Shown: positions 1 to 64,000 of the stretch, piece by piece
How positions within the stretch are numbered: the first letter of the stretch is position 1
How the letters are laid out: every line of letters begins with the position of its first letter
DNA from: Oscillospiraceae bacterium
GTDB lineage: Bacteria > Bacillota > Clostridia > Oscillospirales > JAAYXM01
Assembly: GCA_017439555.1 (NCBI GenBank)
Contig: JAFSIZ010000186.1
Coordinates: forward strand, 390 to 64,389
Direction of reading: 5' to 3'
Length of the DNA: 64,000 bases
The notes under the pieces: model-generated
What the model saw: the letters and a program-made list of their open reading frames with translations, nothing else
The model's database searches: none
Told to the model about the DNA's origin: nothing
Position numbers and translations under genes: made by a program

Positions 1-119
1 TATATTGACACTTTCATCTGCGTTTGCTATAATAAAAACGCATCAGCATATGGGCGTATGCCGGATGAATGCTGTTGTTTCCGGTTGCGTTCCATATCAG
101 AGGAAAAGGAGAATGATTT

Positions 120-1289
120 ATGAAAAGAACAGTAGCATTCATATTATGCCTGGCGCTCTGTGTCAGTATGCTTACAATGTTTGCATCGGCAAGAGATGTT
201 TCCCATGAAAATGCAGTAGCAGAAGAGCTGAAGGTTCTCAACCTGTTCAAAGGCGTTTCCGAAACGAATTTTGATCTTGACCGCGCACCGACAAGAATCG
301 AAGCCCTTGTTATGCTTATCCGCGTTCTCGGAAAAGAGAACGAAGCCCTTTCGGGCAGCTGGAGCCATCCGTTCAGGGATGTTCCGCAATGGGCGGATAA
401 ATATGTCGGATATGCATATACAAATAAGCTGACAAACGGCGTTTCCGCAACCGAATTCGGAAGCGGAAATGCAAGCAGTGCAATGTATCTGACGTTTGTA
501 TTGCGCGCACTCGGATATTCCGATGCAAACGGAAAGGATTTTACCTGGGACAATCCTTATGAGCTTGGGAATTCCTGCGGAATTCTTCCTGTGAGCGTTG
601 ATATCAAAAATTTCCTGCGCGCAGATGTAGCGCTCATTTCCCATGCAGCTCTTGAATGCGCCATCAAGGGGCAAAATGCAAAGCTTTCTGAGAAGCTTAT
701 CCGCGAAGGCGTTTTTTCGGCAGAGCAATACAGCGATAATTATGATATGTTCAAGCATACAGTTCCTTCCGACAAATATGACGCATTCAATGCGTTGAAA
801 ATGTTTGTTATTGCAAATGGCGAATATATAAAGAGTGAGCTCTATGGAATGAATACCGATTCATATATGACTCATTTTGTGAATCAGGATGCCGCCACAG
901 AATTCGATATTGAGTATATTATTTCCACAGCTGCGCTCAGAATAACAGAGACGCGCTATATGTCAGACAGAAGCTATTTCAAGGTAACTGTTGTGCTCAA
1001 CTCGGAGAATGCTCTCAGTGACGGAATGAAGGTGTTCGGTGAGCTCGTTGACGGAAGTGAAAAGCTCTCCGGCATAGGAACTGTTATTCCGGAAACCTTC
1101 AGGGAAAACACGCCGTTTACATATAGCTTGTGGCCTGAGTGGCAGCACGGCTCGGCTTACACAAAGAAGGACTGTGAGGATGCCACAGCGACAATACTTG
1201 CGTCTATGCTCGACATATTGCAATCCGTATGCAGAACTTATAACGTTCCCGTTACTGTTGCAGACCTCGGTTTTGAAAGCATATTCTGA
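120..1289 (+). CDS. Secreted protein with signal peptide, SLH-like repeats and a C-terminal domain of unknown function
   Basis: AAAGGAG RBS about 8 nt upstream. Hydrophobic N-terminus AFILCLALCVSMLTMFASA. SLH-like segment FRDVPQWADKYVGYAYTNKLTNGVS. The C-terminal tail VTVADLGFESIF recurs in the ORFs at 29261 and 29920. Confidence 0.6.
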   Translation: MKRTVAFILCLALCVSMLTMFASARDVSHENAVAEELKVLNLFKGVSETNFDLDRAPTRIEALVMLIRVLGKENEALSGSWSHPFRDVPQWADKYVGYAYTNKLTNGVSATEFGSGNASSAMYLTFVLRALGYSDANGKDFTWDNPYELGNSCGILPVSVDIKNFLRADVALISHAALECAIKGQNAKLSEKLIREGVFSAEQYSDNYDMFKHTVPSDKYDAFNALKMFVIANGEYIKSELYGMNTDSYMTHFVNQDAATEFDIEYIISTAALRITETRYMSDRSYFKVTVVLNSENALSDGMKVFGELVDGSEKLSGIGTVIPETFRENTPFTYSLWPEWQHGSAYTKKDCEDATATILASMLDILQSVCRTYNVPVTVADLGFESIF

Positions 1290-1356
1290 GAAAAGAAATA
1301 CGGAAAAATCCGCGATTGCAAATAAGGATAGCTTTTAAGATAAAATATAGTCTTGT

Positions 1357-1413
1357 AAACGCTCCCTTTTAGTGATATTATTCAAGTATCATAAAAAAGA
1401 GGAGCGTTTTATA
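1357..1413 (+). terminator. Probable intrinsic terminator after the SLH-like gene
   Basis: aaacgctcc (1357-1365) pairs with ggagcgttt (1401-1409) and is followed by TTTT. The loop is long, so the call is weak. Confidence 0.4.
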
Positions 1414-1487
1414 TATCAGCGCATCGCTTTTTTAAATCACAAATAACAGACAGGAAAAACATATATGACATTGAGGAGGCTTTATAA

Positions 1488-2726
1488 ATGAGCAGATACT
1501 CACAGGCAAAGGACATATATGCCGCATATGGCATCGATACGGAATATGCTTTGGACAAGCTCCGTGACGTCTGCATTTCCGTCCACTGCTGGCAGGGCGA
1601 TGACGTCATCGGCTTTGACAGCCGTGAAGCACTTTCCGGCGGAATACAGACGACAGGAAACTATCCCGGCCGCGCGAGGAGCTTTGAGGAGCTCTGCGCA
1701 GATATCGATGTTGCGCTTTCGCTCATCCCGGGCAAGAAAAAGCTCAATCTCCATGCAAGCTATGCCGTTGCTGAGGGCGAGCCGGCAGGGCGCGATGAAA
1801 TCGAGCCGAAGCATTTTGAAAAATGGGTTGAGTTTGCAAAGAAGCGCGGAATGGGACTTGATTTCAACCCGACCTTTTTCGCGCATCCGATGGTAAAGGA
1901 CGGGCTCACGCTTTCCTCACCCGATGAGGAGGTGCGCGCCTATTGGGTCAACCACGGTCGCGCCTGCATCAGAATCGCACAGTATTTTGCAGAGGAGACG
2001 GGCGTTCCCTGTGTTATGAACATATGGATTCCCGACGGATACAAGGATATCCCGGCCGACCGCCTATCCCCCCGCGCAAGATTCAAGAAATCACTCGATG
2101 AAATTCTCGACACGCCCTATGACAAATCAAAGGTATATGTCACGCTCGAATCAAAGGTGTTCGGCATCGGTGTTGAGAGCTATACTGTCGGCAACGCGGA
2201 GTTCTGCCTCTCCTATTCGGATCACAAGGGCATCACGCCGCTTATGGACAACGGCCACTATCACCCGACCGAGGTGGTTTCGGACAAGATTTCTTCGCTT
2301 CTGCTATTCAACGAGAAGATTGCGCTCCACATCACGCGCGGCGTGCGCTGGGATAGCGACCACGTCATCCTGCTCGATGATGAGACGAAGGAGATTGCAA
2401 AGGAGATTGTCAGAAACGATGCGCTTGAGCGCGTGTTCATCGCAACGGACTATTTCGATGCATCAATAAACCGCATCTCGGCATGGGTAACAGGTGTCAG
2501 AAATGTGCAGAAGGCTCTGCTCGCGGCGCTGCTCGAGCCGTCTGAAGCTATGAAGAAGCTTCAGGAGGAGGGGCGCCTTACCGAGCTTATGGTGCTCTCG
2601 GAGGAGCTGAAGCTCGCGCCGCTCGGCGATATATGGAATGAATTCCTCGAAAGAGAAGGAAAAGAGAAGGACTATTTTGCAAAAATCAAAGAATATGAAG
2701 AAAAGGTTTTGGTGAAAAGAATATGA
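1488..2726 (+). CDS. rhaA: L-rhamnose isomerase
   Basis: 412 aa with a GAGGAGG RBS. The N-terminal block ...ISVHCWQGDDV... and the overall length match the RhaA family. It is followed by rhaD and rhaM. Confidence 0.88.
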   Translation: MSRYSQAKDIYAAYGIDTEYALDKLRDVCISVHCWQGDDVIGFDSREALSGGIQTTGNYPGRARSFEELCADIDVALSLIPGKKKLNLHASYAVAEGEPAGRDEIEPKHFEKWVEFAKKRGMGLDFNPTFFAHPMVKDGLTLSSPDEEVRAYWVNHGRACIRIAQYFAEETGVPCVMNIWIPDGYKDIPADRLSPRARFKKSLDEILDTPYDKSKVYVTLESKVFGIGVESYTVGNAEFCLSYSDHKGITPLMDNGHYHPTEVVSDKISSLLLFNEKIALHITRGVRWDSDHVILLDDETKEIAKEIVRNDALERVFIATDYFDASINRISAWVTGVRNVQKALLAALLEPSEAMKKLQEEGRLTELMVLSEELKLAPLGDIWNEFLEREGKEKDYFAKIKEYEEKVLVKRI

Positions 2727-3535
2727 AGAACATACTCAACGCTCCGTTTGTGGAGGAAATGAAAAAGACCTGCTCAAATATGTACCGCCTCGGCTGGGAC
2801 GAGCGCAACGGCGGCAACATCAGCTATATGCTCGATGAGGCAGAGGTCGCGGAATATCTCGATCTCGGCAATGTCATCAGAACAATACCGACAGGGTTTG
2901 ATGCAACGCCGCTCATCGGCAAAATTTTCATCGTTACGGGAACGGGAAAATATTTCAAGAACGTCGAGGATGACCCGGAAAATAACCTCGGAATCATCCG
3001 CATCGCAAAGGACGGTACAACTACCGAGCTGCTCTGGGGATATCGTGACGGCGGCAAGTTCACGAGCGAATTCCCTGCACATCTTATGAGCCATATGGCA
3101 AGGCTCGAGGTTGACCCGAAAAACCGTGTTGTCATCCATTCCCACCCGACAAATATCCTCGCAATGAACTATGTTCACGAGCTCGATGAAAAGAAATTCA
3201 CACACACGCTCTGGGAGATGTGCACAGAATGTATCGTCATATTCCCCGAGGGCATCGGCATCCTTCCATGGATGCTCTGCGGCAACAATGATATCGGTTA
3301 TGCAACAGCTGAGAAGATGCACGATTTCCGCGTCGTCGTCTGGGGTATGCACGGCGTCTACGGTGCAGGCAAGGACCTCGACGAGACCTTCGGGCTTATC
3401 GAAACCGTTGAGAAGGCGGCACAGATATTTATGCTCACCGCCCATCTTCCGAGGATAAACACAATCCGCGACGATGAGCTCCGCACGCTTGCAGAGGCTT
3501 TCGGCGTCGATTACCGCAAGGATTTTCTCGATTGA
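2723..3535 (+). CDS. rhaD: Rhamnulose-1-phosphate aldolase (class II aldolase/adducin fold)
   Basis: 270 aa. ATGA stop/start overlap with rhaA. Motifs GWDERNGGNIS and HSHPTN are typical of class II aldolases. Lies within the rha cluster. Confidence 0.82.
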   Translation: MKNILNAPFVEEMKKTCSNMYRLGWDERNGGNISYMLDEAEVAEYLDLGNVIRTIPTGFDATPLIGKIFIVTGTGKYFKNVEDDPENNLGIIRIAKDGTTTELLWGYRDGGKFTSEFPAHLMSHMARLEVDPKNRVVIHSHPTNILAMNYVHELDEKKFTHTLWEMCTECIVIFPEGIGILPWMLCGNNDIGYATAEKMHDFRVVVWGMHGVYGAGKDLDETFGLIETVEKAAQIFMLTAHLPRINTIRDDELRTLAEAFGVDYRKDFLD

Positions 3536-3575
3536 TAAACCGCAGTGTGCGGATTTTCAGGAAAGGATATGACCT

Positions 3576-3890
3576 ATGATAAGAAAATCGTTTAAAATGA
3601 AGCTTTATCCGGGTAAGGCGGCAGAATATGAGAAGCGCCACAAGGAGCTTTGGGATGAAATGAAAGAAATGATCCACGAATACGGCGGAAGCAATTATTC
3701 AATATTCCTCGATGAGGAAACGAACATCCTCTATGGGTATATCGAGCTTAGCGACGAGGAGCTTTGGGCAAAATCGGCAGATACGGAAATCTGCCGTAAG
3801 TGGTGGCATTTTATGGCGGATATTATGGAAACCAATCCCGACGAAAGCCCCGTTTCGGTTGACCTCAGGCCCGTGTTCCATCTCGACTGA
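3576..3890 (+). CDS. rhaM: L-rhamnose mutarotase
   Basis: 104 aa. MIRKSFKMKLYPGKAAEYEKRH...W and the length are characteristic of the RhaM/YiiL family. Confidence 0.82.
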   Translation: MIRKSFKMKLYPGKAAEYEKRHKELWDEMKEMIHEYGGSNYSIFLDEETNILYGYIELSDEELWAKSADTEICRKWWHFMADIMETNPDESPVSVDLRPVFHLD

Positions 3891-3907
3891 AAAGCGAAGA
3901 CAACAAA

Positions 3908-3941
3908 AATAAAACCTCGTTTTGCGAGGTTTTATTTTTTT
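3908..3941 (+). terminator. Intrinsic terminator of the rha genes
   Basis: aaaacctcg-ttttg-cgaggtttt hairpin followed by a T-run. Confidence 0.8.
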
Positions 3942-4067
3942 ATATTTTCGCATTGCGGTGCGAAAGTCGGTGTTTGCTATGATAATGTCTCTTGTAACGA
4001 GGATATATCTGTGTTATAATATAAAAGTAAAAATATTTCAGCACAGAAAGGAAAAATAAATATCGCT

Positions 4068-4271
4068 ATGAAAATCAGTTATAACAAGCTCTGGAAGCTT
4101 CTTGTAGATAAGAAAATGAGCAAAGCCGATCTCAGGAAAGTCGCTGAAATCGCGCCCAACACAATGACGAAAATGCGCAGAGACGAGGTTGTATCCATAA
4201 ATGTTCTGCTTCGCATCTGTGATAAATTAGATTGCAACATCGGAGAAATAATGGATGTTGAGAGGGGATGA
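4068..4271 (+). CDS. Small XRE/Cro-type helix-turn-helix (HTH) transcriptional regulator
   Basis: 67 aa. MSKADLRKVAEIAPNTMTKMRRDEVVSINVLLRICDKLDCNIGEIMD fits the short HTH_26/YozG-like pattern. Confidence 0.7.
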   Translation: MKISYNKLWKLLVDKKMSKADLRKVAEIAPNTMTKMRRDEVVSINVLLRICDKLDCNIGEIMDVERG

Positions 4272-4382
4272 TGTTTAAGATGGATGACCTGCGTTACTAT
4301 GGATTGTAAATAAGAAAACCACTGCTACCGCACAGGAATTGTTAGATACCCCGGCATAGATATAAATTTGGAGGAATTTATT

Positions 4383-6263
4383 ATGACAAGAGATATCAGA
4401 CAAGCGGTTGGAAGACCCGATAATTCGGTATTTATCAGGAAATGTATTATTTACGGCATTATTTTGGTGCTGATGCTGTTTGCCGCGCCGTCAATTTTCG
4501 AAAAGCTCCTTCCGGAAACGGCTGCCAAGGGCATCCTGTCGGCATGGTATGCCGTGTTCCTGCCTCTGACAGCCATCATTATGGCATTCGGGCTGTTTAA
4601 GTGCTGGCGTCGCCGCTGGCCGCTTGCCTATATGGACAACTACAGACGCGCGGCAAAGGACAACGGCTATAAAACTTGCCCACGCTGCAGCGCGGCCTTT
4701 GATCTGAAAACGCGCTCACGTTCTTACAGTACCAAGGTTGGCGAAAAGATCACCACAACTACCTACAGTGACGGTAGCCAAAGCAAGCATGTAGAGGATA
4801 TCAAGGGAACGAGAGTATCGGTTGAGAACTACTATGTATGCTCAAATAGCTCCTGCGGATTGGAACCGGATAAGAACTACAGCCAGAGCCATCTGCCCTG
4901 GAGAATGAGTGAGATACGCGCTTTGGTGCTCTGTGAAAGCAAAACGTCCGGCAAAATCCGATTGCCGCGATCTTCTAAATCTGCAAGCAGCCTGACGCTC
5001 TCCCGACTGACGGCACCATTCATCGCCGTAGTGCTGGTTGCGGTCGCTGTGATTCTCATTATGAACTATTCCAGTTGGTATGAAGGCGAATGGACCTATG
5101 TTACCGCTGACAAGCAGTCCTCACGCTCTGCCGAGCAATATCAGAACTATCTGCTGTCGCTCGATACAGGATATGCCAATTGGCACGTTACCTATGAAAA
5201 GGATTCCACCACGATGATGAACTACCTTGCCAAATTCATCAAGCTTGGAAAGACCACAGGCTACACTGTTGGCGGATATAATGCGGATGGCTACACCGTT
5301 TATGACTATCGATTTGAAGGTGACGATGCAGGAACGGGGATTCCCGAAGGCTGGTATACCCTGACAAGGATTGATGGCATCAACGTGCTTATCGACGAAG
5401 AGAACGAAGCTATTTACAAAGAAGGCAGCGAGTTTTACAAGACATATGCACCGAAGCTGAGAGCGCTTACCCACGATAAAGCCCTCGCTTCCGTCTTTGA
5501 GAAAACCTCCGGCGGCGAGCACGCTCTCCACGGCTCCAACGATTCCTGGATGGAATATATCCGCAAGGATAACAGTATGGTGTTCTCCTATCTGCTGCCG
5601 GGCGACGTTTCCAAAATCAGCGGTGATGAATTCCGCGCTGTCACCACATATCCGGAAGAGCAGATGGAGGAAAGATGGTATTTTACATATGGAACCGGCG
5701 ATTATTATCCCGATGATTGGGAAGGATTCTCCTATGCCGATGACAATGCTTTCAGCACCGATGATGAACTTGGCAAACTGATGAAAAAGTCCTTCGATGA
5801 CAGCGGCAGCGTGGCATTTTGCAAAAACGATGAAGTAGTATTGGGAATTTCCGTTGATTACTTCCCCAACGGCTATGACTTTGAGATCGAAGTCGCGGCA
5901 GAAGGCCACGAGAGAGGCTTTGAAGAAGATATGGTATACCGCATCAATACCACCGACAAAACTCTGACCAAAATTGAAAACTACGATTTTGAAGATGAAA
6001 AAAGAACGGATATGCCATTGTCTAAGCATCGGGATAAATATGATTTCCTGCTCAGTATCGTTCCCCATACCTACATCCGAAGAGTTATCGATATAGATAA
6101 GGCGGAAACAAGAAGAGAAAGCGTCGGCCTTGTGAAAATCTATGAAATGAAAGACGGAAACGGCAATGTTACCGCTGATATGAAACTGGCATTCGGTAAA
6201 ATCGGCGAGGTAAATCACTACACCGCAGAAGATGAATATGTAAAAATCGAATTAGGTTATTGA
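4383..6263 (+). CDS. Membrane protein: 2 TM, zinc ribbon, TM, large extracytoplasmic domain (function unknown)
   Basis: GGAGG RBS 8 nt before the ATG at 4383; the ORF track begins at TTG 4368. CPRC...CSNSSC zinc-ribbon pattern and hydrophobic helices. The C-terminal half is paralogous to the next ORF. Confidence 0.6.
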   Translation: MTRDIRQAVGRPDNSVFIRKCIIYGIILVLMLFAAPSIFEKLLPETAAKGILSAWYAVFLPLTAIIMAFGLFKCWRRRWPLAYMDNYRRAAKDNGYKTCPRCSAAFDLKTRSRSYSTKVGEKITTTTYSDGSQSKHVEDIKGTRVSVENYYVCSNSSCGLEPDKNYSQSHLPWRMSEIRALVLCESKTSGKIRLPRSSKSASSLTLSRLTAPFIAVVLVAVAVILIMNYSSWYEGEWTYVTADKQSSRSAEQYQNYLLSLDTGYANWHVTYEKDSTTMMNYLAKFIKLGKTTGYTVGGYNADGYTVYDYRFEGDDAGTGIPEGWYTLTRIDGINVLIDEENEAIYKEGSEFYKTYAPKLRALTHDKALASVFEKTSGGEHALHGSNDSWMEYIRKDNSMVFSYLLPGDVSKISGDEFRAVTTYPEEQMEERWYFTYGTGDYYPDDWEGFSYADDNAFSTDDELGKLMKKSFDDSGSVAFCKNDEVVLGISVDYFPNGYDFEIEVAAEGHERGFEEDMVYRINTTDKTLTKIENYDFEDEKRTDMPLSKHRDKYDFLLSIVPHTYIRRVIDIDKAETRRESVGLVKIYEMKDGNGNVTADMKLAFGKIGEVNHYTAEDEYVKIELGY

Positions 6264-6287
6264 TTACATTATATGGAGGAATAGATT

Positions 6288-7736
6288 ATGGGACGCTGTG
6301 CAAAATGCGGAATGCCAATGCCCGGAGATGGATCCGGTTTCGTGTGCTTGAATTGCGAGAGAGAAGAATTCGAGAAGAGAGCTCGCGAAGCTCGAAGGGG
6401 TGCTGAGGAAAATAAGGCTCAGACTGCAAATAAAAACCAGGGCAGGGTAAGGTTTTGGAACGATAAAGACGGAAACCTCGTCAGAGAATTCGCCGACGGG
6501 ACCAGAATAGTAACCACAAAGGGCGAGATTCGCCGCGGTTTCTGGGGGGCGGTTGCCATCATTCTTGCGGTGGTAGTTGCTATTGGTTTTGTCTTGATTA
6601 AGTTTGTATTCACTCCTCATTCCATCGAAAGCAGTTTTAGCGGCGAAGGTGCAGAGAATCTTGTGGTTACTGCTCCTCTTGGCGAGGAAGAAAACGCACT
6701 TCTTGCTCAGATCCGCACCATTGTCAAGGATGCAAAAGAATACGAGCTTCGTGTAACACAGTCCGAACCTAATTTGTTTGTAGGGGACAAAATTGCCGTC
6801 ACCCGCTGTTTTGCGGATGATAAATTCGGCGAGGGATTTACAGTCGATTTCAAGGGGCTTACGAGTGATTCGGGACTTAAGGGCAAATATACACTAATGA
6901 AATACGACGGCAAAATTTGCGTTTTCTGCGATAAGGACGAAACCATCTATCCGCCCGATTCAGATTATTATAAAACACATTATGAAGCTCTCGCAAAATG
7001 GAACGGCAAGGCGATGATTACGGAGCTTCTCGACAAGATACAAACAGGTGAGGTTTTTGAAAAATATACCGATATGTTTGTGCTGAGGTCGGATAAATTC
7101 AGCGTATTTGTCGCACAGGACGGCTCAGTTCGGTTGCTCGATGAAACCGGCGAAAAAGCTAAGCTTTACACCTTTACTCTCGTGGATACCGCAAAGCCCG
7201 AAAATTATGCCGACTATAAACCGCTGGGCTTCGAGGACAACGAAACCGACGAGCTGCAGAAGCTCCTGAACAAAGCCGACTATGATGCCACCATGAAGTG
7301 GTATGCAGGTGGTGAGAGCAAAGGCGAAATCGAAGTTATCGACAACGGAGACGGCTCCTATACGTTTACAAACGCCTATAATCCGACAAACAGGATAGCT
7401 TCCGGCAAATACATCCTCTATCCTGACGAAAGCCGTTATGAGTATTATAAATATACCAATCCCGAATATTACACGCTTTCCGATACACCTGAAAAATACA
7501 CTGCGAAAAACAGCCCCGATATATACAAACTGCTGTGTGATATGATTCCGGAAAATTACGTAAAGGCGCATCTGAATCTTGATAACGCGAAAAAAGGCGG
7601 CGTGCCGCTGCTTGAAACCACTTATACGGAGGATTTCGGCAACGGCAGAATGGCTGTGCTTGAAGTGGAGCTCGGAGGCAAAATGAGCTTTGAATATCAC
7701 GAAGGCGAAGACAATTACGTCGAGATTGATTGGTGA
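6288..7736 (+). CDS. Zinc-ribbon, TM, extracytoplasmic-domain protein; paralogue of the 4383 ORF
   Basis: GGAGG RBS. CAKCGMPM...CLNCE zinc ribbon. TM helix FWGAVAIILAVVVAIGFVLIKFVF. Blocks shared with the previous ORF include GKYTLMKYDGK/GWYTLTRIDGI, YYKTHYEAL/FYKTYAPKL and GEDNYVEIDW/AEDEYVKIELGY. Confidence 0.6.
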   Translation: MGRCAKCGMPMPGDGSGFVCLNCEREEFEKRAREARRGAEENKAQTANKNQGRVRFWNDKDGNLVREFADGTRIVTTKGEIRRGFWGAVAIILAVVVAIGFVLIKFVFTPHSIESSFSGEGAENLVVTAPLGEEENALLAQIRTIVKDAKEYELRVTQSEPNLFVGDKIAVTRCFADDKFGEGFTVDFKGLTSDSGLKGKYTLMKYDGKICVFCDKDETIYPPDSDYYKTHYEALAKWNGKAMITELLDKIQTGEVFEKYTDMFVLRSDKFSVFVAQDGSVRLLDETGEKAKLYTFTLVDTAKPENYADYKPLGFEDNETDELQKLLNKADYDATMKWYAGGESKGEIEVIDNGDGSYTFTNAYNPTNRIASGKYILYPDESRYEYYKYTNPEYYTLSDTPEKYTAKNSPDIYKLLCDMIPENYVKAHLNLDNAKKGGVPLLETTYTEDFGNGRMAVLEVELGGKMSFEYHEGEDNYVEIDW

Positions 7737-7790
7737 TTCGCAAACCGCAACCGATACGCCTGAAAGCGCAGAATGTAAGGAGGTATAACG

Positions 7791-8492
7791 ATGGAGCAAA
7801 ACTTACGCTTAAACAAGGCATACAAAGAACTACTTGAGGTTTTGGCTAAACAAGATGAGCAGCTCCAGAGCATCATTTCCATACAGTATAAATTTTACAG
7901 CGCCATATCGGATTTGCGCTATTGGGCGTTCCGTGAGGAAGAAAAAGCATTCGTGCGTGAATGTGAACTGAAAATGATTCCCTATTACCAAAGAGCGCTG
8001 GAAGAGGAATATCAAAAGTTCAAGGTGCAAAAAGAAATCGGATATCCGGATTATACAGTGATGGAATCCTGGACTCTTACTGTGGACAAAAACGGTAACC
8101 CGGTAAAGACAACGGTCGTTGATGTGCAAAAGGGCAAACCGGTTTACGCTGACGGTTGCATAGGTATAGAAATCGCAGATGAAGCACGAAGTGTTGGCAA
8201 CTGTCGTTATGAATTGAGACAATGGATTGAGTCCGACACAAACGTATACGAATTAAAAGTGGCGGCAGAAGAACTAAAGAAAAAAGGCGCGCTTGGTATG
8301 TCCCCTTCCCCTGAGCCGAATTACGATCTGAGCGGACTGAGCGGCGGACAGCTGGATGCGGCGGCCTGGCAAAACTATGCCATTGCAAACGGAATGGTAC
8401 GCCGCACCGACTACGACGAAGTGTTGGATAAACTTTTGGTGGCAATTGATAAGTGTATCGACTTTTATGAAAAAGCCATCTCCATTGTTTAA
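7791..8492 (+). CDS. Hypothetical protein
   Basis: 233-aa ORF with an AAGGAGG RBS, co-directional in the operon. No motif recognised. Confidence 0.5.
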   Translation: MEQNLRLNKAYKELLEVLAKQDEQLQSIISIQYKFYSAISDLRYWAFREEEKAFVRECELKMIPYYQRALEEEYQKFKVQKEIGYPDYTVMESWTLTVDKNGNPVKTTVVDVQKGKPVYADGCIGIEIADEARSVGNCRYELRQWIESDTNVYELKVAAEELKKKGALGMSPSPEPNYDLSGLSGGQLDAAAWQNYAIANGMVRRTDYDEVLDKLLVAIDKCIDFYEKAISIV

Positions 8493-8509
8493 AAGCGGGG
8501 TGAAGAAGT

Positions 8510-9070
8510 GTGGGCAAAGCAATCAGGATTATAGCGAAAAAAGCCCCCGAAGGCTATGACCTCGGTGCAAGCAAATTCTTCGGCACACCCACTGTTCCCC
8601 TTGCGTGGAATGACGGTTTCGATGATGACGAGATTTTTTTCTGCCAGATAAGGCTTTCCGATATAGCTGTGCTTGATAAGGAAAATAAATTGCCGCATAC
8701 GGGTTATCTCTATGTTTTCCTGCATACCGAGGACGGAAAATATTACCTCGGCGCAGACGTCAGGTATCATGACGGCGAGCCTGAGCTTGCGCTCGATGAT
8801 TTCAATGCTGTTGTCGATGGCTTTGAGAGCTACACCCAAGGCTACTTGATGGAGTTCTCCGAGGTGGACGAAGACGAGGTTTGCACGCGCCTTTTCGGCA
8901 TACCGAGTGATTGGAACTATCAGAACGAGCCGCCGAAGCTTTTGATGCAATATGATCCACTGGATAATGAAATGGATTTTCTCGACACTCTGGACGGATT
9001 TGTTTACTTGTTTTTTGGGGAGCAGCAAGAGGATTTCGGCGCGATAACGCTGTGGGAAGAATATTCATAA
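8510..9070 (+). CDS. DUF1963 / YwqG-like protein
   Basis: GASKFFGTPTVPLAWN...IFFCQIRLSDI...LPHTGYLYVFLH and the C-terminal LLMQYDPLD...GFVYLFF follow the DUF1963 pattern as I remember it. GTG start. Confidence 0.6.
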   Translation: MGKAIRIIAKKAPEGYDLGASKFFGTPTVPLAWNDGFDDDEIFFCQIRLSDIAVLDKENKLPHTGYLYVFLHTEDGKYYLGADVRYHDGEPELALDDFNAVVDGFESYTQGYLMEFSEVDEDEVCTRLFGIPSDWNYQNEPPKLLMQYDPLDNEMDFLDTLDGFVYLFFGEQQEDFGAITLWEEYS

Positions 9071-9095
9071 CTGTATCGGAAAAGAGGTTGCAATA

Positions 9096-9428
9096 ATGGA
9101 TGAATATTGTTTAATAATGAAATGGGATTATGAATACGACAAGGAAAGCACTTGGTATGACGAGGACAGCGGCGAAGAGCGGTATGAATTAGCTGATGGC
9201 GCCCGGTATCCGTTGCCCCACGAGGATTCGATAAAGGTCGTAATTGAATCTGTTGCAAAAGACGGTGACACTGTCAAAGCCGAAGTGTATGTTGACCATC
9301 ATACCGTTACGGTCGTGAGCGGCGGAGAACCTGTTGTCACACACGCAAGCAACAGCTATTCCGTTGCAGGCGACTCGGTTCACGAAAGCTGGAGTCTCGT
9401 ATTTTCGATAGAGCAGAAAAAGGAATAA
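9096..9428 (+). CDS. Hypothetical small acidic protein
   Basis: 110-aa ORF with an AGAGG RBS. Last gene before the terminator. Confidence 0.45.
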   Translation: MDEYCLIMKWDYEYDKESTWYDEDSGEERYELADGARYPLPHEDSIKVVIESVAKDGDTVKAEVYVDHHTVTVVSGGEPVVTHASNSYSVAGDSVHESWSLVFSIEQKKE

Positions 9429-9430
9429 AC

Positions 9431-9464
9431 AAAAGCGAGGTGCATTTCACCTCGCTTTTTGTTT
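9431..9464 (+). terminator. Intrinsic terminator (copy 1 of a duplicated hairpin)
   Basis: aaaagcgaggtg-cattt-cacctcgcttttt. Nearly identical to the hairpin at 10641-10675. Confidence 0.8.
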
Positions 9465-9604
9465 GCGAACAAGGTATGAGGGGCAAGCGGAGAAAATTAA
9501 TATATAAAAAGCTTTGCTGAAAATAAAACATATCCAAGTTCGTATGTCTTATAATATACTTGCTTATTCAAAATTGTATCGAATGATCGTTTTCTTGTTT
9601 GTGC

Positions 9605-9633
9605 TTGCAATATCAACTATAGAATTGTATAAT
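9605..9633 (+). promoter_or_regulatory. Sigma-A-type promoter of the zinc-ribbon/YbjQ cassette
   Basis: TTGCAA, 17-nt spacer, TG-TATAAT (extended -10), about 20 nt upstream of the RBS of the 9655 ORF. Confidence 0.6.
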
Positions 9634-9654
9634 TAAATAAAAGGAGATGATTCT

Positions 9655-9957
9655 ATGAATGCTCTTGCCTGCGAAAACTGTGGGGCTACTGCTATTGTTC
9701 GAAAAAATGGTTATTGGATTTGTCCTTATTGTGATTCCCATTTTGTCGTGGCCGAAGGCGAACGCAAAAACGGATTGTTGGGTAACGATCACCAGTCAGC
9801 ATTATCTCACAGTGGGGCGGAATCAGCTATTGCCTTGGATGATGATGTACAAATGCTACTTAATAAATGTAAAACTGACTCGAGAAATGCTAGAAAATAT
9901 GCAAATCTAATACTTGATATTGATCCTGACAACGAGGAAGCCTTGAAGTATATATAA
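9655..9957 (+). CDS. Zinc-ribbon protein with helical (TPR-like) tail
   Basis: CENCG...CPYCDSHF zinc ribbon. The C-terminal ...ARKYANLILDIDPDNEEALKYI resembles a TPR-like helix pair. Confidence 0.5.
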   Translation: MNALACENCGATAIVRKNGYWICPYCDSHFVVAEGERKNGLLGNDHQSALSHSGAESAIALDDDVQMLLNKCKTDSRNARKYANLILDIDPDNEEALKYI

Positions 9958-9976
9958 AGATAGAGAGGGATAAAAT

Positions 9977-10570
9977 ATGACATTAACTGAATTACAGAAT
10001 AAAATGCCGGAAATGGCAAAAAAACTTGGTTTTTTCTATGTTGAGGACTTCCTAAAGAAAAATGAAATTCCATATAAACCCTCCTTTTTTGGAGAGTCAA
10101 CAATCACCGATACTGATGCAGAAAAAGCCCTGACGATTTACCGCACCCTTATTGTGGAACAGGAAGAAGGAGAGCGAATTGCAAATGAAGAGGCTGATAG
10201 AAAAAAACGCGCAATGGCCCGCATGTTAATAACCTCCGGTTTTAATTTCGATGGATATCGAATTGCGAAATACTCGGGATATATCTCGGGAGATGATGCT
10301 ATGACTGTTGATCGTGGCTCGGCATTTACAGATGGGGGAGTTAGAGATAAGCTTATGTTGTCTCTGACGAAAATTCGCAGAAATGCACTGCACGAGTTAA
10401 AAGAAGCGGCTTATGACTTAGGGTGCAATGCTGTGATTGGTGTTGATTTTGATTATATTACACTAGATCCACAAACCGCAAATATCACTGGCGGAACAAC
10501 TTATCAGCCCTATGTCTTCTGTGTTACAGCTAATGGCAATGCAGTTATCATTGAAAAAATCGAGGATTAA
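9977..10570 (+). CDS. YbjQ (UPF0145) domain protein with N-terminal extension
   Basis: C-terminal ITSGFNFDGYRIAKYSGYISGD...LKEAAYDLGCNAVIGVDFDY matches the YbjQ_1 family pattern. Confidence 0.62.
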   Translation: MTLTELQNKMPEMAKKLGFFYVEDFLKKNEIPYKPSFFGESTITDTDAEKALTIYRTLIVEQEEGERIANEEADRKKRAMARMLITSGFNFDGYRIAKYSGYISGDDAMTVDRGSAFTDGGVRDKLMLSLTKIRRNALHELKEAAYDLGCNAVIGVDFDYITLDPQTANITGGTTYQPYVFCVTANGNAVIIEKIED

Positions 10571-10640
10571 CAATATACACCAATTTACAAATACTGATTA
10601 CACAAATTTCCTATCGCGTTGCATAATGTGACAGAACGAT

Positions 10641-10675
10641 AAAAAAGCGAGGTGAATTTCACCTCGCTTTTTGTT
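10641..10675. terminator. Bidirectional terminator (copy 2 of the duplicated hairpin)
   Basis: aaaaaagcgaggtg-aattt-cacctcgcttttt between convergent genes. Confidence 0.75.
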
Positions 10676-10696
10676 TGCATTGTCAGCCCGGGCTGT

Positions 10697-11143
10697 TTAT
10701 TGTTTTTTCAAAAGCTCAAAGAACATATTCCTATAAAAATGATACCCTCTGCCGCTGTAATTGCCGGGATGGCTCATACAGATTTTTGGCTTGGTAATCA
10801 ATATAAAATCCTCTTGGTCAAAAGCCTTGCAGACAACTCCGAAAAAAGCACCGTCCTTGACTATGCATTCATCAAGGCTGATTTCCACATCCTTTTCTTC
10901 CTTGGAATAATCGTCGCGCCCGTCTCCTGCATCTGTGCTGCTCTCATAGTCATGAACATAGGTAGTGTGAACATACCATCCGGAAGCTTCTTTGGCAAGT
11001 TTCCCGGCAAAAGCATCATCATATTCAACCGGAGCAATCCATAAGCTGACGCTGACCATATCATTCTTCTCTTTGTCGAATTCGCGGCGTTCCAGCTTGA
11101 CGGCGCCCTCAGAATTTTCATCGACTATTGTTTTGATAAGCAT
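10697..11143 (-). CDS. Hypothetical protein
   Basis: 148-aa ORF with no recognisable motif. Longest ORF in this gap. Confidence 0.4.
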   Translation of the reverse strand: MLIKTIVDENSEGAVKLERREFDKEKNDMVSVSLWIAPVEYDDAFAGKLAKEASGWYVHTTYVHDYESSTDAGDGRDDYSKEEKDVEISLDECIVKDGAFFGVVCKAFDQEDFILITKPKICMSHPGNYSGRGYHFYRNMFFELLKKQ

Positions 11144-11371
11144 ATATTTTCCCTCTTTAACTTATAAATTTTTACTCGTTGATTGTAGCATATTTCATTC
11201 CGAAAGTAAATAACGGTTATATCTGTTTCTGCAGCAGTAAATGAATCCGACTGAAAACAAAACTGACATCGCCAGAAAAGCGATGTCAGCAGGTTGCCTG
11301 AATTCAAATGTTTTTTATGTGCTGCCTGATGCAGGCGGAAACAGTAACGGACGGTGTCCGCTTTATATGTA

Positions 11372-11926
11372 TCAGTCCTGCCTGTATTTCTCACGCTCGG
11401 TGAGGAAAAGGTTACCGCCATGGGAATCGATGGCAACTGTGCAGGGAAGCTCTTCGACAGTCATACGCTTTATCGATTCGCAGCCGAGCTCGGGAAAAGC
11501 TATGACGTCTGCCGTCTTTATCGATTTTGCAACGAGAGCACCTGCGCCGCCGACGGCACAGAGATAGACGGCTCCGTTGCGGACGATTGCATCACACACT
11601 GCCTCGTCGCGCTCGCCCTTTCCTATCATACAGGAAAGCCCGAGGTCCAGAAGGCGCGGAGCAAAGCCGTCCATACGTCCGGAGGTAGTCGGGCCGCAGG
11701 CGCCGACCGGTGCGCCGTTTTTGCCCGGTGTCGGGCCGGCATAATAGATTATTGCGCCGGAAAGCTCAAACGGAAGCTCGGCCCCCTCGTCGAGAAGGGC
11801 AAAGATGCGCTTGTGAGCTGCGTCGCGCGCTGTGTATATAGTGCCCGAGAGGAGAACGGAATCACCTGCACGGAGCGTCGGTATTATTTCTTTAAGCTCA
11901 GATGTGTTGACGTGAATGGAAGCCAC
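11372..11926 (-). CDS. Fe-S hydro-lyase beta subunit (class I fumarate hydratase / L-tartrate dehydratase beta type)
   Basis: 184 aa. ...GTIYTARDAAHKR...IIYYAGPTP...GPTTSGRMD...MIGKGER... is typical of the FumA_C/TtdB domain. Confidence 0.8.
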   Translation of the reverse strand: MASIHVNTSELKEIIPTLRAGDSVLLSGTIYTARDAAHKRIFALLDEGAELPFELSGAIIYYAGPTPGKNGAPVGACGPTTSGRMDGFAPRLLDLGLSCMIGKGERDEAVCDAIVRNGAVYLCAVGGAGALVAKSIKTADVIAFPELGCESIKRMTVEELPCTVAIDSHGGNLFLTEREKYRQD

Positions 11927-11946
11927 GGTGATTGTTCCTTTCTGTA

Positions 11947-12687
11947 TTATTCTTCGCTGCCTATGCGCGAGCGGATGCCTGAAAGCTTGTCCTCAGCACC
12001 GCTGACAGCATCGGACAGAGAGGTGACGTTGTTTTTGACGGAATCGGCAATACGGGTGATGCGCGAATCCATGCTGTCAACCTCGTTGCGGAGCGAAGTC
12101 AGAAGTCTTGCGACCGTCGCGAAGATTTCGTCAGCCTCACGGACGCTCGACTCGCGCTTTTCATCAAAATCGCGGCGGCGAAGCGAGAGCTCGTCATCGA
12201 GCGCCGCTCTTTTTGCCGCAGCTTCGCGCTCTGCTTCGGCGATAATGTCCGCAGCTCTTGCGCGTGCTGATATTTCGATGTCTGCAAGCTCTGCCTTGCG
12301 CGCGGTATATTCGCTTTCGACAAGAGAGAGCGATTCTGCGCGGCTTGCGAGGGCAGCAAGCTCTGCCTCTGCACGGGAGAGCGCTTCCTCAGCCTGCGCG
12401 CGTGACTGCTTTTCAGCGGCAAGCTCTGCGACTGTTGCGGAATGCTTTTCGGTAAGAGCATCAAGCTCTTCGCTCTTTTCCATCAGCTCGAGTATTCTCT
12501 CGTCTGCTGTGCGCAGCTGCGCGGAAAGAGCTGTGCGTGCGCTGTCTGCCGAAAGATATTTCTCCTCCAGCGCGCGGAGCTCTGCGTTATATTTTTCTGC
12601 GGATGCCTGAATATAGCTGTTTACATCCTCTTTTGAAAAGCCGCCGAAAAGCGACTTGCGGAAGGCCTTTTTCTCTGTGCTTTCCAT
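11947..12687 (-). CDS. DivIVA-like coiled-coil protein
   Basis: The N-terminal FRKSLFGGFSKEDVNSYI resembles the DivIVA N-domain. The rest is Ala/Glu/Arg-rich coiled coil. Confidence 0.5.
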   Translation of the reverse strand: MESTEKKAFRKSLFGGFSKEDVNSYIQASAEKYNAELRALEEKYLSADSARTALSAQLRTADERILELMEKSEELDALTEKHSATVAELAAEKQSRAQAEEALSRAEAELAALASRAESLSLVESEYTARKAELADIEISARARAADIIAEAEREAAAKRAALDDELSLRRRDFDEKRESSVREADEIFATVARLLTSLRNEVDSMDSRITRIADSVKNNVTSLSDAVSGAEDKLSGIRSRIGSEE

Positions 12688-12711
12688 TATATTACCCCCA
12701 GATGCGGTATT

Positions 12712-13038
12712 TTATTTGAGCGCGTCTTCAAGAGCCGCGGCAAAGCTGTCCTTCGGAAGAACGCCGACCTTTTTATCAAACACTTCGCCGTCTTTGAATA
12801 TGATTATTGTCGGTATTGACATAATGCCGAATTTTGCGGCGAGCTCGCTCTCCTCATCCACGTTTACCTTATAGACATCGACACGGCCTGCAAAATCAGC
12901 CGAGAGCTCGTCTATAACAGGTGCGAGCATCATGCACGGGCCACACCAGGACGCCCAGAAATCGACGAGAACAACGCCGCTGTTGTTTGCGACCTTATCA
13001 GCAAAATCAGCTGTTTTGAGTGATATAGCATTAGACAT
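12712..13038 (-). CDS. trxA: Thioredoxin
   Basis: 108 aa with the WCGPC active site and the canonical thioredoxin layout. Confidence 0.92.
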   Translation of the reverse strand: MSNAISLKTADFADKVANNSGVVLVDFWASWCGPCMMLAPVIDELSADFAGRVDVYKVNVDEESELAAKFGIMSIPTIIIFKDGEVFDKKVGVLPKDSFAAALEDALK

Positions 13039-13164
13039 ATAAATCGCTCCTTAACGTAAAATATTATTATATAATTGTAGTATATCACGTTTTGCCGAAC
13101 TTTACAAATATATTTTTTATAAAGGCGTGTTTTCTTTGGCTTACGATGTTCCGCCAATAGCAAA

Positions 13165-13198
13165 CAACCACCTGAAGGGCTTGACCTTCGGGTGGTTG
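13165..13198 (-). terminator. Hairpin downstream of ankyrin gene 1 (part of a repeated 3' module)
   Basis: caaccacc...ggtggttg stem. The same hairpin occurs at about 16283-16316. Confidence 0.5.
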
Positions 13199-13236
13199 TG
13201 ACGTGCAAACTCTTGCCTGTCTCCGGGGTTTACAGG

Positions 13237-14049
13237 TTATCCTTCAAACCCATATTCCTTTGCCATTTCCGCAACTGTCTCCGCCCATTCGGGAGATACT
13301 TTTTTCAGGTGATCCATAGCACATTCTCCATTCTCATCCTTTGCATACGGGTCTGCGCCATTTTGCAGCATAAGCTCAAATGTCTCATATGAGTATTTGT
13401 CAAAATCGCGGCAGTATATCCTGATGTATCGCCCTCCTCGAACGTCGCTTCCGCATTCTTCAACCAAATAGCGAATGGCCTCATCATGTCCCCAGTAAAA
13501 TGCTCCGCTTATATTGCCAAAAGAATGAGTATCCGCGCCTGCCTCCACAAGTTCCCTCAATATCTCCATTCCATTCGGCGGAAGGTCATCTTCAAATAAA
13601 AGATAATCTATAGCATTACAACCATATCTCTTACTGTTGGCATCAGCTCCGTTTTCTATTAAGTATTTGACAATACTTAAATTGTCGGCATTTTCGTTCA
13701 CCACAGCATAGCTTAAAGGCGAGATCGCAGCATTCATTGGTGTATAGTTGGCATCAGCCCCGTTTTCAACCAAAACCTTTACCATATCAGCATTCCCTTT
13801 TTCGCAAGCTAACTGTAACGGAGTTCTGCGGTCGTTCTTTTCACAAAAACATTCTATCACAGGAAATCCCAATACAGAATTCGGGTCTCCAAAAAACAAA
13901 GCTACCTTCAGTCGTTGCATATCATCGTTTTCTATTGCTCTTAACATCTGTCCGCAGAAAAATTTCTCTGCATCATAATGTATTTTAAAACACATCAGGA
14001 TTGCAGCTATAACTGATATAACGATTAAAGTGATTTTCTTTCTATCCAA
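13237..14049 (-). CDS. Membrane-anchored ankyrin-repeat protein (paralogue 1)
   Basis: N-terminal TM helix ITLIVISVIAAILMCF. ANK repeats such as TPLQLACEKGNADMVKVLVENGADAN. Conserved tail SPEWAETVAEMAKEYGFEG. TTG start. Confidence 0.8.
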   Translation of the reverse strand: MDRKKITLIVISVIAAILMCFKIHYDAEKFFCGQMLRAIENDDMQRLKVALFFGDPNSVLGFPVIECFCEKNDRRTPLQLACEKGNADMVKVLVENGADANYTPMNAAISPLSYAVVNENADNLSIVKYLIENGADANSKRYGCNAIDYLLFEDDLPPNGMEILRELVEAGADTHSFGNISGAFYWGHDEAIRYLVEECGSDVRGGRYIRIYCRDFDKYSYETFELMLQNGADPYAKDENGECAMDHLKKVSPEWAETVAEMAKEYGFEG

Positions 14050-14269
14050 GATTCAATGACCTCCATATTCTTTGTAGTGGTGTCGTTGTATCATACGGTG
14101 TGTTTCCGTAAATAATCCACGGAAATAAATCTGCTATTCCATGCAAAGCAGGATGCTTGCAAGGCCTTCGAGGAATGCTGCTTCGCCTTTTTGTGTTAAA
14201 ACCTCTTCGCCGCTTGGCAAAGTCATAATTCCCGGCTCGTCGCGTTCCGTTTGTTGTTTCACTTTGTGC
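14042..14269 (-). pseudogene. Remnant of the 3' end of a gene like the 423-aa ORF at 17170-18441
   Basis: The minus-strand translation ...GNYDFA...ALHGIADLFPWIIYGNTPYDTTTPLQRIWRSLNLG* aligns with the C-terminus ...GSYNYA...HGLLDILPWIRYGNTPYDTTTPQQRIGGLFNFG*. It has the same 8-nt overlap with the ankyrin start. An in-frame TAG lies at 14270-14272. Confidence 0.75.
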
Positions 14270-14291
14270 CTATGCGGCTTTTTTGCAAATT

Positions 14292-14963
14292 TCACTTTGT
14301 CGGCATATTCTTATATGCAACAACAAAATTTAAAATATATAATGGAGCAAATAAAGATGATAAAATGCAAAACGATACTATTTCCTTTTCTTTTATCGCA
14401 TCCGGATCCATTGCCAACACAGCAAACTTGCTCGGTTGTGCAGCCCCTAAGGCTACGAATGCAAAAATGATAAAAATCATTGTAACATAGAGAAAGCACT
14501 TTAAAAGAAACGCCATATTGCTGCGGATGACAGACAGAAATGAATTTTTTGCATCCTCTGCAGCATGACACAAAGACAAAACAACAACTCCGCCTATAAG
14601 CCAAAAAGTTAGTAATGTACAAATTTGAATAACCATCTTATCAATACCTTTGTACAAGAAAAAACGATATCCGAAAGAAATAAAAACAAGTATAATTGAC
14701 CGGAGTAAAACGACCGCAATGTATTTTCGGGAGAGTTTCATATGCCTTTCAAGAGCGGATGAAATGAGCAGAGCTGCTGACAGAACAGAAACAAAGCTTA
14801 ATGCAAATGTCAAAATAAACAACAGTATTGCAGAAGCCTCCGATGAAAAAATCCAAAAATTTAAAAACATCGGACAAATTATTAAAAGCGAAAACGGCAA
14901 ATACAACCATATTCTTTTTAAATATATTACCAGCGCATCAGTAAACACTTCTCTTGATTTCAT
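14292..14963 (-). CDS. Polytopic membrane protein (function unknown)
   Basis: 223 aa with about 6 hydrophobic helices, in AT-rich sequence. Confidence 0.5.
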   Translation of the reverse strand: MKSREVFTDALVIYLKRIWLYLPFSLLIICPMFLNFWIFSSEASAILLFILTFALSFVSVLSAALLISSALERHMKLSRKYIAVVLLRSIILVFISFGYRFFLYKGIDKMVIQICTLLTFWLIGGVVVLSLCHAAEDAKNSFLSVIRSNMAFLLKCFLYVTMIFIIFAFVALGAAQPSKFAVLAMDPDAIKEKEIVSFCILSSLFAPLYILNFVVAYKNMPTK

Positions 14964-15106
14964 TACTGCATATGATTAAAACCATCCCCCCGAAGGATGT
15001 TTTAATTTTTCTCCCCTCTTGAATTTTAATAATTCTTCATAGCTTTGCGTATTTCTTCATCACGAATTTTGCTTATAACCTATTGCCTGTCTCCGGGATT
15101 TACAGG

Positions 15107-15919
15107 TTATCCTTCAAACCCATATTCCTTTGCCATTTCCGCAACTGTCTCCGCCCATTCGGGAGACACTTTTTTCAGGTGATCCATGCCGCATACTCCG
15201 TCTTTATTCTTTGCATACGGACTTGCTCCGTGTTGCATCATAAGCTCAAATATCTCATATGAGTATCCGCCAAAACCACGGCAATACAAATACATATACA
15301 AATAATCACTGACTTCCAATCCGCATTCTTCAATTAAGTATTGAATAACCTCATTATTTCCCCAGTAAAATGCTTGATATGAATCTTCAACATTTGCTCC
15401 TGCGTTTACCAGCTCACGCAAGATTTCCATTCCATTTTGAGGAAGTTCTTTGTCGGATAACAACCAGAACAAGGGACTCCTTACCGAATACTTCGAAGGA
15501 TTGACGTCTGCATCGTTTTCAATCAGATATCTGACTATCTCCAAATTCTCTGGGGTGTCATTTTCAACTGCATAATTCAACGCAGGATCAGAGGCGTTCC
15601 ATGAAGTATAATTAACATCTGCCCCGTTTTCAACCAAAACCTTTACCATCTCAAAATCACCTTTTTCGCAAGCTGCTTGCAAAGGTGTCCTTCGATCTGA
15701 TCGCTCCGATAGAACATCAAGCAGCGGAATCCCCAGCGAAGAATTCGGGTCTCCAAAAAACAAAGCTACCTTCAGTCGTTGCATATCATCGTTTTCTATT
15801 GCTTTGAGCATCTGTCCGCAGAAAAATTTTTCTGCCATATTATGCGCTATCATGCCGTGATATATCATTGATATAACCAACGCAACTATCAAACATATTT
15901 TCTTAACTATTTTCATCAC
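15107..15919 (-). CDS. Membrane-anchored ankyrin-repeat protein (paralogue 2)
   Basis: N-terminal TM helix. TPLQAACEKGDFEMVKVLVENGADVN. Tail identical to paralogues 1 and 3. Start is GTG 15919 or ATG 15916. Confidence 0.8.
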   Translation of the reverse strand: MMKIVKKICLIVALVISMIYHGMIAHNMAEKFFCGQMLKAIENDDMQRLKVALFFGDPNSSLGIPLLDVLSERSDRRTPLQAACEKGDFEMVKVLVENGADVNYTSWNASDPALNYAVENDTPENLEIVRYLIENDADVNPSKYSVRSPLFWLLSDKELPQNGMEILRELVNAGANVEDSYQAFYWGNNEVIQYLIEECGLEVSDYLYMYLYCRGFGGYSYEIFELMMQHGASPYAKNKDGVCGMDHLKKVSPEWAETVAEMAKEYGFEG

Positions 15920-16088
15920 GTCTTCCTCTTATCCTCTCTGAAATTGTTGTACTGTCATCAGGGCTGTTCCCATAGAGGTACCAAGGTAACATATCCAGGA
16001 AAAAATGTGAAACAGGACGCCATCTAGGATTGGGAAAATTGTATGTTCCTATATCATCGGGTACTTCAATAATCCAGCTTCCGCTCCG
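15903..16088 (-). pseudogene. Second 3' remnant of a gene like the 423-aa ORF
   Basis: Minus-strand translation SWIIEVPDDIGTYNFPNPRWRPVSHFFLDMLPWYLYGNSPDDSTTISERIRGRRDENS* aligns with ...GQIVYAAEDQGSYNYANPNFWVQHGLLDILPWIRYGNTPYDTTTPQQRIGG.... The 138-bp promoter repeat lies directly upstream of it. Confidence 0.75.
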
Positions 16089-16133
16089 CTACCTTTGACA
16101 CAAAGGGGAGCTTTTAGTGGTTTTGTGCGGTTG

Positions 16134-16271
16134 TTTTTATTATAACATAGTTTTTTATATTTGCAAATCGCGCACTATTTGCAAACACAATGCCGCATTT
16201 GCGCACTCAATGCAGCATTAAAGCGATTATACCACAAATTTATTTTTTGGCACGCCAACTTTTTGCCATCT
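16134..16271 (-). repeat. 138-bp repeat, copy A (promoter/leader module)
   Basis: Identical to 18454-18591 apart from 2 mismatches. Contains TGgTATAAT (extended -10 on the minus strand, 16226-16231) and the ttgcaaat/atttgcaa palindrome. Confidence 0.85.
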
Positions 16272-16352
16272 AAAAAAACAACAACCACCCGAAGGCTTGC
16301 CCTTCGGGTGGTTGTGACGTGCAAACTCTTGCCTGTCTCCGGGATTTACAGG

Positions 16353-17177
16353 TTATCCTTCAAATCCATATTCCTTTGCCATTTCCGCAACTGTCTCCGC
16401 CCATTCGGGAGCAGGACTTTCTTTTAGATAATCAATGGCACATTTTCCATACTCATCCCTTGCATATGGGTCTGCGCCGCGCTTTAGAAAATACTCAAAT
16501 GTTTCACGCGAATATTCAGCGCGACCATAACAATACGCGCAAAGATAAAACTCATCAGATGCATCAAAGCCATATTCTTCGACAAAAAACCTTATCACCT
16601 CTTCGTGTTTCCAGTAACATGCGTTACGAAGATATAACTCTCGTTGCTTGTCTTCCACTTCTTTCATCAGCTCTTTCAGAATTTCCATTCCATTTGGCTC
16701 CAAAGAACGTCTTGCCAAAAAATCTGCTACGATTATCCCATGACCTACACAACACTCATAATTCACATCCGCACCTTGACCCAGAAGATATTTGACGATT
16801 TCCAGATTGTTATTACTTTGACTTTCTGCCGCATATTGTATTGGTGATATGACTGCATTTAATGGCGTATAGTTGACATCAGCCCCTCCTTTCACTAAAA
16901 GCTTCACCATATCTATATTTCCTTTTTTACAAGTTGCCTGCAAAGGGGTTTGCCGAGTACCCGTTTCACCAATAGTTCCTTCAATCCAGGAAATCCCCAA
17001 CACGGAATTCGGATCTCCGAAAAACAAAGCTTCCTTTAACCGTGGTATATCCTCTGTTTCTATTGCGCCAAGCATCTGCTTGCAGAAAAATTTCTCTGCA
17101 TCATAATGTATTTTAAAACACATCAGGATTGCAGCTATAACCGATATAATGGTCAGAACGATTTTATTTTTATCCAA
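16353..17177 (-). CDS. Membrane-anchored ankyrin-repeat protein (paralogue 3)
   Basis: N-terminal TM helix. TPLQATCKKGNIDMVKLLVKGGADVN. Conserved tail. The TTG start overlaps the stop of the upstream 423-aa ORF by 8 nt. Confidence 0.8.
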   Translation of the reverse strand: MDKNKIVLTIISVIAAILMCFKIHYDAEKFFCKQMLGAIETEDIPRLKEALFFGDPNSVLGISWIEGTIGETGTRQTPLQATCKKGNIDMVKLLVKGGADVNYTPLNAVISPIQYAAESQSNNNLEIVKYLLGQGADVNYECCVGHGIIVADFLARRSLEPNGMEILKELMKEVEDKQRELYLRNACYWKHEEVIRFFVEEYGFDASDEFYLCAYCYGRAEYSRETFEYFLKRGADPYARDEYGKCAIDYLKESPAPEWAETVAEMAKEYGFEG

Positions 17178-18441
17178 AATTAAACAAACCTCCTATTCTC
17201 TGCTGTGGTGTCGTTGTATCATATGGTGTGTTTCCATAACGAATCCACGGCAATATATCTAAAAGCCCGTGTTGCACCCAAAAATTCGGATTTGCATAGT
17301 TATATGAACCTTGGTCTTCCGCTGCATAAACAATTTGACCATCCTCGTTAAATATTACTTCACGTTTTCCGTCGGGGGAAATATATTTGGTATACCTCTC
17401 TCCGTCTGGTGCTGTAAACTGATGGCAATTAGCCCTTTCAGTTTTCCAGCCTATAGCTCTTGCCGCATCGTCATTTTCAGGCAAATCCACATTATACCTG
17501 TTTCTTGAATAGTGCATATTTCTTGCGCTTTCGTCCAATGCACCGAACACAGCGCCTGTATCAAAATATTCCAAACCCTCTCCGACTCGGTCAATAAGCC
17601 TCGGTAAATTCTCCGGAATAATCTGGCTTACCAACGGGTTTTCAGCATCGTATGCAAGCGTTTCGGCATTATTGCGGCGAATCTCATCTCGTGCGGCTCT
17701 CAGTCCTTCCGCATTTTGTTTGTTATCAAACGTAGGATTTTCCAAAGCGATGGCTTCTTCATATTCCAGGTCTCCGTTATGGTAGCTTGCACCGAATTGC
17801 CCTATAAAATCATCCTCATATGTTCGATTGCGGCTGTCGAGAATATATTTTACGCGTTCTTTCCTCGTTGCCATTTCGCGCTCTACCTGTTCATATGTTT
17901 TGCGGTCTCCCGATTCCCAGGCACGCACAAGTCTCTTATACCACGCAGAGTTCGGGTCGCGATTTTCAGCCGCCTCAATATCCGCAAGTTCCGCGTTCAA
18001 AGCAGATACATCTGAAAAATCAATTTGTCTTTCTCTTTCTGCATATGCTGCGCGGACGCGCGAATCATATGCGTCTCTGTTCTGCGTTCTTGAGGTTGTC
18101 TGTGGCGTGGTTGGCTCAGTGTGTGCTGTTGGATTTATGCCGAAGCGTCTGAGTCGCTCCTGTTGGTCGTTCTGCCAATCATATCGCGGTGTATATATCG
18201 GCGATTTTGAGTATGGCGATTCATATGCTTCAAAGCTGCTTTCAAAGCCGGGCTTTTTCTTCTTCGGCTGAGATGATGCTTTGCTTTGTGTCTGTGCCGC
18301 TCGTTTTGCTTGGTTTTCCTTTGTTGGGGCAAGGCTTGAGTTTTGTGTCGATGGTTGTGCCGAGGTTTTCATTCCAAGTGATTCAAGAAATTCATCCGGA
18401 TTTCTCAGAAGATTATATCCGGCACCTTGTAAACTGTACAT
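17170..18441 (-). CDS. Uncharacterised 423-aa protein; candidate toxin/effector partner of the ankyrin genes (function inferred only)
   Basis: GGAGAAG RBS. No signal peptide. The N-terminal third is Ser/Gln/Pro/Lys-rich and probably disordered. The C-terminal tip is conserved in the two remnants. Translationally coupled to ankyrin gene 3. Confidence 0.7.
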   Translation of the reverse strand: MYSLQGAGYNLLRNPDEFLESLGMKTSAQPSTQNSSLAPTKENQAKRAAQTQSKASSQPKKKKPGFESSFEAYESPYSKSPIYTPRYDWQNDQQERLRRFGINPTAHTEPTTPQTTSRTQNRDAYDSRVRAAYAERERQIDFSDVSALNAELADIEAAENRDPNSAWYKRLVRAWESGDRKTYEQVEREMATRKERVKYILDSRNRTYEDDFIGQFGASYHNGDLEYEEAIALENPTFDNKQNAEGLRAARDEIRRNNAETLAYDAENPLVSQIIPENLPRLIDRVGEGLEYFDTGAVFGALDESARNMHYSRNRYNVDLPENDDAARAIGWKTERANCHQFTAPDGERYTKYISPDGKREVIFNEDGQIVYAAEDQGSYNYANPNFWVQHGLLDILPWIRYGNTPYDTTTPQQRIGGLFNFG

Positions 18442-18453
18442 AATTTCTTCTCC

Positions 18454-18591
18454 TTTTTATTATAACATAGTTTTTTATATTTGCAAATCGCGCACTATTT
18501 GCAAACACAATGCCGCATTTGCGCGCTCAATGCAGCATTAAAGCGATTATACCACAGATTTATTTTTTGGCACGCCAACTTTTTGCCATCT
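18454..18591 (-). repeat. 138-bp repeat, copy B (functional promoter/leader of the 423-aa gene)
   Basis: See copy A. The -10 TATAAT is at 18546-18551 on the minus strand. Confidence 0.85.
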
Positions 18592-18697
18592 TTAAAATTG
18601 CAGACAACTTTTTCCAAAAAATTGACGATAACGTTTATATATGTTAAAATATAATATAATGAAAATGAAGGCTGAAACTGAAAAGGAGATTTTGAAT

Positions 18698-19819
18698 ATG
18701 CTCATACTTGATGAATACAAGCTCCGCATAAATGCGCTTGACGCACCTGTTGAGGAGCTTCGCGCAGCTCTCGATATCGATGGGATATCCGAGGAGCTTG
18801 CCACGCTTGAAAAGAAGACCGAGGCAGAGGATTTCTGGGGCGACCTTGAAAATTCGCAGGTTGTGCTTAAGCGTATTTCGCGCATAAAGGAAAAGCTTGC
18901 GAAATTCAATAAGTTTGAAAGCGACCTTTCCGATTTGCGCACGCTTTTTGAGCTTGCTGAGGAGGCGGACGATGAGGACACGGCGGCAGAGGTCGGCGAG
19001 CTGCTCGAAGCTCTTGAAAAAGAGCTTGCTGATGCAAGAATAGAGACGCTGCTCTCCGGAGATTATGATGCGAACAACGCAATAATGAGCTTCCAGGCAG
19101 GTGCCGGCGGCACAGAGGCGCAGGACTGGGCTGAAATGCTTTACCGTATGTATACACATTGGGCAGAACGCCACGGTTATACTTATAAAATACTCGATTA
19201 TCTCGATGGCGATGAGGCCGGGCTCAAGAGCGCGAGCATCCTTATCGAGGGTGAAAATGCCTATGGCTACTTAAAGAGCGAGATGGGCGTACACCGTCTT
19301 GTCCGCATATCTCCGTTTGATTCGTCGGGCAGACGTCACACGTCGTTTGCGGCGCTTGAGGTCATGCCTGAGATTACCGATGATGTTGAGGTCGAGGTCA
19401 GGACAGAGGATCTTAAGGTTGACACCTATCGCGCATCGGGTGCCGGCGGACAGCACGTCAACAAGACGGAATCCGCAATCCGCATAACGCATATACCGAC
19501 GGGAATCGTCGTTGCTTGCCAGAACGAGCGAAGCCAGCACCAGAACAGAGAGGTTGCGATGCGTATGCTCAAGAGTAAGCTCATCGAAATCAAAGAGCGC
19601 GAAAACCTCGAAAAGATAGAGGACATAAAGGGCGAACAGAAGCTCATCGAATGGGGAAGCCAGATCCGCTCCTATGTCTTTATGCCATATACCCTTGCCA
19701 AGGACCATCGCACAGGCTTTGAAAACGGAAACATCGGCGCTGTTATGGACGGAGATATCGACGGCTTTATAAATGCATATCTCACGCAGATGGCGTCGCA
19801 GGGAAAAACAGATAAATAA
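18698..19819 (+). CDS. prfB: Peptide chain release factor 2
   Basis: SPF tripeptide (ISPFDSSGRRHTSFA) and GGQ (RASGAGGQHVNKTESA). AAGGAG RBS 8 nt before the ATG at 18698; the ORF track starts at 18641. The reading frame is single and uninterrupted. Confidence 0.9.
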   Translation: MLILDEYKLRINALDAPVEELRAALDIDGISEELATLEKKTEAEDFWGDLENSQVVLKRISRIKEKLAKFNKFESDLSDLRTLFELAEEADDEDTAAEVGELLEALEKELADARIETLLSGDYDANNAIMSFQAGAGGTEAQDWAEMLYRMYTHWAERHGYTYKILDYLDGDEAGLKSASILIEGENAYGYLKSEMGVHRLVRISPFDSSGRRHTSFAALEVMPEITDDVEVEVRTEDLKVDTYRASGAGGQHVNKTESAIRITHIPTGIVVACQNERSQHQNREVAMRMLKSKLIEIKERENLEKIEDIKGEQKLIEWGSQIRSYVFMPYTLAKDHRTGFENGNIGAVMDGDIDGFINAYLTQMASQGKTDK

Positions 19820-19823
19820 AATT

Positions 19824-21524
19824 ATGTATATAAAGAAACTGCAAGGCACCTTCGGGTGCCTTGAAAACAAGACGCTGGAGCTCGCGCCGGGGCTGAATGT
19901 CATAACCGCGCCGAATGAATCCGGGAAATCCACGTGGAGCGCGTTTATCCGCGCAATGCTCTATGGTATATCCACGCGTGAACGTGCAAGGGCAGGGCAT
20001 CTGCCTGACAAAGAGCGATATCGCCCGGGAAGCGGCAGCGCGATGTATGGCAGGATGGAGCTTGTCAGAAACGGTGAGGAGATCGAAATCGAGAGAACGA
20101 GCGAGCGTGACGTTTTTTCGAAATGTGTTGTGAGAAACCTTTCGTCGGGAACTGTTTCCTCTGAGGCAGGTGAGGCGCTTTGCGGCATCAGCCGCAGCGT
20201 TTATGAGCGCACAGCCTTTATCGGGCAGGCCAATATCGGCGTTGGTGCAGACCGCGACATAGAGCGGCTTATCCTGTCTGTTGCGTCGAGCGGTGAAGAA
20301 GGCTTTGCGGCACAGGAGGTGTTTGCGCGCCTTGAAAAGGGAAAGCGGAGCATCCGCTCTCCGCGCGGTATGGGAAGCCTTGCCGATATTGAGCGCGAAA
20401 TAGAGAGCAAAAGAAGCGTCGCGACTTGCCCGGAGCTTGCTCCGATATATGATGAGCTGCGCGCACTTGAGCTTGAAGCGGCAAGGGCTGAGGCGGCCGC
20501 TTCCGGGGCGCGCCTTGAAGAGCTTGCGGCAGAGCGCGACATAATGGGCTTTCCGGCGTTTGAGGGAATGAGTGATTCGCGCGCAAAGGCCGAGGCAGAG
20601 CGCGATATAAAGCGCATCGAAGAGAGAAAGAAAAAGGCGTTTTCATATATTCCGCTTCTGCTTCTCATCCTCGCCTGTGTGTTTACGGCGCTTTCCGTGC
20701 TTTCGGACATCCGTTTCGCAATCGGGGCGGTGGCGTGTGCGGCTTTTGCGTTTGTGGTTTCGGCGGTTGTGTTTGCCTGCCGTGTCCGCGCAAAGAAAAA
20801 GCTCTCGCGTGAGCTTATGCTGCGCTATGGAGCTGATACGGCAGAGGGCATTGCGGAAAGACAGCAGGCATATTCCGAGGCGTTTGCGCGCCTTGAAAAT
20901 GCCGAGAAGAAGACAGAGGCCGCAATGTCGCTTGCGAAGAGGATGAAGCGCGAGCTTGAAAGAAAGCGTGAAGAGCTTATCCCCGTAAAGGCGGCGGCCG
21001 AAGAAAAGCGAAAAGAAGAGACGGAGCGGCTCTGTATCCGCCGCGATGAGCTGATGCTCGAATATGAGGCATATGAGCTTGCTCTGGAAACGATGAACGA
21101 AGCCAATGAGATATTGCGCGGGCGTTTTTCCCCAATGCTTTCACAGCGCACGGGGGAGATATTCCGCGTGCTTACGGGCGGATCCTTTGAGCTTGTGCGT
21201 ATAAAGAATTCTGATTTTGAGATGGATGTTTCAAAGAACAGTGCGGCCTCTCCGCAGAATATGCTGTCGCTCTCGGGCGGCACGCTTGATGAGCTCTATC
21301 TCGCCTTGCGGCTTGCGATGTGCTCTCTTCTGCCTGTCGGTGATATGCCGCCTGTGGTGCTCGATGATGCGTTTGTCAATTTCGATGACAGGCGTCTCCG
21401 GCGCGCGCTCGGGCTTCTCTGTGAAATGGCGAAAGAGCGCCAGATAATTATTTTTTCGTGTCACAGGCGTGAGGCCGAATATCTGGAAGGAAGCGCTGAT
21501 GTGAATATAATAACCGCGCTGTAG
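19824..21524 (+). CDS. AAA/SMC-type ATPase (YhaN/SbcC-like head) with central coiled coil and two TM helices
   Basis: Walker A APNESGKST near the N-terminus. C-terminal LSGGTLDELYLALRLA signature and VVLDDAFVNFD Walker B. The likely start is ATG 19824 just after the prfB stop. Confidence 0.6.
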   Translation: MYIKKLQGTFGCLENKTLELAPGLNVITAPNESGKSTWSAFIRAMLYGISTRERARAGHLPDKERYRPGSGSAMYGRMELVRNGEEIEIERTSERDVFSKCVVRNLSSGTVSSEAGEALCGISRSVYERTAFIGQANIGVGADRDIERLILSVASSGEEGFAAQEVFARLEKGKRSIRSPRGMGSLADIEREIESKRSVATCPELAPIYDELRALELEAARAEAAASGARLEELAAERDIMGFPAFEGMSDSRAKAEAERDIKRIEERKKKAFSYIPLLLLILACVFTALSVLSDIRFAIGAVACAAFAFVVSAVVFACRVRAKKKLSRELMLRYGADTAEGIAERQQAYSEAFARLENAEKKTEAAMSLAKRMKRELERKREELIPVKAAAEEKRKEETERLCIRRDELMLEYEAYELALETMNEANEILRGRFSPMLSQRTGEIFRVLTGGSFELVRIKNSDFEMDVSKNSAASPQNMLSLSGGTLDELYLALRLAMCSLLPVGDMPPVVLDDAFVNFDDRRLRRALGLLCEMAKERQIIIFSCHRREAEYLEGSADVNIITAL

Positions 21525-21680
21525 AGCCGGAGAGGACTTGCGGCATTTTTTCGCAGTAGCTTTCGGACGATGTGGGGATATAAAGAAAATTAAATGCAAA
21601 AGTGCAAAAAACTCTTGCAAAATCTATGAAAGTGTCATAAAATAATTCGGAAAGCTATTTTAATGTCGGAGGCGTAAGCT

Positions 21681-22172
21681 TTGTTCAATATAGTCCTTGT
21701 AGAGCCTGAAATACCTGCAAATACGGGCAATATCTCGCGCACCTGCGCTGTTACGGGGGCGGCACTTCATCTCATAAAGCCGCTCGGGTTTGACATATCA
21801 GACCGCCAGCTCAAGCGCGCAGGGCTCGACTATTGGCAATATCTGAACGTTACGCTGTATGAGAACATTGAAGAGTTTTTTGAGAAGAATGCCGGAGGAA
21901 GATTCTTTTTCTGCACGACAAAGGCGAAAAAGGCGTATACGGATCCTGAATATCGCGAGGGCGATTATTTCATCTTCGGAAAAGAGACGAAAGGCCTTCC
22001 TGAGCCGTTGCTGGCAGAGAATATGGATGCGTGCATCCGCATACCGATGCTCCCGACGTTGCGCAGCCTCAACCTCTCGAATTCCGTTGCAATAGTTACA
22101 TATGAAGCTTTGAGGCAGATCGGGTTTGAGAATATGCAGATGACGGGAAGTCTCCATAATATCGCCGAATAA
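21681..22172 (+). CDS. trmL: tRNA (cytidine/uridine-2'-O-)-methyltransferase, SpoU/TrmL type
   Basis: IVLVEPEIPANTGNISRTCAVTGAALHLIKPLGF...LKRAGLDYW is characteristic of TrmL. TTG start. Confidence 0.78.
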   Translation: MFNIVLVEPEIPANTGNISRTCAVTGAALHLIKPLGFDISDRQLKRAGLDYWQYLNVTLYENIEEFFEKNAGGRFFFCTTKAKKAYTDPEYREGDYFIFGKETKGLPEPLLAENMDACIRIPMLPTLRSLNLSNSVAIVTYEALRQIGFENMQMTGSLHNIAE

Positions 22173-22336
22173 AAGCGTTTTTTAAAAGCGCATATGTGCA
22201 TTTTTTGCAAATTCGGCAAAAAAATATTATGAAAAAGCTCAAATATAGTTAAAATAACAGTGTAATAATGATGTTAGCTGTGTTATAATAATAACATTGA
22301 TGATAATGAAATAATTATAAATGGAGGTCAACATTT

Positions 22337-23527
22337 ATGAACTACAACAAAAAGACAATCGAAGACATAAACCCGCAGGGTAAGCGCGTGCTCGTGCGTT
22401 GTGACTTCAACGTAAAGCAGGACGATGCAGGCAACATCACAGACGACAAGAGAATCGTTGCGGCTCTTCCGACAATCAAATACCTCATCGAGAAGGGCGC
22501 ACGTGTCATCCTTTGCTCGCACCTCGGACGTCCGAAGGGTGAGGTCAACCCGAAGTTTACTCTTGCTCCTGTTGCCAAGCGTCTTTCCGAGCACCTCGGC
22601 ATCGAGGTCAAGATGGCTGCTGATGTCATCGGCGAAAGCGCAAAGTCTCTTGCTGCTTCTCTTGCAGACGGCGAGGTTATGCTTATTGAAAACGTCCGCT
22701 TCCACAAGGAAGAGGAGAAGAACGATCCTGCATTTGCAAAAGAACTTGCTTCTCTTGCAGAGCTCTATGTAAACGATGCTTTCGGCACGGCTCACCGCGC
22801 TCACGCTTCCACTGCAGGCGTTGCAGACTATCTCCCGGCTGTCTGCGGCTATCTCATCGGCAAGGAGATCGGAATCATGGGTGAGGCTCTTTCAAACCCG
22901 AAGCGTCCGTTCGTTGCAATCCTCGGCGGCGCAAAGGTTTCCGATAAGCTCGGCGTTATCAACAACCTCCTCGAAAAGGTTGACACGCTCATCATCGGCG
23001 GCGGTATGGCTTATACATTCGCAAAGGCAAAGGGCGGCACAATCGGAACATCCCTCTGCGAGGATGACCGCCTTGAATATGCTCTTGATATGATCAAGAA
23101 GGCAGAGGAGAAGGGTGTCAACTTCCTCCTCCCGACAGACACTGTTGCTGCGACAGAGTTTGCGGCAGATGCAGAGAGTAAGGTTGTCCCGACACAGGCA
23201 ATCCCCGATGGCTGGATGGGTCTCGATATCGGACCGGAGACAATCGAGAAGTTCTCTGCTGCTATCAAGGGCGCAGGAACAGTTATCTGGAACGGACCGA
23301 TGGGCGTATTTGAGTTCCCGAAGTTTGCTGTCGGAACAGAGTCCGTCTGCGCAGCAGTTGCAGAGAGCGGCTCAATCTCCATCGTCGGCGGCGGCGACTC
23401 TGCTGCAGCTGTCAAGAAGCTCGGATTTGCAAAGAAGATGACACACATCTCAACAGGCGGCGGCGCAAGCCTTGAGTTCCTCGAAGGAATCGCACTCCCG
23501 GGCATTGCTTGCCTTGAGGATAAGTAA
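22337..23527 (+). CDS. pgk: Phosphoglycerate kinase
   Basis: 396 aa. Motifs [19 protein letters not shown] and GGGDSAAA. Confidence 0.95.
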
Positions 23528-23636
23528 GAATATAACAGAAGTATGCAGGGGCGGATATTATCCGCCCGCAGAAAATCATTAAATAAGTAAAAGGGGCGAA
23601 ACACCCCGTTTAATATATAAGGAGACATCAGTTAAA

Positions 23637-24407
23637 ATGAACAGAAAATATCGCAAGACAATTATTGCGGGCAACTGGAAGATGAACAAAACGCCCGCTG
23701 AGACAAAGAAGATGTTTGAAGAGCTCAAGGTCGCTTGTGGCAAGCAGAAGTGGTGTGACGTTGTGCTTTGCGTTCCGTTTGTGGATATCCCTGCAGCGGT
23801 AAGAGCAAGCCGCGATGCAAAGATCGCTGTCGCAGCGCAGAATATGCACTATGAGGAAAAGGGCGCATTCACAGGTGAGGTCAGCGCTGAAATGCTCAAG
23901 GAGCTCGGCGTCAAGTTTGTTGTCATCGGTCATAGCGAGCGTCGCGAATACTATGGCGAGACAGACAAGACTGTCAATCTCAAGGTAAAGAAAGCTCTCG
24001 AGGTCGGCCTTCGTCCGATCATCTGCGTTGGCGAAACTCTCGAGCAGAGAGAATTCGATGTAACGGCAGAGCACATCACAATGCAGGTCAAGATTGCGCT
24101 TGCCGGCGTTCCTGCAGAGAAGATGAGGAAGATTGTTTTTGCATATGAGCCCATCTGGGCTATCGGCACAGGTAAGACAGCAACTGCAGAGCAGGCTGAA
24201 GAGGTCTGCGGCCTTATCCGTGCAGTTATCCGCGCAAAATACGGCGCAAGAACAGCCCGTGCAGTAACTATCCAGTATGGCGGCTCGATGAATCCGAAGA
24301 ACGCAGCAGAGCTTCTCTCAAAGCCTGACGTTGACGGCGGTCTCATCGGCGGCGCATCTCTTAAGACGGAGGACTTTGCTGCTGTTATCAATGCAGCAAA
24401 CCAATAA
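23637..24407 (+). CDS. tpiA: Triosephosphate isomerase
   Basis: 256 aa. Motifs AGNWKMN, VIGHSERR, AYEPIWAIGTG and GGASL. Confidence 0.95.
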   Translation: MNRKYRKTIIAGNWKMNKTPAETKKMFEELKVACGKQKWCDVVLCVPFVDIPAAVRASRDAKIAVAAQNMHYEEKGAFTGEVSAEMLKELGVKFVVIGHSERREYYGETDKTVNLKVKKALEVGLRPIICVGETLEQREFDVTAEHITMQVKIALAGVPAEKMRKIVFAYEPIWAIGTGKTATAEQAEEVCGLIRAVIRAKYGARTARAVTIQYGGSMNPKNAAELLSKPDVDGGLIGGASLKTEDFAAVINAANQ

Positions 24408-24412
24408 TTGAT

Positions 24413-27279
<2,867 letters not shown>

Positions 27280-27296
27280 GTTAAGACTTGAATACA

Positions 27297-27328
27297 GAAA
27301 ACCGCAACGGATTCCGTTGCGGTTTTTT
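27297..27328 (+). terminator. Intrinsic terminator of the glycolytic operon
   Basis: aaaaccgcaacgg-attc-cgttgcggtttttt. Confidence 0.85.
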
Positions 27329-27396
27329 ATTTTGAAAGGCAATATAAAATGCGATGAATAACGTCGCTCGGGGATGTCGAAAAAGACTGGAATATG

Positions 27397-27426
27397 TTGA
27401 CAATAGAGAGTTTGATATGATATCAT
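27397..27426 (+). promoter_or_regulatory. Possible promoter of the Ubl-locus operon
   Basis: TTGACA, 18-nt spacer, TATCAT, about 120 nt upstream of the first ORF of the locus. Confidence 0.35.
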
Positions 27427-27547
27427 AAAGAATATGAAAAAAATGTTAACTGATCGGTGTATATGGTCATATAAAAGCGAAAAGTAAGGAAACTGCATCG
27501 GTGTGTTACAAGCCTTCTGAGGATAACGAATAAGGGTGGGATCAGGT

Positions 27548-28432
27548 ATGGATAAACAGAAATTCGCAAGCGATGAAGCTGCGCAGGAGATGACGGATGC
27601 TCAGGAGAGTGCACAGCCGGAAGAAGCTTCGGAAAATCCTGTCACAGAGCCATCGGTTGCGGAAAGCGCAGAGGAAAAGGCAGAGGAAAAGCGTTGCCCG
27701 GTATGTGCCGCGCTTCTTGAGGCCGATGCTGAGTTCTGCACAGAATGCGGCGCAGCTGTAAAACCGAAGTGCAAGGGCTGCGGTGCGACGCTTGAACCGG
27801 GGCAGATGTTCTGCACAGGTTGTGGTATGCAGGTCATACAGCAGGCGCCGCCTGCCGATGCTTCTGCAGTAAGCAGCGGTATAAATGAGTATAACAGCAA
27901 AATCGGCAAAAAGAGCAAGGCGAAGATTATAATACCTGCAATAATTGTTGCAGTGTTGTTGATTTTCGGTGCTGTCGGCGGATATATTGCTCACGTCGAG
28001 CGGATTCATCAGCAGGTGCTTGAGTTTACAGAGGATGTTATGGATTATACGGCGGAAGTAAACTCGGCAACAGTGGTTCTCAAGAACATAAGCGAGGCGT
28101 GGGATATCGTTGATAAAAGCTCCTATCTCTACAGAAGCGAGCTCAGAACCTATGCAAGAAACCTTTATAAGGATAACATCAGCGATGCAAAGGATGTAAA
28201 TGATGGAATCGTCGATAAATATAACGATATTATGAGCTGTGATATCGAAGATCCATATGTCGAGAGGATTCAGGATGCTGTGGAAAAAACTCACGATCTG
28301 TATCTTGTCATTTATGAGGATGTAATTGAGAATGAGTCGGGCGGAAATGAAGATAACGCAGACAAAGTCATTGAGTATATAGCAGACGTAAAAGCTGTTG
28401 TTGATGAAGCAACGCTTGATTATGCAAGTTAA
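27548..28432 (+). CDS. Double zinc-ribbon, TM, extracytoplasmic helical-domain protein
   Basis: CPVCAALL...FCTECG and CKGCGATL...FCTGCG. TM helix IIIPAIIVAVLLIFGAVGGYI. ATG 27548 is preferred over GTG 27536. Confidence 0.6.
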   Translation: MDKQKFASDEAAQEMTDAQESAQPEEASENPVTEPSVAESAEEKAEEKRCPVCAALLEADAEFCTECGAAVKPKCKGCGATLEPGQMFCTGCGMQVIQQAPPADASAVSSGINEYNSKIGKKSKAKIIIPAIIVAVLLIFGAVGGYIAHVERIHQQVLEFTEDVMDYTAEVNSATVVLKNISEAWDIVDKSSYLYRSELRTYARNLYKDNISDAKDVNDGIVDKYNDIMSCDIEDPYVERIQDAVEKTHDLYLVIYEDVIENESGGNEDNADKVIEYIADVKAVVDEATLDYAS

Positions 28433-28450
28433 TAAAAGGGGGAAATAAAA

Positions 28451-29242
28451 ATGGACAACAAGTTATTACAGGAAATTGAAGCTTCTTTGAAAAACAGTGC
28501 AGCGCCTGCGGAGCCTGTAGCACCTGCAGAGCCCGTAGCACCTGCAGAGCCCGCAGCACCTGCAGAACCCATAGCACCTGCGGAACCCGTAGCACCTGCG
28601 ACACCGGTCAAGAGATGCCCGAAGTGTCAGGCTGTTATCGAAGAGGGACAGATATTCTGTGCAGAATGCGGAGAAGCCCTCGTGAAGAGATGTGCTCAGT
28701 GTGGGGCAGAGCTTGCGGAAGCTCAGGCATTTTGCGCACAGTGCGGCACGCGTGTCGCAGCAGCGCCCGTTGCGCCCAACCCTGTCTATAGCGCTCCTGC
28801 CGGAAATGCTCCGTTTGCAACGGATTCTGTTCCGAAGCCGCAGGGCGTGGACAAAAAGCTCCTTCCGCTGATAGCGATAGGCGTCTGTGCTGTTATTGTT
28901 GTAGTTATACTTGCAAAGACCCTCTTTGCAGGGCCTGCGGATTTTGAAACCCTTTATGCTGACAGATACGGCGCAGAGTCGTGGTGCGAAATCTCGTCTG
29001 ACGGCTCCTGGATGGAGATTGATACAAACCCGAATGACATTGATGACTATTACAGCTCATCTGCGCTCGATGCTGTTGAAACCGTCAACGAGGAGCTCGG
29101 TTTCTCGAGCTCGGTATATGAGAAGATGATGGAGACAAGGGCTCTTGACGGAAGACAGTATGATGAATGCGAAGACTATGAAATCAGCTGGTCCTACCAT
29201 CCGAACAGAGGTATGGACGTTATGTATGAGCTCAAAGATTAA
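28451..29242 (+). CDS. PAEPxA-repeat, double zinc-ribbon, TM, extracytoplasmic-domain protein
   Basis: (A/V)APAEP repeated 6 times. CPKCQAVI...FCAECG and CAQCGAEL...FCAQCG. TM helix LLPLIAIGVCAVIVVVILA. Confidence 0.6.
   Translation: MDNKLLQEIEASLKNSAAPAEPVAPAEPVAPAEPAAPAEPIAPAEPVAPATPVKRCPKCQAVIEEGQIFCAECGEALVKRCAQCGAELAEAQAFCAQCGTRVAAAPVAPNPVYSAPAGNAPFATDSVPKPQGVDKKLLPLIAIGVCAVIVVVILAKTLFAGPADFETLYADRYGAESWCEISSDGSWMEIDTNPNDIDDYYSSSALDAVETVNEELGFSSSVYEKMMETRALDGRQYDECEDYEISWSYHPNRGMDVMYELKD
28502..28606 (+). repeat. Coding tandem repeat, 18 bp x about 6 (APAEPV)
   Basis: Units of gcacctgcagagcccgta with synonymous or near-synonymous variation. Confidence 0.85.
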
Positions 29243-29260
29243 TGATTGGAGGAAATAGAA

Positions 29261-29887
29261 ATGACAATTAAAAGAATTGCTGCATTTATTCTCGCACTTG
29301 TTATGGTATTTACGCTTACGGGCTGCAAAAGCTCTGATTACAAGAAGGCTATGGCTCTCTTTGATGAAGGAAACTTCTCTGAGGCACAAGCGGCTTTTGA
29401 AGCTCTCGGAGATTATAAGGACAGTCTGAGCTATGCGGAAAATATCGGTTGGTATGCAGTGCGTGCACACATTCTTGAAAACGGCAAAATAGAATATGAA
29501 GCGACGGAAACTCTTATGCTCGAAATCGATATGATGGGCGATGATGTTATCGTAATCAGGGAATATATGGATGAAGATATTATGAAGTTCAATATTCAGG
29601 CGGAGCTCTCTCTTGGGGAAACGGTCGTTCCTTATAAGGCTGATATAGAGCTGATCATCGAAGGTGCAAGCGGAAAAGAAGCAGGAGTCGGAAAGCTTGA
29701 TATAGCGTCCTATAAAGAAGGCGATTCGATCAAGTGGGACAACTCGACCTGCTCACCGTATGAAGATCTTATAATTCTCAAGGATTTCTCAGGCCCGACA
29801 AAGACCTTTGTCGAAAATACAAAAAAGGCCATCGAGGCGGCCGGAATCAACATCACAATGGCAGAATTCGGATTTGAAAGCTATTGA
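29261..29887 (+). CDS. Lipoprotein; paralogue of the extracytoplasmic part of the Ubl-fusion ORF
   Basis: Signal peptide with lipobox FTLTGC. Blocks shared with 29920: F(E/D)xGN/EY..A...FE.LGDYKDS and the C-terminal ITMAEFGFESY versus ITLADFGFVSFE. GGAGG RBS before ATG 29261. Confidence 0.65.
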   Translation: MTIKRIAAFILALVMVFTLTGCKSSDYKKAMALFDEGNFSEAQAAFEALGDYKDSLSYAENIGWYAVRAHILENGKIEYEATETLMLEIDMMGDDVIVIREYMDEDIMKFNIQAELSLGETVVPYKADIELIIEGASGKEAGVGKLDIASYKEGDSIKWDNSTCSPYEDLIILKDFSGPTKTFVENTKKAIEAAGINITMAEFGFESY

Positions 29888-29919
29888 TAAAAAATTATAT
29901 GTTAAGGAGAATATGAAAA

Positions 29920-30936
29920 ATGGGAAAAGTAAGTGTAATTATCGTTGATGCAACAGGAAACAAGGAACAGAAGGTCGGCCTTCCGGACGATATCAAAATC
30001 GGAATCATTATGGTCAAGCTCGTCGAGAAGATAAAGCTTCCGTCCACAGGACCTGACGGCAACCCGATAAGCTATAAGTTTATCCACAAGGTCTCGGGGC
30101 GCCAGCTTCTCGAAACACAGACTCTTGCTGATGCAGGAATCAAGGACGGCGATGTTCTCAGACTTCAGCCTGAGATAACCGCTGGTGCAATCGGCAGAGC
30201 GCGAGGTGCGGTTTCGCGTTTTTTTAAGAAGGCCGCAGCTCTTGCGATTGCAGGTGTTATGCTGATTTCGCTCTGCGGCTGTGATATGCTCGATTATGGC
30301 AAAGCAAAAAAGCTCTATGAAAAGGGCGAATATAAAGAGGCTGTGACGATCTTTGAGAATCTCGGCGATTATAAGGACAGCGCAGACTATCTCAAAAAAG
30401 CGCGAGTCGAATGGTTCAAGGAATATGCCGAGGAAAACGGCGATGAAATAGGAGACGACAAGCGCATTACAAAAAGCTATAAAGGTGACAAAAACGACAC
30501 TTATATAGTTGCAATGGGTTCTGAGGGCGATATGATAGAGTTTGTAATTTTTGTCGACAAGGATCTTGAATTTGTTGAGTTTACCGACTTTATAAAGATA
30601 CACTTCAAGCCCGGCGCTTCGGAGGCAGACTTTACATATGACAGCACAATGACGATTGATTATAAAAATATTTCTGCAGAAAGCGAGAGTACCACGACGG
30701 GGGTTATCGATATTGCAAACTACACAAACTCCACAGTTGTAGAAGCGCTTACGTATGAGTATGAAGGCGTTGATGTCTCCGGCAATAAATCCAGTGAGAG
30801 CGGCGCTGAAAACGCAAAGATGACCGACTTCAACGACATCTACATAGATAATCTCTTTAACGGCTGTAAGGAAATTCTTGCAGAAACAGGTATGGGAATA
30901 ACTCTTGCTGATTTCGGCTTCGTTTCCTTCGAATAA
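29920..30936 (+). CDS. Ubiquitin-like (beta-grasp) domain fused to a TM/lipoprotein-signal-like segment and an extracytoplasmic domain
   Basis: Residues 1-89 end in QTLADAGIKDGDVLRLQPEITAG, a ubiquitin-like C-terminal strand with a terminal Gly. A basic stretch and ALAIAGVMLISLCGC follow, then a domain paralogous to the 29261 lipoprotein. AAGGAGA RBS. Confidence 0.65.
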   Translation: MGKVSVIIVDATGNKEQKVGLPDDIKIGIIMVKLVEKIKLPSTGPDGNPISYKFIHKVSGRQLLETQTLADAGIKDGDVLRLQPEITAGAIGRARGAVSRFFKKAAALAIAGVMLISLCGCDMLDYGKAKKLYEKGEYKEAVTIFENLGDYKDSADYLKKARVEWFKEYAEENGDEIGDDKRITKSYKGDKNDTYIVAMGSEGDMIEFVIFVDKDLEFVEFTDFIKIHFKPGASEADFTYDSTMTIDYKNISAESESTTTGVIDIANYTNSTVVEALTYEYEGVDVSGNKSSESGAENAKMTDFNDIYIDNLFNGCKEILAETGMGITLADFGFVSFE

Positions 30937-30965
30937 AACGTTTCTGCTTCGGAAGGTGATGAAGA

Positions 30966-32153
30966 ATGTCAATGGATATCGAATTTGAAAAGAATGATTT
31001 TGAAGAAAACCGATATTCCCGTCTTGAGCTGATTCCCTGGTGGAATCAGGAGCTTCTGCACAACTCGACTGTTATGGTAGTCGGTGCCGGGGCGATAGGA
31101 AACGAGCTTATAAAGAACCTTGCTTTGCTCGGTGTCGGAAAAATCGTTATTGTCGATATGGATAAAATTGAGCAGACAAATCTGACGCGCTCGATACTTT
31201 ACCGTATGAAGGATGTCGGCAAATACAAATCAGAGGCTGCGGCGCAATCTGCGATGGAAATAAACCCGGATGTGCGCGCAATATGCCTCAACAGCAACAT
31301 CGTGACGGATATAGGTCTTGGAGTGTTCAGGCAGATGGACGTTGTTCTGGGCGGCCTTGATAACCGTGAGGCGCGCCTTGCAATCAATCAATCGTGCTAT
31401 AAGGTGAACAAGCCGTGGATAGACGGCGCGATAGAAGTTCTCAACGGCTTTGCAAGAGTCTTTGTGCCGCCGGGGCCGTGTTATGAATGCACGATGACGG
31501 AGACTGACTGGAGGCTCATCAACAAGCGCAAATCGTGCGCGTTGCTGACTCACGACCAGATGCTTGAGGGGAAGACCCCGACAACTCCGACATCCTCGTC
31601 GGTTATTGCCGGCATACAGGTGCAGGAGATGCTCAAGCTTCTCCACAATGACAGAAATCTGCCGACGCTTGCCGGAAAGGGCTATGTGTTCAACGGGCTC
31701 ACCCACGATTCATTCGTTGTTGAGTATCAGCAAAAGGAAGATTGTATGAGCCACGACCTCTATGAGGATATACGTGAGATGCCGTGGTCAGCGCGCACAG
31801 TTTCGTTTGGTGACATCATAGAAGAGGCATCGCGTGAGCTTGGTGGATCGGTTGTCATAGAGCTTGACCGCGATATTGCGACGACGGCGACCTGCGTTTG
31901 CGGCCACAAAAAAGACATTTTCAACACGGTAAACCGCCTGCGCGGCAAGGACATAGTTTGCGAGAAATGCGGAAAGTCCATGCAGTTTGAGGCAATACAC
32001 ACGGTGACGGCGGATTCCGATTTCCTTGGCAGAAAGCTTTTTGATGTCGGTCTTCCGCTATATCACATAATCGCTGTGCGCAAAGGTATGAAATATATTT
32101 ATTATGAATTGTCCGCAGACAAGGACGAGGTTTTGGGAGGTCTGTTTGAATGA
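30966..32153 (+). CDS. ThiF/MoeB-type E1-like adenylyltransferase
   Basis: Rossmann/ATP motif VMVVGAGAIGNELIKNLALLGVGKIVIVDMDKIEQTNLTRS. CYEC and C..CEKCG cysteine pairs. Candidate catalytic Cys in KRKSCALL. Confidence 0.8.
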   Translation: MSMDIEFEKNDFEENRYSRLELIPWWNQELLHNSTVMVVGAGAIGNELIKNLALLGVGKIVIVDMDKIEQTNLTRSILYRMKDVGKYKSEAAAQSAMEINPDVRAICLNSNIVTDIGLGVFRQMDVVLGGLDNREARLAINQSCYKVNKPWIDGAIEVLNGFARVFVPPGPCYECTMTETDWRLINKRKSCALLTHDQMLEGKTPTTPTSSSVIAGIQVQEMLKLLHNDRNLPTLAGKGYVFNGLTHDSFVVEYQQKEDCMSHDLYEDIREMPWSARTVSFGDIIEEASRELGGSVVIELDRDIATTATCVCGHKKDIFNTVNRLRGKDIVCEKCGKSMQFEAIHTVTADSDFLGRKLFDVGLPLYHIIAVRKGMKYIYYELSADKDEVLGGLFE

Positions 32154-34180
32154 ATGCAAGAATGAGGAGAATCGCCTCTGACTACGAACAGATTAAAAAG
32201 AATTTTTCAAACCATAAAAACATTGTTGTTGAGCCTATCGGCGAAGAGCCTGCAGAGAAATACAGAGTTACATATTATGTAAACGGCATATATCTTCTCG
32301 ATGACGGCAGGATAGAAACTCTCGGAAAGCACATTGTTATAATAACGCTCCACGCGGAGTATCCGAGATACAAGCCGATATGCACAATAGCAACGCCGAT
32401 CTGGCATCCGAATTTCAGGGATGGGCAGATATGCATCGGAGATATATGGGGTGCAGGTGAATCCCTTTCCGATATTATCGTCAACATCGGCGATATGATT
32501 CAGTATAAGAGCTGGAATTCCTTCAGCCCGCTTTCGGCAGATGCCGCAGAATGGGCGATTGAGAACAAGCATCTCTTCCCTGTTGGAAACATAAATCTCT
32601 GGACGGGTGAGGAAGAGGACGGCACGGTCAAGGGCGATTTCGATATCGATATCTTCGATGGCGAAGACGCAGCAGAAGAGGCGGCTCCTGCAGAAGAAAC
32701 GGCGCCTGTTGAAGATGCCGTGCCGGCTGAAGAAGCTGCTCCTATTGAGGAGGCTGCGCCGGCTGAAGAAAACTTCAAGGAAACTCAGGCAAACGTCAAC
32801 GCAGCTCAGGGTGGAGATGTAAACGTTTCAGATTCCGGAAAGCTGAAGGAGGAGAGCCCGGCCTCGATTTCGGCGGTGTCATCTGCTCCGGCGGAGAAAG
32901 GTGACGAAGAGGATTTTGAGATAACCGCAGAGGAGCTTGCAGGAATAGAGTTTGTTCCGAGCGTTGTAAGAATGCAGGGCAGCCAATACGGAGCAACGGC
33001 AAAGGGCGGAAAGATAAATTTAAAGACTGTGCTTGTCAAGGGTCTGCTCTGGGCTCTCATAGGCGCATTCCTCGGCTTTGTTGTTTCTGAGATTGCAAAT
33101 CCGCTGATCGGCAATGCTGCCGTTGCGAGAATGCTCGGTCATTCAGAGCTTGCGGATTATTATGAATACACTGAGCTTGCGGATGAGGCTATTGCACCTG
33201 TAAACCGCGCGTTTGCCGATTATTGCAACAGAACAGGCAAGAATCCGAACAGTGAGGGCGTGCTCGAGGATTGGCTTGAGGCAAATTCCTCTGCCTATTC
33301 CGGCGCTATAGATCTCTATTCTGACTATGACGACAAGGCAGACGAAGCTCTTTATAATGCATATGAAGATGACTTTGCCTCGAATGAGGATGCACTCGGA
33401 GACGCTCTGGCCGGAATATCGAGAACGCACACAGCTCTCTGGTCGGGGATAATAGCTCTCTTTATAGGGCTCTTCCTCGGAATTGGTGAGGGTGTATACT
33501 ATGGCTCAAAGGAAAACGCGCTGAAATATGCGCTTATCGGCGCAGGTATCTCGATTGCTGTCGGCGCAGTGAGCGGATATCTCGCACAGTGGATGTATGC
33601 ATCTATGCTTTCGGATTATTCGTCAAGCATTGCTTCTGCGTTTGTGCGCGGTCTCGGATGGGCGATAATGGGCGCAGGCATTGGCTTGTCTATAGGTCTT
33701 ATCAAGCCTGAGCAGAAGAGAATCCTTTTCTGCACGCTCGGCGGCGTTATCGGTGCATTTATCGGCGGATTCCTGTTCAACTATGTCTGCGATATCATAC
33801 CCAATGACATAGTTGCCCGCGGAATTGCGATAATCATCATGGGGCTTCTTATCGGTGTCGGCGTCGGTATGCTTGAGCAGTTTGCAAAGGCGGCGTGGCT
33901 CAAGGTCATCAGAGGCGAATTTGAAGGTAAGGAATATCTTGTATTTGAGGGCAGAACATCAATCGGTAACAGCGGCAAGAACACAATTGTTCTCTTTAAA
34001 GACAAGCTTGTTGCTCCCGATCATTGTGAAATTGTTCAGGAAGGCACTAAATATGTTCTCGTTGACAAGGGCTCACCGATGGGAACTGTTGTCAACGGAA
34101 TGAGAATAACACGTCACGTTCTGCGTCAGGGCGATGCAATTGCAATAGGCAATTCAGTGCTCGTATTCAATATGAAATAA
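32150..34180 (+). CDS. E2 (UBC-like) domain, acidic PAEE linker, polytopic membrane region, C-terminal FHA domain
   Basis: RRIASDYEQIKK, EYPRYKP and IWHPNFRDGQIC(95)IGDIW give the HPN-x6-Cys E2 signature, with the Cys codon at 32432-32434. Several long hydrophobic helices lie at about 33040-33900. The FHA pattern is GRTSIGNS...APDHCEI...YVLVDKGSPMGTVVNG...L..GD.I.IG. ATGA overlap with the E1 gene. Confidence 0.75.
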   Translation: MNARMRRIASDYEQIKKNFSNHKNIVVEPIGEEPAEKYRVTYYVNGIYLLDDGRIETLGKHIVIITLHAEYPRYKPICTIATPIWHPNFRDGQICIGDIWGAGESLSDIIVNIGDMIQYKSWNSFSPLSADAAEWAIENKHLFPVGNINLWTGEEEDGTVKGDFDIDIFDGEDAAEEAAPAEETAPVEDAVPAEEAAPIEEAAPAEENFKETQANVNAAQGGDVNVSDSGKLKEESPASISAVSSAPAEKGDEEDFEITAEELAGIEFVPSVVRMQGSQYGATAKGGKINLKTVLVKGLLWALIGAFLGFVVSEIANPLIGNAAVARMLGHSELADYYEYTELADEAIAPVNRAFADYCNRTGKNPNSEGVLEDWLEANSSAYSGAIDLYSDYDDKADEALYNAYEDDFASNEDALGDALAGISRTHTALWSGIIALFIGLFLGIGEGVYYGSKENALKYALIGAGISIAVGAVSGYLAQWMYASMLSDYSSSIASAFVRGLGWAIMGAGIGLSIGLIKPEQKRILFCTLGGVIGAFIGGFLFNYVCDIIPNDIVARGIAIIIMGLLIGVGVGMLEQFAKAAWLKVIRGEFEGKEYLVFEGRTSIGNSGKNTIVLFKDKLVAPDHCEIVQEGTKYVLVDKGSPMGTVVNGMRITRHVLRQGDAIAIGNSVLVFNMK

Positions 34181-34301
34181 AAGCGGCGAAGGCAAAATAC
34201 AGATAGTATAATCAACAACGAAAGGGGGACAGTGTTACGCGTAAGCCAAAACACTGTCTCTCTGTCCGTTTTCACAAAAAGAAGGCAAGGAGTGAAACAG
34301 A

Positions 34302-35180
34302 TTGAGCAACCTGAGAAAAAAGGGCAGCAAGAAGAAAAAGGCCGTAAGCCGTGAGCTTTTGCCTGAGCTGCCGCAGAATATTTTCCCTGTAGGCGAGCGT
34401 GTTCTTGATAACAAAAACATATACATTCATCAGAAGGTCTATGCGCAGATTCATAAATTTGCTTCCAACAAAACGGAAAATGAGCACGGCGGAATTCTTG
34501 TCGGCCGTGTGGTCAATGAGATGGGCAAGGAAAACACAATAATAGAGGCGTTTATTGAGGCAAAATATAATGCCGCAACGCCGACAACATTGACCTTCAC
34601 TCACGAGACGTGGGAGCATTTCCATTCTGAAATGGACAAGAAATATAAAGACAGGAAAATCGTCGGATGGATACACACACATCCGAACTTCGGTATATTC
34701 CTTTCAGAAAACGACAGATTCATCCAGCAGAACTTTTTCACGGATGTAAATCAGGTCGCATATGTAGTTGACCCGATACAGAACGACGAAGGCTTTTTCT
34801 TCTGGGTTGACGGGCGGCTTGAGCGTTGCCCGGGATTTTATCTGTTCGATAAGGTCGGAATCAAGATAAGACAAAAGGCAATCTGGGAGAAGGGCTCTGA
34901 CGATGAGAATGAAGGCGGCGAAAAATCGTTTGGTACCGGAATACTTATCCCGATTCTCCTCGCTCTGATTGTTCTGGCAAATATGGTGCTTACGATAAAT
35001 CAGAATTCAAGGATGAACAGGCTTGCGCAAAAGCTTGCTCAGGCAGAGCAGGTCATCCAGAGCCAGATAATTATGATCAACGGCCTGAGAGAGCAGGTCT
35101 ATGAGCTTGAAGGCTATCATATGCCTGAGCCTCAGGAGGAGACAACGGAAAATACTGAAAAAGATTCAGAGAAGAAATAG
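34302..35180 (+). CDS. JAB/MPN (JAMM) metallopeptidase with C-terminal TM helix and coiled coil
   Basis: Glu in EAFIEAKY plus HTHPNFGIFLSEND gives a complete E...HxHx7Sx2D JAMM motif. TM helix GILIPILLALIVLANMVLTI. TTG start with an AAGGAG RBS. Confidence 0.78.
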   Translation: MSNLRKKGSKKKKAVSRELLPELPQNIFPVGERVLDNKNIYIHQKVYAQIHKFASNKTENEHGGILVGRVVNEMGKENTIIEAFIEAKYNAATPTTLTFTHETWEHFHSEMDKKYKDRKIVGWIHTHPNFGIFLSENDRFIQQNFFTDVNQVAYVVDPIQNDEGFFFWVDGRLERCPGFYLFDKVGIKIRQKAIWEKGSDDENEGGEKSFGTGILIPILLALIVLANMVLTINQNSRMNRLAQKLAQAEQVIQSQIIMINGLREQVYELEGYHMPEPQEETTENTEKDSEKK

Positions 35181-35193
35181 GAGGAGCGCAGAT

Positions 35194-36057
35194 ATGGATT
35201 ATACAGGAAAAATTTGCCCCTATTGCCAGACGGAATTCCGCGAAGGTGACGATATTGTCGTGTGCAGTGTATGCGAAATGCCTCACCATAAGGAATGCTG
35301 GATTGAAAACAAGGCCTGCACAACCTTTGGCTGCACAGGAACGATAAAGGGCGTTGACCAGAGCACAGAGGCGGCGATAAATGAGACGGAATGTGTAAGC
35401 TGCGGTGCAAAAATGAAGGCAGGGCAAAAGTTCTGTTCGAAATGCGGAGCGGCGGCAAGCAGCGGCGGGCCAAGATTTCAGGCGGCAGGAGCAAATATGC
35501 AGCAACCGTATGCAAATCAGCAGCCATACGCAAATCAGCAACCGTATGCAAATCAGCAGCCATACGCAAATCAGCAGCCGTATGCAAATCAGCAGCCGAT
35601 ATACGGACAGATGTGTGCTAAATATGATGCAAATGACCCGGTTATGATTGCGTTTCTTGAAAAGAATATAATGCAATACGTAAACATCTTCAATAATCTT
35701 GAGGCGAAAAACTCAAAGACATCCTGGAACTGGTGTGCATTTCTTTTTGGAGCAAACTGGTTTGCATATAGAAGGATGTATCCGCTCGCGGCAGCGATTA
35801 TCGGCGTTTCCTTTGTTCTCACTCTCTTCGGAGAGGTTGGAACTTTCCTGAGCCTGGCGATGTCTGTATGTCTTGGGATTTTCGGAAACTTTCTTTACAA
35901 GCAGCACATTGATGTTGAAAAACAGGCTTGTGCAGGTTTTGATGATGCAGGAAAAAGCGCTCATATAGCAAAGAAGGGCGGAGTAAGCGTGGTTTCGGTT
36001 GTTGTTATGTGCATCATTACATTCGTTCTGAATATGTTTTTTACAACTGTCGGGTGA
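35194..36057 (+). CDS. C4HC3 RING/PHD-like zinc finger, zinc ribbon, (QQPYAN)n linker, DUF2628-like multi-TM domain
   Basis: C-x2-C-x12-C-x2-C-x4-H-x2-C-x6-C-x4-C within KICPYCQTEFREGDDIVVCSVCEMPHHKECWIENKACTTFGC (nt 35215-35334). CVSCGAKM...FCSKCG zinc ribbon. WNWCAFLFGANWFAYRRMY is DUF2628-like. AGGAGG RBS before ATG 35194. Confidence 0.65.
   Translation: MDYTGKICPYCQTEFREGDDIVVCSVCEMPHHKECWIENKACTTFGCTGTIKGVDQSTEAAINETECVSCGAKMKAGQKFCSKCGAAASSGGPRFQAAGANMQQPYANQQPYANQQPYANQQPYANQQPYANQQPIYGQMCAKYDANDPVMIAFLEKNIMQYVNIFNNLEAKNSKTSWNWCAFLFGANWFAYRRMYPLAAAIIGVSFVLTLFGEVGTFLSLAMSVCLGIFGNFLYKQHIDVEKQACAGFDDAGKSAHIAKKGGVSVVSVVVMCIITFVLNMFFTTVG
35500..35600 (+). repeat. Coding tandem repeat, 18 bp x about 5.5 (QQPYAN)
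   Basis: cagca(a/g)cc(g/a)ta(t/c)gcaaat units. Confidence 0.85.
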
Positions 36058-36063
36058 TAGGTG

Positions 36064-36834
36064 ATGGAAGATTTCAACATTGAAATAATCGACAGCGGAG
36101 CGGCTTCGGCTACAAGGCCGCTTCCGTTGCCGAAGAATTTCGTGGCTGTTGGCGACGCCGGCGGAGATAGTGCGCAGATATATATAAAACAGGATGTCTA
36201 CAAGAGGATAGAAAAATTTGCAAAGGAGCAGATGTCCAAAGAGGTCGGGTCTGTTCTTGTCGGAGAATATGCCGTTGTCGGCGGCAGGAATACGGTTATC
36301 ATTTCCGATTTCATAGAGGCGAAATATACCGATGCCACAGCCGCGACGCTCACATTCACACACGATACCTGGGATTATATCAACCGTGAGCTTGAGACAA
36401 ACTATCAGGGTAAGGTGATAGTCGGCTGGCAGCACACACATCCCGGCTACGGCGTTTTTCTGTCGAGCTATGATATGTTCATTCAGGAAAATTTCTTCAA
36501 TCTTCCGTGGCAGATTGCATATGTTGTTGACCCGATTGCGGATACGAGGGGGTTTTTCGAATGGAAGGACGGAAAGGTCGTTCCGTCGGGCGGCTTTTTC
36601 GTGTATGACGCAATAGGCCGCAGGATAGACATTGATAAGCCTGTGAGCCTGCAAGGAAAAGGCTTTTCGAAGCTGAGCGTTATTCTTGCAATTCTGCTTG
36701 CGCTGTCTCTTATCGCAATGATATGGCTGACTGTCGAAAACGGAATTCTCAGGAACTATCACCATTCGATAGAACGCATTGAACAGGATCTCGAGGAGCG
36801 GGATCTGCCCATAAGAACAGATGACCTGATTTAG
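36064..36834 (+). CDS. Second JAB/MPN (JAMM) metallopeptidase with C-terminal TM helix
   Basis: EAKY Glu plus HTHPGYGVFLSSYD gives a complete JAMM motif. TM helix LSVILAILLALSLIAMIWLTV. Start is ATG 36064 or GTG 36061. Confidence 0.78.
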   Translation: MEDFNIEIIDSGAASATRPLPLPKNFVAVGDAGGDSAQIYIKQDVYKRIEKFAKEQMSKEVGSVLVGEYAVVGGRNTVIISDFIEAKYTDATAATLTFTHDTWDYINRELETNYQGKVIVGWQHTHPGYGVFLSSYDMFIQENFFNLPWQIAYVVDPIADTRGFFEWKDGKVVPSGGFFVYDAIGRRIDIDKPVSLQGKGFSKLSVILAILLALSLIAMIWLTVENGILRNYHHSIERIEQDLEERDLPIRTDDLI

Positions 36835-36848
36835 CTTTGAATAACAAA

Positions 36849-36886
36849 AGAAACCTGCGATCAAGCTGCATTTGCAGGTTTTTCTG
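36849..36886 (+). terminator. Probable terminator closing the Ubl locus
   Basis: aaacctgc (36851-36858) pairs with gcaggttt (36874-36881), followed by ttttc. Confidence 0.55.
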
Positions 36887-36995
36887 TTTGCTTTTTTTCT
36901 TGAAGGTGATATAATACAAGAGCAGAGTGAAATGATTTTATAACAGCTGAATACGGAAATATAAAAGCTTTGATATCGGAAAGGAGCTACAAACA

Positions 36996-37541
36996 ATGTA
37001 TGAAGAAATAAAAACAGCCCTGCGCACTGCGGCGGAGGAGCTTTGCGAAAATGCGAAGCTGAAGGCAGGCGATATCGTCGCAATCGGATGCTCAACGAGC
37101 GAGGTAATGGGCGAAAAAATCGGAACAAGCTCTGTTGCGGAGCTTGGCGCGGCAATCTATAGTGCGCTCAGCGAGGTTTTCTCGGCAAAGGGAATCTATA
37201 TCGCGGCGCAGTGCTGTGAGCATTTAAACCGTGCGCTCATCATCGAGCGCGAAGCAGTCCCCGGCGCATATGTCTGCAACGCAGTTCCCCAGCCGAAGGC
37301 AGGCGGCTCTTTTGCAACGGCGGCATACGCCGCAATGCGTGATCCGGTCGCAGTCGAAAGAGTTGTTGCTGATGCAGGAATGGACATCGGCGACACTCTT
37401 ATAGGAATGCACGTCAGACCCGTTGTTGTTCCGTGCAGGCTTTCAATCAGGAGCATAGGAGAAGCGCATCTCGTTTGCGCAAGAAGCCGCGCAAAATTCA
37501 TAGGCGGCGAGCGCGCACACTATGACAAGGATTTGATGTAG
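36996..37541 (+). CDS. TIGR01440 / UPF0340 (YwlG-like) family protein
   Basis: 181 aa. ...GDIVAIGCSTSEVMGEKIG...IYIAAQCCEHLNRALIIERE... matches this family as I recall it. Confidence 0.62.
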   Translation: MYEEIKTALRTAAEELCENAKLKAGDIVAIGCSTSEVMGEKIGTSSVAELGAAIYSALSEVFSAKGIYIAAQCCEHLNRALIIEREAVPGAYVCNAVPQPKAGGSFATAAYAAMRDPVAVERVVADAGMDIGDTLIGMHVRPVVVPCRLSIRSIGEAHLVCARSRAKFIGGERAHYDKDLM

Positions 37542-37552
37542 GATAAAAAATG

Positions 37553-37588
37553 CAGCTACCCGAAAATTTTTTCGGGTAGCTGTTTTTA
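37553..37588. terminator. Bidirectional terminator
   Basis: cagctacccgaaaa/ttttcgggtagctg hairpin between convergent genes, followed by a T-run. Confidence 0.75.
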
Positions 37589-37605
37589 TTGCGGTTATAT
37601 TTTTT

Positions 37606-38316
37606 CTACATCCCAAATCCGCCGCCGACGGAGAGGGTTTCGCCCGTTATGAAATCCGCCTCCGCGAAGAAGAGCGCGGCGTGGGCAACATCTTCCGGTT
37701 TTCCGATTCTGCCGAGCGGTGTTTCGTCGCAGAGCGCGGCCATATCCTCATCCGACAGATGTGCATTCATCTCCGTTTCGATGACACCGGGCGCGATGCA
37801 GTTGACGGTCACGCCCGAGGGGCCGAGCTCCTTTGCAAGCGCGCGAGTGAAGCCGCAAAGCCCTGCCTTTGATGCGGAATAATGCGTCTCACAAGATGCG
37901 CCGACAATGCCCCAGACGGATGAAATATTGATGATCCGCCCGAAATTTTTGCGTATCATACCGCGTGAAAAGATTTTAGAGCAGAGAAACGCGGATTTGA
38001 GATTTGTGTTCAGCATATTGTCCCAATCGCTTCCCGAAATATCGGAAAGGAGCGCAAACTGCGCGATACCTGCATTGTTTACGAGAATATCGACATCGCC
38101 GATTTCTTCAAAAAGCGCCAGGACCGATTTTTCATTTGAAACATCACAATATACCGGCCTGAGCGCAAAGCCATCCTCTGCGAGCTTGTCGCGAAGAAGG
38201 GGAAGCGTTGTATCAGTTGTCCTATAGGTTGCGAAGACCTCATCGCCGCGTCTTGCAAAGCTCTCTGCGATGCAATAGCCGATGCCGCGCGATGCACCTG
38301 TAACAAGAACCTTCAT
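37606..38316 (-). CDS. Short-chain dehydrogenase/reductase (SDR; FabG-like 3-oxoacyl reductase type)
   Basis: Motifs TGASRGIG, NNAG and YSASKAG. Confidence 0.8.
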   Translation of the reverse strand: MKVLVTGASRGIGYCIAESFARRGDEVFATYRTTDTTLPLLRDKLAEDGFALRPVYCDVSNEKSVLALFEEIGDVDILVNNAGIAQFALLSDISGSDWDNMLNTNLKSAFLCSKIFSRGMIRKNFGRIINISSVWGIVGASCETHYSASKAGLCGFTRALAKELGPSGVTVNCIAPGVIETEMNAHLSDEDMAALCDETPLGRIGKPEDVAHAALFFAEADFITGETLSVGGGFGM

Positions 38317-38341
38317 ATCATTGCCTCATTCGTCTTGAATT

Positions 38342-38860
38342 TTATTTTGAGCTGTCAAGTGAAAGCGAATAGATTATCGGGATAAAGCCTGCGCGGATGC
38401 GGTCGACAGTTCCGGGAAGCTCTGTATATGTCGCAAGATATGTTTTGTCGGGAGCATCGTAAATGACTCGCGTAATCTCATTTTCGTTATATGTATACAT
38501 GACAACGAGAGCCGGGATGCCGTTCTGCTCGCGCTTTTCAAAAGCGGAGATATCTATATCTGCCATTCCCTCTGCAGCAACCATCTCGGCAAAAGCCTTC
38601 TCCGAGATGTCTGTTATTCCGCTCTGCTTTGCGGATGACTGAACGGTTACCGTCGTGCCGCTGTGTGAATCCATCACGACGAAATCTATCTCTTTTGAGA
38701 AGGATGTCGGCTCAAGATCAGAGGGATATGCAAGCTCATAGCCGTTTTCCGAGGAGAAGGTCACAAGCTCAGCTGGCGGCGTGTCGTCTGCCGGAGAGCA
38801 GGCGGCGAGGAGCATAGACGAGAGGAGAAGTGCGAGCGCGAGTGAGAGAAGCTTTTTCAT
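38342..38860 (-). CDS. Lipoprotein (function unknown)
   Basis: Signal peptide with lipobox LLAAC. Confidence 0.55.
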   Translation of the reverse strand: MKKLLSLALALLLSSMLLAACSPADDTPPAELVTFSSENGYELAYPSDLEPTSFSKEIDFVVMDSHSGTTVTVQSSAKQSGITDISEKAFAEMVAAEGMADIDISAFEKREQNGIPALVVMYTYNENEITRVIYDAPDKTYLATYTELPGTVDRIRAGFIPIIYSLSLDSSK

Positions 38861-39007
38861 TGTATTTACCTACCTTTAATCATAATTGCTTATATTGTAA
38901 CAGAAACCGACAAGAAGAGCAAGCAGAAAAGTTGGCACAAAGTTGGCAACCCAAAAAATAAATTTGGTGGTAGAATATATGGCAAATATGAAAAAGGAGG
39001 TGAGAAT

Positions 39008-39532
39008 ATGGAGATTACACGCGACATAATTCCTGAGGGGAACGTAAACCGCCCGGGAGCGAGAAATTCCTGCAGATACATAACGGTGCACGAGACGGCA
39101 AATGCAAAGCGCGGCGCTGATGCCTGTGCCCACGCAGGCTATGTCAAAAAGCTCAGGGAGCGCACAAGCTGGCACTATACTGTGGACGATCACTCCGTCT
39201 ATCAGCATCTGCCCGATGAGGAAAAGAGCTATCACACCTCGAGCGCAACGGCGAACGAGAACTCAATCGCCATAGAGCTTTGCGTGAACGCTGACGGGGA
39301 TTTCAGAAAGACGGTTGACAATGCGGTGTGGCTTGTGAGACAGCTTATGAAAAAACACGGGATTTCTGCAGAATATGTCAGAACGCACAAGGAATGGACG
39401 GGGAAACAATGCCCTGCAACGCTTCTTTCGGGAGGCTGGAAGGAGTTTGTTACGAGAATAAGCGCAGAGGAGAAAAAGAGCATCACCGTCTCAGAGCTTC
39501 GTGCAATGGGGTATAGCGAAATAAAGCTGTAA
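39008..39532 (+). CDS. N-acetylmuramoyl-L-alanine amidase (Amidase_2/PGRP type)
   Basis: ITVHETAN...SWHYTVDD...SYHT...NSIAIELC pattern. AGGAGG RBS. Confidence 0.78.
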   Translation: MEITRDIIPEGNVNRPGARNSCRYITVHETANAKRGADACAHAGYVKKLRERTSWHYTVDDHSVYQHLPDEEKSYHTSSATANENSIAIELCVNADGDFRKTVDNAVWLVRQLMKKHGISAEYVRTHKEWTGKQCPATLLSGGWKEFVTRISAEEKKSITVSELRAMGYSEIKL

Positions 39533-39541
39533 AAAGGTGCA

Positions 39542-39576
39542 AAGCACCCTTGAAACACAAGGTTTCAGGGGTGCTT
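39542..39576. terminator. Hairpin between convergent amidase and DUF1540 genes
   Basis: aagcaccc-t-tgaaac...gtttca-g-gggtgctt. Confidence 0.5.
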
Positions 39577-39588
39577 CCGCTTTCTTCT

Positions 39589-39765
39589 TTAGCAGCAGCC
39601 CGGCTTCATCGAGAAGGACTGACAATCGGTGCACTGGTCCTGTGTCGGGTTCTGCTCGTGTGTGCCGACCTGGATGCTGCTGAGCGAACAATAGTTCACA
39701 CTGTCGCAATGATGCTTGCAGGATGTTACACTGCAATGGATGCTTTTGTTTGCATTTTCGTTCAT
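39589..39765 (-). CDS. DUF1540-like small Cys-rich protein (58 aa; below the ORF-track cutoff)
   Basis: My own translation is MNENANKSIHCSVTSCKHHCDSVNYCSLSSIQVGTHEQNPTQDQCTDCQSFSMKPGCC. GGAGG RBS 9 nt upstream. The C-x-V-x2-C...C...I.V...T.C..F spacing resembles DUF1540. Confidence 0.6.
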   Translation of the reverse strand: MNENANKSIHCSVTSCKHHCDSVNYCSLSSIQVGTHEQNPTQDQCTDCQSFSMKPGCC

Positions 39766-39917
39766 TTCATAAAACCTCCGTGTTTTTGTTTTGAGGAAAC
39801 GTTTTTATCTTGTGCAAATAAAGTGTTAAATATTCTTTTTGGCATTGACAATTATTACAATTTTTTTTAATATAGATATGTAAAATAATATCACAAAATA
39901 TATTTTGTAGGTTCGAG

Positions 39918-41597
39918 GTGTGTTTTTTGAAAAACAACAGAGCTTTGCTTTTTATAGCAAAAACTTCAAAACGTGAAATGCCGTGGATGCTGTTTGTCAC
40001 AGTGTTGAATGCAGTTTATGCGGCGCTGAATGTATATTTTGCGCTGGCTATGCGCGATGTTATAAACTATGCCGTTGCAGGTGATGTGAATTCTGCATAC
40101 AGCGCAGGGCTTGTGTTCATCGGCGTCGTGGCGGCGGAGATTGTATTGTTCTTTATCGTCAGGCTGCTTGCGGCAAAGACGACGGCGAAACTCAACGCGA
40201 CCTTCCGTCGCGCTGTTTTCGGTGAGATTATAAAAAAAGATTATTCGTCCGTCTCTGCGTTTCACAGCGGAGAGATAATCAACCGTATGTTCAACGATGT
40301 TGCAGTTGTGAGCGACAATGTATCGACACTCGTGCCGAATATCGCAGGGCTAATAACAAGGCTTCTCGGCGCGCTCGTTGCGGTATATCTCGTTGACAGG
40401 ACGTTTGCGCTCGTCATCCTTTGCGGCGGTGTCGGACTCTTTGTGTTCGCGAGAGCATTCCGCGGAATTATGAAGCGCACTCACAAGGGCGTGCAGGAGG
40501 CAGGCGGACGTCTGCGCTCGTTTGCGCAGGAAATTATGGCGAACATTCTCGTCGTGAAGGCTTTTGAGATGGAGAAAAGCCTTGATAAGAAGGAACAGGA
40601 AAACGAGAAAGCCTATTATAAGAAAAAAATGGTGCGCGCATTCTTCTCGACAGGCGCAAGCACAGGCTTTTCGACGATAATGAACTGTGGGTATCTCTAT
40701 GCCGTGCTCTGGGGCGCGGCGAAGATCCTGACAGGTGCGGCAGGCTTTGGCTATGGCGATTTCACGGCGATAATGCAGCTCATAAACCAGATTCAGTCGC
40801 CGTTTGCGTCTCTCTCGGGAAGTCTTTCAAGATATTACAATGCAATCGCATCTGCGGAGAGAATACTCGAGCTTTGCGATCTCCCGGATGACGGCGCGGA
40901 AAACAGAGCAGACACGAAGGCGATATACAGCGCTCTTTCTCATATAAAGCTTTCAGATGTAACCTTTGCATATGACGATACAGAGGTTTTCGATTCGGCA
41001 AGCGTTGAGATCAAAAAAGGAGAGCTCACCCTCATTTCGGGAATTTCGGGCATCGGAAAGAGCACGATGATAAAGATGCTTATGGGCGTATTGAGGCCGC
41101 AGAGCGGCGCGATTGAGGCGCAGCTTGAAGGCGGCGGCAGTATCCCTGTCGATGCATCGACGCGCTCGCTCTTTGCCTATGTGCCTCAGGGCAATCTACT
41201 GATGAGCGGCACGATCCGCGACAATATGTTGCTTGCGAAGGACGATGCAACCGATGCTGAAATACTCGATGCGCTGCGCGTTGCCTCGGCAAAGTTTTTC
41301 GATGAGCTTCCCGAGGGGCTTGATACAGTTCTCGGCGAGCGCGGCAGCGGCCTTTCGGAAGGGCAGATACAGCGCCTTGCAATCGCAAGAGCGGTTCTCT
41401 GCGGTGCACCGATTCTGCTTCTCGATGAGGCGACAAGTGCGCTCGATGAGCCGACAGAGCGCGAAGTGCTTGAAAATATTATGAAGCTTCCGGGCAGAAC
41501 CTGCGTCTGCATATCACACAGAAGTGCAGCGAAAGAGGTATGCGATAAAATTATATATGTAGAGAACGGGAAGATAAAGACGGAGGAGCAGATATGA
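39918..41597 (+). CDS. ABC exporter, fused permease and ATPase (MsbA/CydC-like half transporter)
   Basis: Six-helix N-terminal half. Walker A GISGIGKST, signature LSEGQIQRLAIARA and Walker B ILLLDEATSALD. The start is uncertain (GTG 39918 or TTG 39927). Confidence 0.8.
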   Translation: MCFLKNNRALLFIAKTSKREMPWMLFVTVLNAVYAALNVYFALAMRDVINYAVAGDVNSAYSAGLVFIGVVAAEIVLFFIVRLLAAKTTAKLNATFRRAVFGEIIKKDYSSVSAFHSGEIINRMFNDVAVVSDNVSTLVPNIAGLITRLLGALVAVYLVDRTFALVILCGGVGLFVFARAFRGIMKRTHKGVQEAGGRLRSFAQEIMANILVVKAFEMEKSLDKKEQENEKAYYKKKMVRAFFSTGASTGFSTIMNCGYLYAVLWGAAKILTGAAGFGYGDFTAIMQLINQIQSPFASLSGSLSRYYNAIASAERILELCDLPDDGAENRADTKAIYSALSHIKLSDVTFAYDDTEVFDSASVEIKKGELTLISGISGIGKSTMIKMLMGVLRPQSGAIEAQLEGGGSIPVDASTRSLFAYVPQGNLLMSGTIRDNMLLAKDDATDAEILDALRVASAKFFDELPEGLDTVLGERGSGLSEGQIQRLAIARAVLCGAPILLLDEATSALDEPTEREVLENIMKLPGRTCVCISHRSAAKEVCDKIIYVENGKIKTEEQI

Positions 41598-42286
41598 ATA
41601 TATCGGGTTTTCAGAAGCTTACGTTGCTTGATTTTCCGGGTAAGACGGCGGCGACATTGTTTACAGGCGGCTGTAATATGCGCTGCCCATTCTGCCACAA
41701 CGCGCTTCTTGTGACGGAGTTTGACGGCTCTTCGGATTTTTCCGAGGAAGAGGTGCTTGCGTATCTCAAAAAGCGCGCAGGAATTCTTGACGGCATCTGC
41801 ATAACCGGCGGTGAGCCGCTTCTGCAGCGCGATATTGCTTCTTTCATTTCAAAGGTCAGGCAGCTCGGGATGCTTGTCAAGCTCGACACGAACGGAAGCT
41901 TTCCTGAAAGGCTTCGTGAGATTGTTTCCGAAAACCTTGTCGATTACATAGCGATGGATATAAAAAACTCAAAGGAGAAATATGCGGAGACCTCGGGCGT
42001 CCGCGATTTTGATATTGCGCCGATTGAGGAAAGCGTCAGCTATATTATGTCCTGCGGAGTGGATTATGAATTCCGCACAACAGTTGTCCGCGAGCTTCAC
42101 GAGGTTGAGGATATAGGCGGCATAGCCGAATGGATAAAGGGCGCAAAGAGATATTTTCTGCAGAACTTTGTCGATTCGGGAAATCTCATAGGCGAGGGCT
42201 TTTCCGCACACAGCCGTGAAACTCTGGAGAAAATGAGAACTGTCGCGGCAGAGAGGATTGGTTTTGTGCAACTTCGAGGAGTGTAG
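41594..42286 (+). CDS. nrdG: Anaerobic ribonucleoside-triphosphate reductase activating protein (radical SAM)
   Basis: LLDFPGKTAATLFTGGCNMRCPFCHN CxxxCxxC cluster motif and GGEPLL. ATGA overlap with the ABC gene. Confidence 0.82.
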   Translation: MNISGFQKLTLLDFPGKTAATLFTGGCNMRCPFCHNALLVTEFDGSSDFSEEEVLAYLKKRAGILDGICITGGEPLLQRDIASFISKVRQLGMLVKLDTNGSFPERLREIVSENLVDYIAMDIKNSKEKYAETSGVRDFDIAPIEESVSYIMSCGVDYEFRTTVVRELHEVEDIGGIAEWIKGAKRYFLQNFVDSGNLIGEGFSAHSRETLEKMRTVAAERIGFVQLRGV

Positions 42287-42337
42287 GAGAACGGGGAATA
42301 ACACAAGAGAACCGTACTGCAAAGTAAATAAAGACAG

Positions 42338-42377
42338 CCCCTGCAAACGGAAATTCCGCTTGCAGGGGTTGTTGTTT
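42338..42377 (+). terminator. Intrinsic terminator after nrdG
   Basis: cccctgcaa...ttgcagggg followed by ttgttgttt. Confidence 0.7.
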
Positions 42378-42496
42378 AGTGAATCCGAAAGCCTTATTCA
42401 ATCGAGTCGGCTATGAAGGTTACTTTGCCACCGCCGTTGAACGTCAACACAACAGAACTGTCACCTTGTGTTTTTCCTTTGGCTTGGGCATGCAAC

Positions 42497-43042
42497 TTAC
42501 ATACGCTCCGCATCAAAATATAAAATACTGTTTGTACAATCCAAGTAAACCTCTCCCATATAATTTACACCGAGAATTTCATTTGAAAATTGTTCATTAT
42601 ACATCCATTCAAATTCGCTGCATCCCGTAACTTCAGGTTGAATCCCTTCTTCAAAGTTCAAATCAACATTTTCAAACTTATACTTTTCGAGTAAACATTG
42701 CGCATTATCTTCATCTATCATCATAAATCCCTTCATCCAGTACGATGTTGGACCAACCGCAAAACCGCCAAAAACACCCACTTTCCAATAACATTGTCCT
42801 ATATCCAGATTTTCACCAAATCTTTTAATCAATGGCTCAGTATCTGTCCGATATTCAATTTTGGGTAAATCTGAAGGACTTTGTGATTCTACATAAAGAA
42901 TCTTGAATATTAGTATTATGTATAGTAGTATTATAGCTGCAATCACAAAGAACACATAAAGCATTTTTTTTAAAACAGGCTTCAACGACTTCGCCCCCTT
43001 TCGCTTTGTTTCTCCGATGCCTTCACATCTTTCATCGACCAA
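42497..43042 (-). CDS. Hypothetical membrane-anchored protein (AT-rich islet)
   Basis: ORF with a TM helix MLYVFFVIAAIILLYIILIF. The start is uncertain. Confidence 0.45.
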   Translation of the reverse strand: MVDERCEGIGETKRKGAKSLKPVLKKMLYVFFVIAAIILLYIILIFKILYVESQSPSDLPKIEYRTDTEPLIKRFGENLDIGQCYWKVGVFGGFAVGPTSYWMKGFMMIDEDNAQCLLEKYKFENVDLNFEEGIQPEVTGCSEFEWMYNEQFSNEILGVNYMGEVYLDCTNSILYFDAERM

Positions 43043-43090
43043 GCATTCAACAAGCCATTTGGCTTTGCGTCCATTCTAAATGGCCGTGAA

Positions 43091-43408
43091 TTAAGCGCTG
43101 ATGATCCAAAAAAATGATATGCGGAAAATGATATGAGTAACTAATAAAGCAATGCCATAAGCCCATCTTTTATTTGCAAATAATTCATATGATGCATATA
43201 GCGAAAATATCTCCGGACAAGCCATAACATAGCAAAGCAGAAGAGAATAAGGCAGTGAAACACCATTGTATAAATGAAGTACAAAAGATGTATCAACACC
43301 GATTGTTAAAAACAGCCGATACAAAACCTGCAAAACCGCATGGTAAGCTAAAATAATCAACAAAAGATAGCGTCCGACCATATATAGTTTATTAATTATC
43401 CTTTTCAT
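43091..43408 (-). CDS. Small polytopic membrane protein
   Basis: 105 aa with three hydrophobic helices. Confidence 0.4.
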   Translation of the reverse strand: MKRIINKLYMVGRYLLLIILAYHAVLQVLYRLFLTIGVDTSFVLHLYNGVSLPYSLLLCYVMACPEIFSLYASYELFANKRWAYGIALLVTHIIFRISFFWIISA

Positions 43409-43507
43409 GTTTCATAACCTCATTAATTATTAGAAATATCGAATCTCTTATCTTCCGGGACATTATGCCATCCCAACCCAACAATACTGCGAGCCATTTG
43501 CTGTGGG

Positions 43508-43526
43508 GACGTCCCTGTTTGGCCTC
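43508..43526 (+). repeat. Islet repeat motif, degenerate copy
   Basis: gacgtccctgtttggcctc versus the consensus tacgtccctatttggcctc. Confidence 0.6.
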
Positions 43527-43534
43527 AAATAGTT

Positions 43535-44383
43535 TTAATCATCAATTATATTGACAGGCATAAAACCAGCACGAACTTTATTTTTTATAAATATGTCTCT
43601 CAATTTCTTCGAAACAACTATAAAGCGATTGGGTTTTAATCCGTATGAAAATTCAAATGAAAAATTCAAGTCTTTTGCTTTTACCAAACTACTATGACTA
43701 TACTTAACATTTGAAGCAATTAGATACTGTTTATGTTCACACGATTTTTCTCTCCATTCCCAAAACCATGTTTGGGAATGCATTGGCGGAAGTATATTAT
43801 TTGCGGTTGGTTCTATACAAAAATACTCTCCCATTTCTCTTCCTTTATAATCTTTTAACATATGCTTAAATTCAAATCCGGTTAAGCTATTTTCTTCTAT
43901 CAACCATTTCGTGGATTTGGATATAGCTATTATGCTATCAGTTAACTGCAAAATCGGCTTTTTCTTAATTAATTTGCGATCAATTAAAGCATCACTGACA
44001 AGACTTCTGTTCGCATCACATAATGTGCAACCATTACGAAATTGAGTACCATAATCCTCCAAATGAACAGCTTCAATTTCCATCGGATCAGATAACCACA
44101 TATAAAAGAACTCGCAATTTTTTTCTTCGATTGGAGTGTAAACAGTTTTTTCACGAATTTCCAAATGTGCCCCTATTCTTTTTGCCATTTTTGTCACATA
44201 TAAGTATTCATCTGTATCAGGCATTAACGGCAAACAAAAGGGACCGTGTTCTGAATATTGGAAATCCTTTCGTAAACAACTTGGAATCGAATCTCTGACA
44301 TTGTCATAAATTTCTCTTCGTATGTTGTTTTCGATAAAGCCTAGATCTAAAATATGAACATCAAACACACTTAAATCCCCCAA
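43535..44383 (-). CDS. Hypothetical protein (AT-rich islet)
   Basis: 282-aa ORF with no recognisable motif, flanked by the repeat motif. Confidence 0.5.
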   Translation of the reverse strand: MGDLSVFDVHILDLGFIENNIRREIYDNVRDSIPSCLRKDFQYSEHGPFCLPLMPDTDEYLYVTKMAKRIGAHLEIREKTVYTPIEEKNCEFFYMWLSDPMEIEAVHLEDYGTQFRNGCTLCDANRSLVSDALIDRKLIKKKPILQLTDSIIAISKSTKWLIEENSLTGFEFKHMLKDYKGREMGEYFCIEPTANNILPPMHSQTWFWEWREKSCEHKQYLIASNVKYSHSSLVKAKDLNFSFEFSYGLKPNRFIVVSKKLRDIFIKNKVRAGFMPVNIIDD

Positions 44384-44407
44384 TCTATTCCGGTTGTATG
44401 GTGCAAA

Positions 44408-44436
44408 GCCATTTGGGGACGTACATTTTTTGGTAC
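44408..44436 (-). repeat. Islet repeat motif, inverted copy
   Basis: The reverse complement gtaccaaaaaatgtacgtccccaaatggc resembles ataccaaataatgtacgtccctatttggc. Confidence 0.6.
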
Positions 44437-44524
44437 TATTTTACGCACGCGTTATAACCCCTCTCGAAACCCCGGTCAATCTTTGCAACTGTCTCACCGG
44501 AAAATTCTTTTTCAGCTCTGCCAA

Positions 44525-44580
44525 GATACCAAATAATGTACGTCCCTATTTGGCCTCTTCCGTCCCTATTTGGCCTCTTC
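44525..44580 (+). repeat. Islet repeat: 36-bp unit with a tandemly duplicated 20-mer
   Basis: gataccaaataatgtacgtccctatttggcctcttc, then a second cgtccctatttggcctcttc. Confidence 0.85.
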
Positions 44581-44648
44581 GCGCTGTTCTACTCACTCCA
44601 ATCACCTCTGCAAAAAGTATACCATATTCTTCTCTTCACATCAATAAT

Positions 44649-44684
44649 GATACCAAATAATGTACGTCCCTATTTGGCCTCTTC
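44649..44684 (+). repeat. Islet repeat: second exact 36-bp copy
   Basis: Identical to 44525-44560. Confidence 0.9.
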
Positions 44685-44706
44685 AGAATAAACCCGACAA
44701 GTGATT

Positions 44707-45051
44707 TTATACTTGTCGGGTTTGTGTTACTATTACGCTTACTTCCTTTTTGGCTTTTGCGCAGGCATCAATTACAAATTTGGTTCCTTTTGATTTGCCG
44801 TCACAAAAAGCAACAACAGAATCTGCATATTCAATTATCTGCAGATTGCGCTTTAACGGCGCTCCTTTTTTATAGCGCCTATAATCAGGAAGAAATTCTT
44901 TTAATATCAGTCCGTTCCTTTTTGCGTATTCTCGTGCGCAGGTATCAATTCCGCTTGCTCCGCCGGATACTATTTCAGTTGTTCCGGGTGGAAGATAGTC
45001 GCCAAGATTTTCAACTGTCAGCTTGCGCGAACCTATTACCGCTATTTTCAT
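44707..45051 (-). CDS. SLOG-superfamily (DUF2493-like) Rossmann protein
   Basis: 114 aa. MKIAVIGSR...EIVSGGASGIDTCAREYA...PDYRRYKKGAPLKRN...VVAFCDGKSKGT fits the GGxxGxD SLOG/DUF2493 pattern common in phage and conjugative-element DNA. Confidence 0.6.
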   Translation of the reverse strand: MKIAVIGSRKLTVENLGDYLPPGTTEIVSGGASGIDTCAREYAKRNGLILKEFLPDYRRYKKGAPLKRNLQIIEYADSVVAFCDGKSKGTKFVIDACAKAKKEVSVIVTQTRQV

Positions 45052-45253
45052 ATCTCAACATCCTAACATAATTTAGGGAAGACAGGGAAACGGTTCTATT
45101 GTCCGTTATATTTTCTCTATAATCCCCTTGTCTTATAGAGCTGTGATTTTTCGCAGCTCTATATTTATAACGATTTTCTTATTTTTTTGGTCATTGCGGT
45201 GCGTTCCTATGTCGGAAAACGTACATATATGCATACCCACGCTTTTGAACTTA

Positions 45254-45365
45254 TACCCGTATTCGGGTATGTAGATTGTAGCATATTACTTATTGGAAGT
45301 CAACCCGTATTCGGGTAACCTCGGCCTTTTCTCATATTATGATTATATCAACCCGCAAACGGGTA
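45254..45365. promoter_or_regulatory. Three palindromic ACCCG-N4-CGGGT sites (candidate operators)
   Basis: tacccgtattcgggta (45254-45269), aacccgtattcgggta (45302-45317) and acccgcaaacgggt (45351-45364), directly upstream of the XRE gene. Confidence 0.55.
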
Positions 45366-45392
45366 ATCATAAGCAGTAAAGGGTTGAGGTTC

Positions 45393-45644
45393 GTGGAGTA
45401 TTGGGAAATATATATAAATAGAATAAAGAAGTTGTGCAAAGAGCGAAGAATTACAATAAACAAGCTTGCTACTATGAGTGATGTTAAACAATCTACACTT
45501 GATAATATTATGCGTGGGCTTACAAAAAATCCGCGTGTAAAAACCTTGCATAAGCTTGCCATTGCTTTCAATATGACTTTGTCTGAGTTTTTGGATTTCG
45601 AGGATCTCAACGATTATTCGTTTGAAGATGATGACGATGAATAG
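45393..45644 (+). CDS. XRE-family HTH regulator with acidic tail
   Basis: INRIKKLCKERRITINKLATMSDVKQSTLDNIMRGLTKNPRVKTLHKLAIAFNMTLSEFL. I prefer GTG 45393 because the track start (45339) would place an operator palindrome inside the ORF. Confidence 0.68.
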   Translation: MEYWEIYINRIKKLCKERRITINKLATMSDVKQSTLDNIMRGLTKNPRVKTLHKLAIAFNMTLSEFLDFEDLNDYSFEDDDDE

Positions 45645-45775
45645 AGAGGCATATTTCGAGGCGAACACAAAAGGGGGGTCTTGTGTTGTTCAATTATCTG
45701 ATATTTTTACATTCCAACATCCTAACATATATTTATAACATTTTTCAAGACATAATATTGGTGAGGTGAATTATT

Positions 45776-45964
45776 ATGGATGAAAAGCTTGTTATAAATA
45801 AAAAAGGAATTAAAGGAGAAGATGGGCATAAGACCTTCTCGGTCAGACTGAAGGACGAAACGGTTGCTGCGCTTGACAATTTATCTAAGCAAACAAACCG
45901 TTCAAGGAATGAGTTGATAAATATTCTGATTGAGTTTGCAATCGAAAACTGCGAAGTGCAATAA
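45776..45964 (+). CDS. Ribbon-helix-helix (RHH; CopG/Arc-like) protein
   Basis: KTFSVRLKDETVAALDNLSKQTNRSRNELINILIEFAI gives a beta strand followed by two helices. Confidence 0.58.
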   Translation: MDEKLVINKKGIKGEDGHKTFSVRLKDETVAALDNLSKQTNRSRNELINILIEFAIENCEVQ

Positions 45965-46135
45965 GAAGAGACGAATAAAAGACGCGAGGGAGGTTCTCTT
46001 GTCTCCGGTGACGGAACGATGGAACTGTCTTCGTGTCTTTTTTAAGCTTTCGGGTGAATATTTTTGTTAAAGTCTTGACATACGCATCCCAAAGTGTTAA
46101 ACTTATAACAATGTTTATTTGGGAGGTAAAAAGAA

Positions 46136-46894
46136 ATGTTTTGTTTGAAAAATCGCGTAGTAGTTGTATCGGGTGCGTCGTCTGGTCTCGGCGCACAGAT
46201 GGCAAGAGGCTTTGCGGCACAGGGTGCCGATCTTGTTATCACAGCAAGAAGAATTGAGCGTCTCAATGCTCTTGCAGAGGAAATCCGCGCAATGGGTGTC
46301 AAGTGCCTTCCCGTTCAGTGTGACGTAACGAAGCCTGAGCAGATCAACGCAGCGGCAGAAGCTGCAGAGAAGGAATATGGCAAAGTTGATGTGCTTGTCA
46401 ACTGCGCAGGCAGCGCAAAGAACGCAGGCGTTCTCGAGATGACAGACGAGGAATGGGATTTCACAATGTCCGCTGACCTCGACAGCGTTTTTTATGTAAC
46501 ACGTGCTTTTGCAAATGTTATGAAGAAGAACAACTATGGAAGAATCATCAATATCGCATCAATGTACGGTCTTGTCGGCAACCCGGCAATCGACACTGTT
46601 GCATACCACGCATCAAAGGGCGGCGTTGTAAACTTCACGCGCGCTGTTGCAGCTGAGCTTGCAAAGTATAACATCACCTGCAACTGCATCTGCCCGGGAT
46701 ATTTCGCAACCGAGCTTACAGAGGACACCCTCAAGACAGATGCGTTCACTGCATATATGAAGGCAACCGTTCCGCTCGGCCGCTATGGTAACGAGGGCGA
46801 GCTCAATGCAGGAGCAATCTTCCTTGCAAGTGATGAGGCTTCATATGTAACGGGTGTTATCCTTCCGATAGACGGCGGATATACAGCTATATAA
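46136..46894 (+). CDS. Short-chain dehydrogenase/reductase (SDR)
   Basis: Motifs SGASSGLG, NCAG and YHASKGG. Confidence 0.8.
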   Translation: MFCLKNRVVVVSGASSGLGAQMARGFAAQGADLVITARRIERLNALAEEIRAMGVKCLPVQCDVTKPEQINAAAEAAEKEYGKVDVLVNCAGSAKNAGVLEMTDEEWDFTMSADLDSVFYVTRAFANVMKKNNYGRIINIASMYGLVGNPAIDTVAYHASKGGVVNFTRAVAAELAKYNITCNCICPGYFATELTEDTLKTDAFTAYMKATVPLGRYGNEGELNAGAIFLASDEASYVTGVILPIDGGYTAI

Positions 46895-47039
46895 CTAAAA
46901 TAAGAATATGTGGCGGTGCTGCGGAAATTCCGTGGCGCCGTCTCTTTTTATATTAATTGCCCTGAGCGCCGCAAACCCTTGATACTATGCGGTTTTTGGC
47001 GGTTTTTGTCGCAGATTTTGTGTCGATTCGTAAAAATCA

Positions 47040-47055
47040 ACACAAGATATTGTGG
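47040..47055. promoter_or_regulatory. NrdR-box-like palindrome
   Basis: ACACAAGATATTGTGG resembles the acaCwAtATaTwGtgt consensus recalled from memory. It lies 20 nt upstream of the -35 of the nrdD promoter. Confidence 0.45.
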
Positions 47056-47074
47056 GTTTTTGCCGAAAAAAGTA

Positions 47075-47103
47075 TTGACAATAATTATATACTGTGATAG
47101 AAT
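47075..47103 (+). promoter_or_regulatory. nrdD promoter
   Basis: TTGACA, 17-nt spacer, TAGAAT. Confidence 0.65.
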
Positions 47104-47123
47104 TCTCTTGCACTCGCGAAAAA

Positions 47124-47184
47124 CACAAGATACATAAGTGCAACATAAATATATATGGCATATGTTGTGTTTATGTATCTTGTG
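47124..47184 (+). promoter_or_regulatory. Long imperfect palindrome in the nrdD leader (operator and/or RNA hairpin)
   Basis: cacaagatacataa-gtg-caacata ... tatgttg-tgt-ttatgtatcttgtg. It shares the cacaagata half-site with the box at 47040. Confidence 0.5.
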
Positions 47185-47214
47185 ATTGGAATAAAGACGG
47201 AAGGGGAATTTTTT

Positions 47215-49587
47215 ATGTATCAGGTAGTAAAACGTGACGGCAAGACAGTAAATTTCAACTTATCAAAGATCAGCAATGCGATTATGCAGGCGTTTGATGC
47301 TTGCGACAAGCAGTATAACTCCGACATAATCGATTTTCTCGCGCTCAAGGTAACGAGCGAATTTGAGCCGAAGATTGAAAATGGCGTAATCTCCGTTGAG
47401 GCAATTCAGGACAGCGTTGAGTCTGTTCTTATCAAGGGCGGTTATGACGATGTTGCAAAGGCATATATTCTCTACCGTAAGCAGAGAGAGAAGATCCGTA
47501 ACCTCGGCTCGACAATCGTTGATTATAAGGAGATTATCGACAACTATCTCCAGATAAACGACTGGCGCGTCAAGGAGAACTCCACGGTTACATATTCCGT
47601 CGGCGGTCTCATCCTCTCAAACTCCGGCGCTATCACAGCCAACTATTGGCTCTCCGAGGTCTATGACGATGAAATCGGCGATGCTCACAGAAACGCTGAT
47701 ATCCATATCCACGACCTCTCGATGCTCACAGGCTATTGCGCAGGCTGGTCGCTCAAGCAGCTCATTCAGGAAGGTCTCGGCGGCGTTACCGGCAAGATCA
47801 CTTCCGCTCCTGCAAAGCATCTCGCAACGCTCTGCAACCAGATGGTAAACTTCCTCGGAATTATGCAGAACGAATGGGCAGGAGCTCAGGCCTTCTCATC
47901 ATTTGACACATATCTTGCGCCGTTCGTCAAGGCAGACAACCTTGAATACGATCAGGTCAAGAAATGCATTGAGTCCTTTATCTATGGCGTAAACACACCG
48001 TCGCGCTGGGGTACTCAGGCTCCGTTTAGTAACATCACTCTTGACTGGACAGTTCCGAACGACCTTGCAGAGCTCAACTGCATCATCGGCGGCAAGGAAA
48101 TGGACTTCAAGTATAAGGATTGCCAGAAGGAAATGGATATGGTCAACCGCGCGTTCATCGAGATTATGATCGAGGGCGACGCAAACGGTCGCGGCTTCCA
48201 GTATCCGATCCCGACATATTCCATCACATCTGATTTCGATTGGTCAGAAACAGAGAACAACAAGCTTCTCTTTGAAATGACTTCAAAATACGGTACACCG
48301 TATTTCTCAAACTACATCAACTCCGATATGGAGCCGAGCGACGTCCGCAGTATGTGCTGCCGTCTCCGCCTCGACCTCCGCGAGCTCCGCAAGAAATCGG
48401 GCGGCTTCTTCGGAAGCGGCGAGAGCACAGGCTCTGTCGGTGTTGTAACAATCAATATGCCGAGAATTGCATACCTCGCAAAGAACGAGGAAGAGTTTTA
48501 TGCCCGTCTTGACAAGCTTATGGATATCGCGGCACGCTCGCTCAAGGTCAAGCGTACTGTCATCACAAAGCTTCTCGATGCAGGTCTCTACCCCTATACA
48601 AAGCGTTACCTCGGCACCTTCAATAACCATTTCTCGACAATCGGTCTTGTCGGTATGAACGAAGTCGGCCTCAATGCAAAGTGGCTCGGCAAGGATCTCA
48701 CAGATGAGAGGACACAGGCATTTACAAAGGATGTTCTCAACCATATGCGCGAGAGACTTTCCGATTATCAGGAGATGTATGGCGACCTCTATAACCTCGA
48801 GGCAACTCCTGCTGAGTCAACAGCTTTCCGCCTTGCAAAGCACGACCTGAAGCGCTATCCGAACATCATCACAGCTGCAAAGAACGAGGGCGATGCTCCG
48901 TATTACACAAACAGCTCGCATCTTCCTGTCGGCTATACAGAGGATATCTTCACAGCTCTCGACATTCAGGACGAGCTCCAGACACTCTATACATCGGGAA
49001 CGGTTTTCCATGCATTCCTCGGCGAGAAGCTTCCTGACTGGAAGGCTGCTGCAAACCTCGTCAGAAAGATTGCAGAGAACTATAAGCTTCCTTATTACAC
49101 GCTTTCTCCGACATATTCCGTCTGTAAGACACACGGCTATATCGCAGGTGAGCAGTTTGAATGCCCCGAATGTGGCGAGAAGACAGAGGTATATAGCCGC
49201 ATAACAGGCTACTATCGCCCGGTTCAGAACTGGAACGACGGAAAGAGCCAGGAATATAAGGACAGAAGAGTCTATGACATCGCAAGCTCAAAGCTTACAA
49301 GAAACGGAAGACCCGTTGAGGATGCACCGATAGCGGCGGCAGAGAGCTCTGACACAGTCGCTGACGGCAACTATCTCTTCACAACGGCGACCTGCCCCAA
49401 CTGTAAGATTGCTTGCGCAACGCTCGACAAGGCAGGCTTTGAATATGAGAAGCTCCTTGCAAACGAGCACAAGGCGCTTGCAGAGGCGCTCGGCATCAAG
49501 CAGGCACCGACGCTTGCAGTCGTCCGTGGCGGCGAGGTCACAAAATATACAGGCGTTTCCGATATAAAGAAGATGCTCAACGCATAA
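47215..49587 (+). CDS. nrdD: Anaerobic (class III) ribonucleoside-triphosphate reductase with ATP-cone and C-terminal glutaredoxin-like CxxC domain
   Basis: ATP-cone VVKRDGKTVNFNLSKI. Zn site C...CPECG. Glycyl-radical motif SRITGYYRPV. Extra C-terminal roughly 75 aa: LFTTATCPNCKIACATLDKAGF...APTLAVVRGGE. RBS before ATG 47215; the track start at 47155 lies inside the leader palindrome. Confidence 0.9.
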   Translation: MYQVVKRDGKTVNFNLSKISNAIMQAFDACDKQYNSDIIDFLALKVTSEFEPKIENGVISVEAIQDSVESVLIKGGYDDVAKAYILYRKQREKIRNLGSTIVDYKEIIDNYLQINDWRVKENSTVTYSVGGLILSNSGAITANYWLSEVYDDEIGDAHRNADIHIHDLSMLTGYCAGWSLKQLIQEGLGGVTGKITSAPAKHLATLCNQMVNFLGIMQNEWAGAQAFSSFDTYLAPFVKADNLEYDQVKKCIESFIYGVNTPSRWGTQAPFSNITLDWTVPNDLAELNCIIGGKEMDFKYKDCQKEMDMVNRAFIEIMIEGDANGRGFQYPIPTYSITSDFDWSETENNKLLFEMTSKYGTPYFSNYINSDMEPSDVRSMCCRLRLDLRELRKKSGGFFGSGESTGSVGVVTINMPRIAYLAKNEEEFYARLDKLMDIAARSLKVKRTVITKLLDAGLYPYTKRYLGTFNNHFSTIGLVGMNEVGLNAKWLGKDLTDERTQAFTKDVLNHMRERLSDYQEMYGDLYNLEATPAESTAFRLAKHDLKRYPNIITAAKNEGDAPYYTNSSHLPVGYTEDIFTALDIQDELQTLYTSGTVFHAFLGEKLPDWKAAANLVRKIAENYKLPYYTLSPTYSVCKTHGYIAGEQFECPECGEKTEVYSRITGYYRPVQNWNDGKSQEYKDRRVYDIASSKLTRNGRPVEDAPIAAAESSDTVADGNYLFTTATCPNCKIACATLDKAGFEYEKLLANEHKALAEALGIKQAPTLAVVRGGEVTKYTGVSDIKKMLNA

Positions 49588-49634
49588 GGCATCAAAAATC
49601 AGACGCGCACCGGTTTTTGGAAGGGATAATATAT

Positions 49635-50549
49635 ATGTATGATATTATAGTAATCGGCGGTGGCCCGGCAGGGCTTACCGCCGCCCTCTACGCAAGGAGG
49701 GCAAATAAGAGCGTTCTCGTTATTGAGAAGGCAACCTTCGGCGGCCAGATAACCTATTCTCCGAAGGTCGAAAACATCCCGGGTTTTATAAGCCTCACAG
49801 GCAACGAGTTTGCTGAAAAGCTCGTCGAGCAGGTGCTCGAGCAGGGCGCAGAGGTCGAGGCGGCTGAGGTCGAAAAGGTCGAGGTTGAGGGCGATATCAA
49901 AAAGGTTACGACAGATTGCGGCGATGTGTTTGAAGGAAAAAGTCTCATCATCGCGACAGGCGCACGCCACCGTCTCCTCGGGCTTCCGAATGAAGAAAGC
50001 TATATCGGCGAGGGGATTTCCTTCTGCGCTGTATGTGACGGCGCGTTTTATGAGGACAAGACGGTTGCTGTCATCGGCGGCGGAAACTCCGCGCTTCAGG
50101 AGGCGCTTCTGCTCTCTGACCTTGCAAAGAAGGTCTATGTTGTGCAGAACCTCGATTTCCTGACAGGCGAGGAAAAGCTTTCCGAACAGCTTTCCGAGCG
50201 CGACAACATCGAAGTAATTCTCGGCACTGTTGTCAAGGAGCTTCACGGTGAAGGCGAGCTTACGGGAATTACCGTTACAGAGGAAAAGACCGGCAAGGAC
50301 ACGCTCCTTGAGGTTGACGGAATGTTTATAGCAATCGGCCTTGTGCCACAGAATGAGATTTTCACAGAGGTCATAACTCTTGATGATCGCGGCTATGCCG
50401 AGGCGGGAGAGGACTGCATCACCTCCGCTCTCGGCATCTTCGCCGCGGGCGACTGCAGAAAAAAGCGCATCCGCCAGGTGACAACCGCAGCGGCAGACGG
50501 CGCAGTTGCAGCGCTCGCCGCTTGTGACTATGTTGATAATATGAAATAG
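49635..50549 (+). CDS. trxB: Thioredoxin-disulfide reductase
   Basis: DIIVIGGGPAG, redox-active CAVCDG, and GGGNSALQEA as the second dinucleotide motif. Confidence 0.9.
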   Translation: MYDIIVIGGGPAGLTAALYARRANKSVLVIEKATFGGQITYSPKVENIPGFISLTGNEFAEKLVEQVLEQGAEVEAAEVEKVEVEGDIKKVTTDCGDVFEGKSLIIATGARHRLLGLPNEESYIGEGISFCAVCDGAFYEDKTVAVIGGGNSALQEALLLSDLAKKVYVVQNLDFLTGEEKLSEQLSERDNIEVILGTVVKELHGEGELTGITVTEEKTGKDTLLEVDGMFIAIGLVPQNEIFTEVITLDDRGYAEAGEDCITSALGIFAAGDCRKKRIRQVTTAAADGAVAALAACDYVDNMK

Positions 50550-50669
50550 GTCGACGAAAAGTGTGCATGACCGCAGGCAAAGTGCCTGCTTTGTTCAAAG
50601 GTCACCTCTCGGAGTATCTGCATACACCTTCGGGTTCCCTTTGAACAATCCTACACTCTTTTGGTCAAC
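50550..50669. other. Highly structured roughly 120-nt intergenic element (candidate small RNA or miniature inverted-repeat element)
   Basis: Nested complementarity. Outer arms 50550-50565 and 50654-69 match at 13 of 16 positions. Hairpin gcaggca-aag-tgcctgc (50573-50589). An 11/11 helix ttgttcaaagg/cctttgaacaa (50591-601 and 50638-48) encloses a hairpin at 50611-50628. Confidence 0.35.
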
Positions 50670-50687
50670 CTAAAAGTCGATGATAAC

Positions 50688-50724
50688 AAAACAACCCTGT
50701 GTTTTGATAACATAGGGTTGTTTT
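50688..50724. terminator. Bidirectional terminator
   Basis: aaaacaaccct...agggttgtttt between trxB (+) and the ECF S-component gene (-). Confidence 0.7.
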
Positions 50725-50746
50725 GTGTATGTTTTATACGATTTGT

Positions 50747-51256
50747 TTAAATGGAAAAGCGGTCGCGAAGCTTTGCTTTGTCAAAGGCAGCGGCGAGAAG
50801 AAGAAATGCAACCGAAGAGAAAATACCCTGAAGAGCGTTCCAAAGCATACCGAGAAGCGGCGAGACAAAGCTTCCGAAAAGGATAACCTCTGCTATGTAA
50901 TAACCGCCTATAAGGATAAGCGTTCCGAGAACGGAGGATATGATGCTCTTTGCGGAAAACAGCTTCGTCTGTGTTTTCTTAAAGAACATAAGAGACATAA
51001 GCGCCTTTATAAGAGCCGTGGGGAGAATGTAGATTGTATATCCTGCCATCATATCTGCAAGACCGCCGCCTATTGCAGAAGTTATCATCGCATATGGCGT
51101 GGGCAGGATTGCCGCCGAAAGAAAGACAAAGGCATCGCCGATGTGGACATAGCCCTGACCTCCGAAAATCGGTATTGCTGTAAAGCGGGTGCATACCGTT
51201 ATAATAGCTGCGAAAAGCGCTGACAAAACAAGATACTTCGTATTGTTTTTTTTCAT
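50747..51256 (-). CDS. ECF-transporter substrate-specific (S) component, probably vitamin B6/HMP-type
   Basis: 169 aa with 5-6 TM helices. ...IPIFGGQGYVHIGDAFVFLSA...GGGLADMMAGY... is typical of S components. Lies adjacent to pdxK. Confidence 0.65.
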   Translation of the reverse strand: MKKNNTKYLVLSALFAAIITVCTRFTAIPIFGGQGYVHIGDAFVFLSAAILPTPYAMITSAIGGGLADMMAGYTIYILPTALIKALMSLMFFKKTQTKLFSAKSIISSVLGTLILIGGYYIAEVILFGSFVSPLLGMLWNALQGIFSSVAFLLLAAAFDKAKLRDRFSI

Positions 51257-51293
51257 ATTATCTCATCCTTTGGTGTTTGAAATGATCTGGCGG

Positions 51294-52127
51294 CTATTCG
51301 TTTACTGCCTCGATGAGCTTTATGAGAGAAGGCTCAAACTTTACGCCGTACCAATGGTTGTCCTCTGCCTGAGTGGATTTTATACATTCGACTGTATAAT
51401 CAGCCGCGATTCTTGCCGCATCATATGCGTTCTTTCCGCGCACCAGCGCGCCGACGAAGGAGGACGCATAAATATCGCCTGTGCCGTGGCAGTCCTTGCC
51501 CTCGCGGTTATGCTCATAATATGAGTATTTTCCGTTTTCGTAAACGACAACGCCGAGCTTGTCGGGTGAATATGAAACGCCTGAGAGGATTATATTGTTG
51601 CAGCCGATTTTGATGAGTGAGGCGAGTATCTCATCAATGTATGTTCTGTCATATTCTGTCTTGTATTCAACACCTGTGAGCAGGCAAGCCTCTGTTATGT
51701 TGGGGATTATGTAGTCAGCCTTTGCACAAAGTGCCTTCATTGCTTCGACAAATTCCATATCAAAGCCGACATAGAGCTTTCCGTTGTCTGCCATTGCAGG
51801 GTCAACGACGAGAAGCCCACCATCCTTGCAGACGGAAGAATATATGTCGAGAACATAGTCTATCTGCTTTGTGCTGCCGAGATAGCCTGTGTAGATTGCA
51901 TCGAAGCTTATTCCTTCGCTCTTCCAATGCTCATTGATTGCAGGCATATCCTCTGTGAGATCGCGGAAGGTATAGCCCGAAAAGCCTGATGTATGTGTTG
52001 AGAGCACGGCAGACGGGAGCACACAGGTCTCGATGCCACAGGCGGATATTATCGGAAGTGCAACCGTAAGAGAGCATTGACCGACACAGGAAATATCTTG
52101 AATTGTCAACAGCTTTTTATAGCTCAT
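51294..52127 (-). CDS. pdxK: Pyridoxal/pyridoxine/pyridoxamine kinase
   Basis: LLTIQDISCVGQCSLTVALPIISACGIE...AIYTGYLGS...VVDPAMADNGKLY...HGTGDIYAS. Confidence 0.85.
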   Translation of the reverse strand: MSYKKLLTIQDISCVGQCSLTVALPIISACGIETCVLPSAVLSTHTSGFSGYTFRDLTEDMPAINEHWKSEGISFDAIYTGYLGSTKQIDYVLDIYSSVCKDGGLLVVDPAMADNGKLYVGFDMEFVEAMKALCAKADYIIPNITEACLLTGVEYKTEYDRTYIDEILASLIKIGCNNIILSGVSYSPDKLGVVVYENGKYSYYEHNREGKDCHGTGDIYASSFVGALVRGKNAYDAARIAADYTVECIKSTQAEDNHWYGVKFEPSLIKLIEAVNE

Positions 52128-52223
52128 GCTGAATTACCTCTTTTCTGATTTTTTTATGTTTACATTATAGTGAAAATATGGTATTATGAAAATAATCAGA
52201 AAAGGAGTTTTTTATATAACCAG

Positions 52224-53309
52224 ATGAAATATTCAATAGATACTGTTTCGAAGAAAAGCGCATATATCCAGCTCTACACACAGCTGCGCGAGGATATCAT
52301 AAAGGAAGTATATCACTATGGTGACAGGCTTCCGTCAAAGCGGTTGCTTGCAGACGAAACGCTCACAAGCGTTATAACTGTCGAACACGCATATGCCCTG
52401 CTCATTGAAGAGGGTTATATTGAGGCGAGGGAGAGAAGCGGTTACTTCGTGATATTCCGCACTGATGACCGCTTTGCGGCGGCTCCGCCGGCAGAGCCGG
52501 CCTTGCTGCACAGCTTTTCGGATGGAGCAGCGCAGGGCAGCAGCTTTCCGTTTCCCGTTCTCGCAAAGACGATGCGGCGCGTGATTTCTGATTTCGGTGA
52601 GCTTATTCTTGAACGCTCGCCAAACAGCGGCTGTGAGGAGCTTAGATGCGCAATATCCGGGTATCTTGCGCGAAGCCGCGGCATTATGGCCGATGCCTCG
52701 CAGATATTCATAGGCTCCGGTGCGGAATATCTCTATGGGCTGATTGTCGAGCTTCTCGGGCGCGAGCGCATATATGCAATTGAGGCGCCGTCATATGAAA
52801 AGATAGAGCAGGTATATCGCGCCGCAGATGTCAGATATGAGAGCCTGCCGCTTACGTCTGACGGCATCGACAGCTCATCCCTTGCGGTATCTGATGCCGA
52901 TGTTCTGCACATCACGCCGTATCGCAGCTTCCCGAGCGGCATAACGGCGTCTGCATCAAAGAGACATGAATATATCCGCTGGGCGGCGCGCGGCGGAAGA
53001 TATATCGTCGAGGACGATTTTGAATCTGAATTCTCCGTCTCGCGAAAGGCTGAGGAAACGCTGTTCTCGCTCTCGGGCGATGAGAACGTTATCTATATAA
53101 ACACATTTTCAAAGAGCATTTCGCCTTCGATGCGTGTCGGATATATGGTGCTCCCAAAGCCGCTTGTAGAAGAATTTGAAGAAAAGCTCGGTTTCTATTC
53201 CTGCACAGTGCCGACCTTTGAACAGTTTGTAATTGCAACGCTCATTTCGAGTGGAGATTTTGAGCGCAATATAAACCGCGTCAGGCGGCAAAAAAGGAAA
53301 GAGCTGTAA
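52224..53309 (+). CDS. MocR/PdxR-like regulator (GntR HTH fused to an aminotransferase-like domain)
   Basis: N-terminal winged HTH YIQLYTQLREDI...LPSKRLLADETLTSVITVEHAYALLIEEGYIEARERSGYFV. The C-terminal fold-type-I-like region is short for the family. Divergent from pdxK. Confidence 0.68.
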   Translation: MKYSIDTVSKKSAYIQLYTQLREDIIKEVYHYGDRLPSKRLLADETLTSVITVEHAYALLIEEGYIEARERSGYFVIFRTDDRFAAAPPAEPALLHSFSDGAAQGSSFPFPVLAKTMRRVISDFGELILERSPNSGCEELRCAISGYLARSRGIMADASQIFIGSGAEYLYGLIVELLGRERIYAIEAPSYEKIEQVYRAADVRYESLPLTSDGIDSSSLAVSDADVLHITPYRSFPSGITASASKRHEYIRWAARGGRYIVEDDFESEFSVSRKAEETLFSLSGDENVIYINTFSKSISPSMRVGYMVLPKPLVEEFEEKLGFYSCTVPTFEQFVIATLISSGDFERNINRVRRQKRKEL

Positions 53310-53342
53310 AAAGCGACTCTCAAAATTGAGAGTCGCTTTTTT
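53309..53342 (+). terminator. Intrinsic terminator
   Basis: aaaagcgactctc-aaaat-tgagagtcgctttttt. Confidence 0.85.
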
Positions 53343-53397
53343 GCGTATAAAAAAAGGTGCAAAAGGCAAAAATAAGCAAAAAGAAAGGGTGGTGTCA

Positions 53398-54903
53398 ATG
53401 GGGGAAGGAAAAAGCAGGGAGGAGCTTGAGGCTCTGCGCTTCTCGGGCGTGCTTTCCGAGGACATCGCGTTGATGCGTGATATTCTCGGAAATGATGATA
53501 CAGTTGTTTTCCGCAACTTTGAAAACCGATTTGATAAAAAGATACGCGGATGTGTCATCTACACAGAGGTGCTTGTAAACAATATAATAATAGACCAGAA
53601 TATCGTGCGTCCGCTCATCGGCTTTGAGCCGATGAATGCCGAGCTCGGAGCAGGGCTTTCCGCGCGCCTTGCCGCGAGTGTTGTGAGCACGGATGAGGTC
53701 AAGACAAAGGACAAGCCGTTTGACGCTGTGACGGCCTTGCTCATCGGAGATACTGTCGTGCTGATAGACACCTGTCCTGAGGTGATTGTCGCAAACTCAA
53801 AGAAATATGCTCTTCGCGGCATTGGTGTTCCTGAGACGGAAAACGCTGTCAACGGACCGAAGGAGGGCTTTTGCGAGCTGATTGTGACGAATGTCGGCCT
53901 CATAAGGCGCAAGGTGAAGAACCCGAATCTCAAATTCCGCTTTTTCGAGGTCGGAAACGTCAGCCGCACGCGTGTGTGCCTGTCCTATATAGAGGGGTTA
54001 TGCGAGGAGACCTTGGTCGATGAGTTTATAAGGCGGCTCTCATCCTTTGAGATTGATTCTGTGCTTGATGTAAACTATATTTCAGAGCTTATTTCCGATT
54101 CCGGCGGCTCGATGTTTGAAACGCTTGGAAAGACTGAACGGCCTGACGTTGTGGCGGCGAAGCTCTTTGAGGGGAGAGCGGCGCTGCTTGTTGACGGAAC
54201 ACCCTATGCGCTGACGGCGCCGTTTCTGTTTCTGGAAAACTTTCAGGCAAATGAGGACTATTATGAAAACTTCTGGTTTGCAAGCTTTGTGAGAACGCTC
54301 AGGTTTCTTTCATTTTTTGCGGCGGTCAGCCTGCCTGCGCTTTATGTCGCACTCATATCATACCACAAGGCAATGATACCGAGAAACCTGCTTCTGAGCA
54401 TAGCAAAAAGCCGCGCGTCCGTTCCGTTTCCTGCGGCTGTCGAAATGTTCATATTGCTTCTGCTGTTTGATCTTCTGCGCGAGGCGGGAGTGAGGCTTCC
54501 GAAGGCGATAGGCGTTACGGTAAGCACTGTCGGCGCAATAGTTCTCGGGCAGAGTATCGTTTCGGCAAACATTGTGTCGGCAGAGATGATAATAATCGTT
54601 GCGATGTGTGGAATTGCCTCGTTCCTGACGCCGAAGCTCGAGACGGAGATTGTAATATTGAGGCTTTTATTTCTCGCCCTTTCGTCGATGCTCGGGATAT
54701 ACGGATATTCGATAGGAATTATCGCATTTACGGCATATATATCCTCGCTTTCATCGTTTGGTGTGGAATTTACTGCATATATAATTCCGAGGAGCTTTGG
54801 CGGCATGCACGACGGATATGTCAGAACTCCTCGTGAGCTTATGAAGCAGAGGCCCTGGGCGATTGCCAAAAAGAACAGAACAAGGTTCAGACGGAGGTTC
54901 TGA
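53398..54903 (+). CDS. Spore germinant receptor, A subunit (GerA/GerK A family)
   Basis: ...GIGVPETENAVNGPKEGFCELIVTNVGLIRRKVKNPNLKF... and the C-terminal TM bundle are typical of GerAA-family proteins. ATG 53398 has a GGGTGG RBS. Confidence 0.85.
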   Translation: MGEGKSREELEALRFSGVLSEDIALMRDILGNDDTVVFRNFENRFDKKIRGCVIYTEVLVNNIIIDQNIVRPLIGFEPMNAELGAGLSARLAASVVSTDEVKTKDKPFDAVTALLIGDTVVLIDTCPEVIVANSKKYALRGIGVPETENAVNGPKEGFCELIVTNVGLIRRKVKNPNLKFRFFEVGNVSRTRVCLSYIEGLCEETLVDEFIRRLSSFEIDSVLDVNYISELISDSGGSMFETLGKTERPDVVAAKLFEGRAALLVDGTPYALTAPFLFLENFQANEDYYENFWFASFVRTLRFLSFFAAVSLPALYVALISYHKAMIPRNLLLSIAKSRASVPFPAAVEMFILLLLFDLLREAGVRLPKAIGVTVSTVGAIVLGQSIVSANIVSAEMIIIVAMCGIASFLTPKLETEIVILRLLFLALSSMLGIYGYSIGIIAFTAYISSLSSFGVEFTAYIIPRSFGGMHDGYVRTPRELMKQRPWAIAKKNRTRFRRRF

Positions 54904-55889
54904 TGCGTTTTTTGAAAATTTTTTGCATTCTTCCTCTTTTTATGATGCTTTCGGGATGTTTCGACTATAATGAAATGAATATGCAGGAGCTTGTAAACGG
55001 CGTTGCGGCAGATGTCACGGCGCAGGGAATACGCGTCAATGTCGTGTGCGCGGCGACGGGAAGCGAGGAGGAAAAGCTCGGCACGGTCTATGAGGCGACG
55101 GGCAAAAGCTTTTTCGATGCCGTGCGCGAGGTTGCGAAAACCGCAGATAAAAAGCTCTATTGGGGCCACGCAAGCTGTATCCTTATCGGGGAGGAGGCGT
55201 GCGGTGACATAGACAGCTTTTTTGATGCGATTCTGCGCGCGCAGGATGTATATCTCGATATTGCGCCTGTTATAGCAAAGGGCGAGGCGGCTGATATTGT
55301 ATCCGCAAAAACGGCAAGCGGAGCGGATGTGTTTGAAAGCATATCCGGCGCATTTGCAAATGAAAGAAACTCAAAGCGCTTTCGTGCGCGGCGCTTGTGG
55401 GAGCTTCTGCGTGAACGCTCAAGCAGCGGTGTCTGTATCCTGCCAACTGTGGAGAAGGACGGAGAGATCATCTCGCTCTCCGGCGGAGCTGTGATCGGGG
55501 AGGAGGGGCTTCGCGGCCATCTTTCGGGAGAGCAGATGCTTTTGCTGTCTCTTCTGACAGAGAGCGGAGCAGGCGGTTATCTGCCGCCGACAGAGCTTTC
55601 GGGAGGAAGACAGGTGTCCTTTGAGATTCTTGCAAATGAGATAAGGAGAAAAGAGGAAGGGGACACAGTTCGCATTCTGCATAGCTGTGTGCTGTCTCCT
55701 GCCGAGGTGAAGGGTGAGGTCGATGCCGGGGAGATGGAGCGCGTCGCAAAGGCTGCGCTTGAGAGCGGTTTTTCGGCTCTTATCGAATATGCAGAGGAAA
55801 ATGATTTTGGGGATATTTTCAAAACAGGCGGAAAAAGGCTTGTGACAGAGACGGAGATAACCGTCAGCAATATTCTCGGAGGTAAGTGA
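54903..55889 (+). CDS. Spore germinant receptor, C subunit lipoprotein (Ger(x)C family)
   Basis: Lipobox MMLSGC. The length and position in the ger operon fit. Confidence 0.78.
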   Translation: MRFLKIFCILPLFMMLSGCFDYNEMNMQELVNGVAADVTAQGIRVNVVCAATGSEEEKLGTVYEATGKSFFDAVREVAKTADKKLYWGHASCILIGEEACGDIDSFFDAILRAQDVYLDIAPVIAKGEAADIVSAKTASGADVFESISGAFANERNSKRFRARRLWELLRERSSSGVCILPTVEKDGEIISLSGGAVIGEEGLRGHLSGEQMLLLSLLTESGAGGYLPPTELSGGRQVSFEILANEIRRKEEGDTVRILHSCVLSPAEVKGEVDAGEMERVAKAALESGFSALIEYAEENDFGDIFKTGGKRLVTETEITVSNILGGK

Positions 55890-56083
55890 TGTTTTTTGTG
55901 CTTCCTGCCGTTTTTGCGGCAGCGCTGTTTTTTGATTTTCGGGGCAGATACGGAAGGGAAAAACGGCTGTATATCGCCCTTTCCGTTATCGCCCTTGCGC
56001 TTTCTGTGCTTGCAGGCTTTGCGGCGCAGAGCGATCACGTCGGCGCATCGTTTTCGGGTATGATTTCAATATTTATGAGGTAG
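55886..56083 (+). CDS. Small two-TM protein inside the ger operon
   Basis: 65-aa ORF overlapping the upstream stop. Hydrophobic. Confidence 0.35.
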   Translation: MMFFVLPAVFAAALFFDFRGRYGREKRLYIALSVIALALSVLAGFAAQSDHVGASFSGMISIFMR

Positions 56084-56090
56084 TGATTCT

Positions 56091-57179
56091 ATGGGTGAAG
56101 ACAAGATAACAAGCGGAGCGGGCGCGGCGCTTTGCATAATGACGCTGATGACCAACGCCTATTCCGTTATGCCGGGAGCGGAGGCAGGCGCAGGTGTATG
56201 GATATCCCATATTGCGGCAGGTGCGCTCGCGCTGATTCTTGCGCTGCTTTTTGCCGTGCTTTGTGATGCGTTTCCCGAAAAGAGCTTTTTCGGCGTGCTC
56301 GAGGTAGCGCTCGGCAAATTCGCAGGAAGGCTGATTGCCTTTTTTCTCGCCGTTGCCTCGCTCCTCACCTGTGTGGTATCGCTGACGGTGTTCTCGCGCT
56401 TTGTTCAGATAACCGCTTTGCCGCAGACACCGCAGATAATAATACCCGGGCTCGTGATTGTGATTGCCGCTCTCTCGCTGCGCTGCGGCCTGCGCGCGGC
56501 ATCGGGCTCGGCGAGGCTTCTCGTCTGGTTTTCCGTTGCTGTTTTTCTCATATATGTAATTTTCGGTATAGGAAGAGCCGGGCTTTCGCTGACCGCTCCG
56601 GATATGACAAGGGTTGAACCTCTGCTTTCAGGCGGAGGAGAAGTGTTTTTGAATCGCTTTGGTGCGCTGCCTGCCCTGATGGCGATATATGTCAGGATGC
56701 CGAAAAAGGGAAGGCGTGCGCCGTTTTTTGCCGCTATCGGCGGCGTTGCGGCGGCGCTTTGCATTATCGCGCTGATAACTGTTGCAACGCTCGGCGCTGA
56801 GACTGCAAGGACAGATTTTTACCCGATATACACGGCGATGTCTGTGCGCGGCGTCGGGGGATTTATACAGCATACAGAGATTTTTGCGTGTATTGCGATG
56901 ACGCTCTGTCTGTTTTTCAAAAGTGCTGTGTGTCTTGCGTTTTCCGATGATATGCTCTCCGGCGTGTTTTCGGCAGAGAGAAGGCTCGGGGCAGCGATGC
57001 CGCTTGCGCTCATCTGCGCCGCTTCGACACAGCTGATCTATCGTGATATATCGGGGCTTCGCGGTATGGTTGAATGGAAAAGCGGTGCGTGGTTTGCCGT
57101 TGCGCTATATGTGGCTGCCGCGATTCTTCCGTGGCTCGGAGAGCGCGTCCGCAGAGCAAAAACAGGAAAGGCGCAGTGA
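56091..57179 (+). CDS. Spore germinant receptor, B subunit (amino-acid-permease-like)
   Basis: 362 aa with about 10 TM helices, in the ger operon. Confidence 0.8.
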   Translation: MGEDKITSGAGAALCIMTLMTNAYSVMPGAEAGAGVWISHIAAGALALILALLFAVLCDAFPEKSFFGVLEVALGKFAGRLIAFFLAVASLLTCVVSLTVFSRFVQITALPQTPQIIIPGLVIVIAALSLRCGLRAASGSARLLVWFSVAVFLIYVIFGIGRAGLSLTAPDMTRVEPLLSGGGEVFLNRFGALPALMAIYVRMPKKGRRAPFFAAIGGVAAALCIIALITVATLGAETARTDFYPIYTAMSVRGVGGFIQHTEIFACIAMTLCLFFKSAVCLAFSDDMLSGVFSAERRLGAAMPLALICAASTQLIYRDISGLRGMVEWKSGAWFAVALYVAAAILPWLGERVRRAKTGKAQ

Positions 57180-57257
57180 AATTTTCACCGCGGCGCACAT
57201 TCTGCATAATATATAGTGAAGGATACTTCAAAACATCATTACGGGAGGTCAAAGCAA

Positions 57258-58115
57258 ATGCCTGACAACAAGGTATTGCCCGGCCCCATCCACGGTAATG
57301 CTCCGTGTGTGAAAGAGGCCGTGTGTATTCATACAAACAGAATTTACGACTCGTGCCGCGACAAGGAGTGTATTGAGAATCTTCGCGTCTATCCGACACG
57401 CTGCTCTCAGGAAATTCTCGACTGTGCATCAAGTGTCAAGAGCCGCGATGCGAGACTCGTCTGGACGAACATAGATGTGCGTGAGGTCGCGTTCAACCGC
57501 GGCTATTATTCGGTCGATATCCGCTTCTTCTATAAGATAAGCGTTGATGTGTGCTCGTGCAGCGGAAGAACGCAGAAGGTCAGCGGTCTTGCCGTCTATG
57601 ACAAAAACGTCATACTCTTCGGCAGTGAAGGCGATGTCAAGATATTCAGCTCGCGCTTTGAAGCCTGTTCAAAAGCCGCAACCAATATGCCGACAGCCTT
57701 TGTCGAGGCGGTTGACCCGATATTCCTCGATGCAGATATCTGCGATGCAAAGAGAGAGCTTTGCCGCGACCCGGAATGCGAATGCAGCTGTGATGAGCTT
57801 TGCGACGTGCCGCATTGCATCAGAGAGCTGTTTGAGGATGAGCTGATTGTAAGCGGCGGCTGCAAGAACCTGCTTGTAACGCTCGGGCAGTTCTCAATAG
57901 TGCGCCTTGAGCGCGACAGCCAGATACTCATTCCAGCATATGATTTCTGTATGCCCGAGAAGGAATGCGTTGGCTCGAGTGAGGATAGCCCCTGTGATCT
58001 GTTCCGCAGAATAAAGTTCCCGATAGGAGAGTTTTTCCCGAGCCCTGTGCGCGATGCAAACAGCGAGCCGCCTTGCGATTGCAAGCCGATTGCAAAAGGC
58101 TGCTGCCAGCGATAG
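57258..58115 (+). CDS. Cysteine-rich hypothetical protein
   Basis: 285 aa with a GGGAGG RBS before ATG 57258. Many Cys residues (CVKEAVCIH...DSCRDKECIEN...CECSCDELCDVPHC...). Confidence 0.5.
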   Translation: MPDNKVLPGPIHGNAPCVKEAVCIHTNRIYDSCRDKECIENLRVYPTRCSQEILDCASSVKSRDARLVWTNIDVREVAFNRGYYSVDIRFFYKISVDVCSCSGRTQKVSGLAVYDKNVILFGSEGDVKIFSSRFEACSKAATNMPTAFVEAVDPIFLDADICDAKRELCRDPECECSCDELCDVPHCIRELFEDELIVSGGCKNLLVTLGQFSIVRLERDSQILIPAYDFCMPEKECVGSSEDSPCDLFRRIKFPIGEFFPSPVRDANSEPPCDCKPIAKGCCQR

Positions 58116-58127
58116 GCATAACGAAGA

Positions 58128-58164
58128 AACAACCGGGGTGCATCGCCGCATCCCGGTTGTTTTC
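58128..58164. terminator. Bidirectional terminator closing the TIR/RyR operon
   Basis: aaacaaccggg...cccggttgttt. Confidence 0.75.
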
Positions 58165-58166
58165 CT

Positions 58167-58448
58167 CTATTTCTTTTCTATCTTATACCCGAGCTTTATT
58201 ACAAGCTTCAGGGTTTCATATGCTGTGCGCCTGTCAAAATCCTTTTCCTCCTCCCGAAGCTCGGAATAGGGGACGAGACAAGGTGTTTGTTTTTTGCTAT
58301 CGTCGCGCGTGGGGCCATAGGTCCAGCCCTCCGCAATACGCCCTTTTGCCCAGACATCGTGGACATTTTCGGCTATTTGCTCGCCAAGCTCGAGAAGTGA
58401 GGCATCGAGGGCTATATCATCAGTATTGACGGGTTTTGGTGTATACAT
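58167..58448 (-). CDS. Stand-alone RyR (ryanodine-receptor repeat) domain protein
   Basis: 93 aa. LGEQIAENVHDVWAKGRIAEGWTYGPTRDDSKKQTPCLVPYSELREEEKDFDR follows the RyR-domain consensus (E..H..W......GW.YG..RD...K.HP.LVP...L...EK..D) as I recall it. Confidence 0.8.
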   Translation of the reverse strand: MYTPKPVNTDDIALDASLLELGEQIAENVHDVWAKGRIAEGWTYGPTRDDSKKQTPCLVPYSELREEEKDFDRRTAYETLKLVIKLGYKIEKK

Positions 58449-58460
58449 ATAAAAATCTCC

Positions 58461-60224
58461 TTAAGCGTCGTCTTTTTCCTGCTCCGAAAGGGGCAGCTCA
58501 TCAAACGGGACAAGCATCGCGTGGGTTTTTGCCATATGGTTTTTCGGTCCTCTTCTATAGCCCTCAGAACGCATATAGGCGTTCCAGCGGCTGTGCTCTG
58601 TGTGCCTTAAAACGTCGAGCTCCTCGGGGGTTCTTTCCGAGGGTGCTTTGTCTGCGCCGGGGATGGCAAGGCGTTTGCACATCTCGATGTGGATTGCGGA
58701 TGCCATTGAGGATCTGTAGTTATATTCATATGCCCAGAAGCTTTCTTCGCTTCCGTATCGCATATGGCGGCCAAGGGCAAATCTCTCAAGCTCTGTGCTG
58801 AGGACGGCTTCCCCGGAATATATCGATCTCAGATCGCCGACAAAATCGATGTTATAGGGCTTTGGCGGATTTTCAAAATTACCGACACCGCAGAGCAGCT
58901 CCTTCTTTTCCGAATCATATACAACTGCCTGTATCATCGGAGAATAGCCTGCGTTGAGGAGAACACTGCGGAGTCTGACGGCGGTTTCAATATTCTGAGT
59001 ATCATCGCCGAGGGAGACGAAGGCATAGGTCACAGCGCCGATTTTTTCAAGCTCCTGCATAAATTCAGCCGTGTTTATTTCGATGCCCGGATGGATTGTG
59101 ATGTCATATCTGTTTTCCGGATGTGTTGAGTCATCGCCGCGGACAAGCTCGGGGCAGTTCATAAGAAATCTGCGCTCGGCGGCTTCATCAGAATCAAACA
59201 CATTGAGCTTCAGCTCATATCCCGGCATCTGGCAAAGCCAGGTGAGCGCCTTTGTCATTTCAAAGCCATATTCGCCCATACCGACAACGATTGCCGAGAT
59301 AAGCTTCTTTCCGTTTTCACAGTCACGTGCGCTCCTGAAGATATTTTCTCCCGATTTGTCGATTATATCATATGTAAGAGAACGGACAGGGTTGATTCTT
59401 CGCACCTTCATATTGAGATTTTTGTTTGCCGCATTGAGCAGAAGCTCGCTTTCGATGCAGGTAGAGAAGGCGAAAAGCTCTGTTTTTTGGCGAAGCCCAT
59501 ATTTTCTTATCAGGCCGAGTGACAGCTTGAGACTGTCGTTTTCGTCGTCAACCGTCAGGAATATAAGCTTTTTTGCCTTTGAATGAATGTCGAAGCGGAC
59601 AGACAGAATATCGCGCGAAAAGCATATCGCGCCGAGCTCCTGCGCCTGCTCGGCAAGCTCATATATATCGCTTTCCCTGTCCTGAGAGACATCCGTGAAA
59701 ACGATGACCGCGCTTTTGTGGTTTTCCTTTATATCGCGTGCAAGCGCCATCGATTTGCTGTTGAGCTCTGAGAAGATGTATGCGTCTTTTGAAAAGCTGA
59801 ACAAATATCTTCTGTATGCCGTGAGGTTTTTGAAGAATGAGAGAATAAAGCCGAAGGTGAGAAGCGGCGCGAGCACGAAGAGAATCGCGCACAGAACGGA
59901 ATATGCCGCTGCCGCAATGCCTCTGTTCTTTCCTATGGCATCAATGACAGACTGATAATCGGAATCGACAACAAAAAGCTTTATTGCATTGTGGACGGAA
60001 ACAAGGAAGGTTTTAATGTCAAACACGCCGCGGATATCGCCCCGGAACTCGTTTGCATAGACAGGGCAAAAAACCAAAAAGCTTGCGAGGAACACACCGA
60101 CGAACATAATGTTTATCGGAGACATAACTTTGTCTCTGTGTTTTGATGCGGCGGATATTGCCGCCGCAATTACGGTTATTGCAAGAATGGCGCCGGGGAT
60201 AAGAACATATGTCCAGATATTCAT
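58461..60224 (-). CDS. Membrane protein: N-terminal TM helices, Rossmann-like (GxGxxG) region, C-terminal RyR-like domain
   Basis: TM helices (IWTYVLIPGAILAITVIAAAI, INIMFVGVFLASFLVFCPVY, AYSVLCAILFVLAPLLTFGFIL). AIVVGMGEYGFEMT. The C-terminus is LRHTEHSRWNAYMRSEGYRRGP...KTHAMLVPFDELPLSEQEKD. Confidence 0.65.
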   Translation of the reverse strand: MNIWTYVLIPGAILAITVIAAAISAASKHRDKVMSPINIMFVGVFLASFLVFCPVYANEFRGDIRGVFDIKTFLVSVHNAIKLFVVDSDYQSVIDAIGKNRGIAAAAYSVLCAILFVLAPLLTFGFILSFFKNLTAYRRYLFSFSKDAYIFSELNSKSMALARDIKENHKSAVIVFTDVSQDRESDIYELAEQAQELGAICFSRDILSVRFDIHSKAKKLIFLTVDDENDSLKLSLGLIRKYGLRQKTELFAFSTCIESELLLNAANKNLNMKVRRINPVRSLTYDIIDKSGENIFRSARDCENGKKLISAIVVGMGEYGFEMTKALTWLCQMPGYELKLNVFDSDEAAERRFLMNCPELVRGDDSTHPENRYDITIHPGIEINTAEFMQELEKIGAVTYAFVSLGDDTQNIETAVRLRSVLLNAGYSPMIQAVVYDSEKKELLCGVGNFENPPKPYNIDFVGDLRSIYSGEAVLSTELERFALGRHMRYGSEESFWAYEYNYRSSMASAIHIEMCKRLAIPGADKAPSERTPEELDVLRHTEHSRWNAYMRSEGYRRGPKNHMAKTHAMLVPFDELPLSEQEKDDA

Positions 60225-60242
60225 GATTTTTCCTCCTGCTGT

Positions 60243-63200
60243 TTATTGTTTTGCCTTTGCGGAAAGCTCTGCTGTCGAATAGAGCGGATATTTTCCGATG
60301 ATGTCATATCGCGCGGTAATGACAGAATTATCACCCGGCAGATAACATTCCATTCCGCTTATATCATAACAGACCTCAAACGCCGAAAGGTCGATGAGAT
60401 AGGTATGCTCAAGACCAAATGCGATTTGCCAGCCGCTGAGCGCGAGCATATTGAGCTCCGGTATATATTGTGCTTCGGTGCTGTCGGAGGTAGCCATTCG
60501 TATCCTGTCGTTTTCGAGATCGACAGAGGAAGAAACCTCTCCGCTTTCAATTTCGACCTTATAGAGCTTTGAGTCATTGCAGAGCACGCCTATGTGTGTG
60601 TCGCTTCCGATATAGACAAGCGAAACAACGGATGGAAGAGCATATGTTCTGCGCTGCAGACACTTGCCGCTGTTGAGGTCAAAATGACCTGTCGTCCCGT
60701 CGCTGAGTCGAAGAAGGACGCTGTTGGCCGAAAGGAAGATTGCCTGCTCAATTTCAAGCCCCTTGCCGCTTTCGTCCTTTTCTTCAAGCTCAAGAACAAC
60801 GGGGGGCAGAGCAGGGGAGGTATATACCTCAAAATATGAAACATTTTCATATTTTCCATGTTCATTATAGCCTGAATATTTTGTTTTGGTAATAAGCTTG
60901 CTTCCGTCATCCGATGTGAAGAAGTCATAACCTGTGCTTGGTTTCATTTCGCCGCGCTTTGCCGCATGCTCTGAGATTTTTCCATATTCATCCACAAACA
61001 GAATTGTGCCGTTGCCACGGAACACGGCTTTGCCGCAGAAAACCTCAGGATCGGAAGAGGGCGAATATACGCCGTCGGGAAGCGTCAGCTGAGCTGTTTT
61101 CCCGCCTGTTGTGATATTATAGATTGCTATGCTTTTGTCGTTCTGAACAAGAAGCTTTGTATCGTTGAGCAAAGCCCATCTCATACCATAGTTGTCGAAA
61201 GCCGCAATAGTGATGAGCTTGTTCGCCTTTATGTCATAAACCGATATTTTCGTATATTCATCTATAACAGCATAGGTTTTTGAAGAATTGAGCCTGATAT
61301 CATCGCTTGTTGCGTGATGAATCTCAAGAAAGTCATCATTTTTGACATCTTCAAATATAAGTGCTTCGTTTGAATTTGCGTTTACTGTCGCATAATGAGC
61401 TGAATAGTATGCACATTTTTCGGGTTTGTTGAGAAGTGTGCGTGTCAGATATGGGTGCGGCTCAGGCTCTTCTTTTGTTCTGTTTCTTGAAGCTACTGCA
61501 ATTTCGCTTCCCTCTTTTGTGATTATAAAGAGGATTCCGTCTGATGCTGCGTGTGCGCAGGCAGCACTGCCGCCAAAATCATAGGAATACAGCAAGTCCC
61601 CTGTTGAGGCGTTGAAATACATGACCTTATTCGGGGTAAGGCAGAAATACATATCACAGAAATTGTTGCACCTTTCCGCTCGGAAAACGCCGGTTTTTAC
61701 TATTCCCGTGGAATAGGGGGAATCTGTCTCGGTGCGCCATATTACGTCAGCTGTCTGAGCATTGATGGTAAAGATTCCAAGCTTTCTTTTTGCAGATGCT
61801 GAATTTGAATGTTCAAAGACGGCGTAAGCTGTATTGTCTGCAATATCAAATGCATATATGTCTGAATATGTAAAGCTATCATATGTCGAATCTGCGCCTG
61901 CATCATAAATAACGGTCGGGTTAACGGCCTTTTCGCCATACACGTCAAAACACATAAGTGCAGGCTTATATGACTCGCTCGGAGATTCTGTCGAAAAATA
62001 CAGCTTGCTTCTGCTCCGCCCGACATATTTTGTGCTGTAGGTGTTGAGCTTGTAGCTCTCAATTTCAAACCGCTCTGTGAGCTCACCGCTGAATCTGTCG
62101 AATATTTCAATGATGTGACCTGTATTGTCGCTGTTGTTGTCAATTCTTGCAATCTCAGCTTCGGTTACATATACATTTGAAAGAGAATATCCCGAAGGAA
62201 CTGATTCCCAGAGGATTTCTCCTGTTTTGCCGCACAGCTTGAAGAAGCTTTTTCCTGCGGTTATAAGAATATCGCTTCCGGATATGTTCTCATCAACCGA
62301 AACCTTTTCAAAACCGTGCGTTGCGCCGGATGCATCCATAACGTAAACATCGCCGTTTTTCTTTTCAAAGGCGGCCGTCTTTATTTCACCTGTGTTGTCA
62401 TAATATATATATGGAGTATGATTGTCAAAATTGTCCGGTGTGTATTTTTTTATAAGCGCGCCTGTTTCGGCGTTGTGGAAATAGATGTTGTTCTTGTTGT
62501 CCTTTGCGACGATTGTCTTTCCATCACCTGCATATCCGATATCGGTTATTGCGCTGTCATAGATTATTTTGAGTGTGTTTTTGAAATTCTTTTGCTCAAA
62601 AGCGCCTATCTGGTTTGCAAGCGTGCGCTTTGCCGAAAGCACAAGCGGACGCGGATTGGATTCGCTCGGAAGAGCGGAAAGCACAGTATCAATTGCAGTT
62701 ACTCCGTCGCCGTGGTTCCAGAGTGTTTTTGAGAGGGTTACAAGGCTTTCTGAATTTTCAACCTGTGCAATTTTCGTCTGCTCGTTTGCGATGGCTTCAT
62801 TCGTTTGGGCAATCGTGCGTTGGCGGTTTGCCTCCTGAAGGTTTGCCTCCGCCGCGGCTCTCTGGCGCTCTGCTTCACGCAGGTTTGCCTCTGCTGCGGC
62901 CCTTTGCCGCTCTGCTTCACGCAGGTTTGCCATAGCCGCTGCCTTTTGCTTTTCTGCCTCACGGAGGTTCGTCTCTGCTGCGGCTCTCTGGCGTTCAGCT
63001 TCCTGAAGGTTTGCCTCTGCCTCCGCCGTTTTCTGTGCAAGGTCCTCGTTTGTCTGCATAAGGGTGCGGTTGCTCTCGTCAAGCTCCTGCGTCTTTGCTT
63101 CAAGGTTTGCGTTGGCAGCTTCAAGCGCCGCCTTCTGTGTGTTGATCTCATAGAGCATTGCGCTCGTATAGAGCCCGAAGGCAAATAAAAACGCAAAAAT

Positions 63201-63803
63201 CAATGCCGCGATGGTGATTATTCGCCTGACAGTGCGCTTCTGGTTTCTGTTGTAAAGCGCATCGTAGCCGACGCCGAGAAGCGGCGCGGCAATTCTTAAG
63301 AATTCGGTTTTCAGCTTGCGTAGCGAGCCTTGAAGCGTCGGGGCGACGATGTTTGCCGCAAGCGGCTCTATCACGTGGCTTCGGCGCGAAACGTTGCCTT
63401 CTGAATCGGTGACATCGATCATTTCTGTGCAGAGAGCGAGCGGGAACGCCGTCTGCGGCTCGCCATCGGAAAGAATCGTGATGATATTTGCGTTGTTGCC
63501 GTTGTGAAGCTCTTTGAAATATGTAATCTCCTCCATACACCAGCGCGAGTCCTTGGTGCTTTCGGAGCAAACGACTATGAGATATCGCGAATTTTCAAGC
63601 GCGTGCTTTATATCCTCGCTGAGGTTACTGCTTGTCGGAAGCTCTGTTTCATCGCGGAATATGCGCCAACGCTTGAAATCACCCTTGACTGACTTCGGGG
63701 GCTTATAGCTTTCGAGCATTTTCTGCAGCTTTTCTGCAACGGCTTTATCATGAGAGGTATGCCTATAGCTTATAAAGGCATCATATATATATTCTTTCTC
63801 CAT
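60243..63803 (-). CDS. TIR domain, TM helix, 14-aa-repeat coiled coil, large beta-propeller-like extracytoplasmic region
   Basis: N-terminal YDAFISYRH...RIFRDETEL...YLIVVCSESTKDSRWCMEEI (TIR, with the WCxxE Glu at residue 92). TM helix IITIAALIFAFLFAFGLYTSAML. (ANLREAERQRAAAE)n repeats. At least 8 blade-like motifs, e.g. IYFHNAETGALI, FKLCGKTGEILW, MYFNASTGDLLY, ISVYDIKANKLI, IAIYNITTGGKT. Confidence 0.8.
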   Translation of the reverse strand: MEKEYIYDAFISYRHTSHDKAVAEKLQKMLESYKPPKSVKGDFKRWRIFRDETELPTSSNLSEDIKHALENSRYLIVVCSESTKDSRWCMEEITYFKELHNGNNANIITILSDGEPQTAFPLALCTEMIDVTDSEGNVSRRSHVIEPLAANIVAPTLQGSLRKLKTEFLRIAAPLLGVGYDALYNRNQKRTVRRIITIAALIFAFLFAFGLYTSAMLYEINTQKAALEAANANLEAKTQELDESNRTLMQTNEDLAQKTAEAEANLQEAERQRAAAETNLREAEKQKAAAMANLREAERQRAAAEANLREAERQRAAAEANLQEANRQRTIAQTNEAIANEQTKIAQVENSESLVTLSKTLWNHGDGVTAIDTVLSALPSESNPRPLVLSAKRTLANQIGAFEQKNFKNTLKIIYDSAITDIGYAGDGKTIVAKDNKNNIYFHNAETGALIKKYTPDNFDNHTPYIYYDNTGEIKTAAFEKKNGDVYVMDASGATHGFEKVSVDENISGSDILITAGKSFFKLCGKTGEILWESVPSGYSLSNVYVTEAEIARIDNNSDNTGHIIEIFDRFSGELTERFEIESYKLNTYSTKYVGRSRSKLYFSTESPSESYKPALMCFDVYGEKAVNPTVIYDAGADSTYDSFTYSDIYAFDIADNTAYAVFEHSNSASAKRKLGIFTINAQTADVIWRTETDSPYSTGIVKTGVFRAERCNNFCDMYFCLTPNKVMYFNASTGDLLYSYDFGGSAACAHAASDGILFIITKEGSEIAVASRNRTKEEPEPHPYLTRTLLNKPEKCAYYSAHYATVNANSNEALIFEDVKNDDFLEIHHATSDDIRLNSSKTYAVIDEYTKISVYDIKANKLITIAAFDNYGMRWALLNDTKLLVQNDKSIAIYNITTGGKTAQLTLPDGVYSPSSDPEVFCGKAVFRGNGTILFVDEYGKISEHAAKRGEMKPSTGYDFFTSDDGSKLITKTKYSGYNEHGKYENVSYFEVYTSPALPPVVLELEEKDESGKGLEIEQAIFLSANSVLLRLSDGTTGHFDLNSGKCLQRRTYALPSVVSLVYIGSDTHIGVLCNDSKLYKVEIESGEVSSSVDLENDRIRMATSDSTEAQYIPELNMLALSGWQIAFGLEHTYLIDLSAFEVCYDISGMECYLPGDNSVITARYDIIGKYPLYSTAELSAKAKQ
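62835..63027 (-). repeat. Coding tandem repeat, 42 bp x about 4.6
   Basis: Forward-strand units ctgaaggtttgcctc(c/t)gc(c/t)gcggc(t/c)ct(c/t)tg(g/c)cgctctgcttc encode ANL(R/Q)EAE(R/K)Q(R/K)AAAE. Confidence 0.85.
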
Positions 63804-63834
63804 AGAATCATCCCCTTTTATAAATACCCATTTT

Positions 63835-63862
63835 ATTATAACATCTTTTCAAAAAAGGTCAA
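63835..63862 (-). promoter_or_regulatory. Promoter of the TIR/RyR operon
   Basis: Minus strand: TTGACC, 16-nt spacer, TG-t-TATAAT (extended -10), about 30 nt upstream of the start codon. Confidence 0.6.
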
Positions 63863-63883
63863 TCGGGAACAGAAGGGGAAAAG

Positions 63884-63914
63884 AAAAAACGACTTGCAAA
63901 AAGCAAGTCGTTTT
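63884..63914 (-). terminator. Terminator downstream of tRNA-Lys
   Basis: acgacttgc/gcaagtcgt hairpin followed on the minus strand by a T-run. Confidence 0.8.
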
Positions 63915-63990
63915 TGGTGATCCACCGGAGGCTCGAACTCCGGACACCCGCCTTAAAAGGGCGGTGCTCTACCTACTGAGCTAGTGGATC
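63915..63990 (-). tRNA. tRNA-Lys (anticodon UUU), CCA encoded
   Basis: The hand-folded cloverleaf is acceptor GAUCCAC/GUGGAUC, D arm GCUC-AGUAGGUA-GAGC, anticodon arm CCGCC-CUUUUAA-GGCGG, T arm CGGAG-UUCGAGC-CUCCG, discriminator A, then CCA. Total 76 nt. Confidence 0.9.
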
Positions 63991-64000
63991 ATATTTGGCT

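Follow-up and report, generated by a model that had tools for sequence, protein, structure and literature searches.

A putative membrane-anchored ubiquitin-like conjugation operon in gut Clostridia

Introduction

Conjugation of YukD-like ubiquitin-like proteins (Ubls) by bacterial E1/E2/RING/JAB systems was reportedly predicted computationally by Burroughs, Iyer and Aravind in 2011. Those bacterial E1/E2/JAB systems that have been characterised all act in defence (PMC10557695; PMC11601596). YukD of B. subtilis, the named member of the Pfam family discussed below, is not conjugated and acts non-covalently (PMC1779556; PMC12637312); it binds the FHA domains of YukB in this way and is required for assembly (PMC12637312). 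Here we analyze a locus from gut Clostridia that is distinct from Bil, Bub and CBASS and whose components, E1 excepted, are predicted to be membrane-anchored. The original prediction of an architecture unlike Bil/Bub was supported.

Results

Layout and boundaries of the locus

Within the window (the whole 64,000-nt stretch analyzed), all nine of the co-directional ORFs of the original prediction were present at its coordinates, on the + strand between 27548 and 36834, and every motif it had quoted was found in the translations. The locus is bounded as follows.

27300-27328, + strand: intrinsic terminator of the upstream enolase gene (eno), 5′ boundary; perfect 15-bp stem, then a T-run
27397-27426, + strand: promoter-like site ahead of ORF 1; TTGACA, 18-nt spacer, extended -10 TG-TATCAT
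36849-36884, + strand: terminator-like hairpin, then a T-rich tract, 3′ boundary; -15.6 kcal/mol, z -2.3

Both bounding hairpins, which had been predicted, do fold; the eno terminator is strong (-21.7 kcal/mol, z -5.75) and the 3′ hairpin weak, given its z-score and 11-nt loop. The promoter-like site matches 11/12 consensus positions, the best in the region, and is strong, but as a consensus match only. The gene after the 3′ hairpin is an unrelated DUF436 gene, and this copy of the operon is flanked on both sides by housekeeping genes.

Successive ORFs are separated by 18, 18, 32 and 29 nt, a 4-nt ATGA overlap (E1 end 32153, E2 start 32150), 121 nt, 13 nt and, between ORF 8 and ORF 9, 3–6 nt; the second 18-nt gap assumes that ORF 3 starts at the ATG at 29261. 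The ATGA overlap (32150-32153) had been predicted, as had gaps of 13-33 nt with one of 121 nt, a range that held for all but the ORF 8-ORF 9 gap, which lies slightly outside it.

The products include a Ubl of the YukD family and an E1 of the ThiF type. The E2 couples a UBC fold to about six TM helices and an FHA domain. Two JAB peptidases, one protein with Prok-RING_1 and DUF2628 domains, and three membrane proteins of Zn-ribbon or lipoprotein type complete the set. Profiles and folds thus agree with the predicted inventory of Ubl, E1, UBC-type E2, RING-like finger and two JAMM peptidases. A hydropathy scan placed TM segments in every product but E1, in line with the claim that all components except E1 are membrane-anchored. 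The catalytic domains are all predicted to be cytoplasmic, and the protease, LysM, Big_2 and lipoprotein domains of the family to lie outside.

Recurrence across genomes

We collected 80 genome loci with the E2 as query, and then sought the other genes in them by tblastn. E1 was found in 78, the Ubl in 71, JABs in 72 and the RING protein in 66. In every case the genes shared one strand, and such recurrence excludes chance association. The predicted co-conservation was therefore strong. Genomes of at least 80 species, mostly Clostridia, carry the gene set (Oscillospiraceae, Lachnospiraceae, Acutalibacteraceae, Christensenellaceae, Clostridium, Tissierella and others). Gene order is nearly constant, the exception being the RING gene, which is sometimes upstream, and the flanking genes vary between loci (enolase 0/80, DUF436 1/80). 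Median identities were 67% for E1, 62% for E2, 44% for the JABs and 32% for the RING protein. The claim of novelty stood in that no experimental study of this membrane-anchored operon type was found in the literature, but was overstated, as public data contain no fewer than 786 clusters (90% identity) of the E2-TM-FHA protein and Prok-RING_1 is already a Pfam family.

The Ubl and its precursor

29261-29887, + strand: ORF 3, predicted lipoprotein, signal peptide with LTGC lipobox, GDYKDS-type helical repeat (read from sequence)
29920-30186, + strand: Ubl domain, residues 1-89 of ORF 4, beta-grasp fold; YukD 2.5e-12; AF2 model and Foldseek
30187-30936, + strand: C-terminal extension of the Ubl precursor; basic stretch, hydrophobic helix, LCGC lipobox-like site, extracytoplasmic domain like that of ORF 3

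YukD was the best Pfam match to the Ubl, and NCBI labels its relatives ‘EsaB/YukD family’. The predicted beta-grasp fold was borne out by an AF2 model (mean pLDDT 88.6), for which Foldseek returned first Caldiarchaeum ubiquitin (E 7e-7, TM 0.70), then BilA, ubiquitin, SUMO and NEDD8. Identity is 79-97% in the best 120 of 600 clusters. The Ubl ends in ...LRLQPEITAG at residue 89, and this ...PEITAG end is invariant in the 71 loci, where it is followed by a stop (11 loci), a tail of 1-10 aa (46) or a membrane protein of 107-318 aa (14). The Ubl is thus free, without a tail or with 1-10 aa, in 57/71 loci, and fused to Zn-ribbon-TM proteins or lipoproteins in the other 14. Precursors of ubiquitin and Ubls that depend on a DUB show this pattern of stop, tail or fusion, and variable sequence after a fixed glycine marks Gly89 as the putative site of processing and activation. 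Comparative data establish Gly89 as the fixed end of the Ubl, behind which cleavage would occur. The C-terminal pair is Ala-Gly, not Gly-Gly, which counts against a conjugation pathway.

That the Ubl is made as part of a membrane-anchored precursor was supported by a TM segment at residues 106-124 (hydropathy scan) and the lipobox-like site. The extension is paralogous to ORF 3 (208 aa in the public gene call; 27% identity, E 6e-16), with the two lipoboxes aligned; elsewhere in the family its place is taken by a stop, a short tail or a different membrane protein.

E1

30966-32153, + strand: E1, single ThiF-type adenylation domain and Cys-rich C-terminal domain; ThiF 2.1e-54; the only soluble component
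31536-31538, + strand: candidate E1 catalytic Cys191, invariant in 72 sequences

The E1 contains the motifs VVGAGAIGNEL...DMD. Its best PDB matches are active adenylation domains of eukaryotic Uba1 (3e-30), with ThiF and MoeB behind at 1e-20 to 6e-18, placing it nearer to Uba1. Invariant in 72/72 sequences are C172/C175, C191, C260/H263 and C310/C312/C332/C335, which include Zn-site cysteines. A recognisable relative of the C-terminal domain was sought and none was found, so that a UFD-type E2-recruiting domain is unproven.

E2

32150-32599, + strand: UBC-fold E2 domain, residues 1-150; UQ_con 1.1e-6; HPN at 86-88
32432-32434, + strand: E2 catalytic Cys95, conserved 79/79
32636-32659, + strand: acidic-hydrophobic motif DFDIDIFD right after the UBC domain; D[F/V][D/E]I[D/E][I/L] recurs here in E2s
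33020-33889, + strand: polytopic membrane domain; TM1, variable ~110-aa outside loop, five glycine-zipper-rich helices
33902-34177, + strand: FHA-fold domain, residues 585-676, cytoplasmic; FHA 9.2e-13; phosphothreonine-binding triad replaced

The UQ_con match (28.7 bits) barely exceeds the Pfam gathering score of 27. A phmmer comparison with eukaryotic E2s gave 4e-6 with the catalytic cysteine aligned, and an AF2 model of the N-domain matched 307 PDB chains at E<=1e-3 (best 6.6e-6), all 50 of those listed being UBC E2s or their complexes. Model confidence is moderate (mean pLDDT 67, with residues 81-100 of the active site at ~59-63). The predicted UBC fold was nonetheless recovered as a match to eukaryotic UBC E2s, and H86, P87, N88 and C95 are conserved 79/79.

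The predicted fusion to a polytopic membrane domain and an FHA domain was also confirmed, with about six TM helices: five were found by hydropathy scan, and a sixth, Gly-rich helix near residues 497-517 was seen by eye. The membrane domain has conserved GxxxG and GxGxG glycines, and median identity is 69% in TM2-6 versus 31% in the outside loop. FHA-domain conservation is 80%, versus 81% for the UBC domain. Phospho-Thr binding by an FHA-coupled E2, as originally proposed, was not supported: alignment with GarA shows the canonical FHA Arg, Ser and Asn replaced by N, A and M, a family-wide substitution (N in 76/79 homologues, G or A in 70/79, M in 65/79), and a Hanks-kinase motif was found near the locus in 1/80 loci only. 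For so highly conserved yet degenerate an FHA domain, binding of a protein or of the Ubl is a likelier function than recognition of phosphothreonine.

JAB peptidases and a reduced locus

34223-34263, + strand: strong stem-loop in the 121-nt E2-JAB1 gap; -25.7 kcal/mol, z -4.96
34302-35180, + strand: JAB1, cytoplasmic JAMM peptidase, one TM helix, coiled-coil-like tail; JAB 7.8e-12
36064-36834, + strand: JAB2, N-terminal DFNIEI motif, cytoplasmic JAMM peptidase, one TM helix; JAB 7e-7

The two complete JAMM motifs predicted at these ORFs were both verified, each with HTHP...S..D. JAB1 starts at TTG with AAGGAG just 5′ and has its TM helix at residues 214-232 (hydropathy scan); its E61, H125, H127 and S/D motif are conserved in 48 sequences. 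In JAB2, E60, H124 and H126 are conserved, and the JAMM E...HxH...S..D motif is invariant in both peptidases.

A gene for an extracytoplasmic trypsin-like protease is present in 57/80 loci and not in this one, and no remnant of it was found by tblastn in the E2-JAB1 gap. The stem-loop at 34223-34263 occupies the spot where most related loci hold this gene. JAB2 homologues are of 320-465 aa with a LysM domain (7.4e-10); JAB2 here has no LysM tail. The locus is therefore a reduced variant of the operon family, without the protease and without LysM on JAB2, which the original prediction had missed.

The D[F/V][D/E]I[D/E][I/L] motif was counted at the extreme C-terminus of the protease in 52/59 cases, at the JAB2 N-terminus in 24/54, in 23/79 E2s and in 5/745 other ORFs. 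A DFDIDIFD-type motif also occurs in a distant soluble E2. E2, JAB2 and the protease tail have DF[D/E]I[D/E]I in common, which probably serves all three as a docking strand towards a single partner.

RING-type and accessory membrane proteins

27548-28432, + strand: ORF 1, cytoplasmic double Zn-ribbon, one TM helix, acidic extracytoplasmic domain; Zn_Ribbon_1 5.5e-10, DZR 2.6e-8
28451-29242, + strand: ORF 2, (APAEPV)n linker, double Zn-ribbon, one TM helix, conserved ~100-aa extracytoplasmic C-domain (...WSYHPNRGMDVMYE); DZR 8.9e-11
35194-36057, + strand: ORF 8, Prok-RING_1 finger, Zn-ribbon, (QQPYAN)5 linker, DUF2628 membrane domain, candidate E3; Prok-RING_1 4.8e-15, DUF2628 7.9e-8
35194-35334, + strand: N-terminal C4HC3 finger of ORF 8; C-x2-C-x12-C-x2-C-x3-HH-x2-C-x6-C-x4-C

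The predicted C4HC3 RING-like finger was recognized by Prok-RING_1, and its nine Cys/His ligands are 99% conserved in 74 sequences. Against the PDB it gave no significant sequence match to a solved RING and weak PHD hits only; the candidate RING assignment draws on one Pfam family and gene context. Zn-ribbon/DZR profiles matched ORFs 1, 2 and 8. ORFs 1 and 2 are paralogous in their Zn-ribbon part, have TM helices at residues 127-145 and 137-155 (hydropathy scan) and gave tblastn matches in 40/80 and 44/80 loci, respectively. In other loci the ORF 2 C-domain recurs immediately 5′ of the Ubl, and a Prok-RING_1 finger often precedes it.

Discussion

We suggest, with a probability of about 0.72, that the locus encodes a complete ubiquitin-type conjugation/deconjugation pathway on the cytoplasmic face of the membrane, as judged from sequence profiles, structure models and comparison of loci. 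Significant domain calls for all five enzyme and tag classes count for this, as do the fold matches of the E2 and Ubl models, an E1 nearest to Uba1, invariant catalytic residues in E1, E2 and both JABs, the nine RING ligands at 99%, the conserved operon, the fixed Ubl C-terminus, the strong constraint on the Ubl (79-97%), the predicted topology and the enriched docking motif. Against it stand the marginal UQ_con score, the moderate confidence of the E2 model, the lack of a significant match to a solved RING, the non-covalent action of B. subtilis YukD, the Ala-Gly end of the Ubl and an E1 C-terminal domain with no recognisable relative.

The same biochemistry could possibly serve anti-phage defence, as in Bil and type II CBASS, by attaching the tag to phage proteins at the membrane as phages enter or assemble, or with the E2 glycine-zipper domain as an abortive-infection effector. 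An XRE-type HTH gene and an M78 (ImmA/IrrE-like) peptidase gene lie directly upstream in 20-22/80 loci, a pair which we take to resemble the CapH/CapP regulators of defence operons. The unconserved flanking genes, the placement of this copy between housekeeping genes and TM helices rich in GxxxG motifs also fit, as does the defensive role of all characterised bacterial E1/E2/JAB systems (PMC10557695; PMC11601596). However, PADLOC gave generic E1-E2 and JAB domain matches only, leaving the Ubl, E2 and RING proteins without a match, and no copy was found in 50,697 phage records or IMG/VR, with plasmid matches being distant and partial, none spanning the whole protein. Across families the Ubl, UBC and FHA parts are under very strong purifying selection, whereas in many defence systems the specificity parts evolve fast, and the extracytoplasmic trypsin-like protease and LysM point to the cell’s own envelope.

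It is improbable that the Ubl acts only non-covalently, like YukD/EsaB in type VIIb secretion, as an adaptor that binds the FHA domain and organizes a membrane complex, the E1, E2 and JAB genes being vestigial or for another purpose. The YukD match and NCBI names, the binding of YukD to YukB FHA domains (PMC12637312), and an FHA domain that is 80% conserved despite losing its phosphothreonine-binding residues, which fits a conserved partner such as the Ubl, all favor such an adaptor; yet no homologue of E1, E2 or either JAB has lost a catalytic residue, the C-terminal glycine is invariant and followed by variable tails that require removal, the nearest structures are of conjugated ubiquitins, and the 80 neighbourhoods share no recurrent gene of type VII secretion (EssC/FtsK ATPase, EssB, WXG100). 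Non-covalent FHA binding is compatible with covalent conjugation and may be part of its mechanism rather than a replacement.

Slightly less probable still is a Ubl that serves solely in cis, as an N-terminal folding or insertion chaperone or an export gate cut by the JABs, with no conjugation elsewhere, on the model of ubiquitin on ribosomal proteins L40 and S27a. Here it precedes a lipoprotein-signal-like sequence and an ectodomain like that of ORF 3, it is fused in 14/71 other loci, and a cut after Gly89 would bare a typical basic, hydrophobic, lipobox N-terminus; but with the Ubl free or short-tailed in 57/71 loci the fusion is optional, and the ever-present E1 and Cys-active E2 would have no role. 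A ThiS/MoaD-like sulphur-carrier or cofactor pathway, neighboring membrane-protein genes by chance, is effectively refuted by gene content, for although the E1 also matches ThiF and MoeB models, all equivalog scores fall far under their cut-offs (e.g., 131.8 vs. 275 bits), it is nearer to Uba1, profile search of the locus and the 80 neighbourhoods found no rhodanese, ThiG/ThiH or MoaE partner, and the E2, RING-like finger and two JABs are strictly co-conserved.

In the favored conjugation pathway, the 89-residue Ubl would be synthesized as a precursor, here fused to a lipoprotein-like membrane protein, and a membrane-anchored JAMM peptidase would cleave it behind Gly89. The soluble E1, whose motifs and invariant cysteine are seen, would adenylate Gly89 and form a thioester, probably on Cys191, before handing the Ubl to Cys95 of the UBC domain, in which the fold and invariant HPN...C are seen and which about six helices would anchor. 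With the membrane C4HC3 finger protein as a RING-type adaptor, the Ubl may then be passed to lysines on cytoplasmic parts of membrane proteins. The most plausible acceptors are the Zn-ribbon-TM-ectodomain proteins that the locus itself encodes and, where the locus is full-size, the extracytoplasmic trypsin-like protease through its Lys-rich tail. The JABs may also undo the modification. The output, the weakest step of this proposal, would be control of envelope-facing proteins, a possible bacterial analogue of MARCH/Doa10-type membrane ubiquitination.

Organization of the locus

The locus consisted of nine + strand open reading frames (ORFs), placed as in the original prediction. They encode, in order, g1, g2, g3, g4 (the precursor of a ubiquitin-like protein, Ubl), a predicted E1, a predicted E2 (E2-TM-FHA: a UBC domain, approximately six TM helices and an FHA domain), JAB1, g8 (the RING protein) and JAB2. 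The features of the locus used below are:

27397-27426, promoter-like site with a near-consensus extended -10
27548-36834 (+), the nine ORFs
28501-28599 (+), tandem repeat encoding the linker of g2
30187-30300 (+), basic stretch, hydrophobic helix and LCGC in the Ubl precursor
32636-32659 (+), DFDIDIFD of E2
32672-32771 (+), tandem repeat encoding the linker of E2
34223-34263, stem-loop between E2 and JAB1
35500-35598 (+), 18-nt tandem repeat encoding the (QQPYAN)n linker of the RING protein
36064-36100 (+), MMEDFNIEII of JAB2

Spacing of the ORFs was tight, with an ATGA overlap at E1/E2 and a single gap of 121 nt. Directly upstream lies an enolase ORF, the last of a run which, judged from the N-termini, looks like a glycolytic pgk-tpi-gpmI-eno cluster; the downstream neighbor is an unrelated DUF436 gene. 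The enolase terminator hairpin was strong (-21.7 kcal/mol, z -5.75) and the 3' hairpin of the locus was weaker (z -2.3). A search of both strands of the locus against Rfam gave nothing at E<=0.1. The stem-loop in the 121-nt E2-JAB1 gap (-25.7 kcal/mol, z -4.96) occupies the exact place of a trypsin-like protease gene in most related loci; it may act as an internal attenuator, stabilize the mRNA, or be the scar of a deletion.

Other features were observed on the opposite strand, two overlapping the locus and the others elsewhere in the window:

29902-30972 (-), 356-aa antisense ORF overlapping the Ubl precursor gene
35713-37155 (-), 480-aa antisense ORF overlapping the RING and JAB2 genes
60243-63803 (-), 1,186-aa protein with an N-terminal TIR domain (TIR_2 2.6e-13; ThsB_TIR 5.7e-10) and a long uncharacterized C-terminal part
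13237-17177 (-), three paralogous genes (~270 aa) in the lowest-GC stretch of the window (0.385-0.424)
13237-14049 (-), the paralog analyzed, which has an N-terminal TM helix and ankyrin repeats (Ank 7e-20)

The antisense ORF translations were of low complexity and Cys/Arg-rich, and similar antisense ORFs recur in related loci; we did not take either for a gene, the most likely reading being a non-coding shadow of the conserved genes on the + strand. The TIR protein is a possible defense gene, unlinked to the Ubl locus, and its gene is followed by one for a 587-aa multi-TM protein with no Pfam match. The other two paralogs share the N-terminal sequence of the ankyrin-repeat protein.

Predicted E1 and E2 enzymes

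Pfam searches backed every assignment in the predicted inventory of a Ubl, an E1, an E2, a RING-type finger and two JABs. NCBIfam gave no equivalog at cut-off for any of the nine proteins. The E1 (ThiF 2.1e-54) is a single adenylation domain protein of 395 aa in which the GxGxxG, DxD, NLxR and DNxxxR motifs are conserved (median identity of homologs to the window 67%). By sequence comparison with solved structures, it was closer to the active adenylation domain of eukaryotic Uba1 (3e-30) than to ThiF (1e-20) and MoeB (6e-18). C191 and the probable Zn ligands were invariant among homologs, and spacing after the first CxxC suggests that this candidate catalytic cysteine sits in the crossover loop. 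A profile search of the C-terminal domain (residues 262-395) against PDB sequences found nothing significant.

The E2 scored just above the Pfam gathering score for UQ_con (1.1e-6, 28.7 bits vs cut-off 27), and phmmer aligned its N-domain to eukaryotic E2s (4e-6) with C95 on the catalytic Cys of E2-C. An AF2 model of residues 1-177 had a mean pLDDT of 67, rising to approximately 87-91 over most of the first 80 residues. Foldseek matched this model to 307 PDB chains at E<=1e-3; the 50 matches listed were all UBC E2s or their complexes, with Ube2g2 on top and other E2s scoring almost equally. The UBC fold proposed for this domain was thus recovered. H86, P87, N88 and C95 were conserved in 79/79 homologs, and median identity to the window was 62%.

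The FHA domain of the E2 had been described as phospho-Thr-binding. Its fold was supported (FHA 9.2e-13), but the canonical pThr residues are replaced. On alignment with GarA, the pThr-contacting Arg, Ser and Asn correspond to N, A and M in the window, and 79 homologs held N (76/79), G or A (70/79) and M (65/79) at these positions, with never an R at the first or an N at the third. We consider the domain real as an FHA fold and, from these residues, not a canonical phosphothreonine reader. It is as conserved as the UBC domain (80% vs 81%), which argues that it has a conserved partner. A linked Ser/Thr kinase was rejected as a conserved partner, having a motif match in 1/80 loci. In type VIIb secretion the Ubl YukD makes non-covalent contact with the FHA domains of YukB (PMC12637312), and by analogy binding of the Ubl is a reasonable candidate function here.

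P0296, a distant 838-aa member of the E2 clade (UBC domain 43% identical), combines E2, Cys-rich Zn-finger, FHA and Ser-Thr-kinase in one protein and, by its domain content, wires E2 to phospho-signaling in a different way. Its FHA domain retains GR, SRRH and an Asn at the third position (SVN). As P0296 keeps both these canonical residues and a kinase, phospho-coupling may be ancestral and lost in E2s of the window type.

The ubiquitin-like protein and its precursor

Residues 1-89 of g4 matched YukD (2.5e-12) and gave an AF2 model with a pLDDT of 88.6. The best structural matches of this model were Caldiarchaeum ubiquitin (6fno, 6fnn, 6fj7; E 7e-7, TM 0.70), followed by bacterial BilA (8tyx, 8tyz), ubiquitin, SUMO and NEDD8, so that the beta-grasp fold foreseen for the Ubl was borne out. 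Caldiarchaeum ubiquitin was also the best match by sequence, though a non-significant one. Identity of the Ubl was 79-97% across the best 120 of 600 clusters, far above the median identities to the window of the E1, E2, JABs and RING protein, and lysines 15, 33, 37 and 53 were invariant; the modifier is constrained about as tightly as ubiquitin itself.

The Ubl ended in ...LRLQPEITAG in 71 loci, with an invariant G89. Directly after G89 came a stop codon in 11 of these loci, a tail of 1-10 residues in 46 and an extension of 107-318 aa in 14. Of the long extensions, twelve start with a Zn-ribbon and two with a signal of lipoprotein type. A C-terminal Gly that stays fixed while the sequence after it is disposable reads as the signature of ubiquitin and Ubl precursors that need processing by a deubiquitinase, and in these respects the Ubl behaves like a conjugated modifier.

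The window Ubl belongs to the long-extension class, with G89 followed by AIGRARGAVSRFFKK, a hydrophobic helix and LCGC. The basic stretch, helix and LCGC would form a textbook lipoprotein signal peptide if cleavage exposed it, and the remainder of the extension is paralogous to the neighboring lipoprotein g3, the two lipoboxes being aligned. Because the sequence after G89 would resemble a lipoprotein signal once exposed, removal of the Ubl could gate the export or maturation of the fused lipoprotein. The same Ubl and lipoprotein-signal arrangement was seen in two related loci, L012 and L021.

JAB peptidases, RING-type finger and membrane topology

Both JABs (JAB1 7.8e-12, JAB2 7e-7) carry the JAMM motif E...HxH...S..D, conserved in 48 and 51 homologs respectively, and their median identity to the window was 44%. 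The RING protein matched Prok-RING_1 (4.8e-15), a Zn-ribbon and DUF2628. The nine Cys/His ligands of its finger were 99% conserved, while median identity of the whole protein was 32%. Searched against PDB sequences, the finger gave no significant match to a solved RING and only weak PHD matches (E 0.2-0.7). Its (QQPYAN)n linker has approximately 5-5.5 copies of the repeat in the window, and eight in the RING protein (6045-6962) of GCA_045544915.1 contig JAZPZX010000149.1, whose E2 is 100% identical to that of the window; the copy number varies at the level of strains or of assemblies. The linkers of g2 and E2 are likewise encoded by 18-nt or 36-nt repeats.

ORFs 1 and 2 contain double Zn-ribbons by Pfam. 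A hydropathy scan found TM helices in every product except the E1. The most coherent predicted topology has the Ubl, UBC, FHA, JAB, RING and Zn-ribbon domains in the cytoplasm and the C-terminal domains of g1-g4 outside.

Distribution and operon variants

E2-TM-FHA proteins formed at least 786 clusters at 90% identity, with the same three Pfam domains in the 120 clusters listed. The original prediction of a membrane-embedded variant with no experimental study stood, as no experimental work on an E2-TM-FHA or Prok-RING_1 system turned up in full-text literature searches, but with this number of clusters its claim of uniqueness was overdrawn. RING-containing bacterial operons have been predicted and not characterized (PMC10557695, PMC11601596, PMC5654768).

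A genome scan with the E2 gave 80 loci, mostly in Oscillospiraceae, Acutalibacteraceae, Lachnospiraceae, Christensenellaceae, Clostridium, Tissierella and Massiliimalia, with single MAGs labeled Synergistaceae, Roseiflexaceae and Muribaculaceae. Cultured carriers were Massiliimalia massiliensis, Clostridium weizhouense, Clostridium sp. LS, Tissierella creatinini and Lachnospiraceae strains MC2017 and LC2019. In tblastn searches with the window proteins, 78 of the 80 loci had an E1, 72 had JABs, 71 had the Ubl and 66 had the RING protein. The matches lay on the same strand throughout, and co-conservation of the locus genes in related genomes is therefore strong. Content was alike in the window and the 80 loci, which share a core gene order; the position of the RING gene varies between loci.

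Neighborhood clustering took in 1,255 ORFs. The recurrent families were the E2 (76 loci), a Zn-ribbon/RING/Ubl-fusion group (73), the E1 (71), JABs (63 loci, 94 proteins), a Trypsin_2 protease (57), an XRE-type HTH protein (22) and an M78 ImmA/IrrE-like peptidase (20); no other family recurred among these ORFs, and no type VII secretion, nucleotidyltransferase or kinase gene was recurrent. In most loci the protease gene (Trypsin_2 1e-29; 57/80 loci) lies between E2 and JAB1. Its product combines a signal peptide and the His/Asp/Ser triad with a TM helix at the C-terminus and a cytoplasmic tail rich in Lys, and JAB2 in protease-bearing loci has a LysM domain at its extracytoplasmic end (7.4e-10). 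Both the protease and the JAB2 LysM domain are missing from the window, and a remnant search found none, so that by gene content its operon is a reduced one. The upstream Zn-ribbon proteins of many loci have a second Prok-RING_1 finger, or Big_2 or DUF5780 ectodomains.

The XRE-type HTH and M78 genes, absent from the window, lie directly upstream of the system in 20-22/80 loci, for example:

L001, 5271-6542, HTH + M78 pair
L005, 6444-7184, HTH + M78 pair
L008, 4839-5309, HTH + M78 pair

The M78 metallopeptidase has a TM helix and a C-terminal Cys cluster, and the pair may be a stress-responsive regulator pair.

A motif shared by the protease, JAB2 and E2

The pattern D-F-[D/E]-I-[D/E]-I was found at the extreme C-terminus of the protease tail (52/59), at the extreme N-terminus of JAB2 (24/54) and, as a strict pattern, right after the UBC domain of E2 (23/79); other ORFs had it in 5/745 cases only. 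A distant soluble E2 from this clade has similar repeats at its end. With its acidic and hydrophobic residues in alternation, the motif fits a single docking beta-strand, and it is probably a common docking strand for one partner, for which the Ubl, the FHA domain or the E1 are candidates. The motif resembles SUMO-interaction motifs.

Proposed function

Taken on sequence and structural models, we put the probability that covalent conjugation is the core function of the locus at roughly 70%. The cascade is supported by the folds, the catalytic residues, the conservation of the operon, the fixed G89 end and the topology. In our proposed mechanism, an E1-E2-E3 cascade would be tethered to the membrane, and JAMM peptidases would process the precursor and reverse tagging. 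We infer the chemistry, cleavage after G89 included, as well as the substrates, the action of the finger as an E3 and what the FHA domain and docking motif do.

For the biological role, we tentatively favor regulation of envelope-facing proteins, at a little under even odds, because cytoplasmic enzymes are wired to an ectoprotease, LysM domains, lipoproteins and Ig-like ectodomains, and because the modifier is under ubiquitin-like constraint. The main rival is that the locus serves anti-phage defense, a role with the precedent of Bil and CBASS and consistent with the HTH + M78 pair upstream of a quarter of loci and with the non-conserved flanks. We regard it as rather unlikely. PADLOC recognized no defense system in the locus, giving only generic E1-E2 and JAB domain matches, none to BilA, BilB or BilC, and a partial BilD match (1.3e-8) on the Rossmann core only. 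Searches with the E2 found nothing in phage genomes, only distant partial matches in plasmids and, in IMG/VR, nothing beyond one unrelated 24% match with an alignment; purifying selection on the locus was also strong.

Comparison with known systems

In component set and Ubl structure, the nearest characterized relatives of the locus are the Caldiarchaeum operon and rare soluble bacterial counterparts. The minimal Caldiarchaeum operon, reconstituted in vitro, encodes Ub, E1, E2, a small RING finger and an Rpn11-like JAB (PMC5654768). It shares with the locus five component classes in one operon, the closest Ubl structure, an E2 with canonical HPN...Cys and a single-domain E1 nearer Uba1 than ThiF, and by analogy JAMM-type processing of the Ubl precursor would be expected in both. 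Unlike Caldiarchaeum, the locus has every component except the E1 anchored in the membrane, an E2 with a polytopic domain and FHA, two JABs, a C4HC3 finger of Prok-RING_1 type fused to DUF2628, and a Ubl with a YukD-like sequence and a terminal AG in place of GG; partners in the form of an extracytoplasmic protease, LysM and lipoproteins also set the clostridial side apart. One of the soluble bacterial counterparts (L081) was found on the mobilizable cyanobacterial plasmid pCRI9333.03 of Crinalium epipsammum (38825-42302), adjoining conjugation genes that include a type IV coupling-protein gene. It encodes ThiF, two small Ubl paralogs (one ending ...AEGGY, the other without GG), an MPN peptidase and an E2 only 28% identical to that of the window.

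Bil systems likewise combine a Ubl, a Cys-dependent E2, a JAB and an E1, with thioester chemistry and a need for Ubl precursor processing, and BilA was among the top structural matches of the Ubl. However, Bil is a soluble system with neither RING nor FHA nor membrane parts, and we ruled out a Bil system because there was no BilA, BilB or BilC profile match and because the E1 has a single adenylation domain, not the IAD-AAD-CYS arrangement. Bub (6E/DUF6527) likewise brings E1, E2, Ubl and peptidase together in a bacterial operon; its E1 and E2 have no catalytic cysteines and act through oxyesters, and its peptidase is the DUF6527 serine protease BubE (PMC11601596). It was ruled out because Cys95 and Cys191 are invariant in the locus, the peptidases are of JAMM type and the Pfam search gave no DUF6527 match. 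Type II CBASS Cap2/Cap3 was ruled out because the locus encodes a Ubl, has its E1 and E2 in separate genes and has no CD-NTase gene.

A type VII secretion role was considered and rejected. YukD/EsaB belongs to the same Pfam family as the Ubl, and in both cases a membrane partner carries an FHA domain. YukD, however, is not conjugated and has no E1, E2 or JAB partners, unlike the locus Ubl with its invariant, processable C-terminal Gly, and no T7SS genes recurred in the 80 neighborhoods (no EssC/YukB, EssB/YukC or WXG100 recurrence in the 1,255 ORFs). A sulfur-carrier function was rejected on gene content.

Eukaryotic membrane ubiquitination pairs MARCH/Doa10 RING-CH ligases with the membrane-anchored E2 Ubc6 or the ERAD E2 Ube2g2. 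As in the locus, an N-terminal C4HC3 finger precedes TM helices and the membrane holds the E2; the presumed targets would likewise be membrane proteins, tagged on their cytoplasmic tails. We take this likeness as an analogy of layout and not as homology of the finger; the locus has no proteasome or Cdc48 partner and its E2 is polytopic, not tail-anchored.

Significance of the membrane-built family

From its conserved gene and domain content, we conclude that the locus is a real, conserved and experimentally unexplored membrane-embedded variant of bacterial Ubl conjugation systems. Burroughs, Iyer and Aravind (2011) are said to have defined the prokaryotic RING families, and reportedly proposed that RING-containing systems conjugate YukD-like Ubls. 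The bacterial Ubl systems characterized so far are the soluble anti-phage Bil and type II CBASS, and Bub, a pathway known from biochemical work. The present family sets itself apart by being built in the membrane, by eukaryote-like thioester residues, by a RING-type finger with two deubiquitinase-like peptidases and by a ubiquitin-tight modifier.

A bolder and doubtful possibility is that gut Clostridia own bona fide membrane-protein ubiquitination, with a modifier conserved like ubiquitin, precursor fusions, and reversible tagging coupled to wall or surface events. The polytopic E2 and the C4HC3 finger ligase would tag the cytoplasmic tails of envelope-spanning proteins, the targets being the Zn-ribbon sensors and the trypsin-like ectoprotease, and the phospho-blind FHA domain and DFxIxI strand motif would be receptors for the Ubl or partners. 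If true, bacteria would have a counterpart of MARCH/ERAD-type membrane ubiquitination, and a bacterial Ubl cascade would for the first time have a role linked to the envelope.

The operon family is common among the abundant Clostridia of gut and rumen. Should it conjugate, it would offer a tractable bacterial model of membrane-associated ubiquitination, covering precursor processing, E2-E3 pairing in the bilayer and reversible tagging of membrane proteins, and it bears on how much of the logic of the eukaryotic system existed in prokaryotes.

Follow-up and report, generated by a model that had tools for sequence, protein, structure and literature searches.

A ubiquitin-like protein encoded at the head of a prolipoprotein in a predicted Clostridial conjugation gene cluster, read as a probable two-product precursor

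The window analysed here, a stretch of 64,000 nucleotides of DNA from an Oscillospiraceae bacterium, contains on its forward strand a cluster of genes encoding a ubiquitin-like protein (Ubl) together with E1-, E2-, RING- and JAB-type proteins. Within this cluster, the Ubl is encoded as the first part of a longer reading frame, the second part of which has the features of a lipoprotein precursor. The features of the cluster are listed below, with the evidence for each in brackets.

27397..27426, + strand: promoter-like site TTGACA-18-TATCAT, TG-extended, ahead of the first gene of the cluster (consensus scan 11/12; pattern match only)
27536..28432, + strand: double zinc-ribbon single-pass membrane protein 1 (Pfam DZR and Zn_Ribbon_1; four CxxC; TM 125-143)
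28451..29242, + strand: double zinc-ribbon single-pass membrane protein 2 (Pfam)
29261..29887, + strand: stand-alone lipoprotein of 208 aa with lipobox L-T-G-C22, a paralogue of the Ubl tail (BLASTP; identical to P0121)
29920..30186, + strand: Ubl domain, residues 1-89 of the fusion, ending LRLQPEITAG (Pfam PF08817, Foldseek, homologue conservation)
30187..30279, + strand: internal lipoprotein signal peptide, residues 90-120 (sequence, TM scan, paralogue alignment)
30280..30936, + strand: predicted mature lipoprotein, residues 121-338, and stop codon (AlphaFold, profile search)
30966..32153, + strand: E1-like adenylating enzyme of the ThiF/MoeB type (Pfam ThiF, E 2e-54; GAGAIG, PCYEC and a second CxxC)
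32150..34180, + strand: E2 domain (HPN...Cys95), acidic Pro/Ala linker, 5-6 TM segments (291-564) and C-terminal FHA domain (Pfam UQ_con, FHA)
34302..35180, + strand: JAB/JAMM peptidase 1 with a single TM anchor at about 207-225 (Pfam JAB, E 8e-12; HTHPNFGIFLSEND motif)
35191..36057, + strand: Prok-RING_1 finger, zinc ribbon, Gln/Pro-rich repeat and 3-TM DUF2628 (Pfam PF14446, E 6e-15; DUF2628)
36061..36834, + strand: JAB/JAMM peptidase 2 with a single TM anchor at about 199-217 (Pfam JAB; HTHPGYGVFLSSYD motif)
37552..37583, + strand: strong, bidirectional terminator-like hairpin with a 14-bp stem and T-run (it follows the TIGR01440-family gene 36996-37541)

Intact JAMM, HPN-Cys, GxGxxG and PCYEC motifs were found in the window proteins. 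Both JABs carry HxHx7Sx2D (HTHPNFGIFLSEND and HTHPGYGVFLSSYD), as expected of a JAMM peptidase of the Caldiarchaeum type; the upstream Glu, which the motif scan did not cover, was picked out by eye in the translations. The Ubl gene is accompanied by a cognate E1 (ThiF), E2 (UQ_con, HPN..Cys), candidate E3 (Prok-RING_1) and peptidase (two JAMM proteins), all adjacent and syntenic, and the order Ubl-E1-E2/TM/FHA-JAB-RING-JAB is kept in related loci with enough flanking sequence. The RING protein is a candidate E3, and its gene likely starts at ATG 35191 rather than at 35101. JAB1 is a candidate processing or deconjugating enzyme. The best PDB sequence matches of the E2 were eukaryotic E2s, and that of JAB1 was the Rpn11-like protein of Caldiarchaeum (6fjv, E 7e-9). 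The hairpin probably marks the end of the transcription unit; the gene just ahead of it matched only TIGR01440 (NCBIfam). Partner proteins in related loci carry LysM, Big_2 and GDYKDS-repeat ectodomains which, with the FHA domain on the E2, would fit a link to the envelope.

The reading frame at 29920-30936 on the forward strand begins with ATG and encodes 338 aa. The codon of Gly89 (ggt, 30184-30186) closes the Ubl domain and is followed by AIGRARGAVSRFFKK-AAALAIAGVMLISLCGC, with Cys121 encoded at 30280-30282. A first-pass annotation of this DNA had described a Ubl fused ahead of a lipoprotein-like paralogue, and this was confirmed by the reading frame itself, Pfam, Foldseek and BLASTP. An assembly artefact was ruled out as the origin of the fusion: independent Logan contigs, drawn from the gut metagenomes of three different studies, span 30150-30300 without indels, and the 338-aa protein cluster is present on 12 contigs (JGI, ENA/Logan and NCBI). 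The identical fusion allele was seen in several gut metagenomes.

Residues 10-82 matched Pfam YukD (PF08817) with an E value of 2.5e-12 and a score of 47.8 bits, against a curated cutoff of 27. When the AlphaFold model of the N-terminal domain was compared with ubiquitin, SUMO and NEDD8 using Foldseek, target-normalised TM scores of 0.80-0.87 were obtained at a probability of 1.00, and with Caldiarchaeum ubiquitin included, the range was 0.74-0.87 at the same probability. The structure prediction suggested in the first-pass annotation thus returned the beta-grasp ubiquitin fold that it had supposed, Pfam YukD agreeing, and residues 1-89 have the fold required of a conjugatable Ubl. In 118 of the listed homologues the domain is 89 residues long; across these, 58 of the 89 Ubl columns were invariant and pairwise identity was 81-99%. 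Comparison of 80 genome loci and the window found synonymous differences to be saturated (median pS 0.83), against a pN of 0.06; at the codon level, then, the Ubl is under strong purifying selection. Recent horizontal transfer was ruled out as the cause of the high identity because synonymous sites are saturated. Almost all hosts of the 120 listed homologues and the 80 loci are labelled Clostridia; Massiliimalia massiliensis (L052) and Lachnospiraceae MC2017 (L061) are examples of carriers in culture.

It was found that EITAG is kept in all 120 listed homologues and in all 80 genome loci, and that conservation breaks off exactly at Gly89. The Gly at the domain boundary, for which an alignment of homologues had been proposed as a check, is therefore invariant. 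The gene terminates exactly after the equivalent of Gly89 in 12 of the 80 loci, 49 have variable, unrelated tails of 1-9 residues after the Gly, 15 have zinc-ribbon/membrane tails and 4 (with 7 of the 120 listed proteins) have lipoprotein-type tails with a lipobox. Since the Ubl ends at Gly89 in 12 loci and is followed by unrelated tails elsewhere, everything past Gly89 is dispensable for the Ubl. The nearest relatives of the window (E1 84-86% identical) have tails of the zinc-ribbon type (L001-L006) or short ones (in L012 at least, 93 aa), and therefore the tails turn over fast and the Ubl does not. Judged by this sequence comparison, the end of the Ubl is fixed at Gly89, and therefore the remainder is very probably cut off. 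Of the three glycines that had been put forward as possible cleavage sites, only Gly89 stood; Gly92 and Gly96 were rejected because the sequence past Gly89 is not conserved. Gly89 thus satisfies the need for a free or exposable C-terminal Gly, its penultimate residue being Ala rather than Gly. The di-glycine cleavage site of the Caldiarchaeum type is missing, as the site reads Thr-Ala-Gly89 followed by Ala90.

Most bacterial Ubl tails start with a zinc ribbon two residues past the Gly. That the tail should in every case be paralogous to the gene directly upstream proved only partly true when tested: the zinc-ribbon tails have little in common with neighbours in their own loci beyond the ribbon. 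Their likeness is to the stand-alone zinc-ribbon/TM gene of the window and to the membrane module found in certain RING proteins, and membrane protein 2 of the window (28451..29242) aligns past its ribbon with the Ubl tails of loci L008 (E 9e-9) and L014 (E 7e-6).

In the window, the tail is of the lipoprotein type. Residues 90-104 form a basic n-region with 5 Arg/Lys, residues 105-118 a hydrophobic core, and the lipobox reads L118-C-G followed by Cys121, so that residues 90-121 have the n-region, h-region and lipobox of a lipoprotein precursor. Cys at the -2 position of the lipobox is unusual; the lipoboxes of other tails are LSGC, LSAC, LIGC and LFAC. The usual N-terminal position of a signal peptide is not found, as a folded domain of 89 residues comes first and the lipobox Cys stands at position 121; this Cys would become residue 32 only after a cut at Gly89. 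So deep in a polypeptide, 121 residues from its start, a lipobox does not meet the customary definition of a lipoprotein signal peptide. Residues 103-338 aligned with the upstream lipoprotein at 27% identity over 242 columns (BLASTP, E 1e-15), the alignment taking in the signal peptide, the lipobox, GDYKDS and the C-terminal IT(L/M)A(D/E)FGF, which bears out the alignment described in the first-pass annotation. Residues 90-120 also align with the signal peptides of the family's stand-alone proteins. The start given there for the upstream lipoprotein, ATG 29261, was also correct, with a Shine-Dalgarno GGAGG at 29248; the program-made list of open reading frames starts the gene at TTG 29246 instead.

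The ectodomain consists of one helical repeat of about 37 aa (DY..A..L...G.Y.EA...F..LGDYKDS) and a beta-sheet domain ending GITLADFGF, and its AlphaFold model was confident (pLDDT 91.9, pTM 0.85). Searched by word index for homologues, the ectodomain on its own matched nothing but itself; relatives were reached by an exhaustive profile search, which gave 4294 representatives at E<=1e-3. Many full-length matches of the profile are proteins of 240-380 aa with a canonical N-terminal signal peptide and lipobox, so that homology of the mature part to bona fide lipoproteins is established by BLASTP and profile search. Foldseek of the ectodomain model against the PDB found nothing significant (best E 6e-3, TM about 0.1-0.3). 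The lipobox motif ends in Cys in 7 of 7 lipoprotein-type tails of the listed homologues and in 4 of 4 lipobox-tailed loci; for L081a, where the pattern scan had already halted at an ILGC further ahead, the canonical LSGC was recognised in the sequence itself. Because the lipobox Cys is kept and the stand-alone relatives are ordinary lipoproteins, the tail looks like a still-functional prolipoprotein, lipidation being inferred. Therefore, where the segment had been called a former lipoprotein signal sequence, the signal sequence stands and "former" does not, the Cys being kept in all independent lipoprotein-type tails.

Taken together, these results make it probable, though well short of certain, that 29920-30936 encodes a precursor of two products, a conjugatable Ubl ending at Gly89 and a prolipoprotein comprising residues 90-338; its cleavage, conjugation and lipidation are inferred. 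The pro-protein reading of the first-pass annotation is thus strongly supported by comparison (Gly89 invariance, tail-less genes, intact JAMM motifs), without experiment. The neighbouring JAB that it named as cutter is plausible, having an intact JAMM motif and, as its nearest solved relative by sequence, the Caldiarchaeum Rpn11 homologue. Most likely, a JAB cuts after Gly89 to give a conjugatable Ubl and a normal prolipoprotein, although data on cleavage, conjugation or lipidation are lacking.

In the sequence of events that we infer, the hydrophobic segment would insert with its N-terminus inside and its C-terminus outside, and therefore the Ubl would sit at the cytoplasmic face of the membrane, beside the anchored JABs, E2 and RING protein. 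A JAB would cleave the Gly89-Ala90 bond and release the Ubl, the ThiF-type E1 would adenylate the freed Ubl and pass it to the HPN-Cys E2 and, with the RING protein, it would be attached to membrane-proximal targets, which are likewise a matter of inference. The JABs may also undo this attachment. Most Ubl loci in which no trimming is needed still have two JABs, and therefore the JABs serve more than precursor processing. Lgt would lipidate Cys121 of the C-terminal product, or of the uncut precursor, and cleavage by signal peptidase II would give an extracytoplasmic lipoprotein. Experimental support for cleavage, conjugation or lipidation is absent in this Ubl family, and the C-terminus is Ala-Gly; both weigh against the precursor reading. 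No RNA-seq runs or other RNA data were found.

The fusion could instead be an evolutionary accident, produced by deletion or rearrangement, in which the Ubl is trimmed and used and the tail is a non-functional passenger heading for loss. The tail is of a type unlike that of the nearest relatives, the architecture is rare (7 of 120 listed proteins, 4 of 80 loci), and no usable in-frame start codon of the tail's own was found within residues 90-120. We nevertheless consider an accident unlikely, as all 249 residues of the tail are uninterrupted, confidently modelled and in possession of the family motifs and lipobox, and the same allele recurs in several gut metagenomes. Moreover, lipoprotein-type tails are found in each of the two Ubl sequence clades, their ectodomains are of at least three kinds, and one locus has two lipoprotein-tailed Ubl genes in tandem.

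A permanently membrane-tethered, non-conjugated adaptor, resembling the EccD Ubl and recruiting E1, E2 or JAB proteins to a membrane site, is quite unlikely in our judgement. The best Pfam match is indeed YukD, and Foldseek aligns the model with chains of EccD, in which a Ubl and TM helices occur together. Classical YukD has been reported not to be conjugated, and the Ubl of actinobacteria has a 12-TM domain as its fusion partner (PMC1779556). Against this, in 61 of the 80 genomes the same Ubl either lacks a tail or has one of just 1-9 residues, and hence has no membrane tether, conservation ends exactly at Gly89, and the operon lacks type VII secretion genes and has the full E1/E2/RING/JAB set. 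The first-pass annotation had offered a Ubl that stays tethered as its alternative, which these counts disfavour without excluding it for an uncleaved fraction.

A reading for which we see very little room is that the envelope machinery alone (Lgt and signal peptidase II) processes the protein, the Ubl either remaining on the signal-peptide helix or being freed by a protease other than a JAB. The lipobox is conserved in all lipoprotein-type tails, and 51 of 57 related loci have, between their E2 and JAB genes, one for a trypsin-like protease with a membrane anchor; however, this gene is absent from the window, a free C-terminal Gly is needed by E1 enzymes, as in the archaeal system (PMC5654768), and both the invariance of Gly89 and the tail-less genes would be left unexplained. 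Slippage (-1, ribosomal or transcriptional) on the T7 run at 30219-30225, by which the Ubl plus 13 residues would be the main product and the fusion a minor one, is barely credible: CGT TTT TTT AAG does hold the in-frame slippery heptamer T_TTT_TTT_A, and the -1 frame reads TAA, but comparative support is missing (an A/T run of at least 6 in the same region in only 2 of 22 other long-tail genes), the T7 run is constant in length across DNA contigs, and RNA or protein data are absent.

Returning to the two-product precursor, the lipoprotein tail is a new form of the pro-ubiquitin theme in an operon type that had already been predicted. As a wider conjecture, which we hold to be doubtful, the system may provide housekeeping-type, ubiquitin-grade tagging at the cytoplasmic face of the membrane, with the Ubl deliberately made as the head of exported or membrane proteins. 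If so, a single signal peptide would lie between a JAB site inside and a signal peptidase II site outside, the release of free Ubl would be coupled stoichiometrically and spatially to the insertion of an envelope protein, and the fusion would be a built-in reporter or regulator tying envelope biogenesis or sensing to intracellular Ubl conjugation. On the two-product reading itself, one polypeptide would yield a cytoplasmic Ubl of about 9.5 kDa, a signal-peptide remnant of about 3 kDa and a surface lipoprotein. If the mechanism is true, abundant gut Clostridia would hold a ubiquitin system with several hallmarks usually taught as eukaryotic (a near-invariant modifier, precursor genes fused to unrelated functional proteins, an HPN-type E2, a RING E3 and Rpn11-like trimming), built entirely on the membrane. 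The lipoprotein fusion is a clean test object, for which JAMM mutants, a Gly89 mutant and globomycin are the handles.

Of the known systems, Bil (BilABCD), Bub and CBASS Cap2/Cap3 likewise join E1 and E2 domains with a peptidase, of the JAB or another type, and with either a Ubl or a C-terminus that is Ubl-like. The conservation of the window Ubl is far above what is expected of a fast-evolving defence gene. Models of anti-phage Ubl systems (Bil, CBASS Cap2/Cap3 and 6A-MBL) in PADLOC/NCBIfam gave only generic similarity of the E1 and JAB, well below curated cutoffs (BilD E 1e-8), and no match or specific family for the Ubl, E2 and RING proteins; a scan of viral contigs did not find the Ubl system. 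A bacterial Ubl-deubiquitinase complex (8tyx) was among the Foldseek matches of the Ubl.

The Ubl meets the PF08817 definition of the YukD/EsaB and EccD group and shares its beta-grasp fold, and EccD likewise joins a Ubl to TM helices. To our knowledge, YukD/EsaB and the EccD Ubl have no conserved terminal Gly. They lie in ESX/T7SS loci, whereas the window Ubl has an invariant terminal Gly and a full conjugation set. No Pfam domain of the T7SS/ESX type, neither an FtsK-like EssC/EccC ATPase nor a WXG100 substrate, was found among the nine cluster proteins (flanking genes were outside the Pfam scan), and the neighbours on two related contigs with listed genes were likewise genes of the ubiquitin system.

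Burroughs, Iyer and Aravind reportedly predicted, in 2011, prokaryotic E1/E2/RING/JAB operons with YukD-like Ubls (Prok-RING_1, PF14446), and are said to have proposed that such systems could conjugate these Ubls. The window has the same gene set and prompts the same idea, and the fusion supplies that prediction with a first exact cleavage site that can be checked. Writing later, the same group stated that a JAB could free a Ubl lodged within a larger polypeptide (PMC7159879). In the literature searched, we found no description of the lipoprotein-precursor tail, the tail census or the ubiquitin-grade conservation, the coverage of tails in the 2011 paper being unchecked, and no experimental work on the Clostridial system.

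In eukaryotic ubiquitin fusion precursors, the modifier is freed by a deubiquitinase. Ub-eL40/UBA52, Ub-eS31/RPS27A and polyubiquitin with its extra terminal residue resemble the bacterial genes in having a near-invariant N-terminal modifier followed by unrelated functional or short variable tails, and the zinc-ribbon start of bacterial tails recalls the zinc-binding ribosomal tails of these fusions. In contrast, the bacterial tails are membrane or exported proteins and not ribosomal, release of the Ubl is inferred, and no head-to-tail poly-Ubl genes were seen. The pattern of tails at Gly89 matches that of the ubiquitin, SUMO and NEDD8 precursors and of Caldiarchaeum pro-ubiquitin.

The operon of Caldiarchaeum subterraneum (PMC5654768; PMC6043591; PDB 6fj7, 6fnn, 6fjv) has, like the window, a Ubl, an E1, an HPN-type E2, a RING protein and a JAMM peptidase. 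Its ubiquitin is the best, though weak, PDB sequence match of the window Ubl (E about 0.1), with 28% identity in structural alignment. The window E2, RING protein and both JABs differ from it in being membrane proteins, the E2 has an FHA domain, and the Ubl falls in Pfam YukD. The Caldiarchaeum propeptide consists of 9 residues after Gly-Gly, whereas that of the window is a prolipoprotein of 249 residues after Ala-Gly. In Caldiarchaeum, an Rpn11 homologue removes the 9-residue propeptide of pro-ubiquitin, the uncut form of which is refractory to E1 (PMC5654768), and the likeness to the window is that of a Ubl made with a C-terminal extension to be removed before activation by E1.

The gene at 29920-30936 (ATG start with AAGGAG in front) encodes a 338-residue protein in which a ubiquitin-like domain (Ubl) is followed by a lipoprotein-like tail, and it lies in a co-directional cluster bounded by a promoter-like site (27397-27426) and a strong terminator (37552-37583):

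27536-28432, +, double-zinc-ribbon single-pass membrane protein
28451-29242, +, double-zinc-ribbon single-pass membrane protein
29261-29887, +, lipoprotein
29920-30936, +, Ubl-lipoprotein fusion, between lipoprotein and E1
30966-32153, +, ThiF-type E1
32150-34180, +, E2 domain with HPN...Cys95, 5-6 transmembrane (TM) segments and C-terminal FHA
34302-35180, +, JAB peptidase with one TM (JAB1)
35191-36057, +, Prok-RING_1 finger, zinc ribbon and 3-TM DUF2628 module
36061-36834, +, second JAB with one TM (JAB2)

The HxHx7Sx2D motif is intact in both JABs; the best solved relative of JAB1 by sequence was the Caldiarchaeum subterraneum Rpn11 homologue 6fjv (E 7e-9), and the E2 domain had its best matches to eukaryotic E2s. 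For the RING protein, the mechanically called ORF begins at 35101, an overlap of 80 nt with JAB1; judging by the RING domain and by homologues beginning MENYIGK.CPYC, the true start is more likely the ATG at 35191 (MDYTGKICPYC). Tandem peptide repeats occur in the cytoplasmic linkers of the second zinc-ribbon (ZnR) protein (PAEP[VAI]A, 28451-28640), the E2 protein ([EA]EAAPxEE, 32650-32780), and the RING protein (five QQPYAN repeats, 35480-35600). The cluster lies directly 3′ of a glycolytic block at 22337-27279 (pgk-like, tpi-like, gpmI-like and eno) and is followed by a TIGR01440-family gene at 36996-37541. Neither of the tested flanks (eno and the TIGR01440 gene) adjoins the operon in any of 80 other genomes, and therefore the cluster occupies different chromosomal contexts.

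The Ubl consists of the first 89 residues, ending ...DVLRLQPEITAG, with the ggt codon of Gly89 at 30184-30186. It is followed by AIGRARGAVSRFFKK with five basic residues, the hydrophobic stretch AAALAIAGVMLISL, a lipobox-like L118-C-G-C121, and the remaining 217 residues. The fusion ORF, first claimed from the sequence alone, exists: its junction is crossed without indels by independent gut-metagenome contigs from three studies, and 12 contigs from four sources carry the 338-residue protein cluster. Residues 10-82 match YukD (Pfam PF08817, E 2.5e-12, 47.8 bits; cutoff 27). An AlphaFold model of the N-domain, with an alignment of 27 homologues as input, had a beta-beta-alpha-beta...beta topology and a pLDDT of about 67-85, and Foldseek matched it to ubiquitin, SUMO1, NEDD8, Caldiarchaeum ubiquitin, and a bacterial Ubl with a probability of 1.00 and target-normalised TM scores of 0.74-0.87. 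The structure prediction called for in the first-pass annotation thus yielded the ubiquitin-type fold. The model also aligned with the Ubl-plus-TM part of EccD, and by sequence the best PDB matches were to Caldiarchaeum ubiquitin and weak (E about 0.1).

Searching 5.8 billion proteins yielded 228 relatives, 120 of which were listed, and LRLQ[P/A]EITAG was present in 120/120. Of the listed homologues, 118 have an 89-residue domain, and in these 58 of 89 columns were invariant and pairwise identity was 81-99%; judged from this alignment, conservation of the domain is at a ubiquitin-like level. Recent transfer was ruled out as the cause of the high identity because synonymous differences are saturated (median pS 0.83 versus pN 0.06). 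With one genome scanned per species, the Ubl was found in at least 102 species, and 80 loci were kept, nearly all labelled Clostridia (Oscillospiraceae, Acutalibacteraceae, Ruminococcaceae, Lachnospiraceae, and Christensenellaceae) and including the cultured Massiliimalia massiliensis and Lachnospiraceae MC2017. A few Ubl-bearing bins are labelled Synergistaceae or Synergistales, and the taxonomic labels of some MAGs are implausible.

The sequence after Gly89 is unrelated between groups of Ubl homologues.

Sequence following Gly89 in homologues of the Ubl
Zinc ribbon from two residues past the Gly, plus 1-2 TM: 112 of 120 listed proteins
Signal peptide, canonical lipobox and ectodomain: 7 of 120 listed proteins
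Other TM tail: 1 of 120 listed proteins
Stop codon directly after Gly89: 12 of 80 loci
1-9 unrelated residues: 49 of 80 loci
Zinc-ribbon tail: 15 of 80 loci
318-residue lipobox tail of a different kind: 4 of 80 loci

The window's nearest relatives (E1 84-86% identical) carry zinc-ribbon tails (loci L001-L006) or, in at least locus L012 (93 residues), short ones, and therefore the tail changes on a short evolutionary scale and the Ubl does not. In other genomes, zinc-ribbon/TM tails can be aligned past the ribbon to the product of the window's ZnR-TM gene at 28451-29242 (E 9e-9), GDYKDS-repeat ectodomains are present on upstream ZnR-TM proteins of loci L012 and L043, and a ZnR-TM-'GGDAYTG'-TM module serves in some genes as the Ubl tail and in others, located immediately upstream of the Ubl, as the C-terminal half of a RING protein; the same membrane module has therefore been joined to either an E3 finger or a Ubl. 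Because of these matches and that of the window's tail to its paralogue, the long tails are predicted to be always membrane-inserting and to be kin of proteins that accompany the system as separate genes. The ZnR-TM-'YGGDAYTGIQNAAAQTANN'-TM module is the Ubl tail in many genomes and also the C-terminal half of Prok-RING_1 proteins, with such genes just upstream of the Ubl in loci L051 (9082-9936), L059, L069, L070, and L072. The metagenomic contig L081 has two tandem Ubl-prolipoprotein genes (4918-5976 and 6096-7217) with different ectodomains. In L081 and the related L082 (214-2845), an HTH_XRE and Peptidase_M78 (ImmA/IrrE-like) pair stands in front of the operon, LysM is fused to the second JAB, and Big_2 to an upstream RING-ZnR protein; L082 also has a phage-type integrase near the Ubl operon.

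Given tail-less, short-tailed, and unrelated-tail genes and an invariant Gly89, we conclude, without cleavage data, that Gly89 would be the functional C terminus of the Ubl and that all residues beyond it would be removable. Of the glycines put forward in the first-pass annotation as cleavage sites, Gly89 stood, EITAG at the domain boundary being kept in all listed homologues, whereas Gly92 and Gly96 were dropped because neither is conserved. Its reading of the gene as encoding a pro-protein has strong comparative support, with tails absent or interchangeable, and the mechanism itself remains an inference.

Residues 103-338 are 27% identical to the upstream lipoprotein (208 residues; BLASTP E 1e-15), for which we agree with the start proposed earlier, ATG 29261. 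The alignment spans the signal peptide, GDYKDS, and the C-terminal IT(L/M)A(D/E)FGF, as the paralogy proposed at first reading would have it. A profile built from the tail and its paralogue, used in an exhaustive search of 1.84 billion representatives, matched 4294 proteins at E<=1e-3; a helical repeat of ~37 residues that is very common, DY..A..L...G.Y.EA...F..LGDY[KE]DS, makes up the profile's first ~40 residues. This repeat (window 30283-30400 and 29336-29450; P0122-P0270 among the profile-matched proteins) was found in 1170 representatives at E<=1e-10, with up to about 25 copies in proteins of >2500 residues, and Pfam gave only sub-threshold TPR matches on the upstream lipoprotein, the one repeat member scanned. 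Full-length family matches have 240-380 residues, an ordinary N-terminal signal peptide, varied lipoboxes (LTGC, LAGC, LCGC, LTAC, and others), 1-5 repeats, and the same C-domain as the window's tail, ending G[LI].IT[ML]ADLGF. In the model of the window's ectodomain made with family proteins as the alignment (pLDDT 91.9), a helical hairpin and a long helix are accompanied by an eight-stranded antiparallel sheet and by a helix at the C terminus. Nothing in the PDB matched this model significantly.

Residues 90-120 of the fusion sit exactly where the family's signal peptide sits, and the lipobox Cys is kept in all lipoprotein-type tails examined (three ectodomain types, both Ubl sequence clades), contrary to the earlier description of a "former" signal sequence. 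Between Gly89 and Cys121 the reading frame offers no usable start codon, the sole candidate being an ATG at codon 114 within the hydrophobic core, and therefore the lipoprotein would be made only as part of the fusion. Because of the signal-peptide position, the kept Cys, and the family resemblance, the tail is best read, in the absence of lipidation data, as a live prolipoprotein and no relic. An accidental fusion with a dead tail is unlikely, since the window's tail is intact, is predicted to fold well, and keeps its motifs, and independent fusions recur.

Our reading, which we consider probable and whose mechanism is inferred and untested, is that the precursor is cut after Gly89, the Ubl conjugated, and the tail lipidated. 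We are more confident of Gly89 as the mature end of a released and activated Ubl, and less so of the lipoprotein half and of the identity of the protease. The hydrophobic segment, with positive charges on its N-terminal side, would insert with the N terminus in and the C terminus out, holding the Ubl at the cytoplasmic face, where both JABs, E2, and RING would be anchored. A JAB would cut Gly89-Ala90, the freed Ubl would pass by way of E1, E2, and RING to targets, and the C-terminal product AIGRARG...LCG-C121... would be a textbook prolipoprotein substrate of Lgt and signal peptidase II. An archaeal Rpn11 homologue trims a propeptide of 9 residues in the same manner, and pro-ubiquitin that has not been cut is refractory to E1 (PMC5654768). 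Because two JABs are mostly retained even in genomes where the Ubl requires no trimming, at least one JAB must serve a further purpose, presumably deconjugation.

It is quite unlikely that the Ubl is instead a permanently tethered, non-conjugated adaptor like YukD/EccD, because it is untethered in 61 of the 80 loci and a conjugation gene set is encoded alongside it. Processing solely by envelope enzymes, or by another protease, seems very improbable. In 51 of 57 related loci (e.g., L081 10316-11230 and L012 13221-14039), the gene for a membrane-anchored trypsin-like serine protease (Pfam Trypsin, Trypsin_2) separates the E2-FHA gene from that of the first JAB, but no homologue was found in the window's 64 kb, which has only a 120-bp gap at 34180-34302. 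Slippage at a T7 run (30219-30225, CGT TTT TTT AAG, 11 codons past Gly89), where the -1 frame reads TAA at once and would give mainly a Ubl with a 13-residue tail, is scarcely credible, as the run length is constant across DNA contigs and other long-tail genes have no conserved counterpart of it.

Burroughs, Iyer, and Aravind (2011) reportedly predicted this operon type (E1/E2/Prok-RING/JAB/YukD-like Ubl) from genomes and are said to have proposed that YukD-like Ubls are possibly conjugated. The same group later considered that a JAB could free a Ubl from a larger polypeptide (PMC7159879), and classical YukD was reported as not conjugated (PMC1779556). Our literature search found no experimental work on the Clostridial Ubl system, and there is no curated family for it in NCBIfam or PADLOC. 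Membership in Bil, CBASS, or 6A-MBL was rejected, and the system does not belong with T7SS YukD/EccD because the T7SS context is absent; functionally, it may work like Caldiarchaeum and eukaryotic pro-ubiquitin. What is new is the ubiquitin-grade conservation of the Clostridial Ubl, the tail census that places its mature end at Gly89, and a complete prolipoprotein as a removable tail, such that one signal peptide would lie between two cleavage sites, one cytoplasmic and one extracytoplasmic, both inferred.

Follow-up and report, generated by a model that had tools for sequence, protein, structure and literature searches.

A UBC-type E2 fused to a membrane module and an FHA-fold domain in a predicted ubiquitin-like conjugation operon of Clostridia

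The operon and its conservation

We analyzed a 64,000-nt stretch (the window) of the genome of an Oscillospiraceae bacterium (GCA_017439555.1, contig JAFSIZ010000186.1, positions 390-64,389 of the forward strand). Genes for all five component types of a ubiquitin-like (Ubl) system, namely Ubl, E1, UBC E2, RING E3, and Rpn11-like JAB peptidase, were found between 29920 and 36834 of the window (Table 1), and all five are kept in most of 80 Clostridia loci. The gene order Ubl-E1-E2TMFHA-(HtrA-like protease)-JAB-RING-JAB is conserved across loci; 78 of the 80 encode E1, 72 a JAB, 71 the Ubl, and 66 the RING protein. The HtrA-like protease is present in 59/80 loci and missing from the window copy, which may therefore be an incomplete version of the operon. 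Homologs of the two zinc-ribbon membrane proteins were detected in 40-45 of 80 loci. The promoter-like site (11/12 match, extended -10) falls in the interval from eno to the first gene of the operon. The glycolytic genes pgk-tpi-gpmI-eno precede the operon in the window; in none of the other loci is it flanked by eno and gpmI, so its genomic position is not conserved. In one locus (L086) a HEPN/nucleotidyltransferase pair adjoins the operon. The sequencing runs in which the locus was found are all of DNA.

Table 1. Forward-strand features of the operon, numbered from the first nucleotide of the window
Feature	Position (nt)	Strand	Basis or detail
Promoter-like site	27397-27426	+	TTGACA, 18-nt spacer, TG-TATCAT; consensus match only
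Two zinc-ribbon single-pass membrane proteins	27536-28432 and 28451-29242	+	Pfam DZR and Zn_Ribbon; one TM each
Lipoprotein, LTGC lipobox	29246-29887	+	Paralog of the C-terminal extension of the Ubl precursor, E 6e-16
Ubl precursor	29920-30936	+	Pfam YukD 2.5e-12
YukD-type Ubl core, aa 1-89	29920-30186	+	
E1, ThiF fold and C-terminal 4-Cys domain	30966-32153	+	Pfam ThiF 2e-54
E2-TM-FHA protein, 676 aa	32150-34180	+	One ORF
UBC-type E2 catalytic domain, aa 1-150	32150-32599	+	Pfam, PDB profile search, AF2/Foldseek, invariant residues
HPN, aa 86-88	32405-32413	+	
Catalytic Cys95 codon	32432-32434	+	
Acidic variable linker, aa 151-253	32600-32908	+	Conservation, tandem repeat
Cytoplasmic juxtamembrane conserved motif EDFEITAEELAGIEFVPSVVRMQ, aa 254-276	32909-32977	+	Motif counts, unfused homologs
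TM1, aa 293-315	33026-33094	+	Hydropathy; AF2 helix 291-315, region pLDDT about 90
Extracytoplasmic acidic helical loop, aa 316-427	33095-33430	+	Charge, conservation, AF2 helices
TM2-TM6 bundle, Gly-rich, aa 428-577	33431-33880	+	AF2 pLDDT 80-95; alternating +/- loop charges
Cytoplasmic FHA-fold domain without pThr-binding triad, aa 585-676	33902-34177	+	Pfam, GarA alignment, column counts
JAB1, Rpn11-like JAMM peptidase, C-terminal TM helix	34302-35180	+	Pfam JAB 7.8e-12
Membrane RING E3: Prok-RING_1, zinc ribbon, QQPYAN repeat, DUF2628 TM region	35194-36057	+	Pfam Prok-RING_1 6.4e-15
JAB2, second JAMM peptidase, C-terminal TM helix	36061-36834	+	N-terminal motif MMEDFNIEII

Across Clostridia loci the Ubl core shows 64-95% identity, in most cases 82-93%, and it ends in LRLQPEITAG at G89 in all intact loci. 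After Gly89 follows a stop codon (11 loci), a tail of 1-9 aa, or a fused zinc-ribbon or lipoprotein; in the window the core is fused in frame to a lipoprotein with signal peptide and lipobox. The modifier falls in Pfam YukD and ends in Ala-Gly, not in the ubiquitin family with its Gly-Gly end, and its similarity to solved ubiquitin-like proteins, including an archaeal one, is weak (E 0.1). The E1 shows invariant GxGxxG, D132, C172xxC175, and C191. JAMM motifs are intact in both JABs. JAB1 carries HTHPx7SxxD, and its closest PDB match (4e-9) is the "Rpn11-like protein" 6fjv, which we take to be the Caldiarchaeum enzyme. The true start of the RING E3 gene is likely the ATG at 35194 rather than 35101, because the homolog in locus L001 begins with MDFIGKICPYC.

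The E2 domain, the membrane region, and the gene fusion

The start codon of the E2-TM-FHA gene overlaps the E1 stop codon (ATGA). The N-terminal domain of the product scored 28.7 bits against Pfam UQ_con (PF00179; cutoff 27), and a 12-sequence E2 profile searched against PDB matched 260 sequences of E2 proteins at E≤1e-3, the strongest at 1.8e-10. Foldseek search with an AF2 model of aa 1-160 (pLDDT 90, pTM 0.86) gave 389 PDB matches at E≤1e-3, of which the best 50 were almost all UBC E2 chains (TM 0.58-0.70). H86-P87-N88 and C95 align with the HPN and Cys of 2e2c and are invariant in 76 family members. The domain thus joins a profile score above threshold and a UBC fold (N-terminal helix, four-stranded sheet, C-terminal helices) with an HPN followed by Cys at the usual distance of about 7-8 residues; judged by sequence and model it is a UBC-fold E2, predicted to form a thioester with E1-activated Ubl.

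The E2 is followed by an acidic linker. It opens with a conserved tail motif, DFDIDIF (aa 163-169), in which I166 is invariant; otherwise it is variable, with block conservation below 0.12 at aa 181-240. The PAEE-rich segment spans aa 170-207 (nt 32657-32770) and consists of a 36-nt tandem repeat (nt 32675-32771). An initial sequence-only reading of the locus had proposed a UBC-like core with HPN at 86-88 and Cys95, an acidic PAEE-rich linker at about nt 32668-32770, a polytopic membrane region, and a C-terminal FHA domain; both the residues and the order of the parts were borne out. The same reading described the membrane part as roughly 290 aa of long hydrophobic helices. The region is indeed polytopic, but the helices are not continuous: TM1 is separated from TM2-6 by an acidic loop of ∼110 aa (net charge -12, mean over 76 sequences), which is poorly conserved (0.3-0.4) and modeled by AF2 as helices 332-362, 371-408, and 413-450, the last continuing into TM2. 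Six predicted TM helices and a positive-inside charge pattern kept across 76 sequences place both the E2 and the FHA domain, by prediction, in the cytoplasm. In the AF2 model of the whole protein, the E2 and FHA residues 586-621 were poorly modeled.

Whether the ORF might be a misassembled fusion of two genes had been a concern. A domain-architecture search found PF00179 and PF00498 together in at least 786 protein clusters, the E2-TM-FHA fusion is present in 77/80 Clostridia genome loci, and the E1/E2 junction, the E2-to-TM1 stretch, and the E2/JAB1 junction are each spanned by independent gut-metagenome contigs. The E2-FHA ORF is a real and widespread fusion, and an assembly artefact is excluded. 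Four loci (L081, L083, L086, and L087) encode a stand-alone E2 (49% identical) adjoining or near a separate TM-FHA gene. By BLASTP, the unfused TM-FHA protein of L081 matches residues 427-676 of the query (32% identity, E 1e-29) and that of L083 covers residues 559-671 only; the acidic loop is missing from both. The TM2-6 module with FHA stands alone in 104 of the best 150 representatives. The juxtamembrane motif EDFEITAEELAGIEFVPSVVRMQ corresponds to one with which unfused TM-FHA proteins begin (N-termini KIEITYEEL and RIEITLEDL); for this motif, DF[DE]I was counted in 72/78 family members vs. 6/559 unrelated ORFs. Because E2 and TM-FHA are separate neighboring genes in related operons, the 676-aa protein is a gene fusion: on these comparisons its partners are two neighboring genes, one for a soluble E2 and one for a TM-FHA protein, and TM2-TM6 plus FHA is the ancestral, separately encoded module.

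The FHA domain and the shared terminal motif

Residues 603-667 match Pfam FHA (PF00498) at E 9e-13, and the same C-terminal domain matches Pfam Yop-YscD_cpl at E 1.9e-12. Similarity to the GarA FHA domain (5e-8) and conservation of the structural residues Gly606, His625, and Asn649 agree with an FHA fold, for which the AF2 model was moderate (residues 586-621 below pLDDT 50). The residues that contact phosphothreonine are replaced. By alignment to GarA the FHA Gly-Arg position is G606-N607, and the contact Arg is Asn607 in 74/76 sequences; the contact Ser of Ser-x-x-His is Gly or Ala at 622 in 68/76 (Ala here; Ser in 6/76), and the contact Asn of Ser-x-Asn-Gly-Thr is Met644 in 63/76. The domain had been called a canonical FHA module: the fold stands, the word canonical does not, and the "GR" cited in its favor is residues 601-602, outside the FHA Gly-Arg position, with R602 being Thr in 64/70 sequences.

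It had further been suggested that Ubl transfer is gated by Ser/Thr phosphorylation, that is, the FHA domain would bind phosphothreonine on a partner or substrate, and a Hanks-type kinase and phosphatase would switch transfer at the membrane. The fold itself and the Ser retained in a few sequences are in keeping with such a switch. Most Clostridia also have PrkC-type kinases elsewhere in the genome. Among TM-FHA relatives, Gly-Arg is kept only in more distant ones, beside PP2C phosphatase and Ser/Thr kinase genes (L088), whereas the closest stand-alone relatives, those in Ubl operons, have Gly-Ser or Gly-Asn. Kinase or phosphatase families do not recur within 8 kb in the 80 loci. With the contact residues replaced family-wide and no conserved kinase or phosphatase nearby, phosphorylation gating is therefore not supported, and we consider it improbable.

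By analogy, the FHA domain is probably a phospho-independent docking platform, a reading more tentative than the cascade described below. The FHA domains of EssC also lack the phosphothreonine-binding residues (PMC4925161), and YukD binds and stabilizes the FHA domains of YukB (PMC12637312). The present domain may likewise bind the Ubl non-covalently, in the way the YukB/EssC FHA domains bind YukD in type VIIb secretion. Another possible ligand is a short acidic beta-strand motif (consensus hydrophobic-E-I-x-L) shared by termini of E1, E2, JAB2, and the HtrA-like protease. Of 38 loci, 24 have a strict form of this motif in the N-terminus of their second JAB, and 0 have it in that of their first. 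The full-length AF2 model gave no confident contact between motif and FHA.

A predicted membrane-tethered conjugation cascade and related systems

By sequence and structure prediction, the protein combines a UBC-fold E2, a long acidic tether, a six-helix membrane domain, and an FHA-fold domain directly under the membrane. From homology and operon logic, we think it likely that it acts as the E2 in a complete, membrane-tethered Ubl conjugation cascade of Clostridia. A JAB (Rpn11-like) peptidase would cut the YukD-type Ubl precursor after Gly89; the ThiF-type E1 would adenylate Gly89 and hand the Ubl on to the E2 at Cys95; the membrane RING E3 would aid its discharge onto lysines of proteins at the inner membrane face; and JAB peptidases would undo the modification. 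The operon's own zinc-ribbon membrane proteins are candidate substrates.

The same five component types, including a UBC E2 with HPN and an Rpn11-like JAB, make up the operon of Caldiarchaeum subterraneum and Asgard type (ubiquitin, E1, UBC E2, small RING E3, and Rpn11), which has been reconstituted in vitro (PMC5654768, PMC6043591). There the modifier precursor requires C-terminal trimming, as is predicted for the one described here, and the Caldiarchaeum Rpn11 processes pro-ubiquitin (PMC6043591). The archaeal modifier is a ubiquitin ending in Gly-Gly, whereas the modifier described here is of the YukD family and ends in Ala-Gly. In the bacterial operon of Clostridia, TM helices occur in all components but E1, and the E2 is continuous with a 6-TM module and an FHA domain. 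An HtrA-like membrane protease and membrane proteins with zinc ribbons are further members in most loci.

Type VIIb secretion (YukD/EsaB and YukB/EssC) shares with the operon a YukD-family Ubl and a membrane protein with a cytoplasmic FHA domain devoid of phosphothreonine-binding residues. There the Ubl docks non-covalently on the FHA domains (PMC12637312, PMC4925161), and B. subtilis YukD itself was reported as not conjugated (PMC1779556); membership in the YukD family alone is therefore no predictor of conjugation. This precedent is an argument for a system without conjugation, in which the Ubl would be a non-covalent assembly factor and the E2-like domain only a scaffold. We regard that as very improbable: HPN and Cys95 do not vary, the nucleotide-binding and Cys motifs of the E1 and the JAMM motifs are intact, and the Ubl has an unchanging Ala-Gly end, beyond which the extensions are disposable. 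In this operon the Ubl is accompanied by E1, E2, E3, and DUB partners and is predicted to have a processed C-terminus, and no FtsK-type EssC ATPase, EssB pseudokinase, or WXG100 gene was found among the recurring neighbors in 80 loci or the scanned window genes.

Bacterial E1, E2, and JAB chemistry on the C-terminus of a Ubl or target is also used by Bil (BilABCD) and CBASS Cap2/Cap3, which have divergent E2s, no RING E3, and soluble proteins. The operon differs from them by its UBC E2 with HPN, its RING E3, and the membrane anchoring of all components but E1. A role in conflict or anti-phage defense, with invader proteins tagged at the membrane and the E2-TM-FHA protein as membrane sensor and conjugase, concerns biological function, and the same chemistry would be compatible with it. 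An XRE/ImmA-like pair lies directly upstream in 20-22/80 loci and an integrase in 7, and the varying genomic position and the HEPN pair of L086 would also fit such a role. E1 and JAB match the E1-E2 and JAB models of PADLOC, but these matches are generic, with none for E2, Ubl, RING, or zinc-ribbon proteins in a comparison with Bil, CBASS Cap2/3, and 6A-MBL; the score against NCBIfam 6A-MBL cap2_3 was far under its cutoff. A search of 50,697 phage records gave 0 matches and plasmids gave only distant single-domain matches. A Ubl ∼90% identical across families is unusual among fast-evolving defense genes, and the window operon follows a glycolytic gene cluster. On balance we judge a defense role unlikely.

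For the predicted cascade, the membrane setting recalls eukaryotic ERAD, in which the tail-anchored E2 Ubc6/UBE2J works with TM RING ligases such as Doa10/Hrd1. In both cases E2 and RING E3 are membrane-held with cytoplasmic catalytic domains, a likeness that suggests membrane-protein modification. The anchor here is polytopic instead of a tail anchor and an FHA module is added; the comparison is an analogy, and common descent of the anchors is not claimed. We know of no proteasome or Cdc48 in Clostridia. A broader picture, which we offer tentatively and as less probable than the cascade itself, is a self-contained, membrane-built ubiquitin system of gut Clostridia: a YukD-family Ubl would be attached covalently via E1, membrane E2, and membrane RING, the enzymes would be assembled by the shared acidic beta-strand motif docking either to the Ubl or to the E2's phosphate-blind FHA domain, and with the HtrA-like protease the system would play, in bacteria, the part of ER-associated membrane-protein surveillance or signaling.

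Burroughs, Iyer and Aravind reportedly described in 2011 operons of Prok-RING_1, E1, E2, and JAB genes with a YukD-like Ubl predicted to be conjugated. According to the citing passage in PMC7159879, an operon class with YukD-like Ubl, E1, E2, prokaryotic RING, and JAB was predicted computationally (Burroughs, Iyer and Aravind, 2011, Mol Biosyst 7:2261), and the present operon probably belongs to it. The sequence-only reading had not recognized the domain combination from characterized systems. That holds for experiment, since our literature search found no experimental characterization of this operon class or domain combination, but the operon class itself had already been predicted.

If active, the operon would represent a bacterial E1, UBC-E2, RING-E3, and Rpn11-like system at the membrane, common in Clostridia of the human and animal gut. 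To our knowledge, YukD-family proteins are so far known only as non-covalent assembly factors; an active cascade would mean that they can be true covalent modifiers, with conservation of the modifier about equal to that of ubiquitin itself. The question is directly testable because cultured carriers exist (among them Massiliimalia massiliensis, Clostridium weizhouense, Tissierella creatinini, and Lachnospiraceae strains MC2017 and LC2019), and the fusion offers a handle on the membrane tethering of E2 enzymes and on the role of phosphate-blind FHA domains.

Fold, topology and spread of the E2-TM-FHA protein

The 676-aa open reading frame that had been read from the sequence alone as an E2 domain joined to a membrane region and an FHA domain (E2-TM-FHA) was confirmed in the window (Table). 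Its UBC-like core is recognized by Pfam UQ_con (28.7 bits against a cutoff of 27), in agreement with an AF2 domain model and Foldseek, and the proposed HPN86-88 and Cys95 align with the HPN motif and the catalytic cysteine of 2e2c. Among PDB sequences the first 158 aa matched E2 enzymes only, and with a 12-sequence profile of the domain the number of E2 sequences matched at E≤1e-3 rose to 260, the strongest at 1.8e-10. The full-length AF2 model rested on a shallow alignment (all sequences ≥62% identical) and was poor in the E2 part (pLDDT 30-70); Foldseek with this model gave zero matches at E≤1e-3, and the membrane domain had no informative match. The E2 domain remodelled alone with more diverse sequences reached pLDDT 90 and pTM 0.86 and gave 389 PDB matches at E≤1e-3; nearly all of the 50 matches listed were UBC E2 chains (TM 0.58-0.70). 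The PAEE-rich linker was also found, as a 36-nt tandem repeat.

The ∼290 aa described as hydrophobic helices do contain TM helices. They do not form a single hydrophobic block, since an acidic loop lies between TM1 and the other five. AF2 modelled the membrane region (aa 293-577) at pLDDT of about 80-95, its TM bundle at about 90. Mean net charges of the successive loops in 76 family members were +3.1, -12.2, +1.7, -2.3, +2.5, -1.5, and +1.0, which by the positive-inside rule place the acidic loop outside and both the N-terminal E2 and the C-terminal FHA domain on the cytoplasmic face, as phospho-gating at the membrane had presupposed. Conservation is 0.96 in the E2 core and 0.95 in the FHA domain, 0.6-0.87 in the TM helices, 0.3-0.4 in the outside loop, and below 0.12 in the linker (aa 181-240).

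A misassembled fusion of two genes was considered and rejected. At least 786 relatives were found among the candidates scored from 5.8 billion proteins; the best 120 were 62-100% identical, mostly full-length, and carried PF00179 and PF00498 in every case (120/120). A scan of one genome per species yielded 80 loci, almost all in Clostridia (families include Oscillospiraceae, Acutalibacteraceae, Lachnospiraceae, and Christensenellaceae), and the fusion was intact in 77 of them. Cultured carriers are Massiliimalia massiliensis, Clostridium weizhouense, Clostridium sp. LS, Tissierella creatinini, and Lachnospiraceae MC2017/LC2019. Independent gut-metagenome contigs of the same sequence span the E1/E2 junction, E2-linker-TM1, and the junction of E2 with the first JAB gene (JAB1). 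When RNA evidence was sought, the runs with the locus were DNA gut metagenomes only. One NCBI protein record (P0271, on a 64,441-nt contig) is a 349-aa version starting at Met328; apparently the gene there was either annotated or interrupted so as to give a truncated TM-FHA protein. The window frame is intact at 676 aa.

Coordinates of operon features in the window and of the parts of E2-TM-FHA
Feature	Position (nt)	Residues (aa)	Strand	Remark
pgk, tpi, gpmI (iPGM), eno	22337-27279			glycolytic cluster upstream of operon
Promoter-like site	27397-27426			between glycolytic cluster and operon
Two zinc-ribbon proteins			+	operon genes 1; single-pass membrane proteins
Repeat in zinc-ribbon gene	28501-28599			APAEPV
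Lipoprotein	29246-29887		+	operon gene 2
Ubl precursor	29920-30936	338 in all	+	operon gene 3; N-terminal YukD-type Ubl
Ubl core	29920-30186	1-89
Ubl precursor extension	30187-30936
E1			+	operon gene 4; ThiF-type; stop overlaps E2 start
Motif in E1	30966-31010
E2-TM-FHA	32150-34180	1-676	+	operon gene 5
UQ_con match		62-143
Motif in E2, first copy	32636-32656	163-169		DFDIDIF
PAEE-rich linker	32657-32770	170-207		repeat tract 32675-32771
Motif in E2, second copy	32912-32938	255-263		DFEITAEEL
TM1		293-315
Acidic helical loop		316-427		∼110 aa
Five Gly-rich helices		428-577
Yop-YscD_cpl match		585-674		E 1.9e-12
FHA match		603-667		E 9e-13
E2-JAB1 gap	34181-34301			121 nt; hairpin
JAB1			+	operon gene 6; JAB peptidase, C-terminal TM helix
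RING	from 35194 (likely)		+	operon gene 7; Prok-RING_1, TM helices
Repeat in RING gene	35500-35598			18 nt, 5.5 copies; QQPYAN
JAB2			+	operon gene 8; second JAB, TM helix
Motif in JAB2	36061-36100

The FHA domain and the origin of the fusion

The C-terminal module had been called a canonical FHA domain. The FHA profile holds (Pfam also matched Yop-YscD_cpl), and the word canonical does not, since three contact positions are replaced relative to GarA. In FHA domains Arg, Ser, and Asn touch the phosphopeptide, and Gly and His are structural. In the alignment, saGRh, vSrrH, and gSlNGT of GarA correspond to siGNs, vApdH, and gSpMGT of E2-TM-FHA. Of 76 family members, 74 have Asn in place of the Arg, 68 have Gly or Ala in place of the Ser, and 63 have Met in place of the Asn; Gly606, His625, and Asn649 are retained. 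The 'GR' at 601-602 was rejected as the FHA Gly-Arg: 64 of 70 sequences have Thr at the position of R602, and in the GarA alignment that pair falls at 606-607. We concluded from these substitutions that the FHA domain is probably phosphate-blind. The FHA domains of EssC are degenerate in the same way (PMC4925161). Within 8 kb, the 80 loci have no recurrent kinase or phosphatase family. Ubl transfer gated by Ser/Thr phosphorylation, an idea drawn from the presence of the FHA fold, is therefore improbable.

Of 1.84 billion representatives searched, 161 matched below 1e-30. Among the best 150 of these, the full architecture was present in 7, the TM2-6 plus FHA module alone in 104, and the E2 domain alone in 39 (37-81% identity; 44-50% for the complete stand-alone E2 proteins). 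The operons of stand-alone E2s also encode a separate TM-FHA gene, in the order JAB-LysM, RING, E2, JAB, TM-FHA, RING at locus L081 and RING, E2, TM-FHA, YukD, ThiF, JAB at L083; L086 and L087 have the same parts together with trypsin-like proteases and a second E2. The L081 TM-FHA protein is 32% identical to aa 427-676 of E2-TM-FHA (E 1e-29). Separate E2 and TM-FHA genes in related operons indicate that the window protein is a fusion of two functionally linked neighbours. In the TM-FHA proteins of Ubl operons the Gly-Arg pair is replaced by Gly-Ser or Gly-Asn, and more distant TM-FHA proteins that retain Gly-Arg are neighboured by VWA, DnaJ-FHA, PP2C, and Ser/Thr kinase genes (L088). The TM-FHA module thus seems to have been recruited from phospho-signalling, with phosphate binding lost afterwards. 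Unfused operons (L086 3445-6174; L087 1175-6283; L082 2614-7031) each have genes for two distinct UBC E2s and for as many as four Prok-RING proteins, which points to more than one E2/E3 pairing.

Operon context and the Ubl precursor

All operon genes lie on the + strand, and every product except the E1 is membrane-anchored. Many of the 80 loci share the order Ubl-E1-E2TMFHA-(protease)-JAB-RING-JAB; E1 is present in 78 of the 80, a JAB in 72, the Ubl in 71, and the RING protein in 66. The E1 motifs (GxGxxG, D132, CxxC, Cys191) and the JAMM motifs of JAB1 and JAB2 are intact. The nearest solved relatives of JAB1 are the Rpn11-like protein 6fjv, which we take to be the Caldiarchaeum enzyme, and Rpn11 itself. 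None of the operon proteins reached the cutoff of an NCBIfam model. An HtrA-like serine protease with a TM helix at each end lies between E2 and JAB1 in 59/80 loci, including the closest relatives of the window (9938-10792 in L001); none was found at this site or anywhere in the window. The E2-JAB1 gap contains a hairpin here (GACAGTGTT...AACACTGTC), with a 1-nt deletion at 34281 in gut-metagenome runs X1 and X2. As mechanically called, the RING frame begins at 35101 and shares 80 nt with JAB1; the ATG at 35194 (MDYTGKICPYC) is likelier, because the L001 homologue starts at the equivalent position. One contig of run X6 skips 54 nt in the RING repeat, so strains differ in its number of copies; a zinc-ribbon gene and the E2 linker contain similar repeats.

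Directly upstream of the operon, 20-22 of the 80 loci carry genes for an XRE-type HTH protein and an ImmA/IrrE-like metallopeptidase with a TM helix (L001 3271-4542; L007 2533-5004), beside a tyrosine-recombinase-like integrase gene in 7; none of the three is in the window. The pair and the recombinase hint at stress- or element-linked regulation. The glycolytic flank of the window operon recurred in none of the 80 related loci (0/80), so the chromosomal position of the operon is not conserved. A defence role would be compatible with the same chemistry and we regard it as unlikely: PADLOC had no match for the E2, phage records had none for E2-TM-FHA, and plasmid matches were distant and single-domain only.

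Identity across Clostridia is 64-95% (mostly 82-93%) for the 89-aa Ubl core, compared with 41-76% for the E2 protein and mostly 59-86% for E1. The core ends in ...DGDVLRLQPEITAG in every intact locus. Translation stops right after Gly89 in 11 loci; elsewhere 1-9 variable residues follow, or a second protein is fused in frame, which in some other loci is a zinc-ribbon membrane protein. The fusion partner in the window is the precursor of a lipoprotein; it has a signal peptide and a lipobox of its own and is paralogous to the lipoprotein encoded directly upstream (E 6e-16). A fixed core end with a variable extension is the precursor logic of ubiquitin, and argues that a peptidase would expose Gly89 for subsequent activation. 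For B. subtilis YukD, by contrast, a structural role without conjugation has been described (PMC1779556; PMC12637312); given the ubiquitin-type precursor, we consider a purely structural Ubl very improbable here.

A shared acidic motif and the proposed pathway

An acidic alternating motif (hydrophobic-E/D-I-x-L/I, e.g., DFEIDIL) recurs among the operon proteins. It lies at the extreme C-terminus of the HtrA-like protease in 56/60 loci and at the N-terminus of the second JAB in 24/38 (first JAB, 0/38). At the E1 N-terminus the strict pattern was found in 11/72, and by eye a hydrophobic-E/D-L/F element was seen in 24/25 of those listed. E2-TM-FHA carries the motif twice: the first copy, with I166 invariant, is the counterpart of the C-terminal tails of stand-alone E2s, and the second that of the N-terminus of unfused TM-FHA proteins. 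The motif is rare elsewhere (3/203 RING, zinc-ribbon, and Ubl proteins; 6/559 unrelated ORFs). Such a distribution would fit a beta-strand peptide that docks on a common hub. By analogy with SUMO- or Atg8-interacting motifs the hub may be the highly conserved Ubl, or else it may be the FHA domain. The motif is a new observation, and its docking function is what we infer from its placement.

Conjugation of YukD-like Ubls by systems of this kind was reportedly proposed by Burroughs et al. in 2011. The full-text literature (that paper being outside its coverage) yielded no description of the E2-TM-FHA fusion, the phosphate-blind FHA, the fused/unfused pairs, or the shared motif, and no experimental study of E2-TM-FHA was found there. 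Complete prokaryotic Ubl/E1/E2/RING/JAB systems are known computationally (PMC7159879), and an archaeal one has been reconstituted (PMC5654768). In type VIIb secretion, the FHA domains of YukB hold YukD (PMC12637312), which resembles the FHA docking proposed here.

We consider it probable that a JAB trims the Ubl precursor after Gly89, that E1 activates the trimmed Ubl, that the Ubl is carried on Cys95 of the membrane-tethered E2, that the membrane RING promotes its passage onto lysine residues of proteins on the inner face of the membrane, and that the JABs reverse the modification. The zinc-ribbon membrane proteins would be the foremost candidate substrates. More tentatively, and by analogy, the FHA domain beneath the membrane might dock the Ubl or motif-bearing partners independently of phosphorylation.
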